The notes below the pieces were generated by a model. The model did not search any database. It was not told where the DNA came from and worked only from the letters and a program-made list of their open reading frames with translations. The position numbers were made by a program, and so were the translations under genes. From Macrostomum lignano (Eukaryota), in contig NIVC01001102.1 in assembly GCA_002269645.1 (NCBI GenBank), forward strand, positions 248,001 through 312,000: a stretch of 64,000 nt of DNA. The letters are read 5' to 3'. Positions 1 to 64,000 of the stretch are shown here, in pieces. How positions within the stretch are numbered: position 1 is the first letter of the stretch; every line of letters begins with the position of its first letter.

Positions 1-1484
1 AAAACAATCTAAGCCATTAAAAATACCCTAGGGCAAATGTTGGCAACTAGTGGCAATTAGTCTCCAACTGGTATGCACCTTCCAGTGGGGCATCTGTAGG
101 TATTATATGGTTTCTATAAATGTTAGAAAAAATGTCAATGAATAAGTAAAAAAAATACTTTAAAGATTCCCCATAAAAACTTATATGAGCATATTTACCT
201 GATTAGACTAAGGTCCTATAGATATAACAGGTCAAATACAAAATCCCAACCAAACATTTCTAATTGTAGTGTCTTGTCATCCTTGCAGCATAGGTTTTCT
301 GCATAGAAAGCTATAGGAAGCTTTGGGCATAAGGTAGCAATTGACTCCTACTGGTATATAGCCAAGTTCACTAGAGGTGGACAATATAACATTTTTAGAC
401 TTTTGATAGAAATTTGGTCAAGATTGAATAGGCCTATTTAAGTTATACAATTCTATCTATTAATGCTAATATTAAAAAAAATTTAAATGTGTATAATGAT
501 AATAGTAGAATAAAAAACAATGATTATTTAGTATTTAGCTTATTAATAACTTCATATAGCTATATCAAATATAAATATCATAATATTATAGTCACAAATC
601 TTAAAGCTTTTTGTCTTGCAATCTCAAAACCAAGATTAAGATTGGGAAAAATGCCAAAATCTTGATGATTGATCAAGATCTTATCTAACCCCTAAAACCC
701 ACAAAATTCTATCTGACAAAATGGAAGACCCCACTCAGACTCTGACACTACTTGTGATAAATATTGGGATACAAAAAGAAATATTTATCAAATAGTCTGT
801 ACAACTTTATATTGTTTAATAAAAGTTATGTCTATGATGGCAAGATTTAGAAAATGTGCAATGTCCCAATTTATATGCAAAAGACTAATCTAATTGGCAG
901 TAGCCAGGTGGGCAGCAATGGCAACATAAAATGGCTCTACCTGGTATTGGCCATTTGAGATAATTCTAATTAGATGATTCCATGGTGGTGGAAAGTTGGC
1001 AAGGCCTTCAAAAAGCCACTTTGCCAAGACTTTGCCACTACTATCCATGTAGCTATTGTATACTGCTAGAGTACTAGCCAGAATGGTAGGCATCATAAAG
1101 GCCTTGCGCTTGCTGCCTTAAATGATAACCTTTTTGGTTCTGTTTTATGCACTTTGTTTGCACTGCTGTTTTGGCTGTGAATGCAATTTGAGCAAAAGCT
1201 TATGGGCCTTGGGTACATTGGGATGTTCAAAACCATTGGTACACAAACTGTGCTAGCATCAGGTTTACCATTAGCATCAGACCAGTTATGCCAGCACTTC
1301 CTTCATGTGTCTAACTTGGTATGTATTGTCATCGCACTAGATGTGGCAGTTTCAATCAGGCAATGTAGGCAGTAGAGAGTGTAGGTCCTCTACTTTTCTA
1401 GAGCTAGAAGACTTCATCCTTTTGGCATCTATGGTAGATCAATTAAACAAAAACCATTGATCTATGATTTATGTTTGGCATTAT

Positions 1485-1650
1485 AATAATAATAACTTAG
1501 CCCATTGGCATTGTCTGTATTTTCAAGATGCTTCCAAAGCAATGAGTTGTGTCTTGCTCAATTAGGACACAAATTGTTCTGAGTGGGTCGAGAATCGAAC
1601 CCCTAACTTTTTAGTGGTGAGTCCGATGCTCAAACGATTAGGCTACAACC
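1485..1650 (-). mobile_element. Degenerate copy of CORE-type tRNA-derived SINE (family B)
   Basis: Reverse complement reads gttgtagccta...tcggactcac...ggggttcgattc...aacaatttgtgtcc...gagcaagacac, matching the full copy at 48207-48520; (ATT)n tail near 1485. Confidence 0.7.
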
Positions 1651-1793
1651 CCCTCACTAGGCTAAAGGGGTTGTAACCTGGAAAAAACTTTATTGTACCA
1701 ACATGAATACAATAAAGCACTATCAATTATAGTATTTTGGCATTAAAATTCTGATCCCGCAATCAAAAACACTGCTGCTTGCTCCGCCACTGC

Positions 1794-2246
1794 ATGAACG
1801 CCCTACAAGACACAATCTCTCCAGAGGAGTTGAAGCGAACTCGCGACCGATTTGAACGCGAATTCCGCAGCGGTCAGCCAGTCTCAACTCCCACTCAGTT
1901 GGCTTACGCCGGCGCCTTGACTCGAACCAGCGACCATCGCTGTCTTAGACAAGCCTGCCAATTATTAGAGACACTGTATCGTCAGACTACCGACGAAATA
2001 GCCAGACGAGACTGTCTGTATTATCTATCGATTGCTAAAGCCAGACTGAAAGACTATGACGAAGCATTGACCTACATCGATGGCATACTCAAGGTTGAAC
2101 CGTCCAATGCTCAGGCTAGAAAACTCAAATTGGATATCGAAGCTGAACGACGTCGAGAAGGATTCATTGGCCTAGCACTGCTTGGTGGTGTGGCAGCTTT
2201 CGGTGTTAGTGTTGCTTTTGGCATTGCCCGACTCGCTAGGGGTTGA
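1794..2246 (+). CDS. FIS1: Mitochondrial fission 1 protein, single exon (first ATG at 1794)
   Basis: TPR-like core (TQLAYAGALTR...RDCLYYLSIAKARLKDYDEAL...EPSNAQA) and a C-terminal Gly-rich TM anchor with basic end (EGFIGLALLGGVAAFG...RLARG), collinear with known Fis1. Confidence 0.95.
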   Translation: MNALQDTISPEELKRTRDRFEREFRSGQPVSTPTQLAYAGALTRTSDHRCLRQACQLLETLYRQTTDEIARRDCLYYLSIAKARLKDYDEALTYIDGILKVEPSNAQARKLKLDIEAERRREGFIGLALLGGVAAFGVSVAFGIARLARG

Positions 2247-2349
2247 CATGTTTTCTTGTCTGGTTTAATTTATTGCAATTGGGGATAAGTTTAGCTCGGG
2301 AAATTTCCCGCCAAGTCTTGCCGAGTGACAGATTTTTTCACACTACTTT

Positions 2350-3155
2350 GAGTGAGACATCCGCTACAGAGTGGATGAGACACCAGTTACAGTAGGGTGA
2401 GACACCAGCTACAGTTGGGCTGAGACACCAGTTACTGATGGGGTGAGACACCAGCTACAGATGGGGTGAGACACCAGTTACTGATGGGGTGAGACACCAG
2501 CTACTGATGGGCTGAGACACCAGTTACTGATGGGCTGAGACACCACTTACAGATGGGGTGAGACACCAGTTACAGGTGGGGTGAGACACCAGTTACAGAT
2601 GGGGTGAGACACCAGTTACAGGTGGGGTGAGACACCAGTTACAGATGGGCTGAAACACGAGCTATAGATGGGGTGAGACACCAGTTACAGATGGGGTGAG
2701 ACACCAGTTACAGATGGGCTGAGACACGAGCTATAGATGGAGTGAGACACCAGTTACAGGTGGGGTGAGACACCAGTTACAGGTGGGGTGAGACACCAGT
2801 TACAGGTGGGGTGAGACACCAGTTACAGATGGGCTGAAACACGAGCTATAGATGGGGTGAGACACCAGTTACTGATGGGCTGAGACACCACTTACAGATG
2901 GGGTGAGACACCAGCTACAGATGGGGTGAGACACGAGCTATAGATGGGGTGAGACACCAGCTATAGATAGGGTGAGACACCAGCTACAGCTGATGGAGTG
3001 AGACACCAGCTACGGCTGATGGAGTGAGACACCAGCTACAGATGGGGTGAGACACCAGCTACAGATGGGCTGAGACACCACTTACAGATGGGCTGAGACA
3101 CGAGCTATAGATGGGGTGAGACACCACTTACAGATGGGGTGAGACACCAGCTACA
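2350..3155. repeat. 23-bp minisatellite (GAGACACCAGTTACAGATGGGGT), about 35 units
   Basis: Directly visible tandem units just 3' of FIS1. Confidence 0.95.
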
Positions 3156-3907
3156 CAGTCTACAGAGATAGCCGACATTGATAATCAGGGAAATCTTCCT
3201 GGTAAAAATACTCGTGTTAACAGAGCAGTTTAATCCGCAGATATCTCAACTTTCTTTCAGCTCAGCAAAGTTTTTATGAAAGACGATTTTTTTCCTTAGT
3301 TAACTACGAATAACGGAAGGACTGTAATATTTCAAATTGTCTAAAGTAGTGCGATTATGACAAAGTAAGTAACATTGCCCGAAAGTAATGTTCACCTTTA
3401 TTAAGTATACTTTATTACTTGATAATAATGGTGATTACCTCCAATCTATAGCTAAATAAGAGACCATATTCGATTTTAATTCTTATTATCTCATTTCATT
3501 TGCTAATAAAAAATCTTGCATTGCTACTGATAAGTAATAAAAGTAGTCCGGTGTGCAAAAAAGCAAAGATAAGGATTAGTTTATTATTAGAGTCCAGATT
3601 TCTCTTATCTACAATTTTAGTAAAGCAGTGGTATGAAGCACTTTATTTAATACTTTAAGTAGTTAAATGCGCCTGCTAGATATGCGACTTTTAAAGAGTA
3701 TTTATAAATTCTTCATTGCATTAATAAGCACATAAAAGTACATTAGCAAAATTGTGTTTGTTTTTCACCTGAGTTCTTGCGTTTTTTATTTTGAAAATAT
3801 TGGTAATGTGTAGTTGGTAGTTTGCAGTGCTTAACTTGTAGCTTCTCTGTAGCTTGTAGATTTGTCTTTGTGTGGATCTTCTATCAGCTAAATACCGAAA
3901 TCTCTAT

Positions 3908-4292
3908 TAGATAATCGTGTAGATCTACTAGATTATCATTTAGATCTACTGGATTATCATTTAGATCTACTGGATTATCCTGTTAGATCTATTAGATTGT
4001 TCTTTAGATCTACTAGATTATCCGGTTGATCTACTAGGTTATCCCTTAGATCTACTAGGTTATCCTTTAGATCTACTAGGTTATCCTTTAGATCTACTAG
4101 ATTATCCGGTTGATCTACTAGGTTATCCCTTAGATCTACTAGGTTATCCTTTAGATCTACTAGATTATCCGGTTGATCTACTAGGTTATCCTTTAGATCG
4201 ACTAGGTCATTCTTTAGATTTACTAGGTTATCCTTTAGATCTACTAAGTTATTCTTTAGATCTACTAGAACATCCTGTAGATCTTTTAGATT
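3908..4292. repeat. 21-bp minisatellite (TAGATCTACTAGGTTATCCTT), about 18 units
   Basis: Visible tandem units; explains the spurious NLVDLKD ORF 3975..4295. Confidence 0.95.
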
Positions 4293-4427
4293 CAAATCCT
4301 ATAAAGTTAGTTTTACCTAATAAGCCCACAATGATTAACTAATAACAGTTGTATATTGCATTGTATACTTGAACTAACATCCCCCAACCATAAAATCCCA
4401 CTGTAATCCACCCCAATAGCAGTGGTA

Positions 4428-6181
4428 ATGTTAAAATTACTCAATTTCTCTGACTATCTTCGCGGCTGGATCGGAGCAATTGGTTTAATCTCCGTTATTA
4501 ACGGAGCCCAGGCTGTCTGGAATCCAGACTTATTGGCAAGAAATGTGTACACTGGGAATCCGCAGTCCGTTACACGTCTGGCATCCAGACAGTTTGCCTT
4601 GTGGACAATGTTCTGCGGATTAGTGCGACTGGTGTTCTGTGCTAATCCCGACGATTCCTGCATTCGCCTGTTAACTGTTACAACTTTTCTAATGACTTTG
4701 CTACATTTTCTCGGCGAGATATACGTTTGGGGCACCAGTGTGTGGACTTTTGGAGTCATATCGCCTTGCTGTATTGCAGGTATGTATTGGTACTTATTGG
4801 TGATTATTTGCGTTTGCGTCTTTAGAATCGTTTTAGAGTCTTTAAACTTTGGGTTCTACAATCGGGACTTTGGGTTCTTCAATCGGGACTTTGGGTTCTT
4901 CAATCGGGACTTTGAGCTCTTTAATCGGGACTTTGGATTCTTCAATTGGGACTTTGGATTCTTCAATCGGGACTTTGGGTTCTTCAATCGGGACTTTGAG
5001 CTCTTTAATCGGGACTTTGGATTCTTCAATTGGGACTTTGGATTCTTCAATCGGGACTTTGGGTTCTTCAATCGGGACTTTGGGTTCATCAATCGGGACT
5101 TTGGGCTATTCAATCGGGACTTTGAATTCTTCAATCGGGACTTTGGGCTCTTCAATCGCGACTTCTGATTCTTCAATTGGGACTTTGGGTTCTTAAATCG
5201 GAACTTTGGGTTCATCAATCGGGACTTTGGGTTTATCAATCGGGACTTTGAGCTGTTTAATCGGGACTTTGGATTCTTCAATTGGGACTTTGGGTTCTTC
5301 AATCAAGACTTTGGGTTCATCAATCGGGACTTTGGATTCTTCAATCGGGACTTTGGGTTCATCAATCGGGACTTTGGATTCTTCAATCGGGACTTTGGGT
5401 TCATCAATCGGGACTTTGGGTTCTTCAATCGGGCCTTGGCTTTTTCTTGTGCAAAACATGTGCGTGAAACCTTCCTTCCAATTCGCAGGCATCTCTCTCT
5501 TGCTATTCGCCTTTGAATCCCTGACTAAGGGCTCTCGCGGATCAGCAGACGACAGCCTCAACGATGGCGAAGGCGGCAGTCGAAAGATGCGCCTGGAGAG
5601 AATGATGATGCAGTCTGGGGCTGCTCCAAATCGGGGTGAGTCGCCCCTAAACCGGTTAAGAATCGCCCCTAAACCAGCCTAAGAATCGCCCCTAAACAAG
5701 TTAAGAATCGCCCCTAAACCAGCTTAAGAATCGCCCCTAAACCAGCCTAAGAATCGCCCCTAAACCAGCTTAAGAATCGCCCCTAAACCAGCTAAAGAAT
5801 CGCCCCTAAACCAGCTTAAGAATCGCCCCTAAACCAGCTTAGGAATCGCCCCTAAATCAGCTAAGAATCGCCCCTAGCTCGTAAACCAGCTAAAGAATCG
5901 CCCCTAAACCAGCTTAAGAATCGCCCCTAAACCAGCTTAAGAATCGCCCCTAAACCAGCTAAAGAATCGCCCCTAAACCAGCTAAAGAATCGCCCCTAAA
6001 CCAGCTAAAGAATCGCCCCTAAACCAGCTTAAGAATCGCCCCTAAACCAGCTAAAGAATCGCCCCTAAACCAGCTAAAGAATCGCCCTAAACCAACCTAA
6101 GAATCGCCCCTAAACCAGCTAAAGAATCGCCCCTAAACCAGCCCCTAATTTTACTCTTCAGACAGTCGCAAGAATCTGTGA
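4428..6181 (+). CDS. ERG28: Ergosterol biosynthesis 28 homolog; exons 4428-4779, 5489-5635, 6162-6181 (about 172 aa)
   Basis: LRGWI...VYTGNPQSVTRLASRQFALWT...HFLGEIYVWGT...GVISP matches the Erg28 family. Phase-1 donors (g|gtatgt, g|gtgagt) and acceptors (ttcgcag, ctcttcag) are consistent. The third exon is the least certain. Confidence 0.9.
4845..5435. repeat. 21-bp minisatellite (TTCAATCGGGACTTTGGGTTC) filling ERG28 intron 1
   Basis: Visible tandem units between the donor at 4780 and the acceptor at 5488. Confidence 0.95.
5640..6145. repeat. 22-23-bp minisatellite (AAGAATCGCCCCTAAACCAGCTT) filling ERG28 intron 2
   Basis: Visible tandem units starting a few bases after the GTGAGT donor. Confidence 0.95.
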
Positions 6182-6589
6182 AGACCAACTGTGCTACTGA
6201 TAGTAGCACGGTGACGCGCAGCCTACAACTATCGTTTTATTACATTTAACAGCTGCAACAGTATCGTGAAAATCTAAACTCAAAATAGTGTTTTGTCATT
6301 GTTATTTAACACTTTTATCATTCAATATCTAAAGCTTTTTTATTGAAGAAAATTGTTGTATTTACTTTTGTGTGTAATATTTATTAAATTTTGAACAAAC
6401 AATTGAGTCGATTACGATTGCCCTAAATTTGACGTTCGTTTGTTTTGATAGATTTTGTGTGTTTTATCTCCAATACTATGCTAGATCAATTGTCTCATCC
6501 AGTACATGTAAGATTTATTTCAAATGCCTAGTCTAAATAACTGTCGTTTTCTCAGTTTAATTTTTGTTTCAAATTAAGATTATTGATTT

Positions 6590-7735
6590 TGGTATCGAAA
6601 TCGGTAGATTTTGAATCAGAATCGGTAGATTTGAAAGTCAGAATTGGTAGATTTGGGAGTCAGAATCGGTAGATTTGAGAGACCAGATTTGGTAGATTTG
6701 AGAGACAGAATCGGTAGATTTGAGAGACCAGATTTGGTAGATTTGGGAGTCAGAATCGGTAGATTTGAGAGACCAGATTTGGTAGATTTGGGAGTCAGAA
6801 TCGGTAGATTTGAGAGTCAGAATCGGTAGATTTGAGAGTCAGAATCGGTAGATTTGAGAGTCAGAATCGTAGATTTGAGAGTCAGAATCGTAGATTTGAG
6901 AGTCAGAATCGGTAGATTTGAGAGTCAGAATTGGTAGATTTGAGAGTCAGAATCGGTAGATTTGAGAGTCAGAATTGGTAGATTTGAGAGTCAGAATCGG
7001 TAGATTTGAGAGTCAGAATCGGTAGATTTGAGAGTCAGAATTGGTAGATTTGAGAGTCAGAATCGGTAGATTTGAGAGTCAGAATCGGTAGATTTGAGAG
7101 TCAGAATCGTAGATTTGAGAGTCAGAATCGTAGATTTGAGAGTCAGAATCGGTAAATTTGAGAGTCAGAATCGTAGATTTGAGAGTCAGAATCGTAGATT
7201 TGAGAGTCAGAATTGGTAGATTTGAGAGTCAGAATCGGTAGATTTGAGAGTCAGAATTGGTAGATTTGAGAGTCAGAATTGGTAGATTTGAGAGTCAGAA
7301 TTGGTAGATTTGAGAGTCAGAATTGGTAGATTTGAGAGTCAGAATTGGTAGATTTGAGAGTCAGAATCGGTAGATTTGAGAGTCAGAATCGTAGATTTGA
7401 GAGTCAGAATTGGTAGATTTGAGAGTCAGAATTGGTAGATTTGAGAGTCAGAATTGGTAGATTTGAGAGTCAGAATTGGTAGATTTGAGAGTCAGAATCG
7501 GTAGATTTGAGAGTCAGAATCGGTAGATTTGAGAGTCAGAATCGGTAGATTTGAGAGTCAGAATCGGTAGATTTGAGAGTCAGAATCGGTAGGTTTGAGA
7601 GTCAGAATCGTTGATTTGAGAGTCAGAATTGGTAGATTTGGGAGTCAGAATCGGTAGATTTGAAAGACAAGATATGGTAGATTTGCGATAAGAATATCTA
7701 TAGATTGAGAACTTGATTGGGTAGATTTGAAAGCA
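6590..7735. repeat. 22-bp minisatellite (GAGAGTCAGAATCGGTAGATTT), about 50 units
   Basis: Visible tandem units with degenerate edges. Confidence 0.95.
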
Positions 7736-9009
7736 AAATCGGCAGCTTCGGCAGCATACTTAGTAAAATAGTTGTGAGAAGATCATAGTGGAAGCGTCGG
7801 TATGTACAAATTTGTACATTATAGCTTTTTTCTAATTAATCTTGCCTGCTTTGATGTTCTTTGCAAAAAATTGATGTCAAAAGAAAATTTGTGATATTAT
7901 TTGTGTTTTAAGCGTTGGTTTGCTTAACCATAGTGAAAGCATGTGCCCTTTTCTGGCCTTTCAAACTGCAGTTGCAGATTTTAGAGTCCTTTTTTTCTCT
8001 GATTCATTTATTGAAACTATCTGCTTTTATAAAAGGATCTGCAAACTTAAATATCTCACTCGGAGAGAAATTCTTAGATATTCTGATCTAAAAATGAATG
8101 AATCTCTGTCTTAAATACATTAAAAGAAATTATTGCATTAAGCTTTTCAGTAAAGCATATAATGATTTATGAAGTGTTTATAATCGTTTACTTTTGGAAA
8201 ATGCTGTTTTTTTACAGAGCCCATGGGGTGTGGGATCGAGTTAATGCAGTGTGCGATAAGCTTAGAATCCATCTATAGAATCCTAGCCATTAACAACTGC
8301 TAGAAATACTGTACCTCTTCCACTTCAAGTGTGTCAAAACTAACTTCAAATCTGTCATTGGCTATCTATTTTTATACTTTCAGTTGGACTTTCAAATTAG
8401 ACAAAGTGAACTTCGATTTAGACCATCAGATATACGTTTTATACAGCGGATATTCAATTCAATCAAGACTTAACAGTTAACAGTTCCTCATTGAGAGCTC
8501 TAAATTCTATGGTCTAAATTCTAGTTCTGAGGTAATTCAGTTCAGACACACTCATCTAAGCCCTTCAGACCTTTGTGCTTCCTGTCACCTCTGGAAATGA
8601 TACGGTACAGGTAGTAACACAATTGAACACGATTTCAGATAAGGTTTACAGTGCAAGAGTAATAATTATTATGCTCGTAAAATTTTGACTAAACTATTAG
8701 ACAAAAAATCGAAATATTTGAAAATCAAGATTCGATTCGGATGCAAGTCTTTCCCTAAAGGCTGGCCTGGCCTACTGTGCTAGCTCGTAAGCTTTTATCT
8801 AAACCGCGCAATTGCCGAAACAATGCTTCAAGACGTCCAACGCCGAGAAACGTTTCGCTGGTAAGACTACATTGCGGTCGGGCGTGGAAGTCAAGTTATT
8901 GGCCAGAGTGGAATCGCACGCTTTCAATGCGCGGAACGTTGCGTATTGTCGATCGGTAGATAGAAAATAAGGCAACAAGGGTCAGACGGCAAAAATGCAG
9001 TTTTACCCA

Positions 9010-9760
9010 TAATAACAACAACAACAGAATATGTAGTCAGCGTCACAAGGTGCGCTTCAAGGCCAGGTCGCGAACGAACGCCACGCCGCCGGCCGAATCC
9101 GGGGCGCCGGCGTCAGCCAGCAGACAGTCGACGAAACGCCGAGTGCGTGCCTGCACCGACTCTGGGCAGTACGACTCGGCGCGGATGATGTGGCCTGCCA
9201 GCTGGAGTCGCCGACGGCGCAGCAGGTCGCTTGGACGGACCAGGCCGGCGCGGCGATACAAAGCCGCGTTGCTCACTCGGCCACTCGCTCGTGACCGATC
9301 TTGAAGGCGGCGCGCAGCAGGCCAGCGTGCGCCGCCGCATCAACTTGTTGCTCAAGCGACTCCGTCAGGGTCCAGGTCTCGGCGTTGTACAGCAGGACGG
9401 TCTCGATCACCGCCTGGATCAACGCCGCCTTCTGGCGGTCAGGTAAAGCCTCGGACTGCAGGACTGCCCTCACGCGAAAGGCAGCCCAGGCAAGCCCGTG
9501 GCGACGCCGCAACTCCTCGCTGACGCCGGCAACCAGACCGCCGAGGAAGACAAACTGCTGACAACGCGGAAGAGCTCTGTCGCCTGTCCATCAGCGCCTC
9601 GGCACAAAATCGCAGCCTCAATGTCGTCTGGCTCGCAGAGCACGACGGTATTCTGTGTGTTGACCGCCAGGCCGACACTAGCCGCAACAGCAACTAGCTT
9701 GTCCAGTTGTCGCTGGGCGCCCTCGACAGTTGAGGACAGCAGGGCGGCACGCTGAGCCGC
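9010..9760 (-). mobile_element. 5'-truncated, frameshifted RTE-like non-LTR retrotransposon
   Basis: Fragments AALLSSTVEGAQRQLDKL..VGLAVNTQNT (just after YADD), AVIETVLLYNAETWTLT and NAALY...LRRRRLQLAGHIIR are typical RTE RT C-terminus; short (TTG)n tail near 9015. Confidence 0.85.
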
Positions 9761-10199
9761 CTCTCCGGTTGACGTCGACCCACGCGTCGCCGCAATTTAC
9801 TTATGGTCATTGAAAACTATATCCATAAGCAGGTTGGTGGGTGGCTGGCATGCCGATCACTAATCTCGTTTGTACTGGACCCGCAGCGCGCTCTCGGGGC
9901 CTGGCCTAAATCTCGCTTTGCCACGAGGCCGCCTCTGATTCGTCCGCTGATTTAAGCCAAGATTAACTTGGTGGGTGTAGGCCGCGTTGACCCCTCCGCT
10001 GGGCCAAGCTGGTTTCTGAAATGGCATTTTATTGTTTTAAACTTATTTCTAAATTAAAATTAACTCTAGTCTGACTCTACGCACTATATGAGGGGTGTCT
10101 AAGAACTTTTTAGACGCACTAAGGTAGAAAATAAAAAATATCAAATAAGAAAAGTATATAACAATTTCGCGTAACATGCTCACACTACACTCAAGTTTG

Positions 10200-12130
10200 G
10201 GTTCCTCATCGACCTGAACTCAGTGCATACAGGGTCTAGACGGCTTTTTCGTGCAGACCTCAGTCCTTTAAGCGCGCTGGTTCCCCAAAGCAATTCGCCA
10301 CCACGCAGCTGGAGCCGACCACACCACTCGCAAAATTCCCCCCGAGTACTTGAGGCGCCAAAATTACAATGCACCGAGCTAGATGCCACATCAGTGCGCC
10401 ACCACATCGAAACGACTGGTGAAGCTATATTCTTTTGACCACGACCGCTGTCTACAGCCATATTCGCCTTAGAAAAGAGAATTCGATAAACTTTTACGAT
10501 TCGGGATTGTCCGCCCCTCTAACAGTCTCGGTGCCTCCCCGCTGCACGTGGTGAAAAAGAAGGCCGGCTCCTGGCGAATATGTCGGATTACCGGGCATTC
10601 AACGCAGCAAAAAAACGACCGCTATCCAATTCCAAACATCAATCATTTTCACCATCATAGAGTATACACGGAGCACGTTCGGGTCGTTTGAATACCTTCG
10701 AAAGCCATTGACCTCCGGAATGCCGCTAGTACAAGCTACGTTTCAACGGTACGTAGACTCCGTCTTCCACAATCTCCCGTTCGCAACGTTGTACATCAAT
10801 GACGTCCTGGTACACAGCGCACCAATCACAAAAAGAGCACCAGGTGCACATCGAAGCGGTGATGCGACGTCTCAGTGGCCACGGCGTGGGTGTAAATTCT
10901 GAAAAGTGCCGCTTTTTCCGCGACTCTGTGGAATTTCTGTGCTACCTCGTCGCTGCCGACGGTATTAGGCCGCTACGCTCGTACCGGACTGCGTCAAAGC
11001 TCTACGACAAACTTAAGGCTCCCACTGACTATAAATCATTGCAGCGTTTCCTCGCGATTTTTGGTTTTTACCAGCAGTGCATCCCAAGCGACAGCTTCTC
11101 ACTGCGCCCTTAATTTGGACGAGTCTACACGAAAGCGCTTGAGAGGCACTTCAAGACAGCCTTGCGAATGGAGTCACGCTTGCGTTCCCACACCCTAACG
11201 CCACGTTCACGATCAAAACCGATGCAGGTGCAATCGGAGCAGCGTTGCATCAAGTGGGGGCTAGGCAGTCTTCACCATTGGCTTTCTACTCGCGCAAGCT
11301 ATCCGCCATAGAAGCGGCTTATGGCACATTTGATCGCCAGTTATCTGTCATCATCAAGTTTGTGAGCGACATCATCCACATTCCGGGAAAGACAAGGTCG
11401 TAGCCGACGCGCTATGAAGACCGGTCCGCCCCACCCAAGATCATTGGCATCAAGGACTGCCCGCTGCAGTGTGAAATCTATATCTGACAAAACCACACCC
11501 GTCGTCCCTAATTAGCTCTTCGGTGCGCGGTGTTCGACTCTGCATCTGTTTGCACACCCTGGCAGCAAAGCCACTCGGCGACTCAGTATCTATCGTTTCT
11601 TTTGGCCGTGCATAGCTACCAACATCCAGAAATGGGTGTCCGAGTGTCAGCTGTGTCAGCAGTCCAAGACAGGTCGTCACGTCCAATTCCCGCTGCAACA
11701 GCTTCCGACGCCCTCTGAACGCTTCACGACAGTCCATATATCGACCTCGTTGTACTGCTCCCGCCTCCAGATTCAGCCGACGTCCGTCCAAGACCCCGCT
11801 AGTTGCTCACGATGGTCGACGCCTATTCGCGCTGGATTGAAGCCACGCAGAAGACGCGTCTTCCTAGACCCCTGTATTTCACGGTTACGCCCGCCACTGA
11901 CGCTGGTGAGTGACCACGTCTTGCAGTTCCGTGGAGCTAATGCAGAACTTGACGACACTGCTCGGCATACATCACATCAGCACACCCTCGCGACAACGTT
12001 ATAGTCGAACTATAGCCCATCGGACGCTTAGGCTGGCCTGAAAGCGCGAGGAAAGAACTGGCTACAGCAACTGCCCATTTTTCTTCTCGGAATTCGCTTT
12101 TGAACTGACGACTCAAGCACACCCCATTTC
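10200..12130 (+). mobile_element. Decayed Ty3/Gypsy pol relic (RT-RNaseH-integrase)
   Basis: Broken frames give SPLHVVKKKAGSWR, ATFQRYVDSVFHNLPFATLYINDVLV, EKCRFFRDSVEFL, TDAGAIGAAL..AFYSRKLS and ECQLCQQSK..PSERFTTVHI in Gypsy order, with many indels and stops. LTRs not identified. Confidence 0.88.
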
Positions 12131-12199
12131 TCCTACTTGACAGGAGAGCTACCGTTGGTACCACTAGTTTTCACTGATGACTGATCACTCAAGGAACTC

Positions 12200-12370
12200 T
12201 CGACAGGCATGCATCAGCTGTATACAATAGACATCAAAGGAAACCGTACAGTCGAATGGAAATACGTCGCAAATGCGTTGTTTGTTCGACAGTTTACAAT
12301 CTTAAAGAACAAACCGCACTTATCACTACATTTGCAAAATAAAAACGCTTTCTACCAGGGTGTAGCCGAA
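12200..12370 (+). mobile_element. Possible piggyBac transposase C-terminal Cys-rich relic
   Basis: RRKCVVCS then, after a frameshift, HLSLHLQNKNAFY loosely resembles the piggyBac terminal zinc ribbon. Weak. Confidence 0.25.
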
Positions 12371-13259
12371 AAAAACACGGATGGTTCCTGTTGGACTAAA
12401 AGTCCTTAAACTTCAAGCTTATAAAACAGCTAATAATTCATTACAGAACAATAATAACTTCACTATACGGAAGTGTTAGATTTCAATTACCTGTCTTTTA
12501 TCTTGATAATATTTAGCCGACTTGAACCGGAAAATCCATTTCGATTGTATCCCAAATGTATTCCAAGAAATTATCAATAAACATCTTCGCGTTTACACTT
12601 AAATCATTGATGCCTCCTCCGACTCGCCTAGGTAACTAAAATTGGCACATTGACAATACAAATTTAGCGGCTGGCTAAAGAAAAGATTGACATATTAAAG
12701 ACATTCTACATTCTTGAAGTTAACCATTGTATCAGGAAACGTTTGATAGAAACTTATTTGAAGACCAAATTTCGCTTGAAAATACATAAACGACATAGGA
12801 ACTTATCAGGTCGTAGCTTTTAGCATGAATTGTTTTTAGCATTAATGCGTCTTGAGGGGAGAAAAAACCTAATTAGATCATGTTGGATTGGAGTCTCATG
12901 TTAGATAGAAGAGTCTTGTTTTAGATAGAATAGTCTTTTGTTAGACCCTGTCAGTACAAATCACATAACAATGTACTATGGACCTAAATACTCAAAACAA
13001 GACAAATAAGCAAAATGAATGCAGACCCAACTTTGCATCCTTTTCTCTGCAGTCGAACAGCCAGCTTAGCCTATTTTTATGCCTCTCTTTCAGGGTTTCC
13101 TGAATTTAAGTTTATAAAATTTTGAAGAGCTGCATCGGACGAACTTCATACCATCTTTCTGGGATCTTCATTGCAGAAGGTTGTTTTTAGTTAAGAGGCT
13201 GTGTGCACAACCGGCAAGAGGCATTGCTGCCAATCTCGCCGACTCCCCTAAGCAGGCAC

Positions 13260-13518
13260 ACAAGCGCGCGGATACGTACGCAGTCATACACGCAGGCACA
13301 CACTCACACAGCGGCCTTAACTTTATTTATCGTTAGACATGTACGAGCGTACACTTCAATGTGCCTTGGGGGTTGGCCGTCAATGGCGTTAATTGCACAA
13401 GCAGACCAAGCCGAGTTTCCAATTTAGCCCAAAATTAATGTGACTGCACTTGGATTCGAGCCTGGGCCGCTGGCACATCAGAGCGCCGCGCCAGACCGCT
13501 GGCCTGCGTCCTCGGCCG
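13260..13518 (-). mobile_element. tRNA-derived SINE, family A
   Basis: Minus-strand head with B-box-like GGCTCGAATCC, then the body motif ggccaacccccaag..gtacatg..acgat..aagt.a.ggccgctg shared with 7 other loci in the window. Confidence 0.7.
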
Positions 13519-13665
13519 ATTTTAGGTAAGCAAAAATAGTCCTTTACCAAGAGTGGTTTAAAAATTGTTTTCTAGCTAGCTAGTTGTATTTTAAGCGAGA
13601 TTTGGCCTAAATAAGTTGCAGTGATCCTTTTAGCAAAGTGTGCAGGGTCGTCATTAAATATTTCA

Positions 13666-15922
13666 TTACAAGATAATGCAGTAATTTTGGAAACGTTTGT
13701 CACTCACGAAAAAATGGAATAATGAGACGATAATTTTTCTTCGATTTTCAAAACCTCCGTTGCCTTCAGAACTACCAATAAACTTAGCGAGAAAGTTTAC
13801 GAGCGCCCTTATTTCTGTCTGTAGCGACCGCACTGCGCAGATCCGATCATGGCAGACGTCGATGCCAAGCGAGTCGCAGCGTTGCAGCAACTTCATCACC
13901 GCTGCTTTGCCTTCTTTCACGGACAGCGTCGAGTCTCCTTCCGGACACAGAACGCCGCCGAACTCTTCATCGCAAATCTGTTCACAAGACTCTCCTATCG
14001 GCATTCCGACTTTGTAGTGAGCCATCATGGTCAGACAGTTCTTCACTACCTCATGACAGCCCTCGAGCTCGCTGATTTTGTGCAGCACCCGTGCGAAGTC
14101 TTCAGGTGCCACAGGCTGACACTGACTCGGTGTAGCCTCTCTGTGCATCAGGGATTGAATCTCCCACACGATACCGAAGATCTCTTTACACTTGAAGTTC
14201 ATCTCGCCCTTGCTAAATTGCATCACGTCAGCAAAGTATATCAGAGGCTGAAGAGCAATGTGAAGATGAACAACTCTGACGCTGTTTTTGGTCAGACCGG
14301 CTTCAAAGACCTGAGCGATCTTCTGAATGTCATCGATCGCGGTTTTGGTCTCAGTAACGATTGACCTTTTGTCTGCGTGGTCCTTCTTCAGGTACACGAC
14401 GGCATCGCGCAAGAAGAAGTGTCTCATGCACACAGCTTCGAGTCTTCGGTCTGCGGCAGCAGCTTGAGTTGGATCGCTCACCTCTTCGTTATCAAAGCTC
14501 TCCATCATAGCTACCAGCATCTCCAGCGACTGCTTCAACAGTGACAACAAGTTTTCTGGTCTCCAGTCTTCGACGGGCGTCTCGTCAAGCATGTAGAACA
14601 GCAGGTTCTTGGCCATGTACGTCTTCAGACCGCTCACTTTAGAGCTGATGTGTCTCTTGATGAAGAACTTGAGCAGCACAAACAACTGTCCTTGGACTGT
14701 GGTGAGGTTGTGCATGACGATTCTCTCCAACAGAGTAGTGCTCACCCTCATCCGACTGCCCTCGAGTCCGGGAGGCGACGCAGATACGGCATGACACCGC
14801 GGCACTTGGAGAACCTCGGTTCGGATGGCTTCCAAAGTCTGTGTCGAAATGTGGGACCTGTAGCCGGGCGACAGCAGCTCGATGCGCGGATAGCTGCAGC
14901 AGTGCCGAGCAGAGATGGCTTCAATTTCCGGCAGTCGAAAAGTTGCTCCGTTGAAAGAAAGGCAGGGCGATGGTTCTGAAAAGTTCACACAATTAGTGTG
15001 GTTTTGTTTGTAGGCCATATAGCAGCATACTAGACCACTGGCCTAAGCGCTCGGCTGTGGTTTGTGAACCGCTCTGTTTTTGTTGTCATTCTCATGCAGT
15101 CGGATGCTTCGTAATTTCATAGGACATTTAATGTGTGTCGCATTATTGGTGACTTAGTTATTTCTTAGTTCACCTTCACTTGTCTCTGTTTACTATGTTT
15201 TATCTGCCTCTCTGTCTAGTTCAATCTTGTTATTCTTCTCTCTCTGCCTTGCTAAGTTGCTTCATTCTGATTGGCTCCTCAATCTCGCCTCTTTCCTTAG
15301 ACACGCACTCCACCCCTGCTTTTATTATCTGGACGCCCCACTTACTACTTCCGTCTGTTTAATATAACTCTAATTTAGAAACGTCTATCTTGCTATTTTC
15401 TTTACAGTTGGTAAATAAAAACCAGTCTTTTAAGCCCATTTGTCCCCTTTTCAGGAATTCCCTGACTCTTACATACTAAACTGCCGAACCTATTTATCAA
15501 GCCGATCAAGCTAAGGGTTTCAAAACTCGGATCGTTGAAAGTTCCGGCTAACCTTTTGATGCATAACACACGTGCCCGTCCTCGTAGTCAGCCACCTTGC
15601 AGCCTTTCAAACAATTGCTCGTCTCCGAGGCACTGCAGTCAGCTGGAATGTGAACCGAGTTCGACTTCAGCACGAATGTGATGTCAATATCCGAGTCTGA
15701 GTCGATGCTGCCGTCAATTGTGCTCAAGCAGCTGCCCCAGCCGTCGCAGAAGCTGCCGAACACGAAGAAGGTATCTTGGGACTTGAGCAGCAACCTCAGC
15801 AAGTCTTCAAGAGCCAAGGCTACTCCGCTCTGAGCTGCTGCATTTGAGGACTTGAAGCCCGCAGTCCTCATGGCAGCTGACAGGGCTCGGCTCTGGTCAG
15901 TGAATCGCTCTTCATCGGTCAT
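13666..15922 (-). CDS. Mab-21/cGAS-like nucleotidyltransferase, copy 1; exons 15922-15553 and 14975-13666 (about 559 aa)
   Basis: Exon 1 has FVFGSF..SDSDIDITF (GS and D-x-D). Exon 2 has EAISARHCCSYP, MRVSTTLLE, LLKFFIK, LKTYMAKNLLFY..E...DW and MRHFF, the Mab-21 helical-lobe pattern. Phase-1 splice aaag|gttag to ttttcag|aa. An extra 3' exon is possible. Confidence 0.85.
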
Positions 15923-16217
15923 TTCAAGACCGAACACAGAAAACGCAGCCTTTCGGTATGTCGCATTGAAATTTTGCTAGCACCTAGATTTGCTATTTTT
16001 CTGTGAGATTTTCTCGGTAGCTTTTTAAACATATCTAGGTACCTTAGAGGCGGTACTATATAACAATACGCTCGTACACTATGCAAACCGAACACTATAT
16101 GCTTTATAAAGAGGCCATTTTGCCTGTAGTTATTCAAGTTGATGCTTCTTTAATTCTTTTGTTTCAAAATTTTGATCCAAATATACTGATGGCTGTTCGA
16201 ATTTCGAATGAAGCGAA

Positions 16218-16681
16218 TGATGCTGATGATGATGATGATGCTGATGATGATGATGCTGATGATAGTGATGCTGATGATAATGATGCTGAGATGATGATAA
16301 TGATGGTGATGGTGATAATGATGATAATGAAGATAATGATAATGATGATAATGATGTTGATGATGATGATGATGATGATGATGATGCTGATGCTGATGAT
16401 GATGATGATGATGCTGATGATGATGATGCTGATGATAGTGATGCTGATGATAATGATGCTGAGATGATGATAATGATATTTCTGATAATTATGATGATGC
16501 TGAGATGATGATAATGATGGTGATGATGATAATGATATTGCTGATGATGATGATGATGCTGAGATGATGATAATGATGGTAATGATGATAATGATGGTGG
16601 TGATGATGATGATGATGATGCTGATGATGATGATGCTGAGATAATGATTATGCTGAGATGATGATAATGATGGTGATGATA
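16218..16681. repeat. Imperfect (GAT)n microsatellite
   Basis: Visible; generates the poly-D, poly-M and poly-H/S ORFs in the track. Confidence 0.95.
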
Positions 16682-17570
16682 ATTAGCTCTGCCAGACAAT
16701 TACACAAAGGAAGTATCGTTGATCATTGTAAGCTTTTTATAGGCATGGTGGGTTGTTGCAGAAGGAAACAAAATGTATTTTCTAGATATTCATGAATTAT
16801 TAAGTATATTTGAAACAGAATCAAGTCAGAACCTCTTATTGAAACAGAATCAACTAGTTTAAGTTGTCCCTAGTCAGAACTTTGTTTGATCATCTACATC
16901 AGACGTCGACAAAATTTTTACTTCAAGAGCCGGATAAAGAATCTACAATAGATCATTACTGCGGGTCAGATGAGAGAGTGGAAAGGAGAGGTAATGGAGG
17001 AGAGAGAAGATGGAGGAGATGACAGAAGAGAGGAGAGGCGAGATGAGAAATGCGATGAGATTAGAAATGAGTAAAAAGCTGAAAGAGGAGACAAAAGACA
17101 GAGGAGAGAACTAAGAAGAGACTAACCTTAAGCGCGTCGGATTGCTATCGTGAAGCTTCAAAGGACCCGAAGACCGGGCAGCGAGACTTTACAGCCCGGA
17201 GTTTGCTGACCCCTGGTCTAAGTGAAGTCGCGAGTTCTTATTTCAAATGTGCTTAAATACTTTTATTAGGTGACGATTAAACATCATCATTGTTGCCTAA
17301 TACGTCGTACATGTGTCTTACGAGTATATGCTTGAAACCTACTTCTACTTCTATCTGTTCAATACGTGTATTCTGAAATTTTATTACCAAAGGACTGGGT
17401 ATTAGACTCCCATTCCGAAGAGATTGCCCTTAATATTAATAATATAATTGCAAGGAGGACTAGCTAAGGGCACCCTGCCGCAACGTCATAAGCAAAATCA
17501 TCGCACGTCGCTTCCAGCGTCGGCAGCTACGAGCAGAAGCAAGCCCGGATACTGTATACAAGCCGACAAC

Positions 17571-17645
17571 TCACACACACGCTCACAGGCTGTACAGCGG
17601 CCCTGACTTTCTAATCGTCTGGCATGTACACTCTCCGTGCCTTGA
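17571..17645 (-). mobile_element. SINE family A core fragment
   Basis: gctcacaggctgtacagcggccctgactttctaatcgtctggcatgtacactct matches the family core. Confidence 0.75.
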
Positions 17646-18237
17646 AGAATTCACGAAACAGATCGACGCTGGATATTGGCTCTTGATCGGCGAAGAGTTT
17701 TGAGTCGAAAGGAATTAGTGTCAACCTGCCTAATTCAAGGATATATATCGTCGAAGAATGTCCCAAACATCTATTAGCGGAACGGCCGGAGGGAGAGAAC
17801 AAAGGCAACAATCGGATAGCACGGGCAAAACATCCTACCGCCCTGTATGGGCAACTTACGAGACCCGAGTATATTCGAAAGCATTCGAAAAAACTATTTG
17901 GAAAGCATTTGGAAGAGTAAAAGGTAAACGAAGCGAAAGAAAAAAAAGAAGTTGCAGAGATTGCGAGAAAGGGGGCTAAAAGAAGAAAAAAACGCACACG
18001 CAATCTGGTGAGGAGAGATAGGCTGAGGCGGGCACAACGCACGGGGGCTAAAAAGGCCCCACAGACACCCACCCCCGGACCAAGCACCCCCAAACGGGCG
18101 ACGACAAGCCCCCCCCCCGGCCCCGCTAACAGCGATTGGCCAGCCAATCTACACTTAGCGGAACGGCCGGAGGGAGAGAACAAAGGCAACAATTGGATAG
18201 CACGAGCAAAACATCCCAAAAAACCTGAACAAAAGGA

Positions 18238-19230
18238 TTAAAGAGTAGTGTACACGGCGACGGGGAGAGTCAGGCGAGCGCTAGAGAGGTGCCGACAGCA
18301 CACGCTTGACCATTGGGCGCAGGAGACGGAGGCAACCCCCCCCCCCCCCGACTGCGGCAGGTAACGTGAAACGGCGCCGCTGCGCCAGCCGCCCAGCCGC
18401 TTGATCTGCTCCACGTCGAGGCCGCTGTCGAACGCCAGACAGACGCCACCCCGTCGTAGAGAGTGGCCTGAGAAAGCTGTCACCGCCCAACCCGCATCTG
18501 TCAGAGCCCGAGCGAGGCGGCGGTTGAATTGACGCGATGTCATCGGGCACCAGCTTCCGGCCATGTGGACGCAAAACAGCCGAGTGAGCGCCGGCGCAGA
18601 CAGCAGCTTGTTAGTCTGAAAATGCCGCCGCAGGGCTTGGACAGGACAAAGTGGGTGGCTTCCGAGCGCTGGCAGCACCGCCTCCTGGTAGTCTTGTCTG
18701 CATTGGTTGGTCTTCGACTGTCGAACTCGGAGTCTCCAGCACTGACTATCGGCCTGAGTGTCGCCGACGAGAATGAAGTGGCGCCCGCAGACACTTGCTT
18801 TCCTGAGAAGCGCCCAGAAGCAGCAGAGCACGGCGGCCCAAAAGGCGGCGTCTGCAGGGTCTCTTGGGTTCACCTGATTTGCCAGTGAAAACAGAACCGC
18901 CGGGGTGATGGGGTCTTTCTGCTTGACTGAATGGCCGCTTGTCCGTTTGGCGCTCTTAACTGCCAGATCGACCAGGCCGGACTTGGTGATGTCGGGGAGT
19001 TGCGCCAGCTTGAAGCTCCAGCTGATGGCCGCCAAGTGTCCACCGAGGCTACCGGGTGCCACGCCGCGCTTAGCCAGGCGTCGCACATACTCGACCAGGT
19101 GCACCGGGGACGCCGCTAGTGGCTGAACACCTTCGAGGTTGCAGAAGCGCTGCCACTGTTCGAGGTTTGAAGCGTACGATGCCCTCGTACTAGGAGCCCA
19201 GGCGTCGGCGAGAAAGCGAAGGAGAGGCCC
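18238..19230 (-). CDS. Tyrosine recombinase of the Ngaro element
   Basis: WAPSTRASY..WQRFC, LLRKAS, SKT, LCPV, FSGHSLRRGG and GGWRS..VSRY: catalytic R-K-HxxR-W-Y all present. The frame is open to about 19320 and overlaps the RNaseH end; start codon unclear. Confidence 0.92.
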   Translation of the reverse strand, partial: GPLLRFLADAWAPSTRASYASNLEQWQRFCNLEGVQPLAASPVHLVEYVRRLAKRGVAPGSLGGHLAAISWSFKLAQLPDITKSGLVDLAVKSAKRTSGHSVKQKDPITPAVLFSLANQVNPRDPADAAFWAAVLCCFWALLRKASVCGRHFILVGDTQADSQCWRLRVRQSKTNQCRQDYQEAVLPALGSHPLCPVQALRRHFQTNKLLSAPALTRLFCVHMAGSWCPMTSRQFNRRLARALTDAGWAVTAFSGHSLRRGGVCLAFDSGLDVEQIKRLGGWRSGAVSRYLPQSGGGGVASVSCAQWSSVCCRHLSSARLTLPVAVYTTL

Positions 19231-19329
19231 GGGTAGGCGGGAGGGAGGAGGCGCCGGACCTGTAAAAGCAAAAGGGAGGCGGAGGCAGAGCAGAGCGCGT
19301 GGCGCGAGATGCAGCAGGAGTCAGCAGCC

Positions 19330-20905
19330 AAATTATGCAGGCTACGGTAGAAGCGGGGAAAAAAATTCTAGAAGCAAGGCGAGAGGCCGGATCCGCCAGG
19401 ACCTGGAAGGCGCCTGGAACGTGAAAGGCCCGCAGCCGAAGACCCCACGCGTCGCAGGCAAGCGACAGCGTGTGCAGGAGCCGGTTGACGTCGTTACATG
19501 GCGAGCTGAGCTTGTTCAGCGCACCTACAGCCGCCGAGCTGTCGCTGTACACGACGATGTCCGCACCGGTGAAACGGCCCGGGGCCGCGAGGATGCTGAG
19601 GACAGGCGTGATGGTCTCCTTTACGTTAATGTGGGCCGAAGCAAAAAGGCCACCAGCGTCATTCTTCCAGTTGATGTAGAGCCAGTCGGACTTATTGGCC
19701 AGTCATTCTTCCAGTTGATGTAGAGCCAGTCGGACCCGAGTTGCAGGCGTCCGTCTCGATGACGATCCTTCGAGCGTAGCGAGGCCAGATGGGCGCGCAG
19801 CCAACGGACTGAAGGCTTTTCCTCTACCAGTGCAGCGACTCGGTGAGGTGCGGGGTCAGCCGCAATTTGTCACCAGGTCTAGTCGCCCGGCTCACCAGCA
19901 TCAGTAGAGGGCGGATGGAAGCTCGGCCTTTCCTGGTCACGCTGCTCACCCAGGACAGCTTGCCGCAGATCCGCTGAAGGTCGCGCTTGCTGATGGCACC
20001 GCGTCGATGCAAGCAGCTCCCAAATGCGTCTTTGAGTGCACTGAGCTTGGCCGGTGGGATGCTCAACATCCCCGACTCTGTGTCAATCAGGACGCCCAGG
20101 AAAACTGTGCGCCGCGACGGCCCGCTAGACTTCTTTTCGTTGATGGTGAAACCGAGGCTCGTCGCCAGGCTCCTCAAGCTCTCGTAAGCCTCGACACAGG
20201 CCTCGTAGGTGCTCGCCGCCACAGCGAAGTCGTCGAGGTAGCCAACGCAGGTGAACCCGCACCGTTGCATCATGCGCACCACCGCCTTAGACAGCCTGTT
20301 GAAATGGTACACCGAGGCCGCAGCGCCGAAGCTCAGCCGGGTGTCGACCAGGTAGGTAGGCTCGCTGTCGCCGCTAAATTGCCATTTGATGCCCAGAGCG
20401 TCGAGAGAAGAAGGATAAACACCCACTGAGCGATACGCCTCCTTGAGATCGATCTTGGCCGTGAAGTCACCGGGCTTGAGTTGTGAGCAGAGGCCGCTAA
20501 CCGTCTCAAACTTAATCTTGTGGTCTGCGATAAAGTGGTCGTTGACCGCATAGCCTTCCGGACGACTGCAGTCGTGGATGATACGGACTCCACCGTCCTC
20601 TTTCGGGATGGCACCAAGCGCGGAGATCTTGCACGGACGTCGGCTGATTGACACATACCGCCCGCTGGCGATCTCACGCTGCAATTGCTCTTCAACCAAC
20701 GTCTTGTACTCAATGGCGGACGAGTAGTTCTCAACTTCGGAAAGTTTAAAATCTGTTTCAGTAGTGAGCGCGAAGCCGTTTTGGACTCCGTCAATTAAAA
20801 AAGGCCCGTCGGGGTCGCCGTCCAGCTCCTTCGCCCAGGCATTTGCGTCAAGGGAGCCACTCGGATTGAAATTGATGTCGCGAATGGAGTTAAAAACTTG
20901 GGATT
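19330..20905 (-). pseudogene. Ngaro pol (RT + RNaseH), disrupted
   Basis: W..ELDGDPDGPFLIDG, RIIHDCSRP, KIDLKEAY, RLSFG, YLDD, FLGVLID; RNaseH TDAC, HINVKE, YSDSSAAV, HVPG..LADPASR. TAG at 19824 and a 34-bp duplication (19658-19691 / 19702-19735) break it. Confidence 0.9.
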
Positions 20906-20931
20906 AAAACTTGCGGCCACTGGAGCCGCGG

Positions 20932-21923
20932 CTATTCGTTTTTTGCCGCGTGTTGCGTCTCGCTGTGGTCCGAGCGCAAGCAGACTCGGCACGCATGAGT
21001 GTACTTGCAATTCTGGAACTTGCAGCCACCACGGGTGTTGAACTTGAGGCAGACGGGCGCTCCTTGAATCACCGGAATCTCCCTGTCCGTGCGAGAACGG
21101 GCATGTTGTGGAGTCTGCTGCGGGGCAATGAGGTGCCGTGCCACCAGCGAGAAACTCGGTCGCACCCAGTCTTGCATGCCCGCCTGCTGCTCTCTTCTGA
21201 ATGCGTCGTCGAACTGCATGATCCTGGTGGTGTCGTAACCTGCCTCGACCAGCTCACCGTTCTGCACATTGTACTGCAAGTACTGCCGAACGCTTTCCAG
21301 GTCGAGCTGTCCCCTAGAGATCAGGGCGTCGAGGATGCGCGCGTTACCGACTATCCACTGACCGATTCCCAGCGATTCGGGTTTAGGCTGATTGGCGGTT
21401 GGATGCAGCACCTTTTCCCTACGACTCGCCGGCGCCGTCCGAGGGTCGCAACCGCAGAAATCCGCAACGACGAGTGGTGCCGCGCGTAGCCCTAGTTGAG
21501 CTACTGAGGGCTCGAGCCTGGTCTCGAACCCGGGACCTCTGAGCATACTCGGGATATTCATGTCGCTACTACAATCAGAGGGCTCATTAAGAAGCTGTTG
21601 GTCCACCTCACCTGGTCTAAATCGGCCTTCCAGCTGCTGGCGCATTGCTGCCGTCTCCGATTCCAGGCTAGCTATCTTCCGCCGGAGCTCTGATAGGTCC
21701 AGCGCCTCCCCTGCCTCCAGCCGTTGTTGCTGCTGCTGCCGCCGACCTTCGCTGTCGGTCTCCGCGGAGTTTGACGCCGCTTGTTCCGCCGACTAGCTGC
21801 TTCGCTCTGGCTCATCGCAGTGGAGAGTCTGCTGACCAGGTCTTTCTTGTAACCGTGCGTGCTCAGGCCCCTATCTCTCAATTCTTCACGTAGCTGATTT
21901 ACAGTCATCCTACGCAAACTCAT
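20932..21923 (-). CDS. Ngaro ORF1/gag-like: N-terminal SAP motif, coiled coil, C-terminal Cys/His zinc finger; one frameshift near 21792
   Basis: MTVNQLREELRDRGLSTHGYKKDLVSRL fits the SAP consensus. Adding one base near 21792 joins it to SAEQAAS...AMRQQLEGR...CLKFNTRGGCKFQNCKYTHACRVCLRSDH. Confidence 0.82.
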
Positions 21924-22141
21924 AGTACCCAGAGTAAATTGAATAATTAAGTTGGGCTAGCCAGAAATCGCAAAAAAACGCACGCAAGCTGGCGAGGAGA
22001 GATAGGCTGAGGTGGGCACAACGCACGGGGCTAAAAAGGCCCACAGACACCCACCCCAGGACCAAGCAACCCCAAACACGGGCGACGACAAGCCCCCCCC
22101 CCTGGCCCCGCTAACAGCGATTGGCCAGCCAATCTACACTT

Positions 22142-22650
22142 GAGTCGACTAGAAACAATGCAGGGAAAGTCAGACAAGGAGATTCTGATACTGACTGGAA
22201 GAGCTAAAATTGCACTCGTAAAACTGCGTGGACAACATCTGGAAAGCAAAAAACATCCACATGAAAAATAAAATGCTGCTAATGATATTGGTAGTCATGG
22301 AAAATCTTCTCTATGCGTGAGTGCTGGGCAATGGAGAAGAAGTATGAAAAGCAACTGAGATCTTTCGAGATGAAGACTTACAGATCTATGATGGAGGCCT
22401 TGTGGAAGGAAATTCCGCTCCTTCAGGCAATGTGCGAGAAGTGATGGAGCGCTGAAGGCCGTGGTTGAAGTTGTTGGTGAGGGGCGAAGGGACAGAGGCA
22501 GGCCACAAGGTGGTTGGACAGGCAGTCTAGCTGATGGAGTGGAGTGGAGAGTGGATGGTGCAGCGGAGCAGGATTGCCTTGGATCGAAGGAGTTGGAGAT
22601 TCGCTGTCGAGAAATGGATACACCAACAGCCATAACCGTTTACCGACCTA
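22142..22650 (+). mobile_element. Second RTE-like LINE relic, apparent host of the Ngaro insertion
   Basis: GKSDKEILI, NIWKAKNI.MKNK...LLYA/ECW..EKQLRSFEMKTYR and IALDRRSWR are RTE C-terminal motifs; the frame reads through the reconstituted empty site from about 17746. Confidence 0.7.
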
Positions 22651-23430
22651 ATGATGATGATAGCCAGGAAACGTCTCAAACATCCATTGAGTCGACTAGC
22701 GGCTGCCGAGGTCGATTACGTCTAAAAACTCGGGTCCTGCAAAAAATGGCGTGATGTATCTGTGCAGTATTAGTCTGGGATGGCCTCTTTCCCCAGCCAG
22801 CAATGCTCACATTTGACCCTTTTGGCTGGAAACAGTCCAAGAGTCTCTGGGACTCTGTCTCTTGTTTTCATCTTGCAAGGCATACTTTCAAGGGCCTTCC
22901 TGAACAGATTTATTGGCGCCGAGGACCCACAAACCCACCCTCTAATGTGTCAGTGTAACTCCGTGCTGATGTTCGCTTGCTAGGAACGGTTTCCCTTGCG
23001 TCCTTGGGTCCTCACGCAGGGAGGGATTTTTTCTCTTGAGGAACCTGCCGCTTGGTTTGGGGAGCAGTGTATTGCAGCTCTTTGCCTGTGTTCTGCAGTA
23101 AGTTCACCTTTTTCACTTCCAGTCAATAGCTTCAACGAGTAGCCGAAGGGACTTGCGAAAATACTTCGTTGGAAGTTATGGAAGTTATTGGTCGTCATGG
23201 GCTAGCGTAATGAGCGGTCTCGCCCGCTTCCACGCTTCATCCGCCGGACGATGCCGCCTGCAACTCAATCAAGTAATTCAACTAGCAGCTGCTCTCACAG
23301 AGTCTTGGGTTCCGAGGTTGGTCGAGCCTTTGTTAGTTATCTTTGGCGTGTGTTCAGCAGCTCGTACATGTGTTCAGAAAAATACGTAAGTTACAGATAA
23401 ATACGTAGCAAAACTCCTGTGCAAATTGTA

Positions 23431-26400
23431 GGTAATCAGTCAGACACATTGGTGATCAGTCAGACACATGGGCAATGAGACAGACACATGGGTGAACAGT
23501 CAGACACATGGGTGAACAGTCAGAGACATGGGTGAACAGTCAGACACATGGGTAAACAGTCAGACACATGGGTAAACAGTCAGAGACATGGGTAATCAGT
23601 CAGACACATGGGTGAACAGTCAGACACATGGGTGAACAGTCAGACACATGGGTGAACAGTCAGACACATGGGTGAACAGTCAGACACATGGGTGAACAGT
23701 CAGACACATGGGTGAACAGTCAGAGACATGGGTAATCAGTCAGACACATGGGTGAACAGTCAGACACATGGGTGAACAGTCAGACACATGGGTGAACAGT
23801 CAGACACATGGGTAAACAGTCAGAGACATGGGTAATCAGTCAGACACATGGGTGAACAGTCAGACACATGGGTAAACAGTCAGACACATGGGTAAACAGT
23901 CAGAGACATGGGTAATCAGTCAGACACATGGGTGAACAGTCAGAGACATGGGTAATCAGTCAGACACATGGGTGAATAGTCAGACACATGGGTAATCAGT
24001 CAGACACATGGGTAATCAGTCAGACACATGGGTGATCAGTCAGACACATTGGTGATCAGTCAGACACATGGGCAATGAGACAGACACATGGGTGAACAGT
24101 CAGACACATGGGTGAACAGTCAGAGACATGGGTAATCAGTCAGACACATGGGTGAACAGTCAGACACATGGGTGAACAGTCAGAGACATGGGTAATCAGT
24201 CAGACACATGGGTGAACAGTCAGACACATGGGTGAACAGTCAGACACATAGGTGAACAGTCAGAGACATGGGTAATCAGTCAGACACATGGGTGAACAGT
24301 CAGACACATGGGTAAACAGTCAGACACATGGGTAAACAGTCAGAGACATGGGTAATCAGTCAGACACATGGGTGAACAGTCAGACACATGGGTGAACAGT
24401 CAGAGACATGGGTAATCAGTCAGACACATGGGCAATGAGACAGACACATGGGTGAACAGTCAGACACATGGGCAATGAGACAGACACATGGGTGAACAGT
24501 CAGACACATGGGTGAACAGTCGACACATGGGTGAACAGTCAGACACATGGGTGAACAGTCAGACACATGGGTGAACAGTCAGACACATGGGTGAACAGTC
24601 AGACACATGGGTGAACAGTCAGACACATGGGTGAACAGTCAGACACATGGGTGAACAGTCAAACACATGGGCAATGAGACAGACACATGGGTGAACAGTC
24701 AGACGCATGGGCAATGAGACAGACACATGGGTGAACAGTCAGACACATGGGCAATGAGACAGACACATGGGTGAACAGTCAGACACATGGGCAATGAGAC
24801 AGACACATGGGTGAACAGTCAGACACATGGGTGAACAGTCAGAGACATGGGTAATCAGTCAGACACATGGGTGAACAGTCAGACACATGGGTGAACAGTC
24901 AGACACATGGGTGAACAGTCAGACACATGGGTGAACAGTCAGAGACATGGGTAATCAATCAGACACATGGGTGAACAGTCAGAGACATGGGTAATCAGTC
25001 AGACACATGGGTGAACAGTCAGACACATGGGTGAACAGTCAGACACATGTGTGAACAGTCAGACACATAGGTGAACAGTCAGAGACATGGGTAATCAATC
25101 AGACACATGGGTGAACAGTCAGAGACATGGGTAATCAGTCAGACACATTGGTGATCAGTCAGACACATGGGCAATGAGACAGACACATGGGTGAACAGTC
25201 AGACACATGGGCAATGAGACAGACACATGGGTGAACAGTCAGACACATGGGTGAACAGTCAGACACATGGGTGAACAGTCAGACACATGGGTGAACAGTC
25301 AGACACATGGGTGAACAGTCAGACACATGGGTAAACAGTCAGAGACATGGGTAATCAGTCAGACACATGGGTGAACAGTCAGACACATGGGTAAACAGTC
25401 AGACACATGGGTAAACAGTCAGAGACATGGGTAATCAGTCAGACACATGGGTGAACAGTCAGAGACATGGGTAATCAGTCAGACACATGGGTGAATAGTC
25501 AGACACATGGGTAATCAGTCAGACACATGGGTAATCAGTCAGACACATGGGTGATCAGTCAGACACATTGGTGATCAGTCAGACACATGGGCAATGAGAC
25601 AGACACATGGTGAACAGTCAAACATATGGGCAATGAGACAGACACATGGGTGAACAGTCAGACACATGGGTGAACAGTCGACACATGGGTGAACAGTCAG
25701 ACACATGGGTGAACAGTCAGACACATGGGTGAACAGTCAGACACATGGGTGAACAGTCAGACACATGGGTGAACAGTCAGACACATGGGTGAACAGTCAG
25801 ACACATGGGTGAACAGTCAGAGACATGGGTAATCAGTCAGACACATGGGTGAATAGTCAGACACATGGGTAATCAGTCAGACACATGGGTAATCAGTCAG
25901 ACACATGGGCAATGAGACAGACACATGGGTGAACAGTCAGACACATGGGCAATGAGACAGACACATGGGTGAACAGTCAGACACATGGGTAAACAGTCAG
26001 ACACATGGGTAAACAGTCAGAGACATGGGTAATCAGTCAGACACATGGGTGAACAGTCAGAGACATGGGTAATCAGTCAGACACATGGGTGATCAGTCAG
26101 ACACATGGGTAATCAGTCAGACACATGGGTAATCAGTCAGACACATGGGTGATCAGTCAGACACATTGGTGATCAGTCAGACACATGGGTGAACAGTCAG
26201 AGACATGGGTAATCAGTCAGACACATGGGTGAACAGTCAGACACATGGGTGAACAGTCAGACACATGGGTGAACAGTCAGAGACATGGGTAATCAGTAAG
26301 ACACATGGGTGAACAGTCAGACACATGGGTGAACAGTCAGACACATGGGTGAACAGTCAGAGACATGGGTAATCAGTCAGACACATGGGTGAACAGTCAG

Positions 26401-26977
26401 ACACATGGGTAAACAGTCAGACACATGGGTAAACAGTCAGAGACATGGGTAATCAGTCAGACACATGGGTGAACAGTCAAACACATGGGTGAACAGTCAG
26501 ACACATGGGTGAACAGTCAGACACATGGGCAATGAGACAGACACATGGGTGAACAGTCAGACACATGGGCAATGAGACAGACACATGGGTGAACAGTCAG
26601 ACACATGGGCAATGAGACAGACACATGGGTGAACAGTCAGACACATGGGCAATGAGACAGACACATGGGTGAACAGTCAGACACATGGGTGAACAGTCAG
26701 ACACATGGGTGAACAGTCAGACACATGGGCAATGAGACAGACACATGGGTGAACAGTCAGACACATGGGTGAACAGTCAGAAAAATGGGTAATCAGTCAG
26801 ACACATAGGTGAACAGTCAGACACATGGGTGAACAGTCAGACACATGGGTGAACAGTCAGACACATGGGTGAACAGTCAGACACATGGGTAATCAGTCAG
26901 ACACATGGATGAACAGTCAGACACATGGGTGAACAGTAAGACACATGGGTAATCAGTCAGACACATGGGTGAACAGT
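23431..26977. repeat. 20-bp satellite (CAGTCAGACACATGGGTGAA), about 177 units with a small set of variants
   Basis: Directly visible. Confidence 0.97.
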
Positions 26978-27538
26978 TTGAACATGACCAAAACCAAAAC
27001 CAATTTGAACCAAATGGGTAACTATACTTATTTCTTTATTTTATCGTCCACACTATATAAATTTGCAATTAGCAAATAAGCTTTAAACATTGAAGTATTA
27101 AAAAAACTGTTTACAAGAAACAGAACTAAACATTTTTGAGACTACAAAGCTGAACTTAATAAAATATAGGAATTTACTGAGTAACAAGAGGTGCTAACAA
27201 CATGTAGAAGACACATCGTCGTAAATATCACAAATGTCTTGATTCAAATTAACTCAATTATGAAGTAAGCTTTATAGGCCCGCGTACTCCCAGACATAAA
27301 AAAGGCTATCTCAAAATATCTTTATGTATTATTAATAAATCTAAATACGAGTACAAATCAGATTGTATTGAGCCTCTCCATTTTCCAAGTTGATCTCCCA
27401 AGTTTCAGTGAATTCAAAAGCATCAATGATTGTTGTCACTTTTTGTCAGTCTAAAAATTAAAACAAAAAATGAAACACGAGTGTATAATACATTTGAATT
27501 ATAAAAATTGAGATATGGAATCAAGCCTACGTTTGACA

Positions 27539-29748
27539 TTACTGGGACTGTAGTGCTTCCTCCTCTTCGTCATCTGACCAGTCTCTGAGGGCTGGACAAT
27601 CTTCGGTACCGACAACTTCGCAAAATATCATGAGGATATTCCGCGCGAAATTCACTTCACTAGAACGCCAGCCATCGCCCTCAGTTCTAAACACCTGAAG
27701 TTAAAATAAATAATTAAATAATTAAATTCCTAAACCTCCTGACGGATTAAATAAAGCTGGTTTAGAAGAACTGATTACCGGAAAAGGAAAATTTGTAGCG
27801 AGTAGAGCTGCTGATGCGAAATCTAGCACATGTAGAGCAGTGTCGGTGGGTAAACTACTTCTTCTGCAGTTTTTCAGAAATGTGGACAACACCTGAAACA
27901 GTTGCCAAATTTCTGTCTGCAGCGACCGCACTGCGCAGATCCGATCATGGCAGACCTCGATGCCGAGCGAGTCGCAGCGTTGCAGCAACTTCATCACCGC
28001 TGCTTTGCCTTCTTTCACGGACAGCGTCGAGTCTCCTTCCGGACACAGAACGCCGCCGAACTCTTCATCGCAAATCTGGTCACGTGACTCTCCTATCGGC
28101 ATTCCGACTTTGTAGTGAGCCATCATGGTCAGACACTTCTTCACTACCTCATGACAGCCCTCGAGCTCGCTGATTTTTTGGAGCACCCGTGCAAAGTCTT
28201 CAGGTGCCACAGGCTGACACTGACTCGGTGTAGCCTCTCTGTGCATCAGGGATTGAATCTCCCACACGATACCGAAGATCTCTTTACACTTGAAGTTCAT
28301 CTCGCCCTTGCTAAATTGCATCACGTCAGCAAAGTATATCAGAGGCTGAAGAGCAATGTGAAGATGAACAACTCTGACGCTGTTTTTGGTCAGACCGGCT
28401 TCAAAGACCTGAGCGATCTTCTGAATGTCATCGATCGCGGTTTTGGTCTCAGTAACGATTGACCTTTTGTCTGCGTGGTCCTTCTTCAGGTACACGACGG
28501 CATCGCGCAAGAAGAAGTGTCTCATGCACACGGCTTCGAGTCTTCGGTCTGCGGCAGCAGCTTGAGTTGGATCGCTCACCTCTTCGTTATCAAAGCTCTC
28601 CATCATAGCTACCAGCAACTCCAGCGACTGCTTCAACAGTGACAACAAGTTTTCTGGTCTCCAGTCTTCGACGGGCGTCTCGTCAAGCATGTAGAACAGC
28701 AGGTTCTTGGCCATGTACGTCTTCAGACCGCTCACTTTAGAGCTGATGTGTCTCTTGATGAAGAACTTGAGCAGCACAAACAACTGTCCTTGGACTGTGG
28801 TGAGGTTGTGCATGACGATTCTCTCCAACAGAGTAGTGCTCACCCTCATCCGACTGCCCTCTAGTCCGGGAGGCGACGCAGATACGGCATGACACCGCGG
28901 CACTTGGAGAACCTCGGTTCGGATGGCTTCCAAAGTCTGTGTCGAAATGTGGGACCTGTAGCCGGGCGACAGCAGCTCGATGCGGGGATAGCTGCAGCAG
29001 TGCCGAGCAGGAATAATGTCGATATCCGACAAGCGTAGGTCATCGCCCCCGAGAGGTAAGCTTGGCGTACTTTCTAAAATACGAGATTCACAGCGTACTA
29101 AATTGTAACTAGAAGCGGCTAGAAGCGTCGTAAAATTCCATCTACGAGCGTAATTCCCTTTCTTGGTGTCCCAGGAGACGCATGTCATGTGTTAAAATGC
29201 TGTAACTCAGTTTGACACATGACCTCTAACTGGGGACGCCGCTTTCCAATAGGTCAGGGTGCAGGTGAGGGCTCCCATGGATAGGCGCACAGCACCACAT
29301 TCTAAACACTCCCTCATCATCACTAAACCGTTTGTGTCATTGCAGGAAAGAATTATAATGATCGTTTCTTGGACCCACCTTTAGACTGATAAGACACGTG
29401 CCCGTCCTCGTAGTCAGCCACCATGCAGCCCTCCAAGCACTGACTCGTCTCCGAGGCACTGCAATCAGCTGTAATGTGAACCGAGTTCGACTTCAGCACG
29501 AATGTGATGTCAATATCCGAGTCTGAGTCGATGCTGCCGTCAATTTTGCTTAAGCAGCTGCCCCAGCCGTCGCAGAAGCTGCCGAACACGAATAAGGAAT
29601 CGTAGGACTTGAGCAGCAACCTCAGCAAGTCTTCAAGAGCCAAGGCTACTCCGCTCTGAGCTGCTGCATTTGAGGACTTGAAGCCCGCAGTCCTCATGGC
29701 AGCTGACAGGGCTCGGCTCTGGTCAGCAAATCGCTCTTCTCCTTCCAT
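27539..29748 (-). CDS. Mab-21/cGAS-like nucleotidyltransferase, copy 2; exons 29748-29379, 29073-27779, 27694-27539 (about 606 aa)
   Basis: Same GS/DID motif and Mab-21 lobe; third carboxylate region SDIDIIPA. Exon 1 is 370 nt, identical in length to copy 1. The terminal exon (ccg|gtaatc to ttcag|gtg, ending DWSDDEEEEALQSQ*) is less certain. Confidence 0.85.
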
Positions 29749-30407
29749 TTCAAAGTATGCCGCCAAAGTGACCGTTTTTTGAATGACTATTTATATAATA
29801 CGCCAACCCTCTTCACAGTGTAGCTTTAAAACGATTCAAATTCAGAGAGGTTTTACACTGAGCTGACTGTTAAAGATAACCTGTTCTCAAATAGACGGTA
29901 CTTTAATTTAGAAATTCTGCGAGGAGTCTTTACAATCGAGTGGAACAATAAAGAAATAGATAAAAAAATAAATTTAACCATTTAACGAATTAATGTACAG
30001 ACGGCTGTATCTTCTATTCATAATCTATCAGCGTTTTGAATAAATAGTTACTGGCACTTTTCACGTGTAGTTATTTTAAAATAGGTTTCTTTGATCGACA
30101 CACAGAGAAGATTAACAAAAGTATCCTTCTGCTAGAGTAGTAGAGATAGGTTAGAAAATTATTTTTTTAAATACTTACAAAATTAATAAGGTACATTTTT
30201 CTTTGAAATAAAATGTTTCTTTGACACTTTGCTGTACGAGTTAAATTACAGTACTAGAATGAAAATACTGCAAACTATATATTTTAACTATGTATAGCTA
30301 TAGCACTAGATAAAAGGCTTATGTCAAAATTAAAAAAAAATTAGCCAGATGAGCGTTCATTTTTCCCAAGCGATGGTTCACAAGCGCGCATTATTCGCAT
30401 CACTTAG

Positions 30408-31485
30408 CTAAGCCTTTTCGTGAGTGACATCGGAAATCACGGCTTCATCCGGGACATCCTCGTTGCTGGCTTGAGTGGCAAGTTTGTCCTGCAAGAAATT
30501 GAAAACATAGACAATTATAAGACCGTCATTTCTTGGCAGGCTCCTGAGAAATTCTAGTTTTTATTATGCAATATAAACATTAGCTGGAATCGAAACATAA
30601 CTACGGATGCATCAACTTACCCGGTACTGCAAAATCAAGCACAACGGGACATAGATGAAGAGAGTAACTGTTATTGTAATAAACACGATGTTGTTTGACG
30701 CGAATGAGCCTGCAATATATTGTATAAAATGAAATTTTTACTATTTTTACTGACTGGCTGACTTTAGTAAGAAGGCAACTGACTGACTGACTGACTGACT
30801 GACTGACTGACTGACTGACTGACTGACTGACTGACTGACTGACTGACTGACTGACTGACTGACTGACTGACTGACTGACTGACTGACTGACTGACCTCCG
30901 CTGTACGAGACGCTCAACCGCATGAGTCTAACACCGGTCTTTCCACTTGGCTTGTCCTCAGAGTCTCCAGTTACTCCTCGAACAATATCACCTGCCCCCG
31001 TAGACAATGACATCGAGCAGGTGCCTTTGTCTGTGCACCGGCGCCTGAACTCGCCGGTGCCCTGCCAGCGACACGGCCAATCAACGGGCAGGTTAACTCT
31101 ACCGCCGTGTAGTTCAAGCGGGTAGCAGCTCTGATCTGCCCCATTCTCGCGTCGACAGCAAAGCAAGCAGGAGTGCTGAGGCTCCGGGCAGGCGCATTCG
31201 AGGTTGGGATAGCAGGCCGACACGCAGACGCCGGTCAGGCATTTGCCGATGCCGCTGTTGCACACGGAGCCGTCGGGTGCCAGTGGCGACGGCGACGGGC
31301 AGTCGACTCTGGAGCCAGTGCAGCGGGACGGACCGCGGCAGGGCCGCAGGGGTGACTCTGGCAGGCAGATGGTGCCCTTGGAGGCGACCTGGGGCGGGGC
31401 AGCGGGGCTTGTGAGGCAGGGCAATAGACAATTGCAGATAGACAGACAAATAGACACAGACAGGCAGACAGACAGACAGACAGGC

Positions 31486-31576
<91 letters not shown>

Positions 31577-31611
31577 TAGACACAGACAGGCAGACAGACA
31601 GACAGACAGGC

Positions 31612-31664
<53 letters not shown>

Positions 31665-31689
31665 CACAGACAGACAGACAGACAGACAC

Positions 31690-31732
<43 letters not shown>

Positions 31733-31733
31733 C

Positions 31734-31772
<39 letters not shown>

Positions 31773-31773
31773 C

Positions 31774-31820
<47 letters not shown>

Positions 31821-31821
31821 C

Positions 31822-31860
<39 letters not shown>

Positions 31861-31897
31861 CACAGACAGACAGACAGACACACATACAGACAGACAC

Positions 31898-31928
<31 letters not shown>

Positions 31929-34900
31929 TACAGACAGACAGACATACAGACAGACAGACAGACAGACAGACACACAGACAGACAGACACACAGACAGACA
32001 GACAGACAGACAGACAGAAATGGAAAAAAGCAAGCGCAATAGAAACCTTGCAGTTGCTGCAGCAAGGCCAGTTTGCATCACTGCAAACGGCACCCGGTTT
32101 AAATTTGCAGTTGCCATGGCAACAGTGGTCGCCACTGATGCCCGCGTCGCATTCCTCGCCTGGGTCGAGTCGGTAATTGCCGCACATTACTGGACCAGTC
32201 TTTATCAGACAGTATTTCATCGCTTGCTGCAGAGTTTCATAAGGTTTGTCAGATCCCTGTTCAGCGGATTCCTCATGGGATTTCCATGACAGGGTGTTCA
32301 CCCCCATGATTCACAGAAAAGTAGTCTAGAGGGAGTTTCTTTCAGAATTGGGATTCTCTAATGACAAATTTAGTGCACCTCGAATCGCTAAAATATGAGA
32401 CTGGCATGGGATTCAGCAGACAAATGGATTCTTTAGGATTCCTTAAGTTGGATACTCCTCAGGATTCTCCACATGGGACTCTACTCATAATTGCCGAAGC
32501 AAGATTCTTCGCAGGATTCCCAAAGCCGAATTCTCCTCGGGATTCCCCAAGCCGGATTTTCCTTGGGATTCCCCAGCCGGATTGTCTTTGGGATTCCTTA
32601 AGCCGGATTCTCCTCAGGATTCTCCAAGCCGGATTCTCTTCGGGATTCCTTAAGCCGGATTCTCCTCGGGACTCCCCAAGCCGGATTCTCCTCGGGATTT
32701 CCCAAGCCGGATTCTCCTCGGGATTCCTCAAGCCGGATTGTCTTTGGGATTCCTTAAGCCGGATTCTCCTCAGGATTCCCCAAGCCGGATTCTCTTCGGT
32801 ATTCCTTAAGCCGGATTCTCCTCGGGATTCCCCAAGCCGGATTCTCCTCGGGATTTCCATCTCGGGGTTTCCCTATGGGGATTCTACTGGGGATTTCTCA
32901 AACGGGGTTCCCCTTGGGATTCCTTAGACAAAATCAGAGCACACGAATTCGTCCCACCTCAATAACTTCAGCCATGGCACTAATGCTGCAGGGTGAAAAT
33001 CTCTCATTATTCTTGTGAAATCCCTGAACCGCTTTTTCGTGCATTAGGAATTTGCCACCGTGGGCCGGATCTGGCGAGCACTTTAAATCTCCGAGCGGAT
33101 CGTGCATGCTGCCCATGTTGTGCCCAAATTCGTGCGCGGTCACCAACACAGCTTGACGGAATAGCAGAGGAAGACCGGAGGATTGGCTGTGGGAAGTCAG
33201 GCCGATATTGCCGTACAAGCACGGAGTGCCGACCCGGGCCAAGCCCAGCACGTTTCTTTGCATTGGTCTGAAAGAATTGTTAAAAAAATAATTATAGTAA
33301 TAAAAAAATAATAATTGATTACACCTGCTCCAATTGGGCCAGATGTGCAGCCGACAGCTCAGCCGCAGCTATTGCGCAGCGCATCTGAAGGCTGCGTACG
33401 GCTGTTCAGTCCATGGACTGGGGGATCGCCACACACATCCTCAATTACTCCAGCTAATGCTGGCACCCATTTAGCAGGAATCGAACCTACGGCCTTCTTG
33501 TCGTGAGTCCGACGCTCTATTCATGCTTTTAGGCTTCTAGGGAGGTAGACGTTATTTATTTTTCAGCATTTTTTTTCAGAAGATTTTCTGAATTTTCGAA
33601 ACGAAAAGCTTAATGAATATCAATAGAGCTATAAGAAAGGCAAGACATCTAAAGATGAACATTGGGTCTGCCTCCTATCGAGAGCAACAACAATTTTAAT
33701 ATGAAAAAAGTGAAAAGTTCCTATCTCCGTAGTGTAATTTTCGGCGAAAACCAGCCTCATTAACATATTCTAAGAAACGTACGTAGCATCTCGTGTTTCT
33801 AGCTGAGTAGTCCTTGGTCACAGCCTTCAATAACACGCATCATGCTCACGTGATGTCAGGGATATAAATCAGAGCCCGTTGTGAGCCCTGAGCAGCAGCC
33901 GTTCGCCCCACATTAAAATTTTTTGAGTGTTTTATTCTTCCTCTCTCAACTCTCGTGGTGACACGTCTTGATTTTAACCTTCTTTCTGACGCGTCTTGTC
34001 TGGACTGATCGTCCGTGACTGCAGCCGCCGCCGTGACCATCCGATAAGACCACCGCGCCAAGCAACCCTACCCGTCGGTCGCGTCTGTAAGCGATCTGCT
34101 AGCTGCGCTGCCCTAGGGTATCGTCAAAGCCCGATCTCCCCCATTGCTCACAATCTCCTAATCCTTCAATCTTAACTTATTCTGCTCAAATAGAACCCGG
34201 TCTGTTTGTGAGTAGTGTTACGACTCATGCTTATGCCCCGCGCTTCAACCCCATCTCTTTTCTATTGTTCAAAATCAGTCGTGCGCGTGGGGTTCACACC
34301 AAAATCGCACCATTTTCTCCGCTGCGCCCCAGCCAGTTTCACGTCCAATCACAGCGCAACTGACGGGTGACGTCATCAGGGCTGCTTGATAACGGAGGCC
34401 AAGGGCAGGTTATGGCCTTCAATACATGCATGCATCACGGCTATAAATAGGAGCCAGTTTTGAGTCCTTTTGAGTTGTGAGTAGTGAGTGCGCCTATTGC
34501 AGGGCAAGGAATAGAAGCTGAGGACCAGATTGGAAGATCACCGAGATTAGCCGAATTAAAAAAATGATTAACTATAGTGCAGTAACTGCACTTCTAAATA
34601 AGTCCCCATAGGATGTGCACCACGAGGGGAAGAGCTCTGGGACCTGCACTTCCCCATCCCCTGCCGCATCGAGCCCATCTAGGAGGAAAGAAATTAGAAT
34701 GGCGTTACGTATTATCTACGTTATCTATAAAATCTTTCACCAGCTAAAAGATCCCCCTATGCAAAGTCTTAGTTTCCAGCTCTGACGAGATTGTCCTTCG
34801 TATGCCTCGCATAGTCCCTTAATCGGCCTTTTCTAGTAATAATTATTATTAATTATTATAATAATTAATTCCGCTCCTACTTTACGGCTAATTACAGGTA

Positions 34901-37298
34901 ACACTCTGCGTACAAAATTCCTCAGATCAGTTTGTAAAAGCCCAAGCCGTAAAATTTTTTTTAAAATTCAATATAAATAAATACAACTTACCTATAGGTG
35001 AACAGATGATTTAGGCAGTGACTGTATAAATCCGCAAACTTACGCTCGATTTTGCTAAACTGTTTCAATAGTTTTGCGGCTGAATAAGCTTTCTTCGGAA
35101 CGAGAGCCGCGTTAAGGGAGTCGGGCGATTTGTCCGGCTTGGTGAAAACGAACAGTGACGCCAATTTAAATCCGATTGATGGTAAAGTTTTCCCAGCGTC
35201 TGTCGGATGCGGCATCTTAGTAGTGAAGAATACCTCATTAACGTCGTCAATTATTTTAACAATAGTCCTCATAGTTGAACCAATGTGGCTTATACCGATT
35301 CGGTCATAAAATAAATGATCAACAACAACTTTTATGGAGCAGGTGTACCGTTCATATTCTGCTGATCGTATCGACCTACTTGAAGTAGTAGCAGATATAT
35401 TATTAGACCTCGATATAAACTGCTGTCTACCATTGGAACTGTAGTTCTTTGCCTTTGATGAATTTTCGTTTGTTTCACAAGCCCCGGGAACACTGGAGGA
35501 GCAGAAGAAAAGCAATTGAAGGTAAGCAAATCATTTTATGAAAAAGGAAATTAAAATTATAAGCACTACTGAGAGTATAATGTCTGTCTTTACCTGTCTT
35601 TCAATTGTGAATCGTAGTATGCCAGAAGTTGAGTTTCAGATGCATTTTCGGTAAATTTTGCCAGTGGCTTCAAAGTTGAAACGAGAGAAAAGAAGTGTTA
35701 GAAAATGTGTGTTTGCAGCATGGAAATCAGACTTGAGATATAATCACCTCAATGCTTAATACTTCGCCATTGCCAAAGTATATCGAGCACAGCAGTTGAT
35801 TTGCAGTAAAATAACCTCTGACTTTAGACTTCGGGTCGCCTATAGATTTTTAAGTTATATTATTTGCATAAAGTTTATAAAGTAGTTTGTTTATTTTATT
35901 AAAATCGCGACTCATATTTTCACTGAAAAAGATTACCATCAACAACACCAGTGTAGAAACCAGTCAAAATTTCAGAGGAATAGTTCAACCTTGACTTCTC
36001 ATCTAAAGTTGAATCCATTACAGAAATAGAAATATTTGAATCCAGCGCTTCAGACTTTTCCGGTATCAAAACTAGACTAAATGTTCTAAAATAGAAGTTG
36101 CAGACATAAGTACTCCAACTCTATAATGGGAAGTGTTTTTAATCGTCAAAATCAGTCAGGGCTTACCTGTTAAAAGCTACCAACTTAACTGTTTTGGTCT
36201 CCATTCCAATGCTTCGTTTACTGATCAGCTTATTTGATTCGATTAAGTCATATGATGACAGGTGACTCTTAAGGTATTCTGAAAGGTATGAAAACTGTAA
36301 ATGGAATCAGAAATCCTTAAATTTACGAGTATCATAAATGAAAAAAGTACAATACCATTAAACACAAAATTTGACAGATATTCAATGTTATGACCACAAA
36401 ATACAAAAAAAATTACAATTTAAATTTAGATACCATAAACCTATCGATAAAAAATATAAATCAACTGTTTTAAAATACTTAACACTTAAGTTTACTGCTC
36501 AATTGATCCTGAAATATACTGATATAGGCTGTTAAATCAAGAAGTTTTGCAGTTATTGTACATTGATATACATGTTTACATAATGATACATTAAAAGGCT
36601 CTTTTTAAAGCAAGAACTTTAACTCCAAAAAAATTCACTATGATTACAATAATGGCAGAATTTCGTAAGTGAATTTTGACTTTAATAATCATTGATTACA
36701 GCATTCTAAAATTTGAGTCTTAATTCTTCTAAATCAAAATACTCCGACATCGAAATACCTATTAAAGGTACATCGAAAAATAACCACTATGTTTTAATAA
36801 TGCAGAAGAATGCTTATAAATTTCATCAGCAAGCCTTGGGTATGATTAATTCCAATTTTCCTGAATCCCTTTATTAATAAACGATGTCCTAAAATGGTAT
36901 CCATGTTGGTTTAACCGCTTCCAGTTACTCTATTTACACAGAAAGTTATAGTTGCCAATTTTATGAATTTCGTGTTGTTTTCCCTGTTAACAACTGTTAT
37001 GCTTTTGTTCTGTCTTAAAAGAATTTAATTATTAATTATTGATTTAATCATAAAAAAAATTATTTTTAAATGTTTCCAATGCAGGAAAATGATTGCTGTT
37101 TAAAATGTGGAGTAAAAAGCTGGACAATTCAATGCAAATAAATGACCCTCAAAACCAATTTTAAAAAGGCATGGTATTTACAAATTACTAACACAACTCA
37201 CCTTGGACAGCAGATCCTAAGATCCCTTCAGCTATTTCAGTAAATAAAGGTACTAGCATGCAGCAATATAAAACAAATCTGACCAAAAGTATAGACAT
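30408..37298 (-). CDS. ADAM17: ADAM17/TACE-like metalloprotease, about 725 aa; exons 37298-37202, 36278-36167, 36085-35937, 35839-35748, 35667-35594, 35492-34992, 33267-32958, 32226-32047, 31388-30896, 30709-30621, 30488-30408
   Basis: Signal peptide, prodomain, RSIR furin-like site, [20 protein letters not shown] zinc motif with GGKFLM Met-turn, [13 protein letters not shown] disintegrin, Cys-rich membrane-proximal domain, and NNIVF..YVPL TM like ADAM17. All 10 intron phases are consistent. Confidence 0.92.
30779..30895. repeat. (GACT)n microsatellite in ADAM17-like intron
   Basis: Visible; its first unit supplies the GTCAGT donor on the minus strand. Confidence 0.95.
31438..32016. repeat. 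(GACA)n microsatellite filling ADAM17-like intron
   Basis: Visible. Confidence 0.97.
32480..32925. repeat. About 25-26-bp minisatellite (GGATTCTCCTCGGGATTCCCCAAGCC) in ADAM17-like intron
   Basis: Visible tandem units with alternating variants. Confidence 0.9.
33290..33525 (-). mobile_element. Family B SINE with internal deletion of the CORE segment
   Basis: The head (gcgtcggactcacgac..ggttcgattcct) joins directly to the tail (gggtgccagcattagctgg...cagccgtacgcagccttcagatgc) seen at 48350-48500. Confidence 0.8.
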
Positions 37299-39599
37299 TA
37301 CTGACTGTATATAAAAAACAAATTGTAAGTGGTAAGATAACGAATTACAAACTAATCTATACGGGATGCGTGATTGCACATGTAATAAAATGTAGACTGT
37401 ACATGCACGCTTCTTTGAAACGAAAACCAAAAAATTATCGTAGTAAAGCACATTAACAAAAGAAAATGATACTTATTGTCTCTGAAAAAGAATTTGCACC
37501 GATTTGATTTTAACTTTTTTGTTAAGCTATTATAATTGCATTCTAATGCCCAAAGAAGATATCTTTATCTTTACGATCAGATTTAAAAGTGAAGTTTTAT
37601 AAGAACGATCGTACATCGTTCTCAAGATTTGTGCTTCCTTTCTGATTGTTTTTTTCCACTATGTTCCGAATTCACAGACAACTTTTCCTTAATTAATGCT
37701 TATTATTTTTAGTTTTTCAGATGGCAAGTTTCAAGTTTTGGCAAATATCAAACTTCATATCTGCTATGCATTTTATTTTTAAAGAACTTTTTTTATATAT
37801 TTGGCAATTTTTTGGCTCCAGCTAAGGCTAAGGGTGGCATGGGCCGCATGACCTCTTCCTCCTTAGCCTTACTTTAGATTTACTATTGCCAGTAGTATTG
37901 GTAGATGTTAGTTTAGCAATTAGATACTCATATAATTAGAACCATAAGAAAAGATATATTACCTTTAACAGTAAATTTCTTAGAACCTTAAAGTTTTACT
38001 GTTTTAGGTGTATTTTGAGACAAAAATGTATTTCTTGGTTTCAGTTCTAGTATCTTTTTTAATTGAAAATTTTTAAATAATGTTGTGTGACGAATAAGGC
38101 AAATAAATATGGATTTGTGTAGTGGTTAATTTAGATAGTTCACGATTAGTTAGCACATTGGCAAGCCACTTCAACCCTTAGACTTTTGGTAGTGCTACTT
38201 AAAATTGCTGGATCAGTTAATTAACTAATTGGGTTGCCAAGGTAGATGGTGGAAGAGTTGGTGTAAGGAGGCCAGACAGTGTCATAGCTAAGGGTTAGCG
38301 AGCCTAGGTCGAGAAACGAAGCAAGGGGTAAGGTGAGAGCGGCTGCTGACTGTAGTGTAATCATATATTTAAAGGTAAACAGATAACAACAACACCCTTA
38401 ATCCAAAAACCCAGACAAACAACCCCCCACGCAGTGCGCAATGTATATGTACAAATTAATCGATAAATATATCATGCAAGAATAACATATGTCAGTACAT
38501 GTACTCTATATACATAAGTAGAACTACTTTACAAGAAATAATAATGATATGAATGAAATACAAATAATAGAATAAATACATACAAGGCTATAAAAACAAA
38601 GCAATTAACAGTAAAAATAGTGCGATAATAATATGTACGAATATTGTTAAAATAAATGAAAGAATACAGTAGTAGTATAGTATGCATATGAAAATAAATA
38701 AATGCGATACACACTTCTACGAATCACACTATCACAGTTGTTAATTTTAATCTTTTATTTTTATTAAAAAACTATATGATTTCAAGTTTAACAATTTAGC
38801 TTAAAAATGTCTGCCCTCTAAGGCCTTTGTAATATTGATATATTGACAAAGCCATAGTCAGGAAGGTGGCCTTTGACATGGGAAATTCCAGCACACACAA
38901 GGGGTCCTTGGCGCACTTGGGGCACACTCATGGTGCACACTAAGGTCCTTGGGGCATGTGGCAAACAATCATGGTGTACACTGAGATCCCTAGCGCATGT
39001 AGCACATAATTGTGGCACATAAGGTCCCTGATATATGCGGTGCTGTGCATAACTTTGGTGCATAAGGAATCAGAATAGAATCTTTATTAGCATAAAAACT
39101 GGTATAGCATATTGAGTCTACATGAATTCTAAGAATTTTGTAAATTTGTCATAAAATATGTAAATTATATAAAATATATAAATTATATTAAATAACATAA
39201 ATTATGTAAATTACATAAAATATGTAAAAAAGGGCACAGACATGGCGCACAGATGGTGCACAGATGGCGCATAGACAGTGCATAGACGGCGCACAGATTG
39301 TCCCAAAAAATTTATTCCTGCCCACACTGTGCCACCTTGACTATGGTGACAAAGTAGGAAAATTTGGACTCATATAAATTTTCATTGCTATTTGCATGCA
39401 AAACCTACTTTTAAATATTAAAAACTCCAAATTAATTGTTGTCTTTTAAAAATAAATTTTGATTATTATATTTCAGAATTCAAACAACTAACATGTCATT
39501 AAAGGTTAAAATTGCTAGCAGATACTCCCATGTAACACTAAATTTATGGTAAGTTTTTAAAATTAATATTGTTTTATATACCCCAAAATTATATTAGTT

Positions 39600-39960
39600 T
39601 ATATATCCTATATACTAAAAATGAAATGTGTGTCTCTGTGAGATAGATTTCAGAAAAAACGGCTTAACCGATTTTCTTTAAACTTGCACCATTTGATCAG
39701 AAATTTTTCTGGGACGGTACATGCATCTTGGCTAAGAAATTGCTCAATTTTAAAGGGATTAAATATTCGAAAAACATGCTTTTTTGCAAAGGTCAAGCCA
39801 AATTTTTGACTTGAAATGCATTGTAAGAATGCTAGAGAAAAAACTGACTGACTGAATTCCGATTGTGATAAAGATTGCATCACAAAAAGTTGAAAACAGT
39901 GTCAAAGAAATGCACACACGACTTGATAGAAATTGCGTAACCAATATTGCTAACTTAAAT
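39600..39960 (+). mobile_element. Possible non-autonomous Helitron/Helentron-like fragment
   Basis: tcctatatactaaaaatgaaatgtgtgtc...aaaacggcttaaccgattttc..aaactt resembles the conserved 5' motif of animal non-autonomous Helitrons; 3' end not found. Confidence 0.45.
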
Positions 39961-40184
39961 TGGGACTGATACTGGCTGACTGAGAAATTGATTATGTCAT
40001 AACTTTTTACTCCAATTGACTTGCTGTAAGAATTGAATTATAAGGGCCACAATTCATGTTCTCAAATTAAAAAGAGATAGCCTAGATGCGAGTAGACTGG
40101 ACTGCTAATGTAGTGACCTGGGTTCGAATCTTAGTAGAGCAAAATAATTTTTTTGTTAAACACCCTCAAAACACAAAATGCTAA

Positions 40185-43075
40185 ACATAAAAGGGCCATC
40201 ATGCCAAGCATATACGTGCCTCCATGTCGAACATTAAAGAGCCACCATGTCAAACATCAAAGAGCCACAATGTCCAACATTAGAGCCACCATGTCGAACA
40301 TTAAAGAGCTACCATGTCAAACATTAAAGAGCCACCATTTCGAACATTAAAGGGCCACAATGTCAAAAATTAAAGAGTTACCATGTAAACATAATAGAGC
40401 CACCATGTCAAACATTAAAGAGCCACTATATCAAACATTAAAGAGCTACCATTTCAAACATAAAAGAACCATCATGTCAACCAGAAAAGAGCCACCATGT
40501 CAAACATTAAAGGGCCACCATGTCTAATATAAAAGAGCCATTCATGTTGAACATAAAGGAGCCACTATGTTGACATTAAAGAGCCACCATGTCAAACATT
40601 AAAGAGCCACCATTTCAAACATAAAAGAGCCACTATATCAAACATTAAAGAGCTACCATTTCAAACATAAAAGAACCATCATGTCAAGCAGAAAAGAGCC
40701 ACCATGTCAAACAATAAAGAGCCACCATTTCAAACATAAAAGAGCCACCATGTCAAACATAAAAGAGCCACTATGTAAAACATATATGTGACTCTATATC
40801 AAACATATACGTGACTTCATGTTGAACATTAAAGAGCCATCATGCTGAACATTAAAGAGCCACCATGTCAAACATATAAGAGACTTTATTTCAAACAAAA
40901 AGAGCTACCATGTTGAACATTAAAGAGCCACTATAAAAAAAAAAACATTTCGACCATTAAAGAGCCACCATGTCGAACATTAAAGAGCTACCATATCAAA
41001 CATTAAAGAACCACCATGTCAAACTTTAAAGTGCCATCGTGTCGAACATTAAAGAGCTACCATGTCAAACATTAAAGAGCCACCATGTCAAACATTAAAG
41101 TGCCATCGTGTCGAACATTAAAGAGCCACTATGTTGAACATTAAAGAGCCACCATGTCAAACATTAAAGAGCCACAATTTTGAACATTAAAGAGTCACCA
41201 TGTCAAACATATAAGAGTAAGAGACTTTATTTTAAATATAAAAGAGCCACAATGTTGAGCATTAAAGAGCCACAATGTAAAACAAAAAAACAACCATTTC
41301 GAACATTAAAGAGCTACCATGTCAAACATTAAAGAGCCACCATGTCGAACATTAAAGAGCCACCATGTCGAACGTTAAAGAGCCACCATGTCAAACATTA
41401 GCGAGCCACCATGTCAAACATTAAAGAGCCACCATTTTGAACATTAAAGAGTCATTATGTCAAACATTAAAGAGCCACTTTGTTGAATATTAAAGAGCCA
41501 CTATGTCAAACATTAAAAAGCCACCATGTCAAACATTAAAGAGCCACCATGTCGAACATAAAGGAGCCACCATGTTGAACATAAAGGAGCCACCATGTTG
41601 AACATAAAAGAACCACCATGTAGAACATAAAAGAGCCACCATGTCTGATATAAAAGAGCCACCATTTCGAACATAAAAGAGCCACCATGTTGAAAATTAA
41701 AGAGCCAACCTGTAAAACATTTAAAAGATTCACCATGTCAAACATATAAGTGACTTCATTTCAAACATAAAAGAGCCACCATGTCAAACATTAAAGAGCC
41801 ACAATTTTGAACATTAAAGAGTCACCATGTCAAACATATAAGAGTAAGAGACTTTATTTTAAATATAAAAGAGCCACAATGTTGAGCATTAAAGAGCCAC
41901 AATGTAAAACATAAAAACAACCATTTCGAACATTAAAGAGCCACAATGTCGAACATTAAAGAGCTACCATGTCAAACATTAAAGAGCCACCATGTCGAAC
42001 ATTAAAGAGCCACCATGTCGAACGTTAAAGAGCCACCATGTTGAACATTAACGAGCCACCATGTCAAACATTAAAGAGCCACCATTTTGAACATTAAAGA
42101 GTCATTATGTCAAACATTAAAGAGCCACTTTGTTGAATATTAAAGAGCCACTATGTCAAACATTAAAAAGCCACCATGTCAAACATTAAAGAGCCACCAT
42201 GTCGAACATAAAGGAGCCACCATGTTGAACATAAAGGAGCCACCATGTCGAACATAAAAGAACCACCATGTAGAACATAAAAGAGCCACCATGTCTGATA
42301 TAAAAGAGCCACCATGTAGAACATAAAAGAGCCACCATGTTGAAAATTAAAGAGCCAACCTGTAAAACATTTAAAAGATTCACCATTTCAAACATATAAG
42401 TGACTTCATTTCAAACATAAAAGAGCCACCATGTCAAACATTAAAGAGTCACCATGTCAAACATATAAGAGTAAGAGACTTTATTTTAAATATAAAAGAG
42501 CCACAATGTTGAGCATTAAAGAGCCACAATGTAAAACATAAAAACAACCATTTCGAACATTAAAGAGCCACAATGTCGAACATTAAAGAGCTACCATGTC
42601 AAACATTAAAGAGCCACCATGTCGAACATTAAAGAGCCACCATGTCGAACGTTAAAGAGCCACCATGTCGAACATTAACGAGCCACCATGTCAAACATTA
42701 AAGAGCCACCATTTTGAACATTAAAGAGTCATTATGTCAAACATTAAAGAGCCACTTTGTTGAATATTAAAGAGCCACTATGTCAAACATTAAAAAGCCA
42801 CCATGTCAAACATTAAAGAGCCACCATGTCGAACATAAAGGAGCCACCATGTTGAACATAAAGGAGCCACCATGTCGAACATAAAAGAACCACCATGTAG
42901 AACATAAAAGAGCCACCATGTCTGATATAAAAGAGCCACCATGTAGAACATAAAAGAGCCACCATGTTGAAAATTAAAGAGCCAACCTGTAAAACATTTA
43001 AAAGATTCACCATGTCAAACATATAAGTGACTTCATTTCAAACATAAAAGAGCCACTATGTCAAACATAAAAGAT
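40185..43075. repeat. 23-bp satellite (AAACATTAAAGAGCCACCATGTC) with about 630-650-bp higher-order repeat
   Basis: Visible units; near-identical blocks recur at 41536, 42186 and 42813. Confidence 0.95.
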
Positions 43076-43145
43076 ACACAATTCAAAATGTAAAAGTGAG
43101 TGAATTTTAAAGGAGCCACTATAATGCTAAGGAAATTGTCTGGTG

Positions 43146-43342
43146 GATGCTTGCTATTTGGGGATGCTATCTATCTGGGGGATTCTTGCTATCTAGGGGG
43201 TGCTTGCTATCTGGGGGATGCTTGCTATCTGGGGGATGCTTGCTATCTGGGGATGCTTGCTATCTGGGGGATGCTTGCTATTTGGTTGATGCTTGCAATC
43301 TGGGGGATGCTTGCTATCTGGGGGATGCTTGCTGTCTTGGGA
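43146..43342. repeat. 18-19-bp minisatellite (GGGGATGCTTGCTATCTG)
   Basis: Visible. Confidence 0.9.
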
Positions 43343-43587
43343 TGATTTTTTTTGCATTGCACTTCATTTGAGTAGTTTGTTTGTTTTCTTTGTGAAAGCT
43401 TTATTTGGCTATCTTCTTATTACTTGTAGAGAACAGAGATTCTATACAGATGTCCCCCAACGGGGGGCGAAGATTGCTAGTATAGTTCTATAATTTGAGG
43501 TCTATAACCACTCTGAAAAATTGTCTGAAATCTAGAAACTATATCTACCAAGAGTACAACTTATACTATTTATTGATTTATTTTTAG

Positions 43588-45587
43588 GGCAAGCTACAAA
43601 GCATTGGCTGATAAATATGCAAAAGTCAACTTGGGCCTGGTAAGAAACTTTTCATGTACAAAATTGCATGATTTTATAAGAGTAATCATAGAAGAATTGA
43701 TTGACACATTGTTCAAGTCAACACAATGAAATAGATTAATAAGTTGACCATGACATTATGCTACTCATAATTGTCTGTAGCTATCAAAAAGTTCAAAGTT
43801 TTAAATGTCTTCTCATTAATTTCTTTTTTTACTATTTGAAAGTTGAAATTACTGAATATTTGATGTAAATGTTTAAATCAATCAAAGATGCCTTTATTCA
43901 ACCAAAATTTGTGTTAAAAAAGTGAGGGAAAAAAACTAATAGTCTACAACCCTCTACCCACGCAGGGTGCTCCAGATTACAATCCACCAGTTGAATTGTC
44001 TGAAGCTCTCACTTCTGTCCTAGAAGATGCCATCAGTGACTGCAAGATATCAGCTGCTACGCATCAATATGCACCGTTGGTTGGGCATCCAGAACTTATT
44101 TCAGCTTTGGCTGATGTTTACACAACCGAGATGAGCCGTAAAATTCGGCCTGAAGATGGCTGTTTGTCTGTAGGCATTGGTGCTCAAGTGAGTTGTATGT
44201 TATTGTTGCACTTGAAAATAATTTCAGAAGGGCTGAGGTTATATAGATATTTTTTTTCTTTAGCTAATTTATGTCCACGCCGCTGACTGCGGAACAGGCA
44301 CGTGCACGCGTATTATATCTACTTACGCAGGAACACACAAAAGCAGCATAGAGTGTACAATAACAGACATTCTATCATCAGACATTGTAAACAATCTGCG
44401 CCTATGAGATTTGCATTAAACGCCCCGACGAACGTCCCTGCACGAGCATCTAATTAATGCGGCCGTTTCATTCCAGGGCTGCATATTTAATGTGATCAAC
44501 GCTCTAGTGAACCCGGGCGACGAAGTGGTTATAATTGACCCGCACTACGACTGCTACCCGTCTATGGTTCAAGCTGTCGGTGCTAAGCCAGTGTTCGTAC
44601 CTCTGTTGCCACCAAAGACTTCAACAGATGGCGCAACAAGTGTCAATGCAAACGATTGGCAGTGGGATCGTTACCAATTAGACAGCGTATTTTCGCAGCG
44701 AACCAAACTGTTAGTACTGAATTCTCCACAGAATCCGTTGGGGAAAGTGTACAACCGCGATGAGTTGTTGGTATTGGCGGAGCTGTGCCAAAAATACGAT
44801 GTCGTTTGCTTAAGCGACGAGGTCTACGAATGGATGGTTTTAACTGACAGCGGTGAACGTTTGAGGATGGCTACAATGCCAGGTATTTATACGACAATTT
44901 TTTGTACTGACTCCGACGAATGTGGCTGCAAACAGATAAAAATTATAATTTATCTTTTACAATCAATTACATTCAGGTATGTGGGACCGAACTATCACAG
45001 TGGGCAGCGCTGGCAAATGTTTTAACATCACTGGCTGGCGCGTAGGCTGGTGCGTCGGACCTGCCGCGCTGATTAGTCACGTGGTCACGGTTCAAAGCGA
45101 AGTAGTTTTCAGCGTAGCCAGTCCTCTGCAAGCCGCTATTGGTCGGGTGTTTCGCTCTGAACTCAACAATATTAAAGGCAAGGACGATTCCTGCCTAGCC
45201 AAGCTGAGAAGTCATGTAAAAGCGAATCGCGATCTCGCCGTGGCTGAGTTGTCTCGCATGGGCCTGTCCTGCGTGATACCCAGCGGCGGCTGGTTCATGC
45301 TGGTTCCCGTTGCTCCCAGATTACTGCCGTTGCTAAGGGATACATCAGCTTCCAAAGGGCCAGCTTCGGACGTGTCAATTGTTGAACTGATAACGAAGAA
45401 GTTCCGCTTGGCAACCATTCCAGCGTCGATGTTCTATTCGGAAGAATTTCGTTGCACAGTTGGTCACGGCTACTTGCGATTGTGCTTAAATAAGCGACGG
45501 GAGACCCTGGTGGAGGGCTTGAAACTTTTGGAGGCTGCTTTGGCTGCGGCTGATTCTTTGGCTGCGTCGTCTTCAATAATTGGATAA
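43588..45587 (+). CDS. Divergent kynurenine aminotransferase-like PLP enzyme (paralog A); exons 43588-43639, 43966-44187, 44477-44882, 44977-45587; first exon not located
   Basis: VNLG, HQY..GHPEL, NPGDEV..DCY, NSPQNPLGKV, SDEVYEW, GSAGKCF..TGWRVGW (PLP lysine), YLRLC; splice phases consistent. Confidence 0.88.
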
Positions 45588-45894
45588 AAATTGTAAATTG
45601 TAGATTTTGAATCCATTTGGTGATTAGAAACTCTACATTCACCTGGGTTGAAACTTAAATTAGACCACTTTCGTTTTTGCAACTATTAACTGTCCAACTT
45701 TCTGAACTTAGGGCGTTAGCTACTCGTATATTTGCTGTTTTATATCTTGAAAGGCCTTTTATGTTTTTGAGACCATCTATCTCTACGAGGTATGAGTAGA
45801 TCGTAGGAGGGTTCTGAGCACCCCGACGCAACGCCTTCGGCGAAATTTGTCCCAATTCTGCCTCAGCAATTCTGCTGACTCCTGGATACTCTTC

Positions 45895-46110
45895 GCGCAG
45901 GCACGCACTTATTTGCAGGCTGACACAGGGGTGGACAGCGGTTCTGACTTTCTAATCGTCAGGCATGTACAGTCTCTGCGCCTCGGGGTTTGGTCCTCCC
46001 GGATGTGAATCGCACGACGACTTCCGGCGAATTTTCGTGCACACAGGCCCAAAATAGATGGCCGCACACGGAATCGAGATTCAGACGCGTTTACCTCGGA
46101 GCTGTTTTGC
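45895..46110 (-). mobile_element. SINE family A
   Basis: Head agctccgaggtaaacgcgtctga plus the shared core. Confidence 0.75.
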
Positions 46111-46560
46111 AGTCTCCTTAAAATTGCCTGTTTCCACGGCAGTATACGAACTTGCTATATTAAATATGTTTATTACACGTAGTGTTCTATACGATCGTAT
46201 CCGTAGTCTGTTGTTTTTGTTGCTCTATATAATCGCACTAAATCTATCGGAATGCTACGAAGGTGCATTTTCTGCGAATCTGTTATCATTTTCAGTGATT
46301 TATTATAAATTACTTGATGAATTTACATGAAACCATAATCAATGTTTGTTCTTAAGCACTAATCAAATTGTAGTTAGCGCAATAAAAATAAAAATAAAAT
46401 TGAATCAATACTCATTTCGGAAATTGTTAAATGATAAATTAGTTTAATTTTACTAAATATTTTAGGAATGTATAAAGTGTTTAATTTTTTTTCAATTTAA
46501 AGTTGCTTAATTTCAGACAAAAATTGTTATTATACCAACAAACCAAAGCCAACCAGCAGC

Positions 46561-49500
46561 ATGACAAGTCGTTTCAAGATTGCAAAACGTCTGGAAGCTT
46601 TTTCCAAAGTTGAAAATATCTGGTTTGTACTTGATGTTCTGATTAATTTTTAGTAATGTTAACTTTAATTAGAGTTGACAAGATAAATAACTAAAATTTG
46701 ATAACGGATACTTTCAGGGTGATGTACTCTGCTCTTGCTGTGAAACACAATGCTCTCAATTTGGGACAGGTGAGTTATGTAGCATTAAATAATCATGTCA
46801 AACACGAATCTGTAGCATGATTTTGGTCTTTAGTGGCTTTCTAATTCTAAAATAAGTCGAATTAATTTTTGAACAATGCTAACTAAAGTTTAAAAATCAT
46901 GCAAAAAACAGTTTTTTATCTCTCCAATTCGGTGTATCTCTACTAAAAGTAGTACAACTGTTCCTTCAGGGCTTCCCAGACTATGCGCCACCAAAGTCTG
47001 CAACCGATGCACTTGCTTCAGTGGCCAATTCCTCTAACCCGATGTTGCACCAGTACACCAGGGGATACGTGAGTAGATTATTCAACATCAAGCCTTAACA
47101 CAGACTCGCTTGAGATGCCTATGAAGAACTTTCCACCGTTTTAGGGTCATCCCAGACTGGTAAATGCTCTTGCCAAGCTGTACACCACAGAGCTGCAGAA
47201 TCCAATTGATCCGATGAAGAATATTCTAATCTCCAACGGTGCCTACATGTGTCTTTATTCCGCTATCCACTCTCTAGTTGATGAAGGCGACGAAGTAGTC
47301 ATCATTGAGCCGTTTTTCGACTGCTACGAGCCAATGGTCCGTTCTGCCGGTGGGCAGCCGGTCTTTGTTCCGCTGCGACCATCCGCTGATGACAGGTCGA
47401 CCACTCAGAACCAACGCCATCGTTCTGCGCAGGACTGGCGCTGGGATGCCGAGCAGCTCCGGGCCGCCTTCACGCCTCGAACCAAAATGTTGATAATGAA
47501 CACGCCAAATAATCCAATTGGCAAAGTGTTCGACTCTGACGAATTGAAATTGCTTGCCGAGCTGTGCTGCAAGCACGATGTTTTGTGTCTTAGCGACGAA
47601 GTGTACGAATGGCTGGTAAGATTGATCGGTTAGTTAGGAGTTGTTGCGGTTTAATGCGTACGTATTAGTACATGTAGCTACGTGTTTGCATAGGTTGATG
47701 ATTATCTGGCAAATCAGTGTTAGTCAAGTCAGTCATTTCGTAGGGGGGGGGGGGCTCTGGGTGCTGCTGCATATCAAAGCGACAGCCGACCTGCAGCCAC
47801 GAGTATTCAAGCACTCGTGTCCATTCCTTCGACCTTTGAGCCCTTACACGCACACGGTTACGTACTAAATCATACGCTCACACCGAGTGCACATCGGCCC
47901 TGACTTTCTCGTCTATAGGCGCTTTATTAGATACACTCTCTGCATCATTGGGGGTCATCAGTTTGTAAGGCCAACTTTTGTCCACCAGACCCAGCTTACC
48001 CTGCACCGAGCACAAAATCTAACCCGGATGCGGGAGTCAGACGCGTTACCTCTGAGCTGCTCAACCGCTCTTTCTGCATCCTTGTCTATAGTAGATCTCA
48101 ACACGGAAGTGAATATTTAGGCAGGTTACAATGCAAATAGCCATGAATAAATCAGCTCGAAGCTCCTTTTGTAGTGATCACGAATTTAACGGCCGTTGCT
48201 ATTTATGTTGTAGCCTAGTGGCTAGGGCGTCGGACTCACGACTTGAAGGTCGGGGGTTCGATTCCCGATCCCACTGTAACAATTTGTGTCCTTGAGCAAG
48301 ACACTTAACTCTCTCTCTCTGTATTGCTTCAGTTCACCCAGCTGTAAAATTGGTGCCAGCATTAGCTGGGATAATTGAGGGTGCGCGTGTGGCGATCCTC
48401 CAGGCCGTGGACTGAACAGCCGTACGCAGCCTTCAGATGCGCCGCGCAATAGCTGCGGCTGAGCTGTCGGTTGCACAACTGCCCATTGGGGCAGGTGAAA
48501 TCAATAATAATAATTATTATTATTAATGTACAATTGCATGTAGCTCTAACACCTATTAAATATAGTATACGGGCTATACATAAACCTTGCTTTATAAAAT
48601 CTAATCGTCGTTTAATACCTGAAGCTGAGTCGTATAAGAGTTCTAGAACAAAAAATGGCAGAAAAATGAAACAAATATTACGAGCATACTATTAGTTTAA
48701 TTTTTGTAATAGTGACTACGAAATGAATAATACAATCTGGGATGCGAGTATTTATATTTTCTCAAAATCTAAATGTAAACCGATTTTCGACCCTCTAATT
48801 GGTCTAGGTGTACCCGGGCCATCGGCATCAGCGCATAGCAACTCTGCCGGGCATGTGGGAGCGCACCATCACCGTTGGCAGCGCTGGTAAAACGTTCAGC
48901 GCAACTGGCTGGAAGCTCGGATGGTCAATTGGACCGGAAGAGCTGATCAAGCATCTGCAGGTGGTGCACAGGAACTGCTGTTACACTTGTCCAACTCCGT
49001 CGCAGGTGAGAAATAAGACAACTCTATTGGAGGTTAACAGTGAATCTTTGTCCAGTTGACTCTTTGTCCACTTGACTCTTTGTCCACTTGACTCTGTCCA
49101 CTTGACTCTTTGTCCACTTGACTCTTTGTCCACTTGACTCTTTGTCCACTTGACTCTTTGTCCACTTGACTCTTTGTCCACTTGACTCTTTGTCCACTTG
49201 ACTCTTTGTCCACTTGACTCTTTGTCCACTTGACTCTTTGTCCACTTGACTCTTTGTCCACTTGACTCTTTGTCCACTTGACTCTTTGTCCACTTGACTC
49301 TTTGTCCACTTGACTCTTTGTCCACTTGACTCTTTGTCCACTTGACTCTTTGTCCACTTGACTCTTTGTCCACTTGACTCTTTGTCCACTTGACTCTTTG
49401 TCCACTTGACTCTTTGTCCACTTGACTCTTTGTCCACTTGACTCTTTGTCCACTTGACTCTTTGTCCACTTGACTCTTTGTCCACTTGACTCTTTGTCCA

Positions 49501-50088
49501 CTTGACTCTTTGTCCACTTGACTCTTTGTCCACTTGACTCTTTGTTCACTTGACTCTCACTGTCTCATATGATTATTTGTCCTCTTCACTTTATCTGTTT
49601 GAATCTTTGTCCACTTAAATATATTTCCTAGCGGTCGTTTACTTAATGTCATAATGTCAAACGAACAATTTCAGGACCATTTGTGAATGTGATTCATTGG
49701 GGAATCGCTCACATGTTGCAGGACTCAAAACGAATTCGAAGACTTGTAGATATTTTCTCATATGCCAAGTGCTCGCGTACTACATCACTAAATCTACGCC
49801 ACTTTGAATTTTAACTACTACAAGTAATCCAACCTAAATCTCTCAGGAAGCAGTTGGCATTGCACTGGAGGCGGAGCTGGAGAGGCGCGGCACTCCTGAA
49901 TGCTATTTCAACGCCCTGCCAACCGAGCTGCTGTCGAAACGGGACCGACTGGCTGAGCTGGTTGAATCAGCGGGGCTTCCGGTCTACTTGCCCGCTGGCG
50001 GATACTTTATGGTGGGCCCTTTTTTAAGTGTCTTTTTCTGTTATTCTGCATTAGCCTTTCATTTGGTCCTAGTGTGTCTGTCTGTCTG

Positions 50089-50138
<50 letters not shown>

Positions 50139-50140
50139 CA

Positions 50141-50205
<65 letters not shown>

Positions 50206-50352
50206 GTTTCTGTCTGTCTGTCTGCTTGTCTGTCTTTCTGTCTGTCTTAGTATCTGTCTGTCTGTGTGTGTCTGCCTGTCTGTCTGTGTCTGCCTGTCTG
50301 TCTGTCTGTCTGTCTGTCTGTCTGCTTGTCTATCTGTCTGTCTGTCTTAGTA

Positions 50353-50423
<71 letters not shown>

Positions 50424-50520
50424 GCCTGTCTGTGTTTCTGTCTGTCTGTCTGTGTTTCTGTCTGTCTGTCTGCTTGTCTGTCTGTCTGTCTGTCTTAGTA
50501 TCTGTCTGTCTGTCTTAGTA

Positions 50521-50575
<55 letters not shown>

Positions 50576-51024
50576 GCTTGTCTATCTGTCTGTCTGTCTG
50601 TCTGCCTGTCTGTGTTTCTGTCTGTCTGTCTGCTTGTCTGTCTGTCTGTCTGTCTTAGTATCTGTCTGTCTGTCTGTGTCTGCCTGTCTGTCTGTCAGTC
50701 TGTCTGTCTGTCTGTCTGTCTGTGTCTGTCTCTCATCTCACCAGCAACTCGCCGCCTCAGATCGTGGACATCTCTAGCCTGCCGGAGCCGCCGCCGGCCA
50801 CCGGCAGCCCAGACGATCCTCTTGGTGAGCTTCGGGACGCCCGACTGGTCCGCTGGCTGACCCGGGAGCGCCAGCTGGCCACAATCCCCTGCTCCTGCTT
50901 CTACGGCCAAGCCGACAGGCATCTGGGCGAGAATTTCATTCGCCTGTGCTTCATCAAAGAGGACGAAACGATTGAGCAGTTTGGCAGAGGTCTGCTCAAT
51001 TGGTTGAAGCCGGGGTCGTGCTAG
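46561..51024 (+). CDS. KYAT: Kynurenine aminotransferase I/III-like (paralog B); exons 46561-46622, 46718-46769, 46970-47068, 47145-47615, 48808-49005, 49847-50011, 50761-51024
   Basis: [70 protein letters not shown] and FIRLCFIK; all phases consistent. Confidence 0.93.
47850..48065 (-). mobile_element. SINE family A, intronic
   Basis: Head gcagctcagaggtaacgcgtctgactc plus a partial core. Confidence 0.7.
48207..48520 (+). mobile_element. Full-length CORE-type tRNA-derived SINE (family B)
   Basis: A box (tagcctagtgg), B box (ggttcgattcc), then TGTGTCCTTGAGCAAGACACTTAAC..CTTCAGTTCACCCAGCTGTAAAATTGG resembling the MIR CORE, and an (AAT)/(ATT) tail. Confidence 0.85.
49050..49557. repeat. 16-bp minisatellite (TTGACTCTTTGTCCAC), about 31 near-perfect units, in KAT-B intron
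   Basis: Visible. Confidence 0.97.
50070..50730. repeat. (TCTG)n microsatellite filling the last KAT-B intron
   Basis: Visible. Confidence 0.97.
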
Positions 51025-51835
51025 GACTGAAGTGCGGCTACTAAATGCCTACTGCATTGGGCTGGTGAAAGCTTTGATTTAATCTTTCGACAATCACTTG
51101 CATCCAAATGCATCCTAAGTTGTCAGTTTTACCAGTATCATACATTGCTTCATTTGAATGATTTTCAATAAGAAATTGAATAGTATTTTTTTGTGTTTGA
51201 GAAGTTCAGCGTTACTAACTCTATAATACTTGACAGGAGTTCTTTTTAGTTACTATTCATGTTTTTTTAGTTACATCTTACTTCTTTTTTGTTTTCTAGA
51301 CTTTGGAAACTTTTCAATCACAACGATAGATCAATAGATTAGTATATCTCCTGATATCGTGATTTTTTAGCTCAAAACTGTAAAGCTGTCGACGAGCGCA
51401 TGTTTATTGAAATTAAAGCTTTGATCAGGCAATAAACGTGTATACAAAGAAAAACTGCATTGAAGGATTATACACACCGAGTAGTTAGAAAAAAAATGTA
51501 ATATTACGTTCGTTATGTCATACTTCTATAATTTTAATAGTGCATTTCTATTCACTAATTATTTTAGACACAAAAATTGTACTTTTGTTAGATATTGAGA
51601 CTCCGTTGATGCTGACCAAGATTTTTACAAAAAAGTGAATCAAAAAGTGCATATTTATTACAGATTATTGTTTAATAACAAATTAGTATCTTAAGGCTTG
51701 TTCATACCAATGTTTCATGTACACCAGCCACGAGAATCAATGTCTAATTGGATGGAATGGGCATCTTGTTCAAAGATACCGCCAGTTCTGTTACTTCCCG
51801 CCTTTAGGTTTTGTTATCATAGACTGTTGATTTCG

Positions 51836-53386
51836 CTAAACAGCAGCTAAGCAAAAGCGTATTTTGTTTAGTCTCTTGTGTCGCATCTCGCGCTTGAATA
51901 ATTCAGCCATCCAGTTCATGAATGACTCCTTCCGACAGCAGCCAGCCAGTGTTCTGCACGTTTGCGGGTTCGCGCCACTGATCTCGAGTTCCAGTTGGCC
52001 GACTTCAGTGAACCGGAAGTTGGTGCGCAAGTTTGCTAGGCTCTCTTCTATTCCGGTATCCGAGTCCGATACTTGTCGAGGTTCTTCCTCGTCCAACAAA
52101 AAACTGGAGACATTGTCCGCGTGTAGTTTGAGCACCTCCTCGATGCGGCACTTCTCCTCGTCGGTGAGCTCGCTGCTGCCGTCAGTTGATACCGAATAGA
52201 GCAGCTTGACGACTCTTCGCACGCTTGGTATCTGCGGGCAAACTCTGTCACCAGGCAAGCCGGTGTCTGTTGGAGTCGGCTCTTCGGCATCGGCCTCAGC
52301 CTCCGTGTCGATGAGCTGCGGCAGATCTGCACCATCAGGTGTTGACTCGCTGCTGCCTTGCAGAGCTGGTCTCGGACTCTCGATGGCAAGTTTAGACTCG
52401 ATCAGGTTAGCATCGTGCCTCTGGTCTGGGCTCCAACTGAGCAGATTCTCAACCAGCCTCCATAGATTATCTGTCAACGGGAATACTGACTTACTGCGAT
52501 CGAGGACCACCTTCCAGTCTTCGTTGCTAGTTGGCCTCGACAGCGTCATGGCTCCGAAAGCCTCTGGTAGGTCTAATTCCAAGTCCGGAGTGCTTGGAAT
52601 TTCCAAACGTTGAAAGAGACGCTCTTCGTAGCTGTCGAAAGGCCTCTGTCGATAGATGGATTCGCAAATTAGTATGCCAAACGAATAACAATCAGCTTTA
52701 AAATCGTAGCGCAGCTTCTTGTCGCCGTTACGCCAGTTGCGCACTTCTGGCGCCATCCAACGCCATGTGCCGATGTCGACCGACATACCATCGGGATCGT
52801 AGTAGCGGCTCATGTCAAAGTCGCACACCTTGCATAGCCTTTTTCCTTCGAATAGGAGCACGTTGGAACTCTTAAGATCGCGGTGCACTATACCATTATT
52901 ATGCAGGTACGCCATGGCTTCGGCTACCTGGCGAAGCCAATTAATACAGTGATCCCAGGTATAGCCACCATCTCCAGTCGGGTAGGTGAACTCACTTTTG
53001 CTCTTCCTCTTGGCTGTGAGAGCAAACTGGAGGCTGCACTCGCCGAGCTCCATAAAAATGACGGGCCAACTCTCTGGATTATTCTCATCAACTTCCAGGG
53101 TGCAATCCAGCACGGTGACAATATTCTTGTGATTGCACTTTGACAACAGCTCATATTCTTTCTGGCATAGTTCTTTCATGTCCTTTTTGCTACTACTTCC
53201 GCAGTACTGCTTCATAGCAACGAAATCGCCTTTAGAAAGCAATGCGATCGTGTCGCCCTCCAATGAGAAGTCCTCCTGCAGCTCCTTTTTGTAGATTCGA
53301 TGATTGGATCGGGCCATCAGCGAGCGTCCTGTCTCGCTGTTTTCAATCGAGACGCACCGATTCAGACCTTTATTAGAACCTGCCAT
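51836..53386 (-). CDS. Intronless atypical TKL-like protein kinase 1 (DFD, no Gly loop) with C-terminal unknown domain
   Basis: VAMK, QKEY, HKNIV, FMELG, HRDLKSSNVLL, KVCDFD, GTWRWMAPE and ADCYSFG. First ATG at 53386. Confidence 0.92.
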   Translation of the reverse strand: MAGSNKGLNRCVSIENSETGRSLMARSNHRIYKKELQEDFSLEGDTIALLSKGDFVAMKQYCGSSSKKDMKELCQKEYELLSKCNHKNIVTVLDCTLEVDENNPESWPVIFMELGECSLQFALTAKRKSKSEFTYPTGDGGYTWDHCINWLRQVAEAMAYLHNNGIVHRDLKSSNVLLFEGKRLCKVCDFDMSRYYDPDGMSVDIGTWRWMAPEVRNWRNGDKKLRYDFKADCYSFGILICESIYRQRPFDSYEERLFQRLEIPSTPDLELDLPEAFGAMTLSRPTSNEDWKVVLDRSKSVFPLTDNLWRLVENLLSWSPDQRHDANLIESKLAIESPRPALQGSSESTPDGADLPQLIDTEAEADAEEPTPTDTGLPGDRVCPQIPSVRRVVKLLYSVSTDGSSELTDEEKCRIEEVLKLHADNVSSFLLDEEEPRQVSDSDTGIEESLANLRTNFRFTEVGQLELEISGANPQTCRTLAGCCRKESFMNWMAELFKREMRHKRLNKIRFCLAAV

Positions 53387-54011
53387 TCTACTCAGTTCGC
53401 TTGTTTGCACTGTTGGAATAGTTTAAAATGCTATTATCTTGCTTCACTATTTTGTGTGTTCACTATTATTGCTCTTGCGGACAACTGCATGTAGCACTTG
53501 TCTTCAAGGTCACATCGCTTTAGCTTTTATGCGATATTATGTACAGTAAACTGAGCCGTGGTAAATGGGGAGTAGGGGGGGGCAGAATTTTCACTCGCAA
53601 AAGAGAGCAAGCCACTTTGACAGTGTCATTGCGGCCGGCTTGCTGAAACACCATATTGTACGCAAAATCTGGGGTTTGGGGCTTAAGTCTCTTTAGTTTC
53701 TGTTAACAACCCCAGTGGAAACCTGTCTGCCCCTACAGACGGTATTGTGTGCACATGTGTACACTCGCTCTTTCCACAGTTAGTCAGCCTAGACTAAATC
53801 TAATAGCGTTTGTTAAAACACCGCGCGCACACACCTCAGATAGCGACTCATTTTCTGCTCAGCAGAGTACAGTGGATGAAAAGTTACAAAAAAATAAGTG
53901 GAACTTCCCTTGCAAAGCAGTTAACATAAAAGACCTTGCTTGTCTTTTTAGCTCTTAGCTATACTGAATTGTTTTTTTTCTGAATAGCTAATAACAGATT
54001 TGGTTCGAAAA
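53387..54011. promoter_or_regulatory. Probable bidirectional promoter region between the divergent kinases
   Basis: Inferred from geometry only: about 625 bp between divergent ATGs. Confidence 0.4.
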
Positions 54012-55517
54012 ATGCCAAGAGTAGACTCGCCAATAGACAGTCTGTACCACTGTCTGGATTTGGAGACCAAAAAAGAAATCGCCATCTCTCAGCAGAGCAG
54101 CAACTACGTTAGAATTCATTCAGTCAAGCTGAAAAGAAACTGGGTTAACGGATTTCTTTTACCAGAGCTGACTGAAAGAACTACTGTGGCTATGAAGGAG
54201 ATTACTAGAGGCGCGCCACAGATGAGTCCCATCGAAATCTGCAAAAGAGAATTTAATCGCCTGAGAGATTTGTCACACAATAACATCGTGATTGTGTACG
54301 AAGCCTGCCTGACTGTCGATCCCAACGACCCGTCGAGCGTTCCGTCCTACTTGATGGAGATCGGGGAGTGCAGCCTCAGCTTTGTAATGTGCAACAAACT
54401 GCAGGATTCAACGCACATCGTACCAGTGATGAGTGATGGCTTGGCTAGAGACCCTACAAATAATATTTACTACACGAAGCAGCACTTGTTCCATTGGCTG
54501 ATTCAGGTGGCCGATGCCATGCAGTACCTTCACGAGAGCGGTTTAATCCATCGTGATGTGAAAGGAGCAAACGTGTTAATGTTTGATAAGAAGACTAAAT
54601 GCAAGCTTTGCGATTTCGACACTTGCCGTGAAGTCGACCCCGAAGGCATGACGCCCAAGGTCGGAACCGATCGCTGGAGAGCACCGGAGCTGCGAAAGCC
54701 CACTGACGGCCTCAGAGCACGGTACAACAAAGCGTGCGACCGATTTTCATTCGGCGTTCTCATGTGCGAGGCGGTTTTCCGCGAATTGCCGTTCCAAGAC
54801 TATCCGGACAGCGCCTTCACCGCATGCGATGAGGACATACCAAATATCTTAGCCAACGAAGCCAATGGTGCTATGCTGATTCGCAAGTGCGTAAGCGGGC
54901 CAGTAGTGGAAATCAACAAAAGCAAATCTGTGTTCAAGGAGCTGCCAAATAGCTTTTGGCAGCAATTGGAGAACCTGCTCTCCTGGTCAGCTGATAGACG
55001 CAATCCCTTTTCCGCTGTGAAAAGTACTCTAACCAACTGTTTAGAGAGTTTAACAACTAGTGACCTGCCTATCATCTTAGTAGACAAGTCGGGACAGAGA
55101 ACTGACACAGGGACGCTTGCTGTCACAGAAGTTCCAAGTCGACACAGGAGATATGTGAGAAAACGCGTTGTCTACTCATTGAGCGTAGAGTTGGACGCGG
55201 AACATCAGGAACAATTGATTACCAGTATGCGAGAGTTTTCCGGTCAAATCAACGTGCAGGCTGGAGTACCGAACGATCAATTAAAAAACGTTCGTCACGA
55301 GTACAGCTTTGTGCAGCCTAAGGAGCTCATTCATGACATCAAGTCGCTCCAGCAACAGCTCGTCGATGAAGTGTCGGAGTATTGCTCCAATGCTGATAAA
55401 AAGTTCACTAAGTGGTTAGATGACCGTTTCGAATTCGAACCGGATATGCAAATTCGCGGCATCAAATTTTCGGCTTTGGTAGGTCAGGGCAATCTTCAGC
55501 CTGGAGCTGAAGAATAA
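54012..55517 (+). CDS. Intronless atypical TKL-like protein kinase 2 (DFD, no Gly loop) with C-terminal unknown domain
   Basis: VAMK, KREF, HNNIV, LMEIG, HRDVKGANVLM, KLCDFD, GTDRWRAPE and ACDRFSFG. First ATG at 54012. Confidence 0.92.
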   Translation: MPRVDSPIDSLYHCLDLETKKEIAISQQSSNYVRIHSVKLKRNWVNGFLLPELTERTTVAMKEITRGAPQMSPIEICKREFNRLRDLSHNNIVIVYEACLTVDPNDPSSVPSYLMEIGECSLSFVMCNKLQDSTHIVPVMSDGLARDPTNNIYYTKQHLFHWLIQVADAMQYLHESGLIHRDVKGANVLMFDKKTKCKLCDFDTCREVDPEGMTPKVGTDRWRAPELRKPTDGLRARYNKACDRFSFGVLMCEAVFRELPFQDYPDSAFTACDEDIPNILANEANGAMLIRKCVSGPVVEINKSKSVFKELPNSFWQQLENLLSWSADRRNPFSAVKSTLTNCLESLTTSDLPIILVDKSGQRTDTGTLAVTEVPSRHRRYVRKRVVYSLSVELDAEHQEQLITSMREFSGQINVQAGVPNDQLKNVRHEYSFVQPKELIHDIKSLQQQLVDEVSEYCSNADKKFTKWLDDRFEFEPDMQIRGIKFSALVGQGNLQPGAEE

Positions 55518-56049
55518 TGAAACTCTGCGCTAAACTTTGAGTTATTCGCTTTCTAAATTACGCTTGTTGAGTTGAGATCAAGGTAAACTTTCAGTAAAGT
55601 TAGTAGTTCTCTGTTAAGTAAAAATGAGGGCAAAAACAAGGCCACTTTTTGAACCATGCAGTGTCCATGGCTGTGATTTATTATTTTTTCTTTTTATTTT
55701 TTAGTATTTATTAGACTAGAAATTTAAGACTTTTGCCTTCAATAAGGTCGCCAACTGAATGTTATTCATGTGATAGCAATAGGAGCTTTAGCTGCCTCTT
55801 TTTTCAAGCAATGGCCACTTTTTGATCAACTTACGAGCGTAAGTTGATCAATCGAAAAATACACAAAAGTTTGGTTTGGTTTGATTTTAAAATTTTAAAA
55901 GGCCTATTAATATTTTAGAATATTATTATGAAATTTTAACTATAGCTACAAGTAGCAGTGCTTTTTCCTACTTGCAAAAAAACAAATACAAGTTTGTGTT
56001 TTGCTTCTGCTTCAATTGTTTTTTACTAACGGCTAGGTCTGCATGTGCC

Positions 56050-57060
56050 AGCAACGGAGCAATCAGGTGCATCGCGGGTCAATTCCGTGTTTACTTGTGG
56101 GGTCCTCTACAGCGGGTCCACCCCAACTGCCAGCCGGAAAACTGCCAGCCGACAACTGCCAGCCGGAAAACTGCCAGTCGACAACTGCCAGCCGGAAAAC
56201 TGCCAGCCGACAACTGCCAGCCGGAAAACTGCCAGTCGACAACTGCCAGCCGAAAAATGCCAGCCGACAATTGCCAGCCGAGAAAACTGCCAGCCGGAAA
56301 ACTGCCAGCCGACAACTCCCAGCCGGAAAACTGCCAGCCGACAATTGCCAGCCGACAATTGCCAGCCGACAACTGCCAGCCGACTGCCAGCTCTTTCAAA
56401 GAAAGAGCAAAGGCTACCTAAAATACGAAATTTGAATGCCTTCTCCTTCGCATATATACTTCTAAAGTTCTAATGGAAATCTGAAAAAATTAGGGAAGGG
56501 AAGGGCGACATTTAAGGCTACCCCACAAGCCTTTTGCTAGCCAAACAGTTTCGTGCTTTTTACTTAGCTAATAAGTAGGCTACAGTAGATTCAATTAGCT
56601 AGAACTTGTCGGCTGGCAGTTGTCGGCTGGCAATTGTCGACTGGCAGTTGTCGGCTGGCAGTTTTCCGGCTGGCAGTTTTCCGGCTGGCAGTTTTCTCGG
56701 CTGGCAATTGTCGGCTGGCATTTTTCGGCTGGCAGTTGTCGACTGGCAGTTGTCGGCTGGTAGTTGTCGGCTGGCAATTGTCGGCTGGCAGTTTTCCGGC
56801 TGGCAGTTGTCGGCTGGCAGTTTTCCGGCTAGCAGTTGGGGTGCTCCCCTCTACAGAAATGGTGGTGCAGCCGTTGCTTATGCAGAATAAGTCACGATCG
56901 GTTTGCTTTCCCCCCGACCTAAGCGTAGCGTCAACTCCGCTGAAGACGCCGCCGAATCTGCCGTTGCCGTGGTGTAGCCGTCTCCAGCTCTGCCGCGGGC
57001 CCAGTTATCGGTCAGACTGCCACCTCGCTCGCTGTCGCGGCAGTTTCGCCTCTGCTGACT
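56050..57060 (-). pseudogene. Decayed copy of the last exon of the ALK/LTK-like glycine-rich gene
   Basis: RRNCRDSERGGSLTDNWARGRAGDG aligns to RRNSSDGERGGGLANGWAGGRAGDG; SNGCTTIS and TSKHG align to GSGCTAIA and ASEHG. Frameshifted and interrupted by a foldback element. Confidence 0.75.
56113..56847. mobile_element. Foldback/MITE-like element: long TIRs built of 14-15-bp subrepeats, 9-bp TSD CCTCTACAG
   Basis: The left arm 56113-56400 is the inverted complement of the right arm 56600-56847; CCTCTACAG occurs at 56104-56112 and 56848-56856. Confidence 0.88.
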
Positions 57061-57084
57061 TTAAGCACTCACGCGCAATTGTAG

Positions 57085-57270
57085 GCAAATGCTCGCACAA
57101 GGTGTACAGCGCCACTGAATATATGATTGTCAGGCAAGTACACACTTTGCTCCTTGAGTGTTGACCCTCAGGGGCGTGTATTGCACGACAATTGCCGCAA
57201 GACGAATTTTCTTGAACGATCGAATCGAACCTCGGAACTTTGGCGCCAGAGGAAGACACGCTGATCATTC
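57085..57270 (-). mobile_element. SINE family A
   Basis: Core at 57085-57160 and B-box-like gaggttcgattcg on the minus strand near 57225. Confidence 0.65.
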
Positions 57271-58196
57271 CTGCTGCTTGCCTGATACCCCAGGGAAAGG
57301 TTTGAGGGTAGGCATGGGTAGCCTCACAAGGCAATGGTTGTTGTCTGGGTTGCTGCCCTACTTGGCGAGGGAATCCTCAAGTTCATTTCCCAGGATTTGC
57401 TGTGACCGGGTGTCCAGTTCATACTAATCCTGTTAAGGACATTCACCTGTCCTTGTCCCGTCACTATCCTTAAACCGTGTGCCAATGTTCATCTACTGAT
57501 AAGAAGAAAGTATAGAGTGTTTGGTGCGGAAATCTTGCAAGAGTTTAGTTCTAGCTGTTCAGTATGGCTATTGGGTAGAGTCTAGTCTTGGTCATTTAGT
57601 ATGCAAAAGTACTAAAGTCATTTAGTATGGCTTCCTAGTCATCCGATCGGTAGATGAACTTTTGGGGCAGCATCATCGACAGTGGCATCGCGGTTTATCT
57701 ACTGCGTGCCGAATAACAGCATCATTTGGGGGTTGGGACTTTATACCTGTTGAAGAGTACCTATTTACCTAGTCATTGTGTCGATACCTAATCCTGTTAG
57801 GCAATACATGAGTGAGTATTTGCAGAATAGAAAACATATACGAATGGTTTTGTATCTGTCGGCTCTACATTACGATATTTTTCTTTCTGTTCGGTGAAAT
57901 AAATAAAAGTCACTAATGGTCTATACTCTAGTTAAGATTCAATGATTTTGATGCGACACAATCCGGTTCATGGGTGCTAAAAACACCCATGAGCATATGA
58001 ATGGGAACCTAGTTCCTTCTACTCAATTTATTAGAAATCGAAGGTACGGTCCGTTTCAAAGACCAGAGAGTAACGTTATTCTAGGTATATAGTTCGTAAC
58101 GTTTTTTGGTAATCGCAACTGACATGGTCTTCGAGTTAATTTTTTTGCTTGATGCATGGCTCCACACGCAGTTGGTCGATCTCTTTCAATTAAGTC

Positions 58197-60185
58197 TCAA
58201 AAACAGTGTTCCAATGAACCCAGCAGTCGCAACTCAACAAAACCGTGCTCGCTTGCTGCATTTTGTCCTGCAATGGCGGTGCACCCGCTGCCGCCGCAAA
58301 ACGAGCCGCCGCCGCCTCCGGCGTTGTCCGCTTTCACGCCGGCACCGCCTCCGCTGAAGCCACCGCCTCCGCCGCTGGCTCCGTTCTTCGATCCGTCCAT
58401 CTCGATGCCGCCGCCTCCACCGCCGCCGCCGAATCCACCATAACCGGTGCAGCCGTCTCCAGCTCTGCCGCCGGCCCAGCCGTTTGCCAGGCCGCCGCCT
58501 CGCTCGCCGTCGCTAGAGTTTCGCCTCGGGTTGACGGCGCTGCCCAGCCAGCCGGCGCCGCAGCCACCGTGGGTTGCTCCATAAGTAGTTCTCCAGGGCT
58601 CGTTGTAGCCGGGCTGGCCGTTGACACCTCCCAGACCAATGAATAACCCCTTTTCCGAAATCGAGTCGCTTCCGTTGACTTCCGCTTGACCTGAAAGGCC
58701 TGTTAGATTGACAATTGGTGAAGGTAGCCTGATATTTAAAAAAATTGCAGGACTGTGGATAAGCAGAAGCAACTTTTTCAGCGACATCGTCCGACGACCA
58801 GCGCTGAGGCAATTTTGCCCAATCTGCTGATTACTGAACTGCCAATACTGTACGCAGAGGCGCACTAATGCAGACTCTCACACAGGGTGTACAGTGGTCC
58901 TAACGTTCTAATCGTCAGGCATATGTACACTCTTGTGTTAATGTGAACACGCCGAACTGAAGCTTTAAGCATCAGAAAGTCTCCGTGTAAGCGAAGGCAA
59001 AGTTTCAGCAGGAACATGCAAACCGACAGTATTCCTACAACAGTTAAGTTATTTTATAACGGAAATATTGATACAGGATATGCCTTATTACCATCGATTT
59101 TCCTGTTCGCACCGCCACCTCCACCAGCTGCAATAAGCAGCTGACTGTCAACAGTGCGGTAAACGAAGCTGCCTCCTCCGCCGCCGCAGCTGCAACGTCG
59201 TTTGCCTTCGCCGTCAAGCTCGATCGAGCCGCCAGCCTGTCCAACAACAATGCTGAGCTGAGTGCCGGCTGTCAGGTTGAAGCTGCCGGCAACCCAGGAC
59301 CCGTTGCCACCGAGTTTGGATGAGGCAATGTGATCACCGCCTCTGGCTCCGGCGACCTCAATGCGGTAGCAGCCGGTCAGGGTGATATTCACCTGTTGAA
59401 TGCTACCGACTCTTCCAGAGCTGCTGTCTGAAATACATAAATCATACAGAACTTTAGAAGGATTAAAATGATTAAAATTCAGTAAAAGCAAAGCTCACTT
59501 CGCAACTTGATGGTGGTGGCATTGCTGATCACCGCAGCCAAAGTCGCATTGACTTCGGAGCTTACAAACACCTGCGATTCAACTTCCGATCCCACATCCG
59601 ATGAAGTTTCAAAGTTTAAATGTTTTACAGAAACACCGGTCACTTTTATAAGCTGGCAAACAGATTTTGTAGTCATGACAACGGCTAAGATGCAACCGTG
59701 CAGCTGGCAATGAATCACACAGTCAAGCACTGATGGCAGACCCGTGATGTTGGTCACTTCTGTGCTAACGGCACGAGTGAGGTGAAATGGGCCCTCGATC
59801 TTTTGATACTTGGCTCCGGAACAGAGTCCTAAAGTTTTAAGATGGTTGAATTTAAATACTCGTAGTTTGCAAATTGTTCTGCAATTTCGTGCATTTATCG
59901 AGTTTCATGCTTGAGAATTTTTGTCACTTTGTCATCAACGCTATCTTGTACTTCATGGGCAATTATGAATGAATGCAGATATTTAGTGACAAATGTTTGC
60001 AGAAATTACAAATTCATATTATTTTAAGTTTGATAAACACTTTCCATGAATAACAATAATATTTTTAGGCACTGGTTGTTTACTCGAGAACAAAGGGTTT
60101 GTTTTGGCTTACCTTCCGAACAACTAAGCTGTGTACACAACATAATCAAGGCTACCTTGACGACTGCTTTGATTCTGTAGTTCAT
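58197..60185 (-). CDS. Secreted PAN/apple-like + ALK/LTK-like glycine-rich domain protein, about 410 aa; exons 60185-60113, 59828-59499, 59427-59092, 58690-58197
   Basis: Signal-like MNYRIKAVVKVALIMLCTQLSCSE; Cys pattern DCVIHCQLHGC..VCQL; YRIEVAGARGG, GSFNL, IVVGQAG, GGGGGSFV, LIAAGGGGG, GGFGGGGG, GGGGGFSGG and GGGGGSF..HGFVEL typical of the ALK/LTK Gly-rich region. All phases are 1 and consistent. Confidence 0.85.
58852..58940 (-). mobile_element. SINE family A core, intronic
   Basis: cacacagggtgtacagtggtcctaacgttctaatcgtcaggcatatgtacactct matches the family core. Confidence 0.7.
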
Positions 60186-60444
60186 GAGGGTGCTGTTAAT
60201 TATAATATCGCTTAATGTAAGAAGCGATCAGTTCTAGCAACCGTTTTTACAGAACAGGAGCATTTGGTATCCTGTCATCCTTTAAATCCAGCGGATTGAA
60301 GTAACTTCTCTCTCAATGCCTGACCAATGGCAGCAGATGCAATTCTATGACTTACCTTTCTCAGGTAGTTTTTCGAATTTTCGAGAAATGTTCTGCGTTC
60401 CTTTAATTTAGAATTCTCATGTAAGATAGTTGGGTCAGGGCCGA

Positions 60445-60670
60445 GAGAGTACCTCTGCGATAAACGCGTTTGACTCTTGCGCTACGACAAGGTCGATATA
60501 ATTTCTCGCACCAGTTTAAATTGACGTCCAGGATCGTTGCCGCGTGATTCACGGCCATGAGGGCCAACCCCCAAGACACTGCAGAGAGTGTACATGCCGG
60601 ACGATAAGAAAGTCAGGGCCGTTGTACACCCTGCGTGAGCTGTGTGTATTAGCGCGTGCCTGCGTACAGT
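60445..60670 (+). mobile_element. SINE family A, plus orientation
   Basis: taaacgcgtttgactc head, ggccaacccccaag, gagtgtacatgccggacgataagaaagtcagggccgttgtacacc core. Confidence 0.75.
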
Positions 60671-62576
60671 ATTAGCACGCTTGCATGTGCTCAGGAGTCA
60701 GCATCGTTGCGACAGGGTGCTCACAAAACCTGCTGCAATTACTATATATGTAGTCCGAAGTAGTTAAGTGAAGATTCATAGTACACAAAATCAGTCGCCT
60801 TTTGTAAGGAGAGGTTGACGATAGCAAAGAGTTACTCCTTCGTAAAATGCGTCCCTCAAAAAATTGATTACCAATCAAACGGTTTCGTGTGCAATACGAA
60901 GGTAAATATCATCCGATTACTCATCTGGTACTTATTTTATGCAATAAAAATCATATAATTCTAAGAATAAAATCATTAATACCCTACCTATTCTTAATTA
61001 GTTTTAGATAAATGCAGTTCAATATTTTCAACATTCAATAGTGTAGTTCCATATTTAAAGATATTGTCTTATTGTCTTTAAGTTCGGCACAGGTGCATTG
61101 CGTAAAGTACAGCTAGTATAATACGGTATCATTTGAATAATTCTAACTGATGGAACATACGGTTACATATATGTTCAATTTTTATTTACGCGCATAGCTC
61201 AATTGTTTTAACTGTTTTTCTAGCTGTATTTAAACTAATTTCAATTTTTCTATCATTTTACATTTGCAGTTAAACCATAATCCGGTCCAGACCTCCGATA
61301 TCCTTTTGCCAAACATATCAAGCTCCAGCTAATAATCAAGACCAGCTAATGGCCAAATAATATGCCATGCAGGAAGTCGATGCCTTGAAAATGGATATTT
61401 TGGGTGTTTAAAAGCAAATACAAAGGCGCCAAACTGCTACGGTTGCGGTGTAATATCCGATAAAAATAGACAAAGCTCCGTTCGCCTTCTATCAGTTAAA
61501 TACACGAGCCGAATTCTCTGTTTCCTGCTTGCTGTCCCACAAATTCAAGGCAAATAAAGAAACCCAGTCAGTTTGCCTATCTAAATGCATTGGCAATGGC
61601 AACCGTCTGCCAAGATAGGTAATCCTAAATTTTGCAGCCTTTTCTGTGACATGCGTCACTTGTTTGCTTTCAATGCGAGAAATTGGACTGCAGTTTGCTT
61701 TGCCGCTCAGGCCGCTCAGGCATCAGACACATAACGTGATTTATAATACATCAATTCGTCAGTACTTACTAACTGGTTTTCAACAGTAGCTAATGAGACC
61801 TATTCTTGATCACTGACCTATGAGAGAACTAATGCAGTGAAGCCTGAGACGCCTCCCAGATGCCATCACAACAGCCTGCATTTGTAAACAATTTGGAGTT
61901 TGTAATGCCGACAGGTTAATAACAAAGTAACGTATCCAGCTCTGCTGAATAGCTTGTGATAATATGTACATGTACTCAAGGTCGGTACGATTATACATTC
62001 GTTTTTATGAGCATTTTTAGGATAATTTTGCAGTTCCATCGTGAAATTAGCAAAAATGTGCTGGTAGAGCTTTTACTGTTCCTTTTCTATTCCACCAACC
62101 CTACACTTCGAAGCTTTGAGAATTTATAGGCTGTATTCAGAATGAAAGTTATAATATTTATGATCCAAATAAAACTTAGCAAGCAACAGCCCACCGCCAA
62201 CTCAGATTCTGAGGATTTCCTGTCAAAAATTCGCTCATTGTATTGAGGCAGGGCTTGAATATTCTATCATTATTACTAGCAGTAGATAACTGCGAGTCAA
62301 TTTTCCCAACCAATCAAATAATTCCTCTTTAATTTGTTTAAATTTTATCTTTTTTGTTTTAAAGCTTATTAAATTGTTATAATTCGCTAATTTTGTTTAA
62401 ATGCATGTTCCCTTCCCCAAAAATTTAGTATAAAAGGAGGAGGCCGACCCCAAAATAAAATCAACCTTTGCTCCTACGGCTCTTCGATTTCTATTGCCGT
62501 TTGTAAGAAGCTCTTGGCGAAAGAAGTATAAATCTGACTAAGACTTATCTTGTTATTTCTTTGAGAATAGAGAGAA

Positions 62577-62750
62577 GGTCGTGGAGACCCAAAACTAGGA
62601 GTCTAGATAGGGAAAACTTGAGGTCGTGGAGACCCAAAACTAGGAGTCTAGATAGGGAAAACTTGAGGTCGTGGAGACCAAAAACTAGGAGTCTAGATAG
62701 GGAAAACTTGAGGTCGTGGAGACCCAAGACTAGGAGTCTGAATAAGGGGG
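62577..62750. repeat. 45-bp tandem repeat, about 4 units
   Basis: GTCGTGGAGACCCAAAACTAGGAGTCTAGATAGGGAAAACTTGAG repeated. Confidence 0.9.
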
Positions 62751-64000
62751 GAACTCGAGGTCGTGCAAACCCTAAGAAGGCCGTACAGGCCAGCAATAGA
62801 CATTAAGCGCTAGGTATTAGGGGATTAGGTAGCTACCGCTGGACACCCTTAGTCCTCGGAATCGCCAGACTTTCGGACTAAATTAGGGAATTAGATAGTG
62901 TCTTACCGCTAGGGCACTACACGCTATCACAAGGTTTTCTAAGAAACCACGTGAATTAGAACATTACTAAGAGGAATAACAGTTTAGGGGTAAACGATAC
63001 TCTTTAAAGTCGACAACTTAGTGACAAATCGGTGGGAAATAATAAAGCAGCAAAGGGGCTAGCACACTATATTCATACACTGAACTACGGTCATTGTTTT
63101 GCTGAATAAAGAATTTCTTAGAAAACAATTCACACTGTAAATCGTGATGGCTGCATTTCTAACAATGATGGTGCTGATCCCACAGCAGATGGAAAATGTT
63201 GATCACTTCTGTGCGCACAAGCTGACTTAGGGCTTCCCATCCTAAAATATTTGGTAGAGAGATCACTGTGGAAAAGTTAAGGCAGCGAAATTTACATTTC
63301 TACAGGATCTCGCAAGAATAACAATAGGTAAAACCAACGAGCTGAACATTTACTCTGGTCGGTGCCCAATGCTTGTCCTAAAGGCGCAGCAAATGCTATT
63401 TGGAAACTTTTCAAAGCCCAGTCAGAGTTCTTGCTATCCAGAGTAATTAACGAACAGTTCACGTCACGCTCGCGGCAGCGTCAGGTAGTGGCCTGTGAAT
63501 TAAGGAATTCTGCAAAAAATAGCGATTTTATTAGCTCGGCGTATAAATTAGATGTCTTAGGCAAACAGAATGATGTGTTTGAATTTTAGTTTTTTGAGTG
63601 ATTGGCCTCGAAAATACAGGTGTGTTTGGCAAAAGTGCGTCGCGATACAATTACATGTAGGTAAAGTACAAGCTGAAAAGTAGCAAGAAAGGAATTAAAA
63701 GCAAATATATTATAGTCTATATGAAAATGTTTGCACACTGATAGCTGACTGCGAGTAAGAGAACCCAGAAACCGGTTCACGCCCTTTGTGAGTTTGAATC
63801 TCATTTTTTGACACACATGTGGAATCTTGCAGTAACATCCTGCTTGCGTACTATAACCGAAGCCAACTCTGCTCGTGTGTGAACAAATAGCGCCCATATA
63901 ACTGCATTCGTGGACTCTGCCCAACGTGAATTACCGTGAAAAAGCCATAGAACGACTAGGAAAAGCCAAGCCATGAACTTTTCTGTTCACTCGTCATCGC

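Follow-up and report, generated by a model that had tools for sequence, protein, structure and literature searches.

The closest described systems are the cGAS-like (cGLR) proteins of Macrostomum lignano itself, which were listed by Li et al. 2023, with five members cloned (supplement 3, nos. 89-93: PAA86972.1, PAA45980.1, PAA57558.1, PAA93208.1 and PAA68676.1; PMC9980059). None of the five M. lignano clones is named as an active enzyme in that paper, which addresses neither mosaics between paralogs nor a Glu variant, and the cGLR motif as published accepts D or E at the third carboxylate (PMC9980059). Here, we analyzed a window of 64,000 nt of the M. lignano genome (the whole stretch, contig NIVC01001102.1, positions 248,001 to 312,000), in which two genes of this family, copies A and B, lie in tandem on the same strand. 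The cloned protein no. 91, PAA57558.1 (P0006), is 41% identical to copy B and shares with both copies the GS-x20-DxD signature with a DGWG insert, the strand of the third Asp, and the motifs MRVSTTLLER, LKTY..LLFYMLDETP and CM.HFF. Copies A and B form a separate, closer-knit subgroup outside the cloned set, the closest relative beyond this subgroup being 54% identical. The first-pass annotation had proposed an undescribed module, which does not hold for a family already classed as cGLRs; the A/B pair is a real and fairly ordinary feature of that catalogued family.

The OAS family comprises innate sensors with NTase fold, and its OAS2/OAS3 pseudo-domains and OASL differ at the catalytic carboxylates. 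Such duplicated units may serve as regulatory or sensing partners. While the OAS pseudo-domains have lost carboxylates, copy A exhibits a change from Asp to Glu and keeps the carboxylate. Tandem paralogs that undergo concerted evolution, with segments escaping conversion, are represented by RHD/RHCE, the red/green opsins and the fetal globins. Like the A/B pair, these show near-identical, sharp-edged tracts beside old unconverted segments, and their non-coding DNA has diverged much further than the exons that underwent conversion. For the classic examples, the escaping sites have been demonstrated to be under selection, e.g., for spectral tuning or antigenic sites, whereas the escaping block of A/B is centred on a non-homologous intron.

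Results and discussion

Gene models of copies A and B

The features of both genes and of the spacer between them are compiled in Table 1. All three introns of the splice model (A intron 1; B introns 1 and 2) have GT..AG borders. The position of intron 1 is conserved in the paralogs P0009 and P0010, and P0009 at its genomic locus agrees with the three-exon layout, including a small third exon. In copy A, a reading frame of 559 codons is intact with canonical splice sites, and its exon 1/exon 2 junction (between CYASK and EPSP) is matched by the independent UniProt model P0029. This 207-aa fragment is the only A-type protein annotated in UniProt, with no full-length form. The A-type patch occurs as an identical copy in UniRef A0A1I8IFP4, and the B type was seen in another annotation as P0001 and P0002. 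Owing to its GC content of 0.36, the tail of copy A resembles read-through into non-coding DNA. A run of five G is located at 29046-29050 within the copy B patch. The retrotransposon in the spacer was recognized by the Pfam profiles RVT_1 (E 2e-14, 19824-20699) and, below its cut-off, Phage_integrase (23 bits, 18238-19104).

Table 1 Features of the cGAS-like gene pair and its spacer (positions in the window)
Feature	Position	Strand	Remarks
Copy A, whole gene	13666-15922	-	cGAS-like gene
Copy A exon 1 (370 nt)	15553-15922	-	residues 1-123 + 1 nt; ATG, ORF, GT donor
Copy A G56-S57	15752-15757	-	in exon 1, which also codes for N-terminal helices
Copy A D78, D80	15689-15691, 15683-15685	-	in exon 1
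Copy A intron 1 (577 nt)	14976-15552	-	GT..AG; no relation to B intron
Copy A patch	14913-14975	-	residues 124-145, EPSPCLSFNGATFRLPEIEAIS; loop and start of catalytic beta-strand
Copy A third carboxylate, Glu142	14920-14922	-	codon GAA (checked)
Copy A exon-2 core (1102 nt)	13811-14912	-	ARHCCSYP to LQTEI; putative converted tract
Copy A tail	13666-13810	-	47 codons + TAA; no relation to B tail
Retrotransposon, DIRS/Ngaro-like	17611-21645	-	reverse transcriptase + tyrosine recombinase; spacer, outside both genes
Satellite, 20-nt unit, 177 copies	23437-26977	.	spacer between copies A and B
Copy B, whole gene	27539-29748	-	cGAS-like gene
Copy B exon 1 (370 nt)	29379-29748	-	ATG, ORF, GT donor
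Copy B G56-S57	29578-29583	-	in exon 1
Copy B D78, D80	29515-29517, 29509-29511	-	in exon 1
Copy B intron 1 (305 nt)	29074-29378	-	GT..AG
Copy B patch	29011-29073	-	residues 124-145, ESTPSLPLGGDDLRLSDIDIIP
Copy B third carboxylate, Asp142	29018-29020	-	codon GAC
Copy B exon-2 core (1102 nt)	27909-29010	-	counterpart of A core
Copy B end of exon 2	27779-27908	-	B-specific tail WQLFQVL...NFPFP; matches UniProt P0001, P0002
Copy B intron 2 (84 nt)	27695-27778	-	GT..AG; junction read across by P0001
Copy B exon 3	27539-27694	-	VFRTEGDGW...EEEALQSQ, then stop codon; matches UniProt P0001

Predicted fold and catalytic motif

Copies A and B belong to a large M. lignano-specific radiation and are predicted to carry the cGAS/Mab-21 fold. 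An AF2 model (pTM 0.73) retrieved by Foldseek, as its top 39 PDB matches, exclusively cGAS, MAB21L1, MB21D2 or Tribolium castaneum cGLR (e.g., 4kb6, 6ct9, 5eog, 7lt1, 7lt2), all with a probability of 1.0, TM scores of 0.50-0.56 (normalized to the target) and alignments of ca. 360-400 columns. Pfam support remained sub-threshold for both copies (Mab-21_C, 20.6 bits under a cut-off of 24.1), and a profile search against PDB sequences yielded no match. Sequence identity to the solved cGAS/MAB21 structures is only 10-16%. The copies further differ from these by a Phe in place of Gln/Thr before GS and by an extra ca. 170-260 residues without match C-terminal to the Mab-21 core; their GS-to-DxD spacer of 20 residues is the longest that the motif allows.

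The GS, DxD and third-Asp positions of mouse cGAS align with those of the copies, Asp142 of B corresponding to the third catalytic Asp (ISVDIILA). The AF2 model predicts a strand for residues 141-149, preceded by a loop (132-138) of low confidence, in line with the assignment of the third catalytic carboxylate to the diverged strand in the first-pass annotation. Among 72 relatives, GS is kept in 70, D78 in 71 and D80 in 69. The third carboxylate is Asp in 63 of the 72 and in B, whereas Glu was found only in the A type, apart from the doubtful gene model P0011. Asp (B) is the ancestral state and Glu (A) the derived one. Since the published motif accepts either residue, the active site of copy A is formally complete; the idea that D versus E acts as an active/regulatory switch finds no support. 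Both proteins may be expressed and active, and would presumably produce second messengers of the nucleotide type for innate immunity. That A and B form different products, or work as an active and a regulatory partner, is pure speculation.

A mosaic of divergence between the copies

Alignment of the two genes revealed segments of strikingly uneven similarity. The exon-2 cores were 98.73% identical over 1102 nt (blastn, 14 mismatches, 0 gaps), with 6 of 366 codons differing. Exon 1 reached 93.4% in blastn (A 15927-15551, B 29753-29377) and 92.7% without gaps (27 of 370 nt mismatched), with 110 of 123 residues (89%) identical in protein. The patch, by contrast, showed 49.2% identity in an ungapped comparison (32 mismatches in 63 nt); 14 of its 22 codons differed and 8 of 22 residues were identical. 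A gapped alignment still gave 35 identical positions of 66, and neither copy's patch resembled the other's in any frame. Introns, upstream regions, tails and downstream regions yielded no match at word size 7, nor did the tail peptides share significant similarity. These values agree with the first-pass annotation, which had described a near-identical core from ARHCCSYP to LQTEI, first exons about 88% identical in protein, about 22 diverged codons behind the exon-2 acceptor, and unrelated introns and tails. As all surrounding non-coding DNA is unrelated, A and B are best regarded as old duplicates.

A scan statistic located a divergence island at positions 355-432 of the spliced CDS (37 differences in 78 nt), with a log-likelihood ratio of 70.8, whereas 200 shuffles never exceeded 8.9. 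The block directly adjoins the intron, which cannot be aligned, and beyond it covers the final 15 nt of exon 1. The proposed sharply bounded patch hence stands as an island of divergence, but not as one confined to exon 2. At the border to the core, patch positions 61 and 62 are mismatched, while the next 25 nt are identical. At its 3′ end, the 98.7% block abuts unrelated AT-rich sequence without an unconverted homologous margin, which would be unexpected under a simple conversion model.

Substitution rates followed the same pattern. The core exhibited a dS of 0.033 and a dN of 0.007 (dN/dS 0.21), exon 1 a dS of 0.12 and a dN of 0.065 (exon 1 vs. core divergence, Fisher p = 3e-8), and the patch a pS of 0.70 and a dN of 0.60 with dN/dS <1. 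Saturation of its synonymous sites marks the patch as an old segment and not as a rapidly evolving one. Family-wide, patch variability is moderate (rank 68 of 311 windows), so that intrinsic variability fails to explain its escape from conversion. The codons of 7/7 conserved residues inside the patch differ between A and B, and the retention of 8 residues despite fully diverged codons indicates purifying selection on both patches.

Probable gene conversion with an unconverted block

With dS values of 0.033 in the core and 0.12 in exon 1 next to a saturated patch, gene conversion offers the best explanation of the mosaic. Such conversion between A and B, as already suspected in the first-pass annotation and deduced here from the uneven divergence of two DNA sequences, appears well supported. 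We assign a probability of about 0.7 to the reading that A and B are old tandem duplicates homogenized by conversion except for a block at the non-homologous intron 1. Ectopic, non-reciprocal recombination would have overwritten most of the coding sequence of these tandem same-strand paralogs, which belong to the M. lignano-specific cGLR radiation, in at least two tracts differing in age, the exon-2 core and exon 1. Intron 1, together with ca. 15 nt at the end of exon 1 and 63 nt at the start of exon 2, would have remained unconverted for very long, with purifying selection keeping the 8 residues; this block encodes a flexible loop and the beta-strand with the third metal-binding carboxylate. 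As the segment beside the non-homologous intron diverges, heteroduplex would stop at it, creating a self-reinforcing barrier. A barrier of this type, presumably neutral, is the most likely origin of the sharp edge.

Similar mosaics recur in the family. P0010 and P0021 share an identity of 0.99 in the core and 0.94 in the exon 1 equivalent, but 0.59 in the patch. In the L002 tandem array (c1 vs. c0), the core shows 100% identity across 300 nt or more, the intron ca. 58% and the loop ca. 62-70%, so that the loop diverges at about the intron rate.

Alternative explanations

The first-pass annotation had interpreted the diverged segment (D vs. E) as a specificity patch. Here, conversions into the loop and catalytic strand would be purged by selection because A and B need different properties, and a functional difference (catalytic, ligand or regulatory) would be maintained between otherwise homogenized paralogs. 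Purifying selection on both patches, the identical A-type patch in an independent record and the near restriction of Glu to the A type are compatible with this idea, as is the loop diverged amid near-identical flanks in P0010, P0020 and P0021, in which the intron and the variable loop are kept apart by a conserved STGPNMA. However, dN/dS stays below 1 at saturated synonymous sites, the diverged block joins the intron and reaches exon 1, and the L002 loop rate resembles relaxed constraint rather than positive selection. Moreover, residues 92-112 in exon 1, the most variable segment family-wide, are homogenized between A and B, and the published motif accepts both D and E. A neutral barrier accounts for these observations no worse than selection would. 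The D/E difference itself is confirmed; selected specificity appears unlikely.

We consider it similarly unlikely that copy A is decaying or has lost catalysis (a pseudogene or pseudoenzyme) and looks intact only through periodic conversion from B. Its derived Glu, the loss of the B-type tail and exon 3 in favor of a non-coding-like tail, and its annotation as a mere fragment would fit decay. Against this stand the intact frame and splice sites, intact GS and DxD with a permitted Glu, and the core dN/dS of 0.21; the B region corresponding to the lost tail has an AF2 pLDDT <50.

Even less probable is a chimera, in which a B-like exon 1 and core were pasted into a distant paralog by non-homologous or microhomology-mediated template switching or partial duplication, leaving only the intron, patch and 3′ region of that paralog. 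Both very sharp core edges and the unrelated AT-rich sequence past the 3′ edge would be accounted for, and the A and B patches (8/22) resemble each other no more than do those of family members with only ca. 40% core identity. Yet no A- or B-like patch was found among 150 representative paralogs (best 7-9/21), pasting would be required twice, at different times, and the L002 array shows this mosaic as well, which points to a recurrent homologous process.

Finally, a near-identical core due to collapsed or cross-polished paralogs is very improbable: M. lignano assemblies are rich in repeats, and UniProt B-type models shift frame at the G5 run, which hints at indel errors in an older assembly, but 14 core differences are retained, introns, flanks and tails differ entirely, the copies lie 12 kb apart with a retroelement and a satellite between them, and the gene models of another annotation include both types, again with this near-identical core.

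Two cGAS-like genes and their surroundings

The window contains two minus-strand cGAS-like genes, copy A and copy B, and a tblastn search of it yielded no third copy of the family. From the splice models, a protein of 559 aa is predicted for A and one of 606 aa for B. The exon 1/2 junction of copy A was exactly that of P0029, an independent UniProt model of A type; the exon 2/3 junction of copy B is read through by P0001, a UniProt model of B type. The three-exon layout was also found in the paralog P0009 at its own genomic locus, where intron 1 occupies the homologous position.

Coordinates of the paralog pair, of other features in the window and of a second family locus (window coordinates unless a contig is named)
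Feature	Position	Strand	Remarks
Copy A exon 1	15922-15553	minus	GT..AG splice model
Copy A intron 1		minus	577 nt, GT..AG
Copy A exon 2	14975 to stop at 13666	minus	
Copy B exon 1	29748-29379	minus	GT..AG splice model
Copy B intron 1		minus	305 nt, GT..AG
Copy B exon 2	29073-27779	minus	
Copy B intron 2		minus	84 nt, GT..AG
Copy B exon 3	27694-27539	minus	
Retrotransposon	17611-21645	minus	between the cGLR copies; DIRS/Ngaro-like, GC-rich (0.57-0.62)
Reverse transcriptase ORF of retrotransposon	19824-20699	minus	RVT_1, E 2e-14
Tyrosine recombinase ORF of retrotransposon	18238-19104	minus	Phage_integrase, 23 bits, below cut-off
Satellite	23437-26977		between the cGLR copies; 20-nt unit, 177 copies, 3.5 kb
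Unrelated minisatellites	2352-3155, 3903-4292, 4846-5437, 5641-6142, 6599-7685, 40183-43074		
ATG/CAT trinucleotide microsatellite	16217-16680		~157 units; ~300 nt upstream of copy A start codon
Protein kinase genes	51836-53410, 54000-55517	minus, plus	single-ORF, divergent pair
Class I/II aminotransferase	44492-45025, 44979-45587	plus	two overlapping ORFs in different frames
Locus L002, three ankyrin-cGLR genes	NIVC01000561.1 (GCA_002269645.1) ~1388-4047, 10001-13870, 18497-23252		tandem array

Mosaic divergence between copies A and B

Blastn aligned the core of exon 2 (ARHCCSYP to LQTEI; A 14912-13811, B 29010-27909) with 98.73% identity over 1102 nt, comprising 14 mismatches and no gap, and the first exons with 93.4% identity. 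Between them lies a 63-nt patch at the start of exon 2 (A 14975-14913, B 29073-29011; residues 124-145), which showed only 49.2% identity. Ungapped comparison revealed 27/370 mismatches in exon 1, 32/63 in the patch and 14/1102 in the core, corresponding to 13/123, 14/22 and 6/366 residue differences, respectively. Together with codon counts, these comparisons reproduced all numerical statements that the first-pass annotation had made about the pair. The sliding-window type of check proposed there, carried out as a scan statistic, delimited an island of divergence from position 355 to 432 of the spliced CDS, where 37 of 78 nt differ; its log-likelihood ratio of 70.8 was reached by 0/200 shuffles (maximum 8.9). 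This best-scoring segment also covers the final 15 nt of exon 1; in genomic DNA, a single uninterrupted block is therefore diverged, made up of the end of exon 1, the intron and the 63-nt patch. The sharply bounded patch described earlier is therefore real in its divergence, but had to be redrawn to include the intron and the end of exon 1. The mismatches in exon 1 were bunched towards its two ends and in two internal clumps. Even at word size 7, no alignment between A and B was obtained for the introns, the tails or the sequence upstream and downstream of the genes. A MAFFT alignment had suggested that the tails following LQTEI are diverged homologues; this was rejected, as the tail peptides exhibited no significant similarity and their Smith-Waterman score of 19 was equalled in 1343 of 2000 shuffles. 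A compensated frameshift or indel artefact behind the patch divergence was likewise dismissed, since a gapped alignment gave 35/66 identities and no alternative frame matched.

Gene conversion as the probable origin of the mosaic

Nei-Gojobori estimates for A versus B revealed a sharp synonymous heterogeneity along the alignment: dS was 0.033 in the core (dN 0.007) and 0.12 in exon 1 (dN 0.065), whereas the patch was saturated at synonymous sites (pS 0.70) and had a dN of 0.60. Divergence of exon 1 and core differed significantly (Fisher p = 3e-8), and the tracts are embedded in non-coding DNA of far greater divergence. For every residue conserved within the patch (7/7), A and B use different codons, which, together with the saturated pS, indicated that the patch is old and not a young segment with fast protein evolution. 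Its identity of 8/22 residues was no nearer than that of relatives with ~40% core identity. Among the further copies, compared as protein models, the B-type P0002 has the A-type residue at both position 49 and position 276. Non-coding DNA without resemblance, tracts that differ in age and a remnant saturated at synonymous sites together make up the classic signature of repeated ectopic gene conversion. Old tandem duplicates would have been overwritten repeatedly by ectopic conversion, in tracts of different age. The clumped mismatches in exon 1 were as expected for patchy tracts.

A comparable pattern was found in two further cases. Between the paralogous models P0010 and P0021, identity dropped from 99% in the core and 94% in the equivalent of exon 1 to 59% in the patch. 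At L002, a tandem array of family members c0, c1 and c2 elsewhere in the genome, 100% identity between c1 and c0 in the exon-2 core extended for at least 300 nt (~11950-12250), compared with ~58% in the intron and ~62-70% in the loop region; the identity of c1 with c2 stays at 94.6% across the intron as well. In this family, conversion mosaics thus seem common and not peculiar to A/B. The earlier proposal of gene conversion between old duplicates is well borne out by the dS heterogeneity, the unrelated non-coding DNA and this recurrence. If this plain reading is right, the pair is a clean case, with clear bounds, of an immune-type gene family evolving in concert. Import of the patch from a third paralog was unsupported, since no candidate donor was present among 150 representatives.

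Behind LQTEI, at its 3′ edge, the identical block is followed directly by unrelated sequence. A chimeric origin of the pair by template switching is an improbable alternative. An assembly artefact behind the near-identical core is unlikely, since 14 differences persist in the core, the surroundings of A and B are wholly different, a retrotransposon and a satellite of 3.5 kb lie between them, and both types occur in models from another annotation.

Persistence of the patch

Why conversion spared this segment could be explained by a neutral barrier. After the sequence beside a non-homologous intron had diverged, heteroduplex extension into it would be rejected, so that the edge would become sharp and stable. 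We consider such a barrier more likely than selection on the patch, although this is not established. Protection of the patch from conversion by selection would agree with the stability of the A-type patch in an independent record, with purifying selection on both patches, with the loop being the divergent element in several close pairs, and with the P0010 group, in which a conserved STGPNMA lies between the variable loop and the intron. However, dN/dS in the patch was below 1, the diverged block adjoins the non-homologous intron and extends into exon 1, and loop divergence at L002 was about the intron's rate. Moreover, residues 92-112, the most variable segment across the family, are homogenised between A and B. 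Nor did any positive sign of a functional difference between A and B emerge. The designation as a specificity patch lacks support. We also considered that the patch might simply be the family's most variable segment and hence the first to diverge, but with an entropy rank of 68 among 311 windows this was rejected as a sufficient explanation.

It appears improbable that the loop and catalytic strand directly behind intron 1 form a conversion-resistant diversity cassette shared by the at least 80 cGLR clusters of M. lignano, in a phylum otherwise thought to have largely lost cGLR signalling. In such a cassette, selection would keep homogenised neighbours different in nucleotide product, metal use or activation, Asp142 versus Glu142 being an example. 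The sequences likewise do not support the pair as makers of different messengers.

Affiliation with the cGAS/Mab-21 fold

All 16 word-index matches (16/16) came from the flatworm Macrostomum lignano, as did every named match down to E ~1e-17 in an exhaustive profile search, which returned 337 representatives at E <1e-3 and 72 at E <1e-30. Many of the relatives are ankyrin-repeat fusions. The profile check for Mab-21 gave a mixed result: Pfam Mab-21_C reached 20.6 bits on A/B, below the cut-off of 24.1, and PF03281 did not match them, while precomputed PF20266 matches were present on paralogs. Searches of PDB sequences with phmmer and with the family profile returned no cGAS or Mab-21 match and nothing relevant. 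An hhalign profile alignment to mouse cGAS was statistically weak (E 0.004, probability 8.5%); it paired SDIDIIPA with ISVDIILA (third catalytic Asp), MRVSTTLLER with WRLSFSHTEK, LKTYMAKNLLFYM with CSYHVKTAIFHM, and CMRHFFLRD with KLDHYFIPK.

The fold test was clear. The AlphaFold2 model of copy B was of moderate quality only (pLDDT 65.8, pTM 0.73), yet its top 39 Foldseek matches in the PDB were all cGAS, MAB21L1, MB21D2 or Tribolium cGLR (Tc-cGLR), with probability 1.0 and TM scores of 0.50-0.56 normalised to the target. MiD51/49 and a bacterial CD-NTase (CdnG) came next. The predicted structure supports a cGAS/Mab-21 fold for A/B, in line with the cGAS-like assignment of the first-pass annotation. 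C-terminal to the Mab-21 core, copy B carries a conserved helical extension of ~170 residues (residues ~340-510, window ~27915-28425) with no Pfam or structural match; the paralogs' version contains an 'IPDCA' motif.

Catalytic motif and third carboxylate

Li et al. 2023 (PMC9980059) defined cGLRs by a catalytic motif, h[QT]GS X8-20 [DE]h[DE]h X50-90 h[DE]h, by homology over both lobes and by predicted structural homology. Copies A and B both agree with GS [X8-20] [DE]h[DE]h [X50-90] h[DE]h, as they contain G56-S57, a 20-residue spacer, D78-I-D80-I, a 59-residue spacer, and I-D142-I (B) or I-E142-A (A). Conservation of these positions among the 72 relatives was high (GS 70/72, D78 71/72, D80 69/72, Asp142 63/72). 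The Gln/Thr before GS is absent, both copies having Phe55; across the family this position is V in 33, F in 19 and T in 12 of 72. Since the residue before GS is M, L, F or T in the M. lignano entries that the authors accepted (PMC9980059), the Gln/Thr rule was not strictly applied in practice. The copy B model showed the structural homology expected of a cGLR/CD-NTase (AlphaFold2 and Foldseek). The 20-residue GS-DxD spacer (residues 56-80; window 15683-15757 and 29509-29583) is family-specific, lies at the upper limit of the published motif and encloses an invariant D-G-W-G.

One paralog of A/B belongs to the published cGLR set, and five M. lignano relatives were cloned in that screen, the Note column naming active enzymes being blank for all five (PMC9980059). 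The species is absent from the table in which cGLRs and STINGs are counted for each species (PMC9980059). Apart from this survey, we found no literature on Macrostomum cGLR, cGAS or STING. Copies A and B are thus new members of a catalogued family, itself not new and functionally uncharacterised, and to speak of an undescribed module was too strong. Unlike most flatworms, M. lignano has a very large cGLR-like radiation, often ankyrin-fused.

According to the AlphaFold2 model, the patch encodes a short strand, a loop (132-138, pLDDT below 50) and the first half of the strand 141-149. The third carboxylate had been located in this diverged strand, and its alignment with the mouse cGAS counterpart, albeit in a weak hhalign alignment, agreed. 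Its codon in B is GAC (Asp, 29018-29020), that in A is GAA (Glu, 14920-14922). Residue 140 is likewise Asp in B and Glu in A. Among 72 relatives, Glu142 occurred only in copy A, in the A-type fragment P0029 (UniRef A0A1I8IFP4), which is identical to copy A at 206/207 residues, and in the gene model P0011, which looks broken at position 142. This restriction to the A type and one doubtful model indicated that Glu142 is a derived, A-lineage state; it is still permitted by the published cGLR motif.

With 360/366 core residues identical and differences in the loop and the strand holding the third catalytic metal ligand, A/B represents a natural experiment. A comparison of A with B, or an exchange of their 22-residue patches, would probe the role of this segment in cGLR chemistry at little cost. 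We regard the pair as a tidy natural experiment for cGLR enzymology, not as a new kind of system, and by itself it opens no long-standing question.

P0001 and P0002 shift reading frame exactly at a G5 run in the copy B patch (29046-29050), and P0002 then stays out of frame for ~38 codons, the catalytic strand included. These shifts could reflect either indel errors of an older assembly or pseudogenised B-type homeologs.

The 3′ end of copy A

The 47-codon tail of copy A (13666-13810) had a GC content of 36% compared to 53% in the coding blocks, and on this composition looks like read-through into non-coding DNA. A B-like tail or exon 3, possibly lost beyond copy A, was not found over 5.8 kb downstream by sensitive blastn and tblastn. 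The low-GC tail and the missing B-like elements suggest that copy A may be C-terminally truncated; an unrecognised downstream exon may account for the same sequence. The part missing from A corresponds to a region of B modelled with low confidence.

Further features of the window

The element between the two copies was assigned as DIRS/Ngaro-like on the basis of its reverse transcriptase and tyrosine recombinase ORFs. Rfam and tRNA scans of the window gave no match. The period lies between 20 and 23 nt in at least six other, unrelated minisatellites, which is strikingly narrow for arrays independent of each other. Either a frameshift or a short intron may split the aminotransferase, which could also be a pseudogene. 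The two protein kinase paralogs are 31% identical and, unlike the cGLR pair, represent an old pair without homogenisation.

Follow-up and report, generated by a model that had tools for sequence, protein, structure and literature searches.

Related kinases with modified ATP-binding sites

Few elements of protein kinases are conserved as well as the glycine-rich loop; pseudokinases commonly lack it. The WNG kinases of Toxoplasma were presented as the first active kinases without this loop; they carry DFE at the DFG position, yet are active (PMC6442604). In Toxoplasma WNG1, activity fell severely when Glu457 was replaced by Gly or Ala, and this residue was proposed to provide Mg2+ with an extra ligand and so to keep the ATP phosphates in place; activity also depends in part on basic residues close to the missing loop (PMC6442604). 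In RNase L, both acids of a DFD motif coordinate Mg2+ and ATP is bound with high affinity, without kinase activity (PMC6442604). In MNK1/2, DFD favours an inactive DFD-out state, which is relaxed by the D228G substitution in MNK2 (PMC3326643).

Here we describe two kinase genes, K1 and K2, found in a window of 64,000 nucleotides from the flatworm Macrostomum lignano (NIVC01001102.1:248001-312000; the window is the whole stretch analysed), together with their paralogues K3 and K4. The active-site design of this family is unusual, and it is compared below with the systems just named and with TAK1/MAP3K7.

Gene structure and genomic copies

K1 and K2 are uninterrupted open reading frames (Table 1). 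Both are clear protein kinases, scoring above the gathering threshold of Pfam Pkinase (PF00069; E = 2.6e-37 for K1 and 1.5e-30 for K2). Aligned over 521 columns, they share 31% identity (E = 1e-68), with similarity reaching into the C-terminal tail. The K1 product is 97-99% identical to the M. lignano proteins PAA93287.1 and PAA69822.1, and that of K2 is 98-99% identical to PAA93288.1 and PAA69821.1. In GenBank, the gene span equals the CDS length at each locus, i.e. the genes are intronless, where the mean for M. lignano is 4.9 introns per gene. As the annotation of this species is based on RNA-seq, the K1 and K2 loci are transcribed. A divergent, head-to-head arrangement of two single-exon genes with ATGs 625 bp apart had been read from the sequence alone and was confirmed. 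The spacer is a candidate bidirectional promoter, through which regulation could possibly be shared. Scanning it for inverted repeats returned only short ones at chance level, and an Rfam scan of the window from 49 to 58 kb gave no match.

Table 1. Positions of K1 and K2 features, counted from the first nucleotide of the window. Protein lengths are counted from the first ATG.
Feature	Position	Strand	Description
K1 CDS	51836..53386	-	516 aa + stop, single exon
K2 CDS	54012..55517	+	501 aa + stop, single exon
Shared upstream spacer between K1 and K2 ATGs	53387..54011	.	625 bp, GC 0.42
K1 kinase domain	52379..53311	-	~residues 26-336
K1 SNHRIY	53291..53308	-	residues 27-32; glycine-free, at the position of the Gly-rich loop / start of beta2
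K1 CDFD	52814..52825	-	residues 188-191; D189 as metal-binding Asp, D191 (GAC) in place of the DFG glycine
K1 activation-segment GMSVDIGT	52766..52789	-	residues 200-207; S202 and T207 fall on 'MT' and 'GS' of TAK1
K1 C-terminal family-specific domain	51839..52222	-	~residues 389-516
K2 SNYVRIH	54099..54119	+	residues 30-36; glycine-free stand-in for the Gly-rich loop
K2 CDFD	54609..54620	+	residues 200-203; D203 (GAC) replaces the DFG glycine
K2 C-terminal family-specific domain	55146..55514	+	~residues 379-501; homologous to the domain of K1, K3 and K4

The K1/K2 pair is present in three genomic copies that are ~98% identical and reflect the redundant DV1 genome. All six reading frames are intact, the spacer is 98.1-98.7% identical among the copies, and none of the 26 variable residues falls in a motif. 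Both genes are under purifying selection, with omega (dN/dS) values among the three copies of 0.14-0.17 for K2 and 0.41-0.54 for K1; the latter (~0.4-0.5) indicate only moderate constraint. The ratios of nonsynonymous to synonymous changes (14:7 for K1 vs 8:15 for K2) did not differ significantly (Fisher p = 0.069).

Conserved motifs and the altered active site

All motifs listed in the sequence-only reading (VAMK, the alpha-C Glu, HRDxKxxN, APE, CDFD and SNHRIY/SNYVRIH) were located in K1 and K2. In K1, they comprise VAMK at residues 56-59, E77 as the alpha-C Glu, HRDLKSSN at 168-175, and APE at 212-214; in K2, VAMK at 59-62, HRDVKGAN at 180-187, and APE at 224-226, with the alpha-C Glu also present. 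The GTxRWxAPE pattern is likewise seen in both kinases, the pair containing GTWRWMAPE and GTDRWRAPE. In K1 numbering, K59, E77, D170, N175, D189, and E214 do not vary among K1, K2, K3, and all copies, and K172, the alpha-F Asp, and the alpha-H/I Arg are retained as well.

The pattern GxGxx[GAS] was sought upstream of the VAIK Lys and was absent from K1 to K4. Just upstream of SNHRIY, residues 20-25 of K1 read GRSLMA, a degenerate G-x-S-x-x-A that has no counterpart in K2, K3, or K4. What is conserved throughout the family at the position of the lost loop is [S/Q]-N-x(1-5)-R; S27, N28, and R30 of K1 are invariant across K1, K2, and K3.

An acidic residue at DFG+2 is rare among other kinases. 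In an alignment of 82 kinases, this column holds glycine in 76; the only sequences with Asp or Glu are the five of the family and one unrelated protein. Among 536 matches to a catalytic-loop/DFx pattern, drawn from 406 retrieved proteins, 487 read DFG and 18 read DF[DE] or DLD, half of the latter (9 of 18) being copies of the K1-K4 family.

The paralogues and their phylogeny

K3 reads CDFE and K4 reads CDLD; the glycine loop is absent from each. K4 has one in-frame stop (TGA) and is annotated as a 257-aa fragment only. An acidic DFG+2 residue without GxGxxG is thus found in all four paralogues at ~27-33% identity, in line with the proposal that these oddities are conserved. In a quick neighbor-joining tree (267 columns), K1-K4 were monophyletic (bootstrap 93.5%), with K1 and K2 as sisters (88%). 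The grouping of the four loci in one clade suggests that the acid at DFG+2 and the loss of the loop were both ancestral to the family. Since K1 and K2 are sisters, the pair is most simply seen as an old local inverted tandem duplication. No second kinase was found within 10 kb on either side of K3 or K4.

Word-indexed protein searches with K1, K2, and a K1/K2/K3 alignment retrieved only near-identical M. lignano copies and generic kinases, and did not link K1 to K2, K3, or K4. Only an exhaustive HMMER scan and a motif screen of its matches recovered the paralogues; the HMMER scan, covering 1.84 billion representatives, returned no relative beyond M. lignano. Database entries for the family are 'hypothetical protein' records of M. 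lignano only, which agrees with the earlier suggestion of an undescribed kinase family. On these sequence comparisons, K1-K4 form a small kinase family that has so far turned up in no other species. The high rank of an oomycete, a slime mould, and a eukprot 'm51a1' set among the matches raised the question of horizontal transfer. Such transfer is unsupported: the protist matches reflect generic C-lobe similarity to TKL kinases, at no more than 38% identity over at most 40% of the query.

Predicted structure and the C-terminal domain

In the AF2 model of K1, the kinase core is predicted with pLDDT >90, and the best 50 Foldseek matches were all kinase domains (best E = 3.6e-15). The N-lobe of the model has a 20-aa insert separating beta2 and beta3. 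The N-terminal 25 residues are unmodelled, with no confident helix in residues 1-25, and the first confident strand spans residues 29-35. As residues 1-25 are unreliable in the model, a beta1-loop-beta2 hairpin may still exist. A missed upstream exon carrying the glycine loop was rejected: both ATGs are immediately preceded by in-frame stops, and the N-terminal 30 residues are conserved in K1, K2, and K4 (L..C[LV], SN..R).

K1-K4 have in common a C-terminal domain of ~125 aa. In K1, AF2 predicts it to be beta-alpha-beta-beta-alpha-beta, i.e. ferredoxin-like (pLDDT ~60-86); when AF2 was run from the four-sequence alignment, the C-terminal domain alone folded, and the kinase domain had a mean pLDDT of 39. 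Pfam returned nothing for the isolated C-terminal domains, nor did a profile of the four paralogous domains against PDB sequences. Foldseek matches of the predicted domain included the aIF2-alpha C-terminal domain, PII-like proteins, and dimeric ferredoxin-like proteins (best E = 4e-3, TM 0.14-0.66), and are too weak to support a name beyond 'ferredoxin-like'.

Affinity to TAK1 and comparison with MNK, WNG, and RNase L

Against PDB sequences, the family profile matched TAK1/MAP3K7, a TKL-group kinase of the MLK family, best (4e-27, with the next match at 1e-21). For K1 alone, OSR1, ZAK, and TAK1 were nearly tied, and its best 60 PDB matches comprised (i) STE20 kinases (OSR1, SPAK, SLK); (ii) TKLs (ZAK, TAK1, RAF, LIMK1); and (iii) EGFR, with no MNK or other CAMK-group kinase among these 60. 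Dipteran 'MAP3K7-like' proteins were among the best library matches outside the family. With moderate confidence, these comparisons place the family closest to TAK1/MAP3K7. The affinity rests on C-lobe similarity, where both have the signature YYT..H...W..Q....YLH, IHRDLK..N.L, K.CDF, and WxAPE. In the HMMER alignment, 'mt' and 'Gt' of the family fall on 'MT' and 'GS' of the TAK1 activation loop (Thr187 and Ser192); at the K1 positions S202 and T207, Ser or Thr is kept in K1-K3. However, TAK1 has the canonical GxGxxG and DFG, whereas the flatworm proteins have neither and have insertions following beta2, within the alpha-D/alpha-E region, and ahead of alpha-H. In place of the TAB2/3-binding tail of TAK1, they end in the unrelated, predicted ferredoxin-like domain. 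Four lineage-specific paralogues at ~30% identity would also contradict orthology with TAK1.

MNK1/2 have DFD for DFG, as do K1 and K2, but their glycine loop is normal, their sequence is of CAMK type, and they have MNK-specific inserts. MNK membership was rejected, with both K1, in its best 60 PDB matches, and the family profile, led by TAK1, matching TKLs and not CAMKs. The sequence-only reading had called the pair TKL-like and not MNK, and the top rank of TAK1/MAP3K7 for the family profile bears this out.

In active-site design, the family parallels the coccidian WNG kinases (Toxoplasma WNG1/ROP35 and BPK1), in which loss of the loop is combined with an acidic DFG+2 residue while the VAIK, HRD, and DFG Asp are kept. 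A described family thus already has both traits, but as an analogue only: WNG is not closely homologous to the flatworm proteins. WNGs are parasite proteins that are secreted and form a clade apart from canonical kinases; a helical extension takes the place of their beta1 strand and glycine loop, and the N-lobe strands come in a different order. The flatworm kinases, in contrast, are TAK1-like and carry the C-terminal domain. By inspection of their sequences, they have no signal peptide (the N-terminus, MAGSNKGLNR..., is not hydrophobic), and no WNG or ROPK protein was identified among the database matches examined. The resemblance is convergent. RNase L resembles K1 and K2 in the DFD of its pseudokinase domain, but differs in having ankyrin repeats and a KEN ribonuclease domain and in its lack of phosphotransfer; neither accessory domain was found in K1 or K2 in Pfam scans.

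Competing interpretations of kinase activity

The interpretation we favour, to which we give about even chances, is that K1 and K2 are sister TKL-group paralogues of TAK1/MAP3K7-like ancestry whose nucleotide clamp was remodelled and which are catalytically competent or bind Mg-ATP. The ancestor would have lost the glycine-rich loop before the K1-K4 radiation, leaving a glycine-free [S/Q]-N...R of variable length, exchanged the DFG glycine for an acid (D, D, E, and D in K1-K4), and gained the C-terminal ferredoxin-like domain of ~125 aa. K1 and K2 would then be Ser/Thr kinases that are competent or at least bind Mg-ATP. By analogy with WNG1 and with the Mg2+ coordination in RNase L, the DFG+2 carboxylate may serve Mg2+ as an extra ligand and thereby secure the ATP phosphates without a glycine loop, with the conserved Ser, Asn, and Arg side chains near beta2 capping the phosphates. 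Phosphorylation of the activation loop could switch activity, and the C-terminal domain might serve regulation or oligomerisation. Alternatively, the proteins may be nucleotide-binding pseudokinases or scaffolds that, as RNase L does, hold Mg-ATP by the two DFD carboxylates without transferring phosphate, nucleotide binding and the C-terminal domain then serving dimerisation or allosteric signalling. The absence of the glycine loop from every family member, the precedent of RNase L, whose DFD binds ATP tightly without kinase activity, and a remodelled N-lobe (the 20-aa beta2-beta3 insert and unmodelled N-terminus) all fit such a role. We nevertheless hold it to be somewhat unlikely: the VAIK Lys, the HRD Asp, N175, the DFG Asp, and the Ser/Thr-type K172 have stayed invariant at ~30% identity, activation-loop Ser/Thr positions are conserved, and WNG1 is active with an equivalent combination.

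The acid could also be a brake and not a catalytic aid. As in MNK, the kinases would rest DFD-out, with Phe in the ATP pocket, until an upstream kinase phosphorylated the activation loop. Such a state is documented for MNK1/2 and relaxed by MNK2 D228G (PMC3326643), and the activation-segment Ser/Thr residues are conserved. But MNKs belong to the CAMK group and have a normal glycine loop, so that homology is limited to the kinase fold; the Glu of K3 and the DLD of K4 mean that it is the acid, not its Phe context, that has been conserved; and the joint occurrence of acid and loop loss is better matched by WNG. MNK-like autoinhibition therefore looks improbable. That the genes are functionless relics, i.e. 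lineage-specific duplicated (retro)genes drifting to pseudogenes with odd motifs as decay, we consider next to negligible. The in-frame TGA and 257-aa annotation of K4, the omega of up to 0.54 for K1, and the failure of the HMMER scan to find orthologues elsewhere would suit decay. Against it stand six intact K1 and K2 frames out of six, omega below 1 (~0.15 for K2), catalytic residues that are all invariant across paralogues of ~30% identity, and transcript-supported gene models.

Are K1 and K2 a functional pair?

Immune receptor genes that occur head to head in pairs, such as plant NLRs, are likewise divergent with a short common upstream region. Such pairs usually join genes from separate clades, one in the role of sensor and the other in that of helper. 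The sequence-only reading had drawn an analogy with paired immune genes, proposing a co-regulated pair acting as heterodimer or as sensor and executor. The divergent layout and the 625-bp spacer are kept in all three genomic copies, but these are recent duplicates of ~98% identity and hence not independent evidence. K1 and K2 have stayed adjacent despite divergence to 31% identity, their common C-terminal domain, if ferredoxin-like as modelled, could mediate dimerisation, and two Mab-21-like ORFs lie 23-38 kb away. Unlike partners joined from different clades, however, K1 and K2 are sister paralogues (NJ 88%) of identical architecture, each other's closest relatives as expected from a local inverted duplication, and Pfam scans found no immune domain. 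Nor does divergent pairing extend to the homologues: K3 and K4 are solitary. The identifiers Mlig005192, Mlig021319, Mlig020798, Mlig019192, and Mlig003732 had no match in the text or supplements of the M. lignano papers examined for expression and co-expression. The proposal is thus left unsupported, and we regard an obligate pair as decidedly improbable; the head-to-head layout is probably an ordinary tandem duplication.

Implications for kinase evolution

Loop loss with an acidic DFG+2 residue was already known from WNG and is seen here in an animal TKL family. Two changes kept together across four paralogues of ~30% identity, unrelated to WNG, would point to compensatory coupling, in which the extra carboxylate, via Mg2+, stands in for the glycine loop. 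The K1-K4 family would then be a second, independent system for this coupling. A bolder version, which we think unlikely, is that a metazoan lineage rebuilt the clamp independently of WNG in a fully active, TAK1-derived MAP3K, using the DF[D/E] carboxylate and an S-N...R cap. If true, it would suggest a general coupling rule of kinase evolution, by which loss of the glycine loop demands an acidic DFG+2 residue; in its strongest form, K1 and K2 would also be an obligate heterodimer joined through the ferredoxin-like domain and expressed from one bidirectional promoter. The family would help to refine sequence-based 'pseudokinase' calls, and represents a lineage-specific, TAK1-like expansion within the flatworm kinome.

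Two intronless kinase genes with altered ATP-binding motifs

The divergently oriented ORFs K1 and K2 both matched the Pfam Pkinase domain well above threshold (E = 2.6e-37 and 1.5e-30, respectively), and in-frame stops lie directly upstream of both ATGs. Like that of their paralogue K3, their CDS consists of a single exon; the genome mean of M. lignano is 4.9 introns per gene (PMC5730564). All kinase motifs that the sequence-only reading had listed for the pair were found where it had placed them. A degenerate G-x-S-x-x-A (GRSLMA) occurs in K1 a few residues upstream of the segment at the position of the Gly loop (the GxGxxG ATP loop between beta1 and beta2), and it is conserved in no paralogue. 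The element conserved across the family at this site is [S/Q]-N-x(1-5)-R.

Positions and motifs of K1-K4 and of further features (window coordinates in nucleotides unless stated otherwise)
Feature	Position	Strand	Description
K1 ORF	51836-53386	-	516 aa from first ATG, uninterrupted
K1/K2 spacer	53387-54011		625 bp between divergent ATGs
K2 ORF	54012-55517	+	501 aa, uninterrupted
Segment at Gly-loop position			K1 SNHRIY; K2 SNYVRIH
VAMK	K1 residues 56-59; K2 residues 59-62
alpha-C Glu	K1 E77
Catalytic loop			K1 HRDLKSSN; K2 HRDVKGAN
CDFD	K1 residues 188-191; K2 residues 200-203
APE region			K1 GTWRWMAPE; K2 GTDRWRAPE
K3 (P0156, PAA57555.1)	contig stretch L002		531 aa; VVIK, HRDLKSYN, CDFE, APE
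K4 (P0267)	NIVC01000977.1 (L004) 9752-11086		annotated only as 257-aa fragment
Erg28 ORF	4422-5165	+
Mab-21_C-like ORFs	13669-15018; 27725-29188	-; -	450 aa; 488 aa
Phage_integrase/RVT_1 ORFs	18241-19104; 19827-20699	-; -	adjacent
16-nt satellite	49041-49557		32 copies, 98% matches
(TGTC)n microsatellite	50075-50731		about 166 copies
14-nt satellite arrays	56124-56384; 56606-56838		about 18 and 16 copies, inverted

A family of four loci

A K1/K2 profile was run exhaustively with HMMER over 1.84 billion representative proteins and matched more than 360,000 kinases. In the best 150 of these matches (at least 115 bits), the family members identified were M. lignano proteins only. In K3, RSSNQCNTRLY replaces the Gly loop, and the C-terminal tail is as in K1 and K2. 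K4 displays CKVCDLDLSR, a glycine-free VQNIR segment and the tail common to the family, together with one in-frame TGA (conceptual codon 44, near position 9881 of L004) right before the VAIK-equivalent strand. K4 may be a pseudogene, or its stop may be an assembly error. A Dicer-like gene was noted about 8 kb downstream. The codon at DFG+2, the position of the DFG glycine, is GAC in K1 and K2, GAG in K3 and GAT in K4.

A quick neighbor-joining tree (267 columns, 200 bootstraps, TAK1-like and other TKL outgroups) recovered K1-K4 as monophyletic (93.5%), K1, K2 and K3 as a group (95.5%), and K1 and K2 as sisters (88%). As the four loci form a clade, loss of the Gly loop and the Gly-to-acid change are therefore older than the radiation of the family and have been kept since. 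The split of K1 and K2 is the youngest in the family, yet an old one: the proteins share 31% identity (E = 1e-68) over their full length, including the tail past the kinase domain. The head-to-head pair would most simply be explained by an inverted tandem duplication.

Our literature search turned up neither a description of the family nor a kinome analysis of Macrostomum, no papers naming the searched gene identifiers, and no data on expression or interaction of K1 and K2. The proteins themselves have uncharacterised entries in GenBank and UniProt. The M. lignano protein P0404 (UniRef100_A0A1I8HTI7, 2380 aa) contains the HRDLKSSN...DFD motifs of K1 near residue 1830 and, given its length, is probably a chimeric gene model fusing K1 with unrelated neighbouring sequence.

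Kinase class and predicted fold

With K1 alone, the PDB matches OSR1, ZAK and TAK1 scored about equally. A profile of three paralogues placed TAK1/MAP3K7 first (4e-27), five orders of magnitude before the next match. The C-lobe matches that of TAK1 strikingly (YYT..H...W..Q....YLH, IHRDLK..N.L, K.CDF., W.APE), and 'M[ST]' and 'GT' of the family align with 'MT' and 'GS' in the activation loop of TAK1, which correspond to the phosphorylation sites Thr187 and Ser192. The best library matches outside the family included dipteran 'MAP3K7-like' multi-kinase proteins, oomycete kinases and a slime-mould kinase. These results, and the traits shared by K1-K4, support the earlier proposal of an undescribed, TKL-like family with conserved oddities; membership of K1 and K2 in the MNK group was ruled out.

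AF2 modeling with an 82-sequence alignment yielded a core with the canonical kinase fold and pLDDT >90 between beta3 and alpha-I, for which Foldseek returned TK and TKL kinases. The first confident strand comprises residues 29-35 (beta2) and is followed by a 20-residue insert before beta3; residues 1-25 were unmodelled, and a beta1-loop-beta2 hairpin may yet be present there. About 125 C-terminal residues are common to K1-K4, and both AF2 runs predicted a beta-alpha-beta-beta-alpha-beta arrangement for this region (pLDDT about 60-86). It had no match in Pfam or PDB sequence searches, and Foldseek gave weak ferredoxin-like matches (the aIF2-alpha C-terminal domain, PII-like and dimeric alpha/beta-barrel proteins). 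We regard it as a putative family-specific ferredoxin-like module; its fold class suggests that it may have a regulatory or oligomerisation role.

Acidic residues at DFG+2 are rare

In the alignment of the five family sequences with 77 retrieved relatives, DFG+2 was Gly in 76 of the 82 kinases; Asp or Glu occurred only in the family sequences and in one unrelated metagenomic protein. A motif screen of 406 retrieved proteins gave 536 catalytic-loop/DFx matches, comprising 487 DFG and 18 DF[DE] or DLD, half of the latter (9) being copies of the K1-K4 family; this protein set is skewed to relatives of the query, and the true background frequency of an acidic DFG+2 is probably lower.

The unrelated P0297, a protein of 549 aa from a JGI metagenome contig, has two TKL kinase domains, both with DFD (KIADFDE and KITDFDE) and both with degenerate Gly loops (KGTSGNV and RGASSFV). 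It represents an independent co-occurrence of both changes and hints at the same coupling between Gly loop and DFG+2.

Genomic copies and selection

The K1/K2 pair is present three times: on the contig of the window (357,583 bp), on NIVC01000031.1 and on NIVC01001286.1. Orientation is identical in all three copies, the spacer is 98.1-98.7% identical, and two class I/II aminotransferase genes lie downstream of K1 in each. This fits the documented redundancy of the DV1 line assembly, in which blocks of at least 95% identity add up to 180 Mb (PMC5730564), so that the three copies provide no independent evidence of a conserved arrangement.

Each of the six ORFs is intact, and the 26 residues that vary among the copies all lie outside the motifs. 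Pairwise dN/dS was 0.14-0.17 for K2 and 0.41-0.54 for K1 (substitution difference between the two genes not significant, p = 0.069). Both genes are under purifying selection. Since the GenBank gene models of M. lignano come from an RNA-seq-guided transcriptome (PMC5730564), the K1/K2 loci are transcribed.

Other features of the window

The 16-nt satellite and the (TGTC)n microsatellite lie between exons, or beside the 3′ exon, of an aminotransferase (PF00155) gene downstream of K1, and give rise to spurious long 'CLSV' ORFs. Beyond K2, two arrays of the 14-nt satellite CAACTGCCAGCCGA, about 220 bp apart, begin about 600 bp past the stop codon; neither AATAAA nor ATTAAA was found within 700 bp downstream of K2.

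Two long ORFs, 93% identical over 400 aa, gave sub-threshold matches to Pfam Mab-21_C (cGAS/MAB21-type, E = 3e-4 to 6e-4) but matched no PDB sequence. Lying about 14 kb apart, they are probably the large exons of Mab21-domain genes duplicated in tandem. Adjacent tyrosine-recombinase-like (Phage_integrase, E = 8e-5) and RVT_1 (E = 2e-14) ORFs in a GC-rich stretch (GC 0.57-0.62) may be part of a DIRS-like retroelement. A further ORF has a clear Erg28 domain (E = 3e-22).

Proposed mechanism and alternatives

The catalytic core of K1 and K2 is complete and conserved. We infer that the family members would be competent as Ser/Thr kinases, or would at least bind Mg-ATP, with a rebuilt phosphate clamp. 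The key precedent is the WNG family of Toxoplasma, which has DFE and likewise no Gly loop. WNG1 is an active kinase; changing its E457 (DFG+2) to Gly or Ala severely reduces this activity, to which basic residues close to the site of the missing loop also contribute (PMC6442604). According to the same paper, Mg2+ is coordinated by both carboxylates of the DFD in RNase L, with an ATP affinity of about 1 uM. The flatworm family has the same coupled pair of changes, but on an unrelated, TAK1-like scaffold and with conserved Ser, Asn and Arg at the former loop site. The combination is already known from WNG, and the flatworm case is probably convergent.

One of the main alternatives is a nucleotide-binding pseudokinase like RNase L. 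Another is an MNK-like brake, as DFD favours the DFD-out state in MNK (PMC3326643). Decay is unlikely for K1 and K2, with their intact ORFs, and plausible for K4, with its in-frame stop.

The sequence-only reading had proposed K1 and K2 as a co-regulated pair, either a heterodimer or a sensor and its executor, and an obligate pair is the other main alternative. The 625-bp spacer is a possible candidate for a shared bidirectional promoter. The proposal of a co-regulated pair, heterodimer or sensor/executor, is not supported. K1 and K2 are sister paralogues of identical architecture. Two of the four family loci, K3 and K4, are solitary (the 10 kb to each side hold no further kinase), and pairing repeats only in recent genome duplicates.
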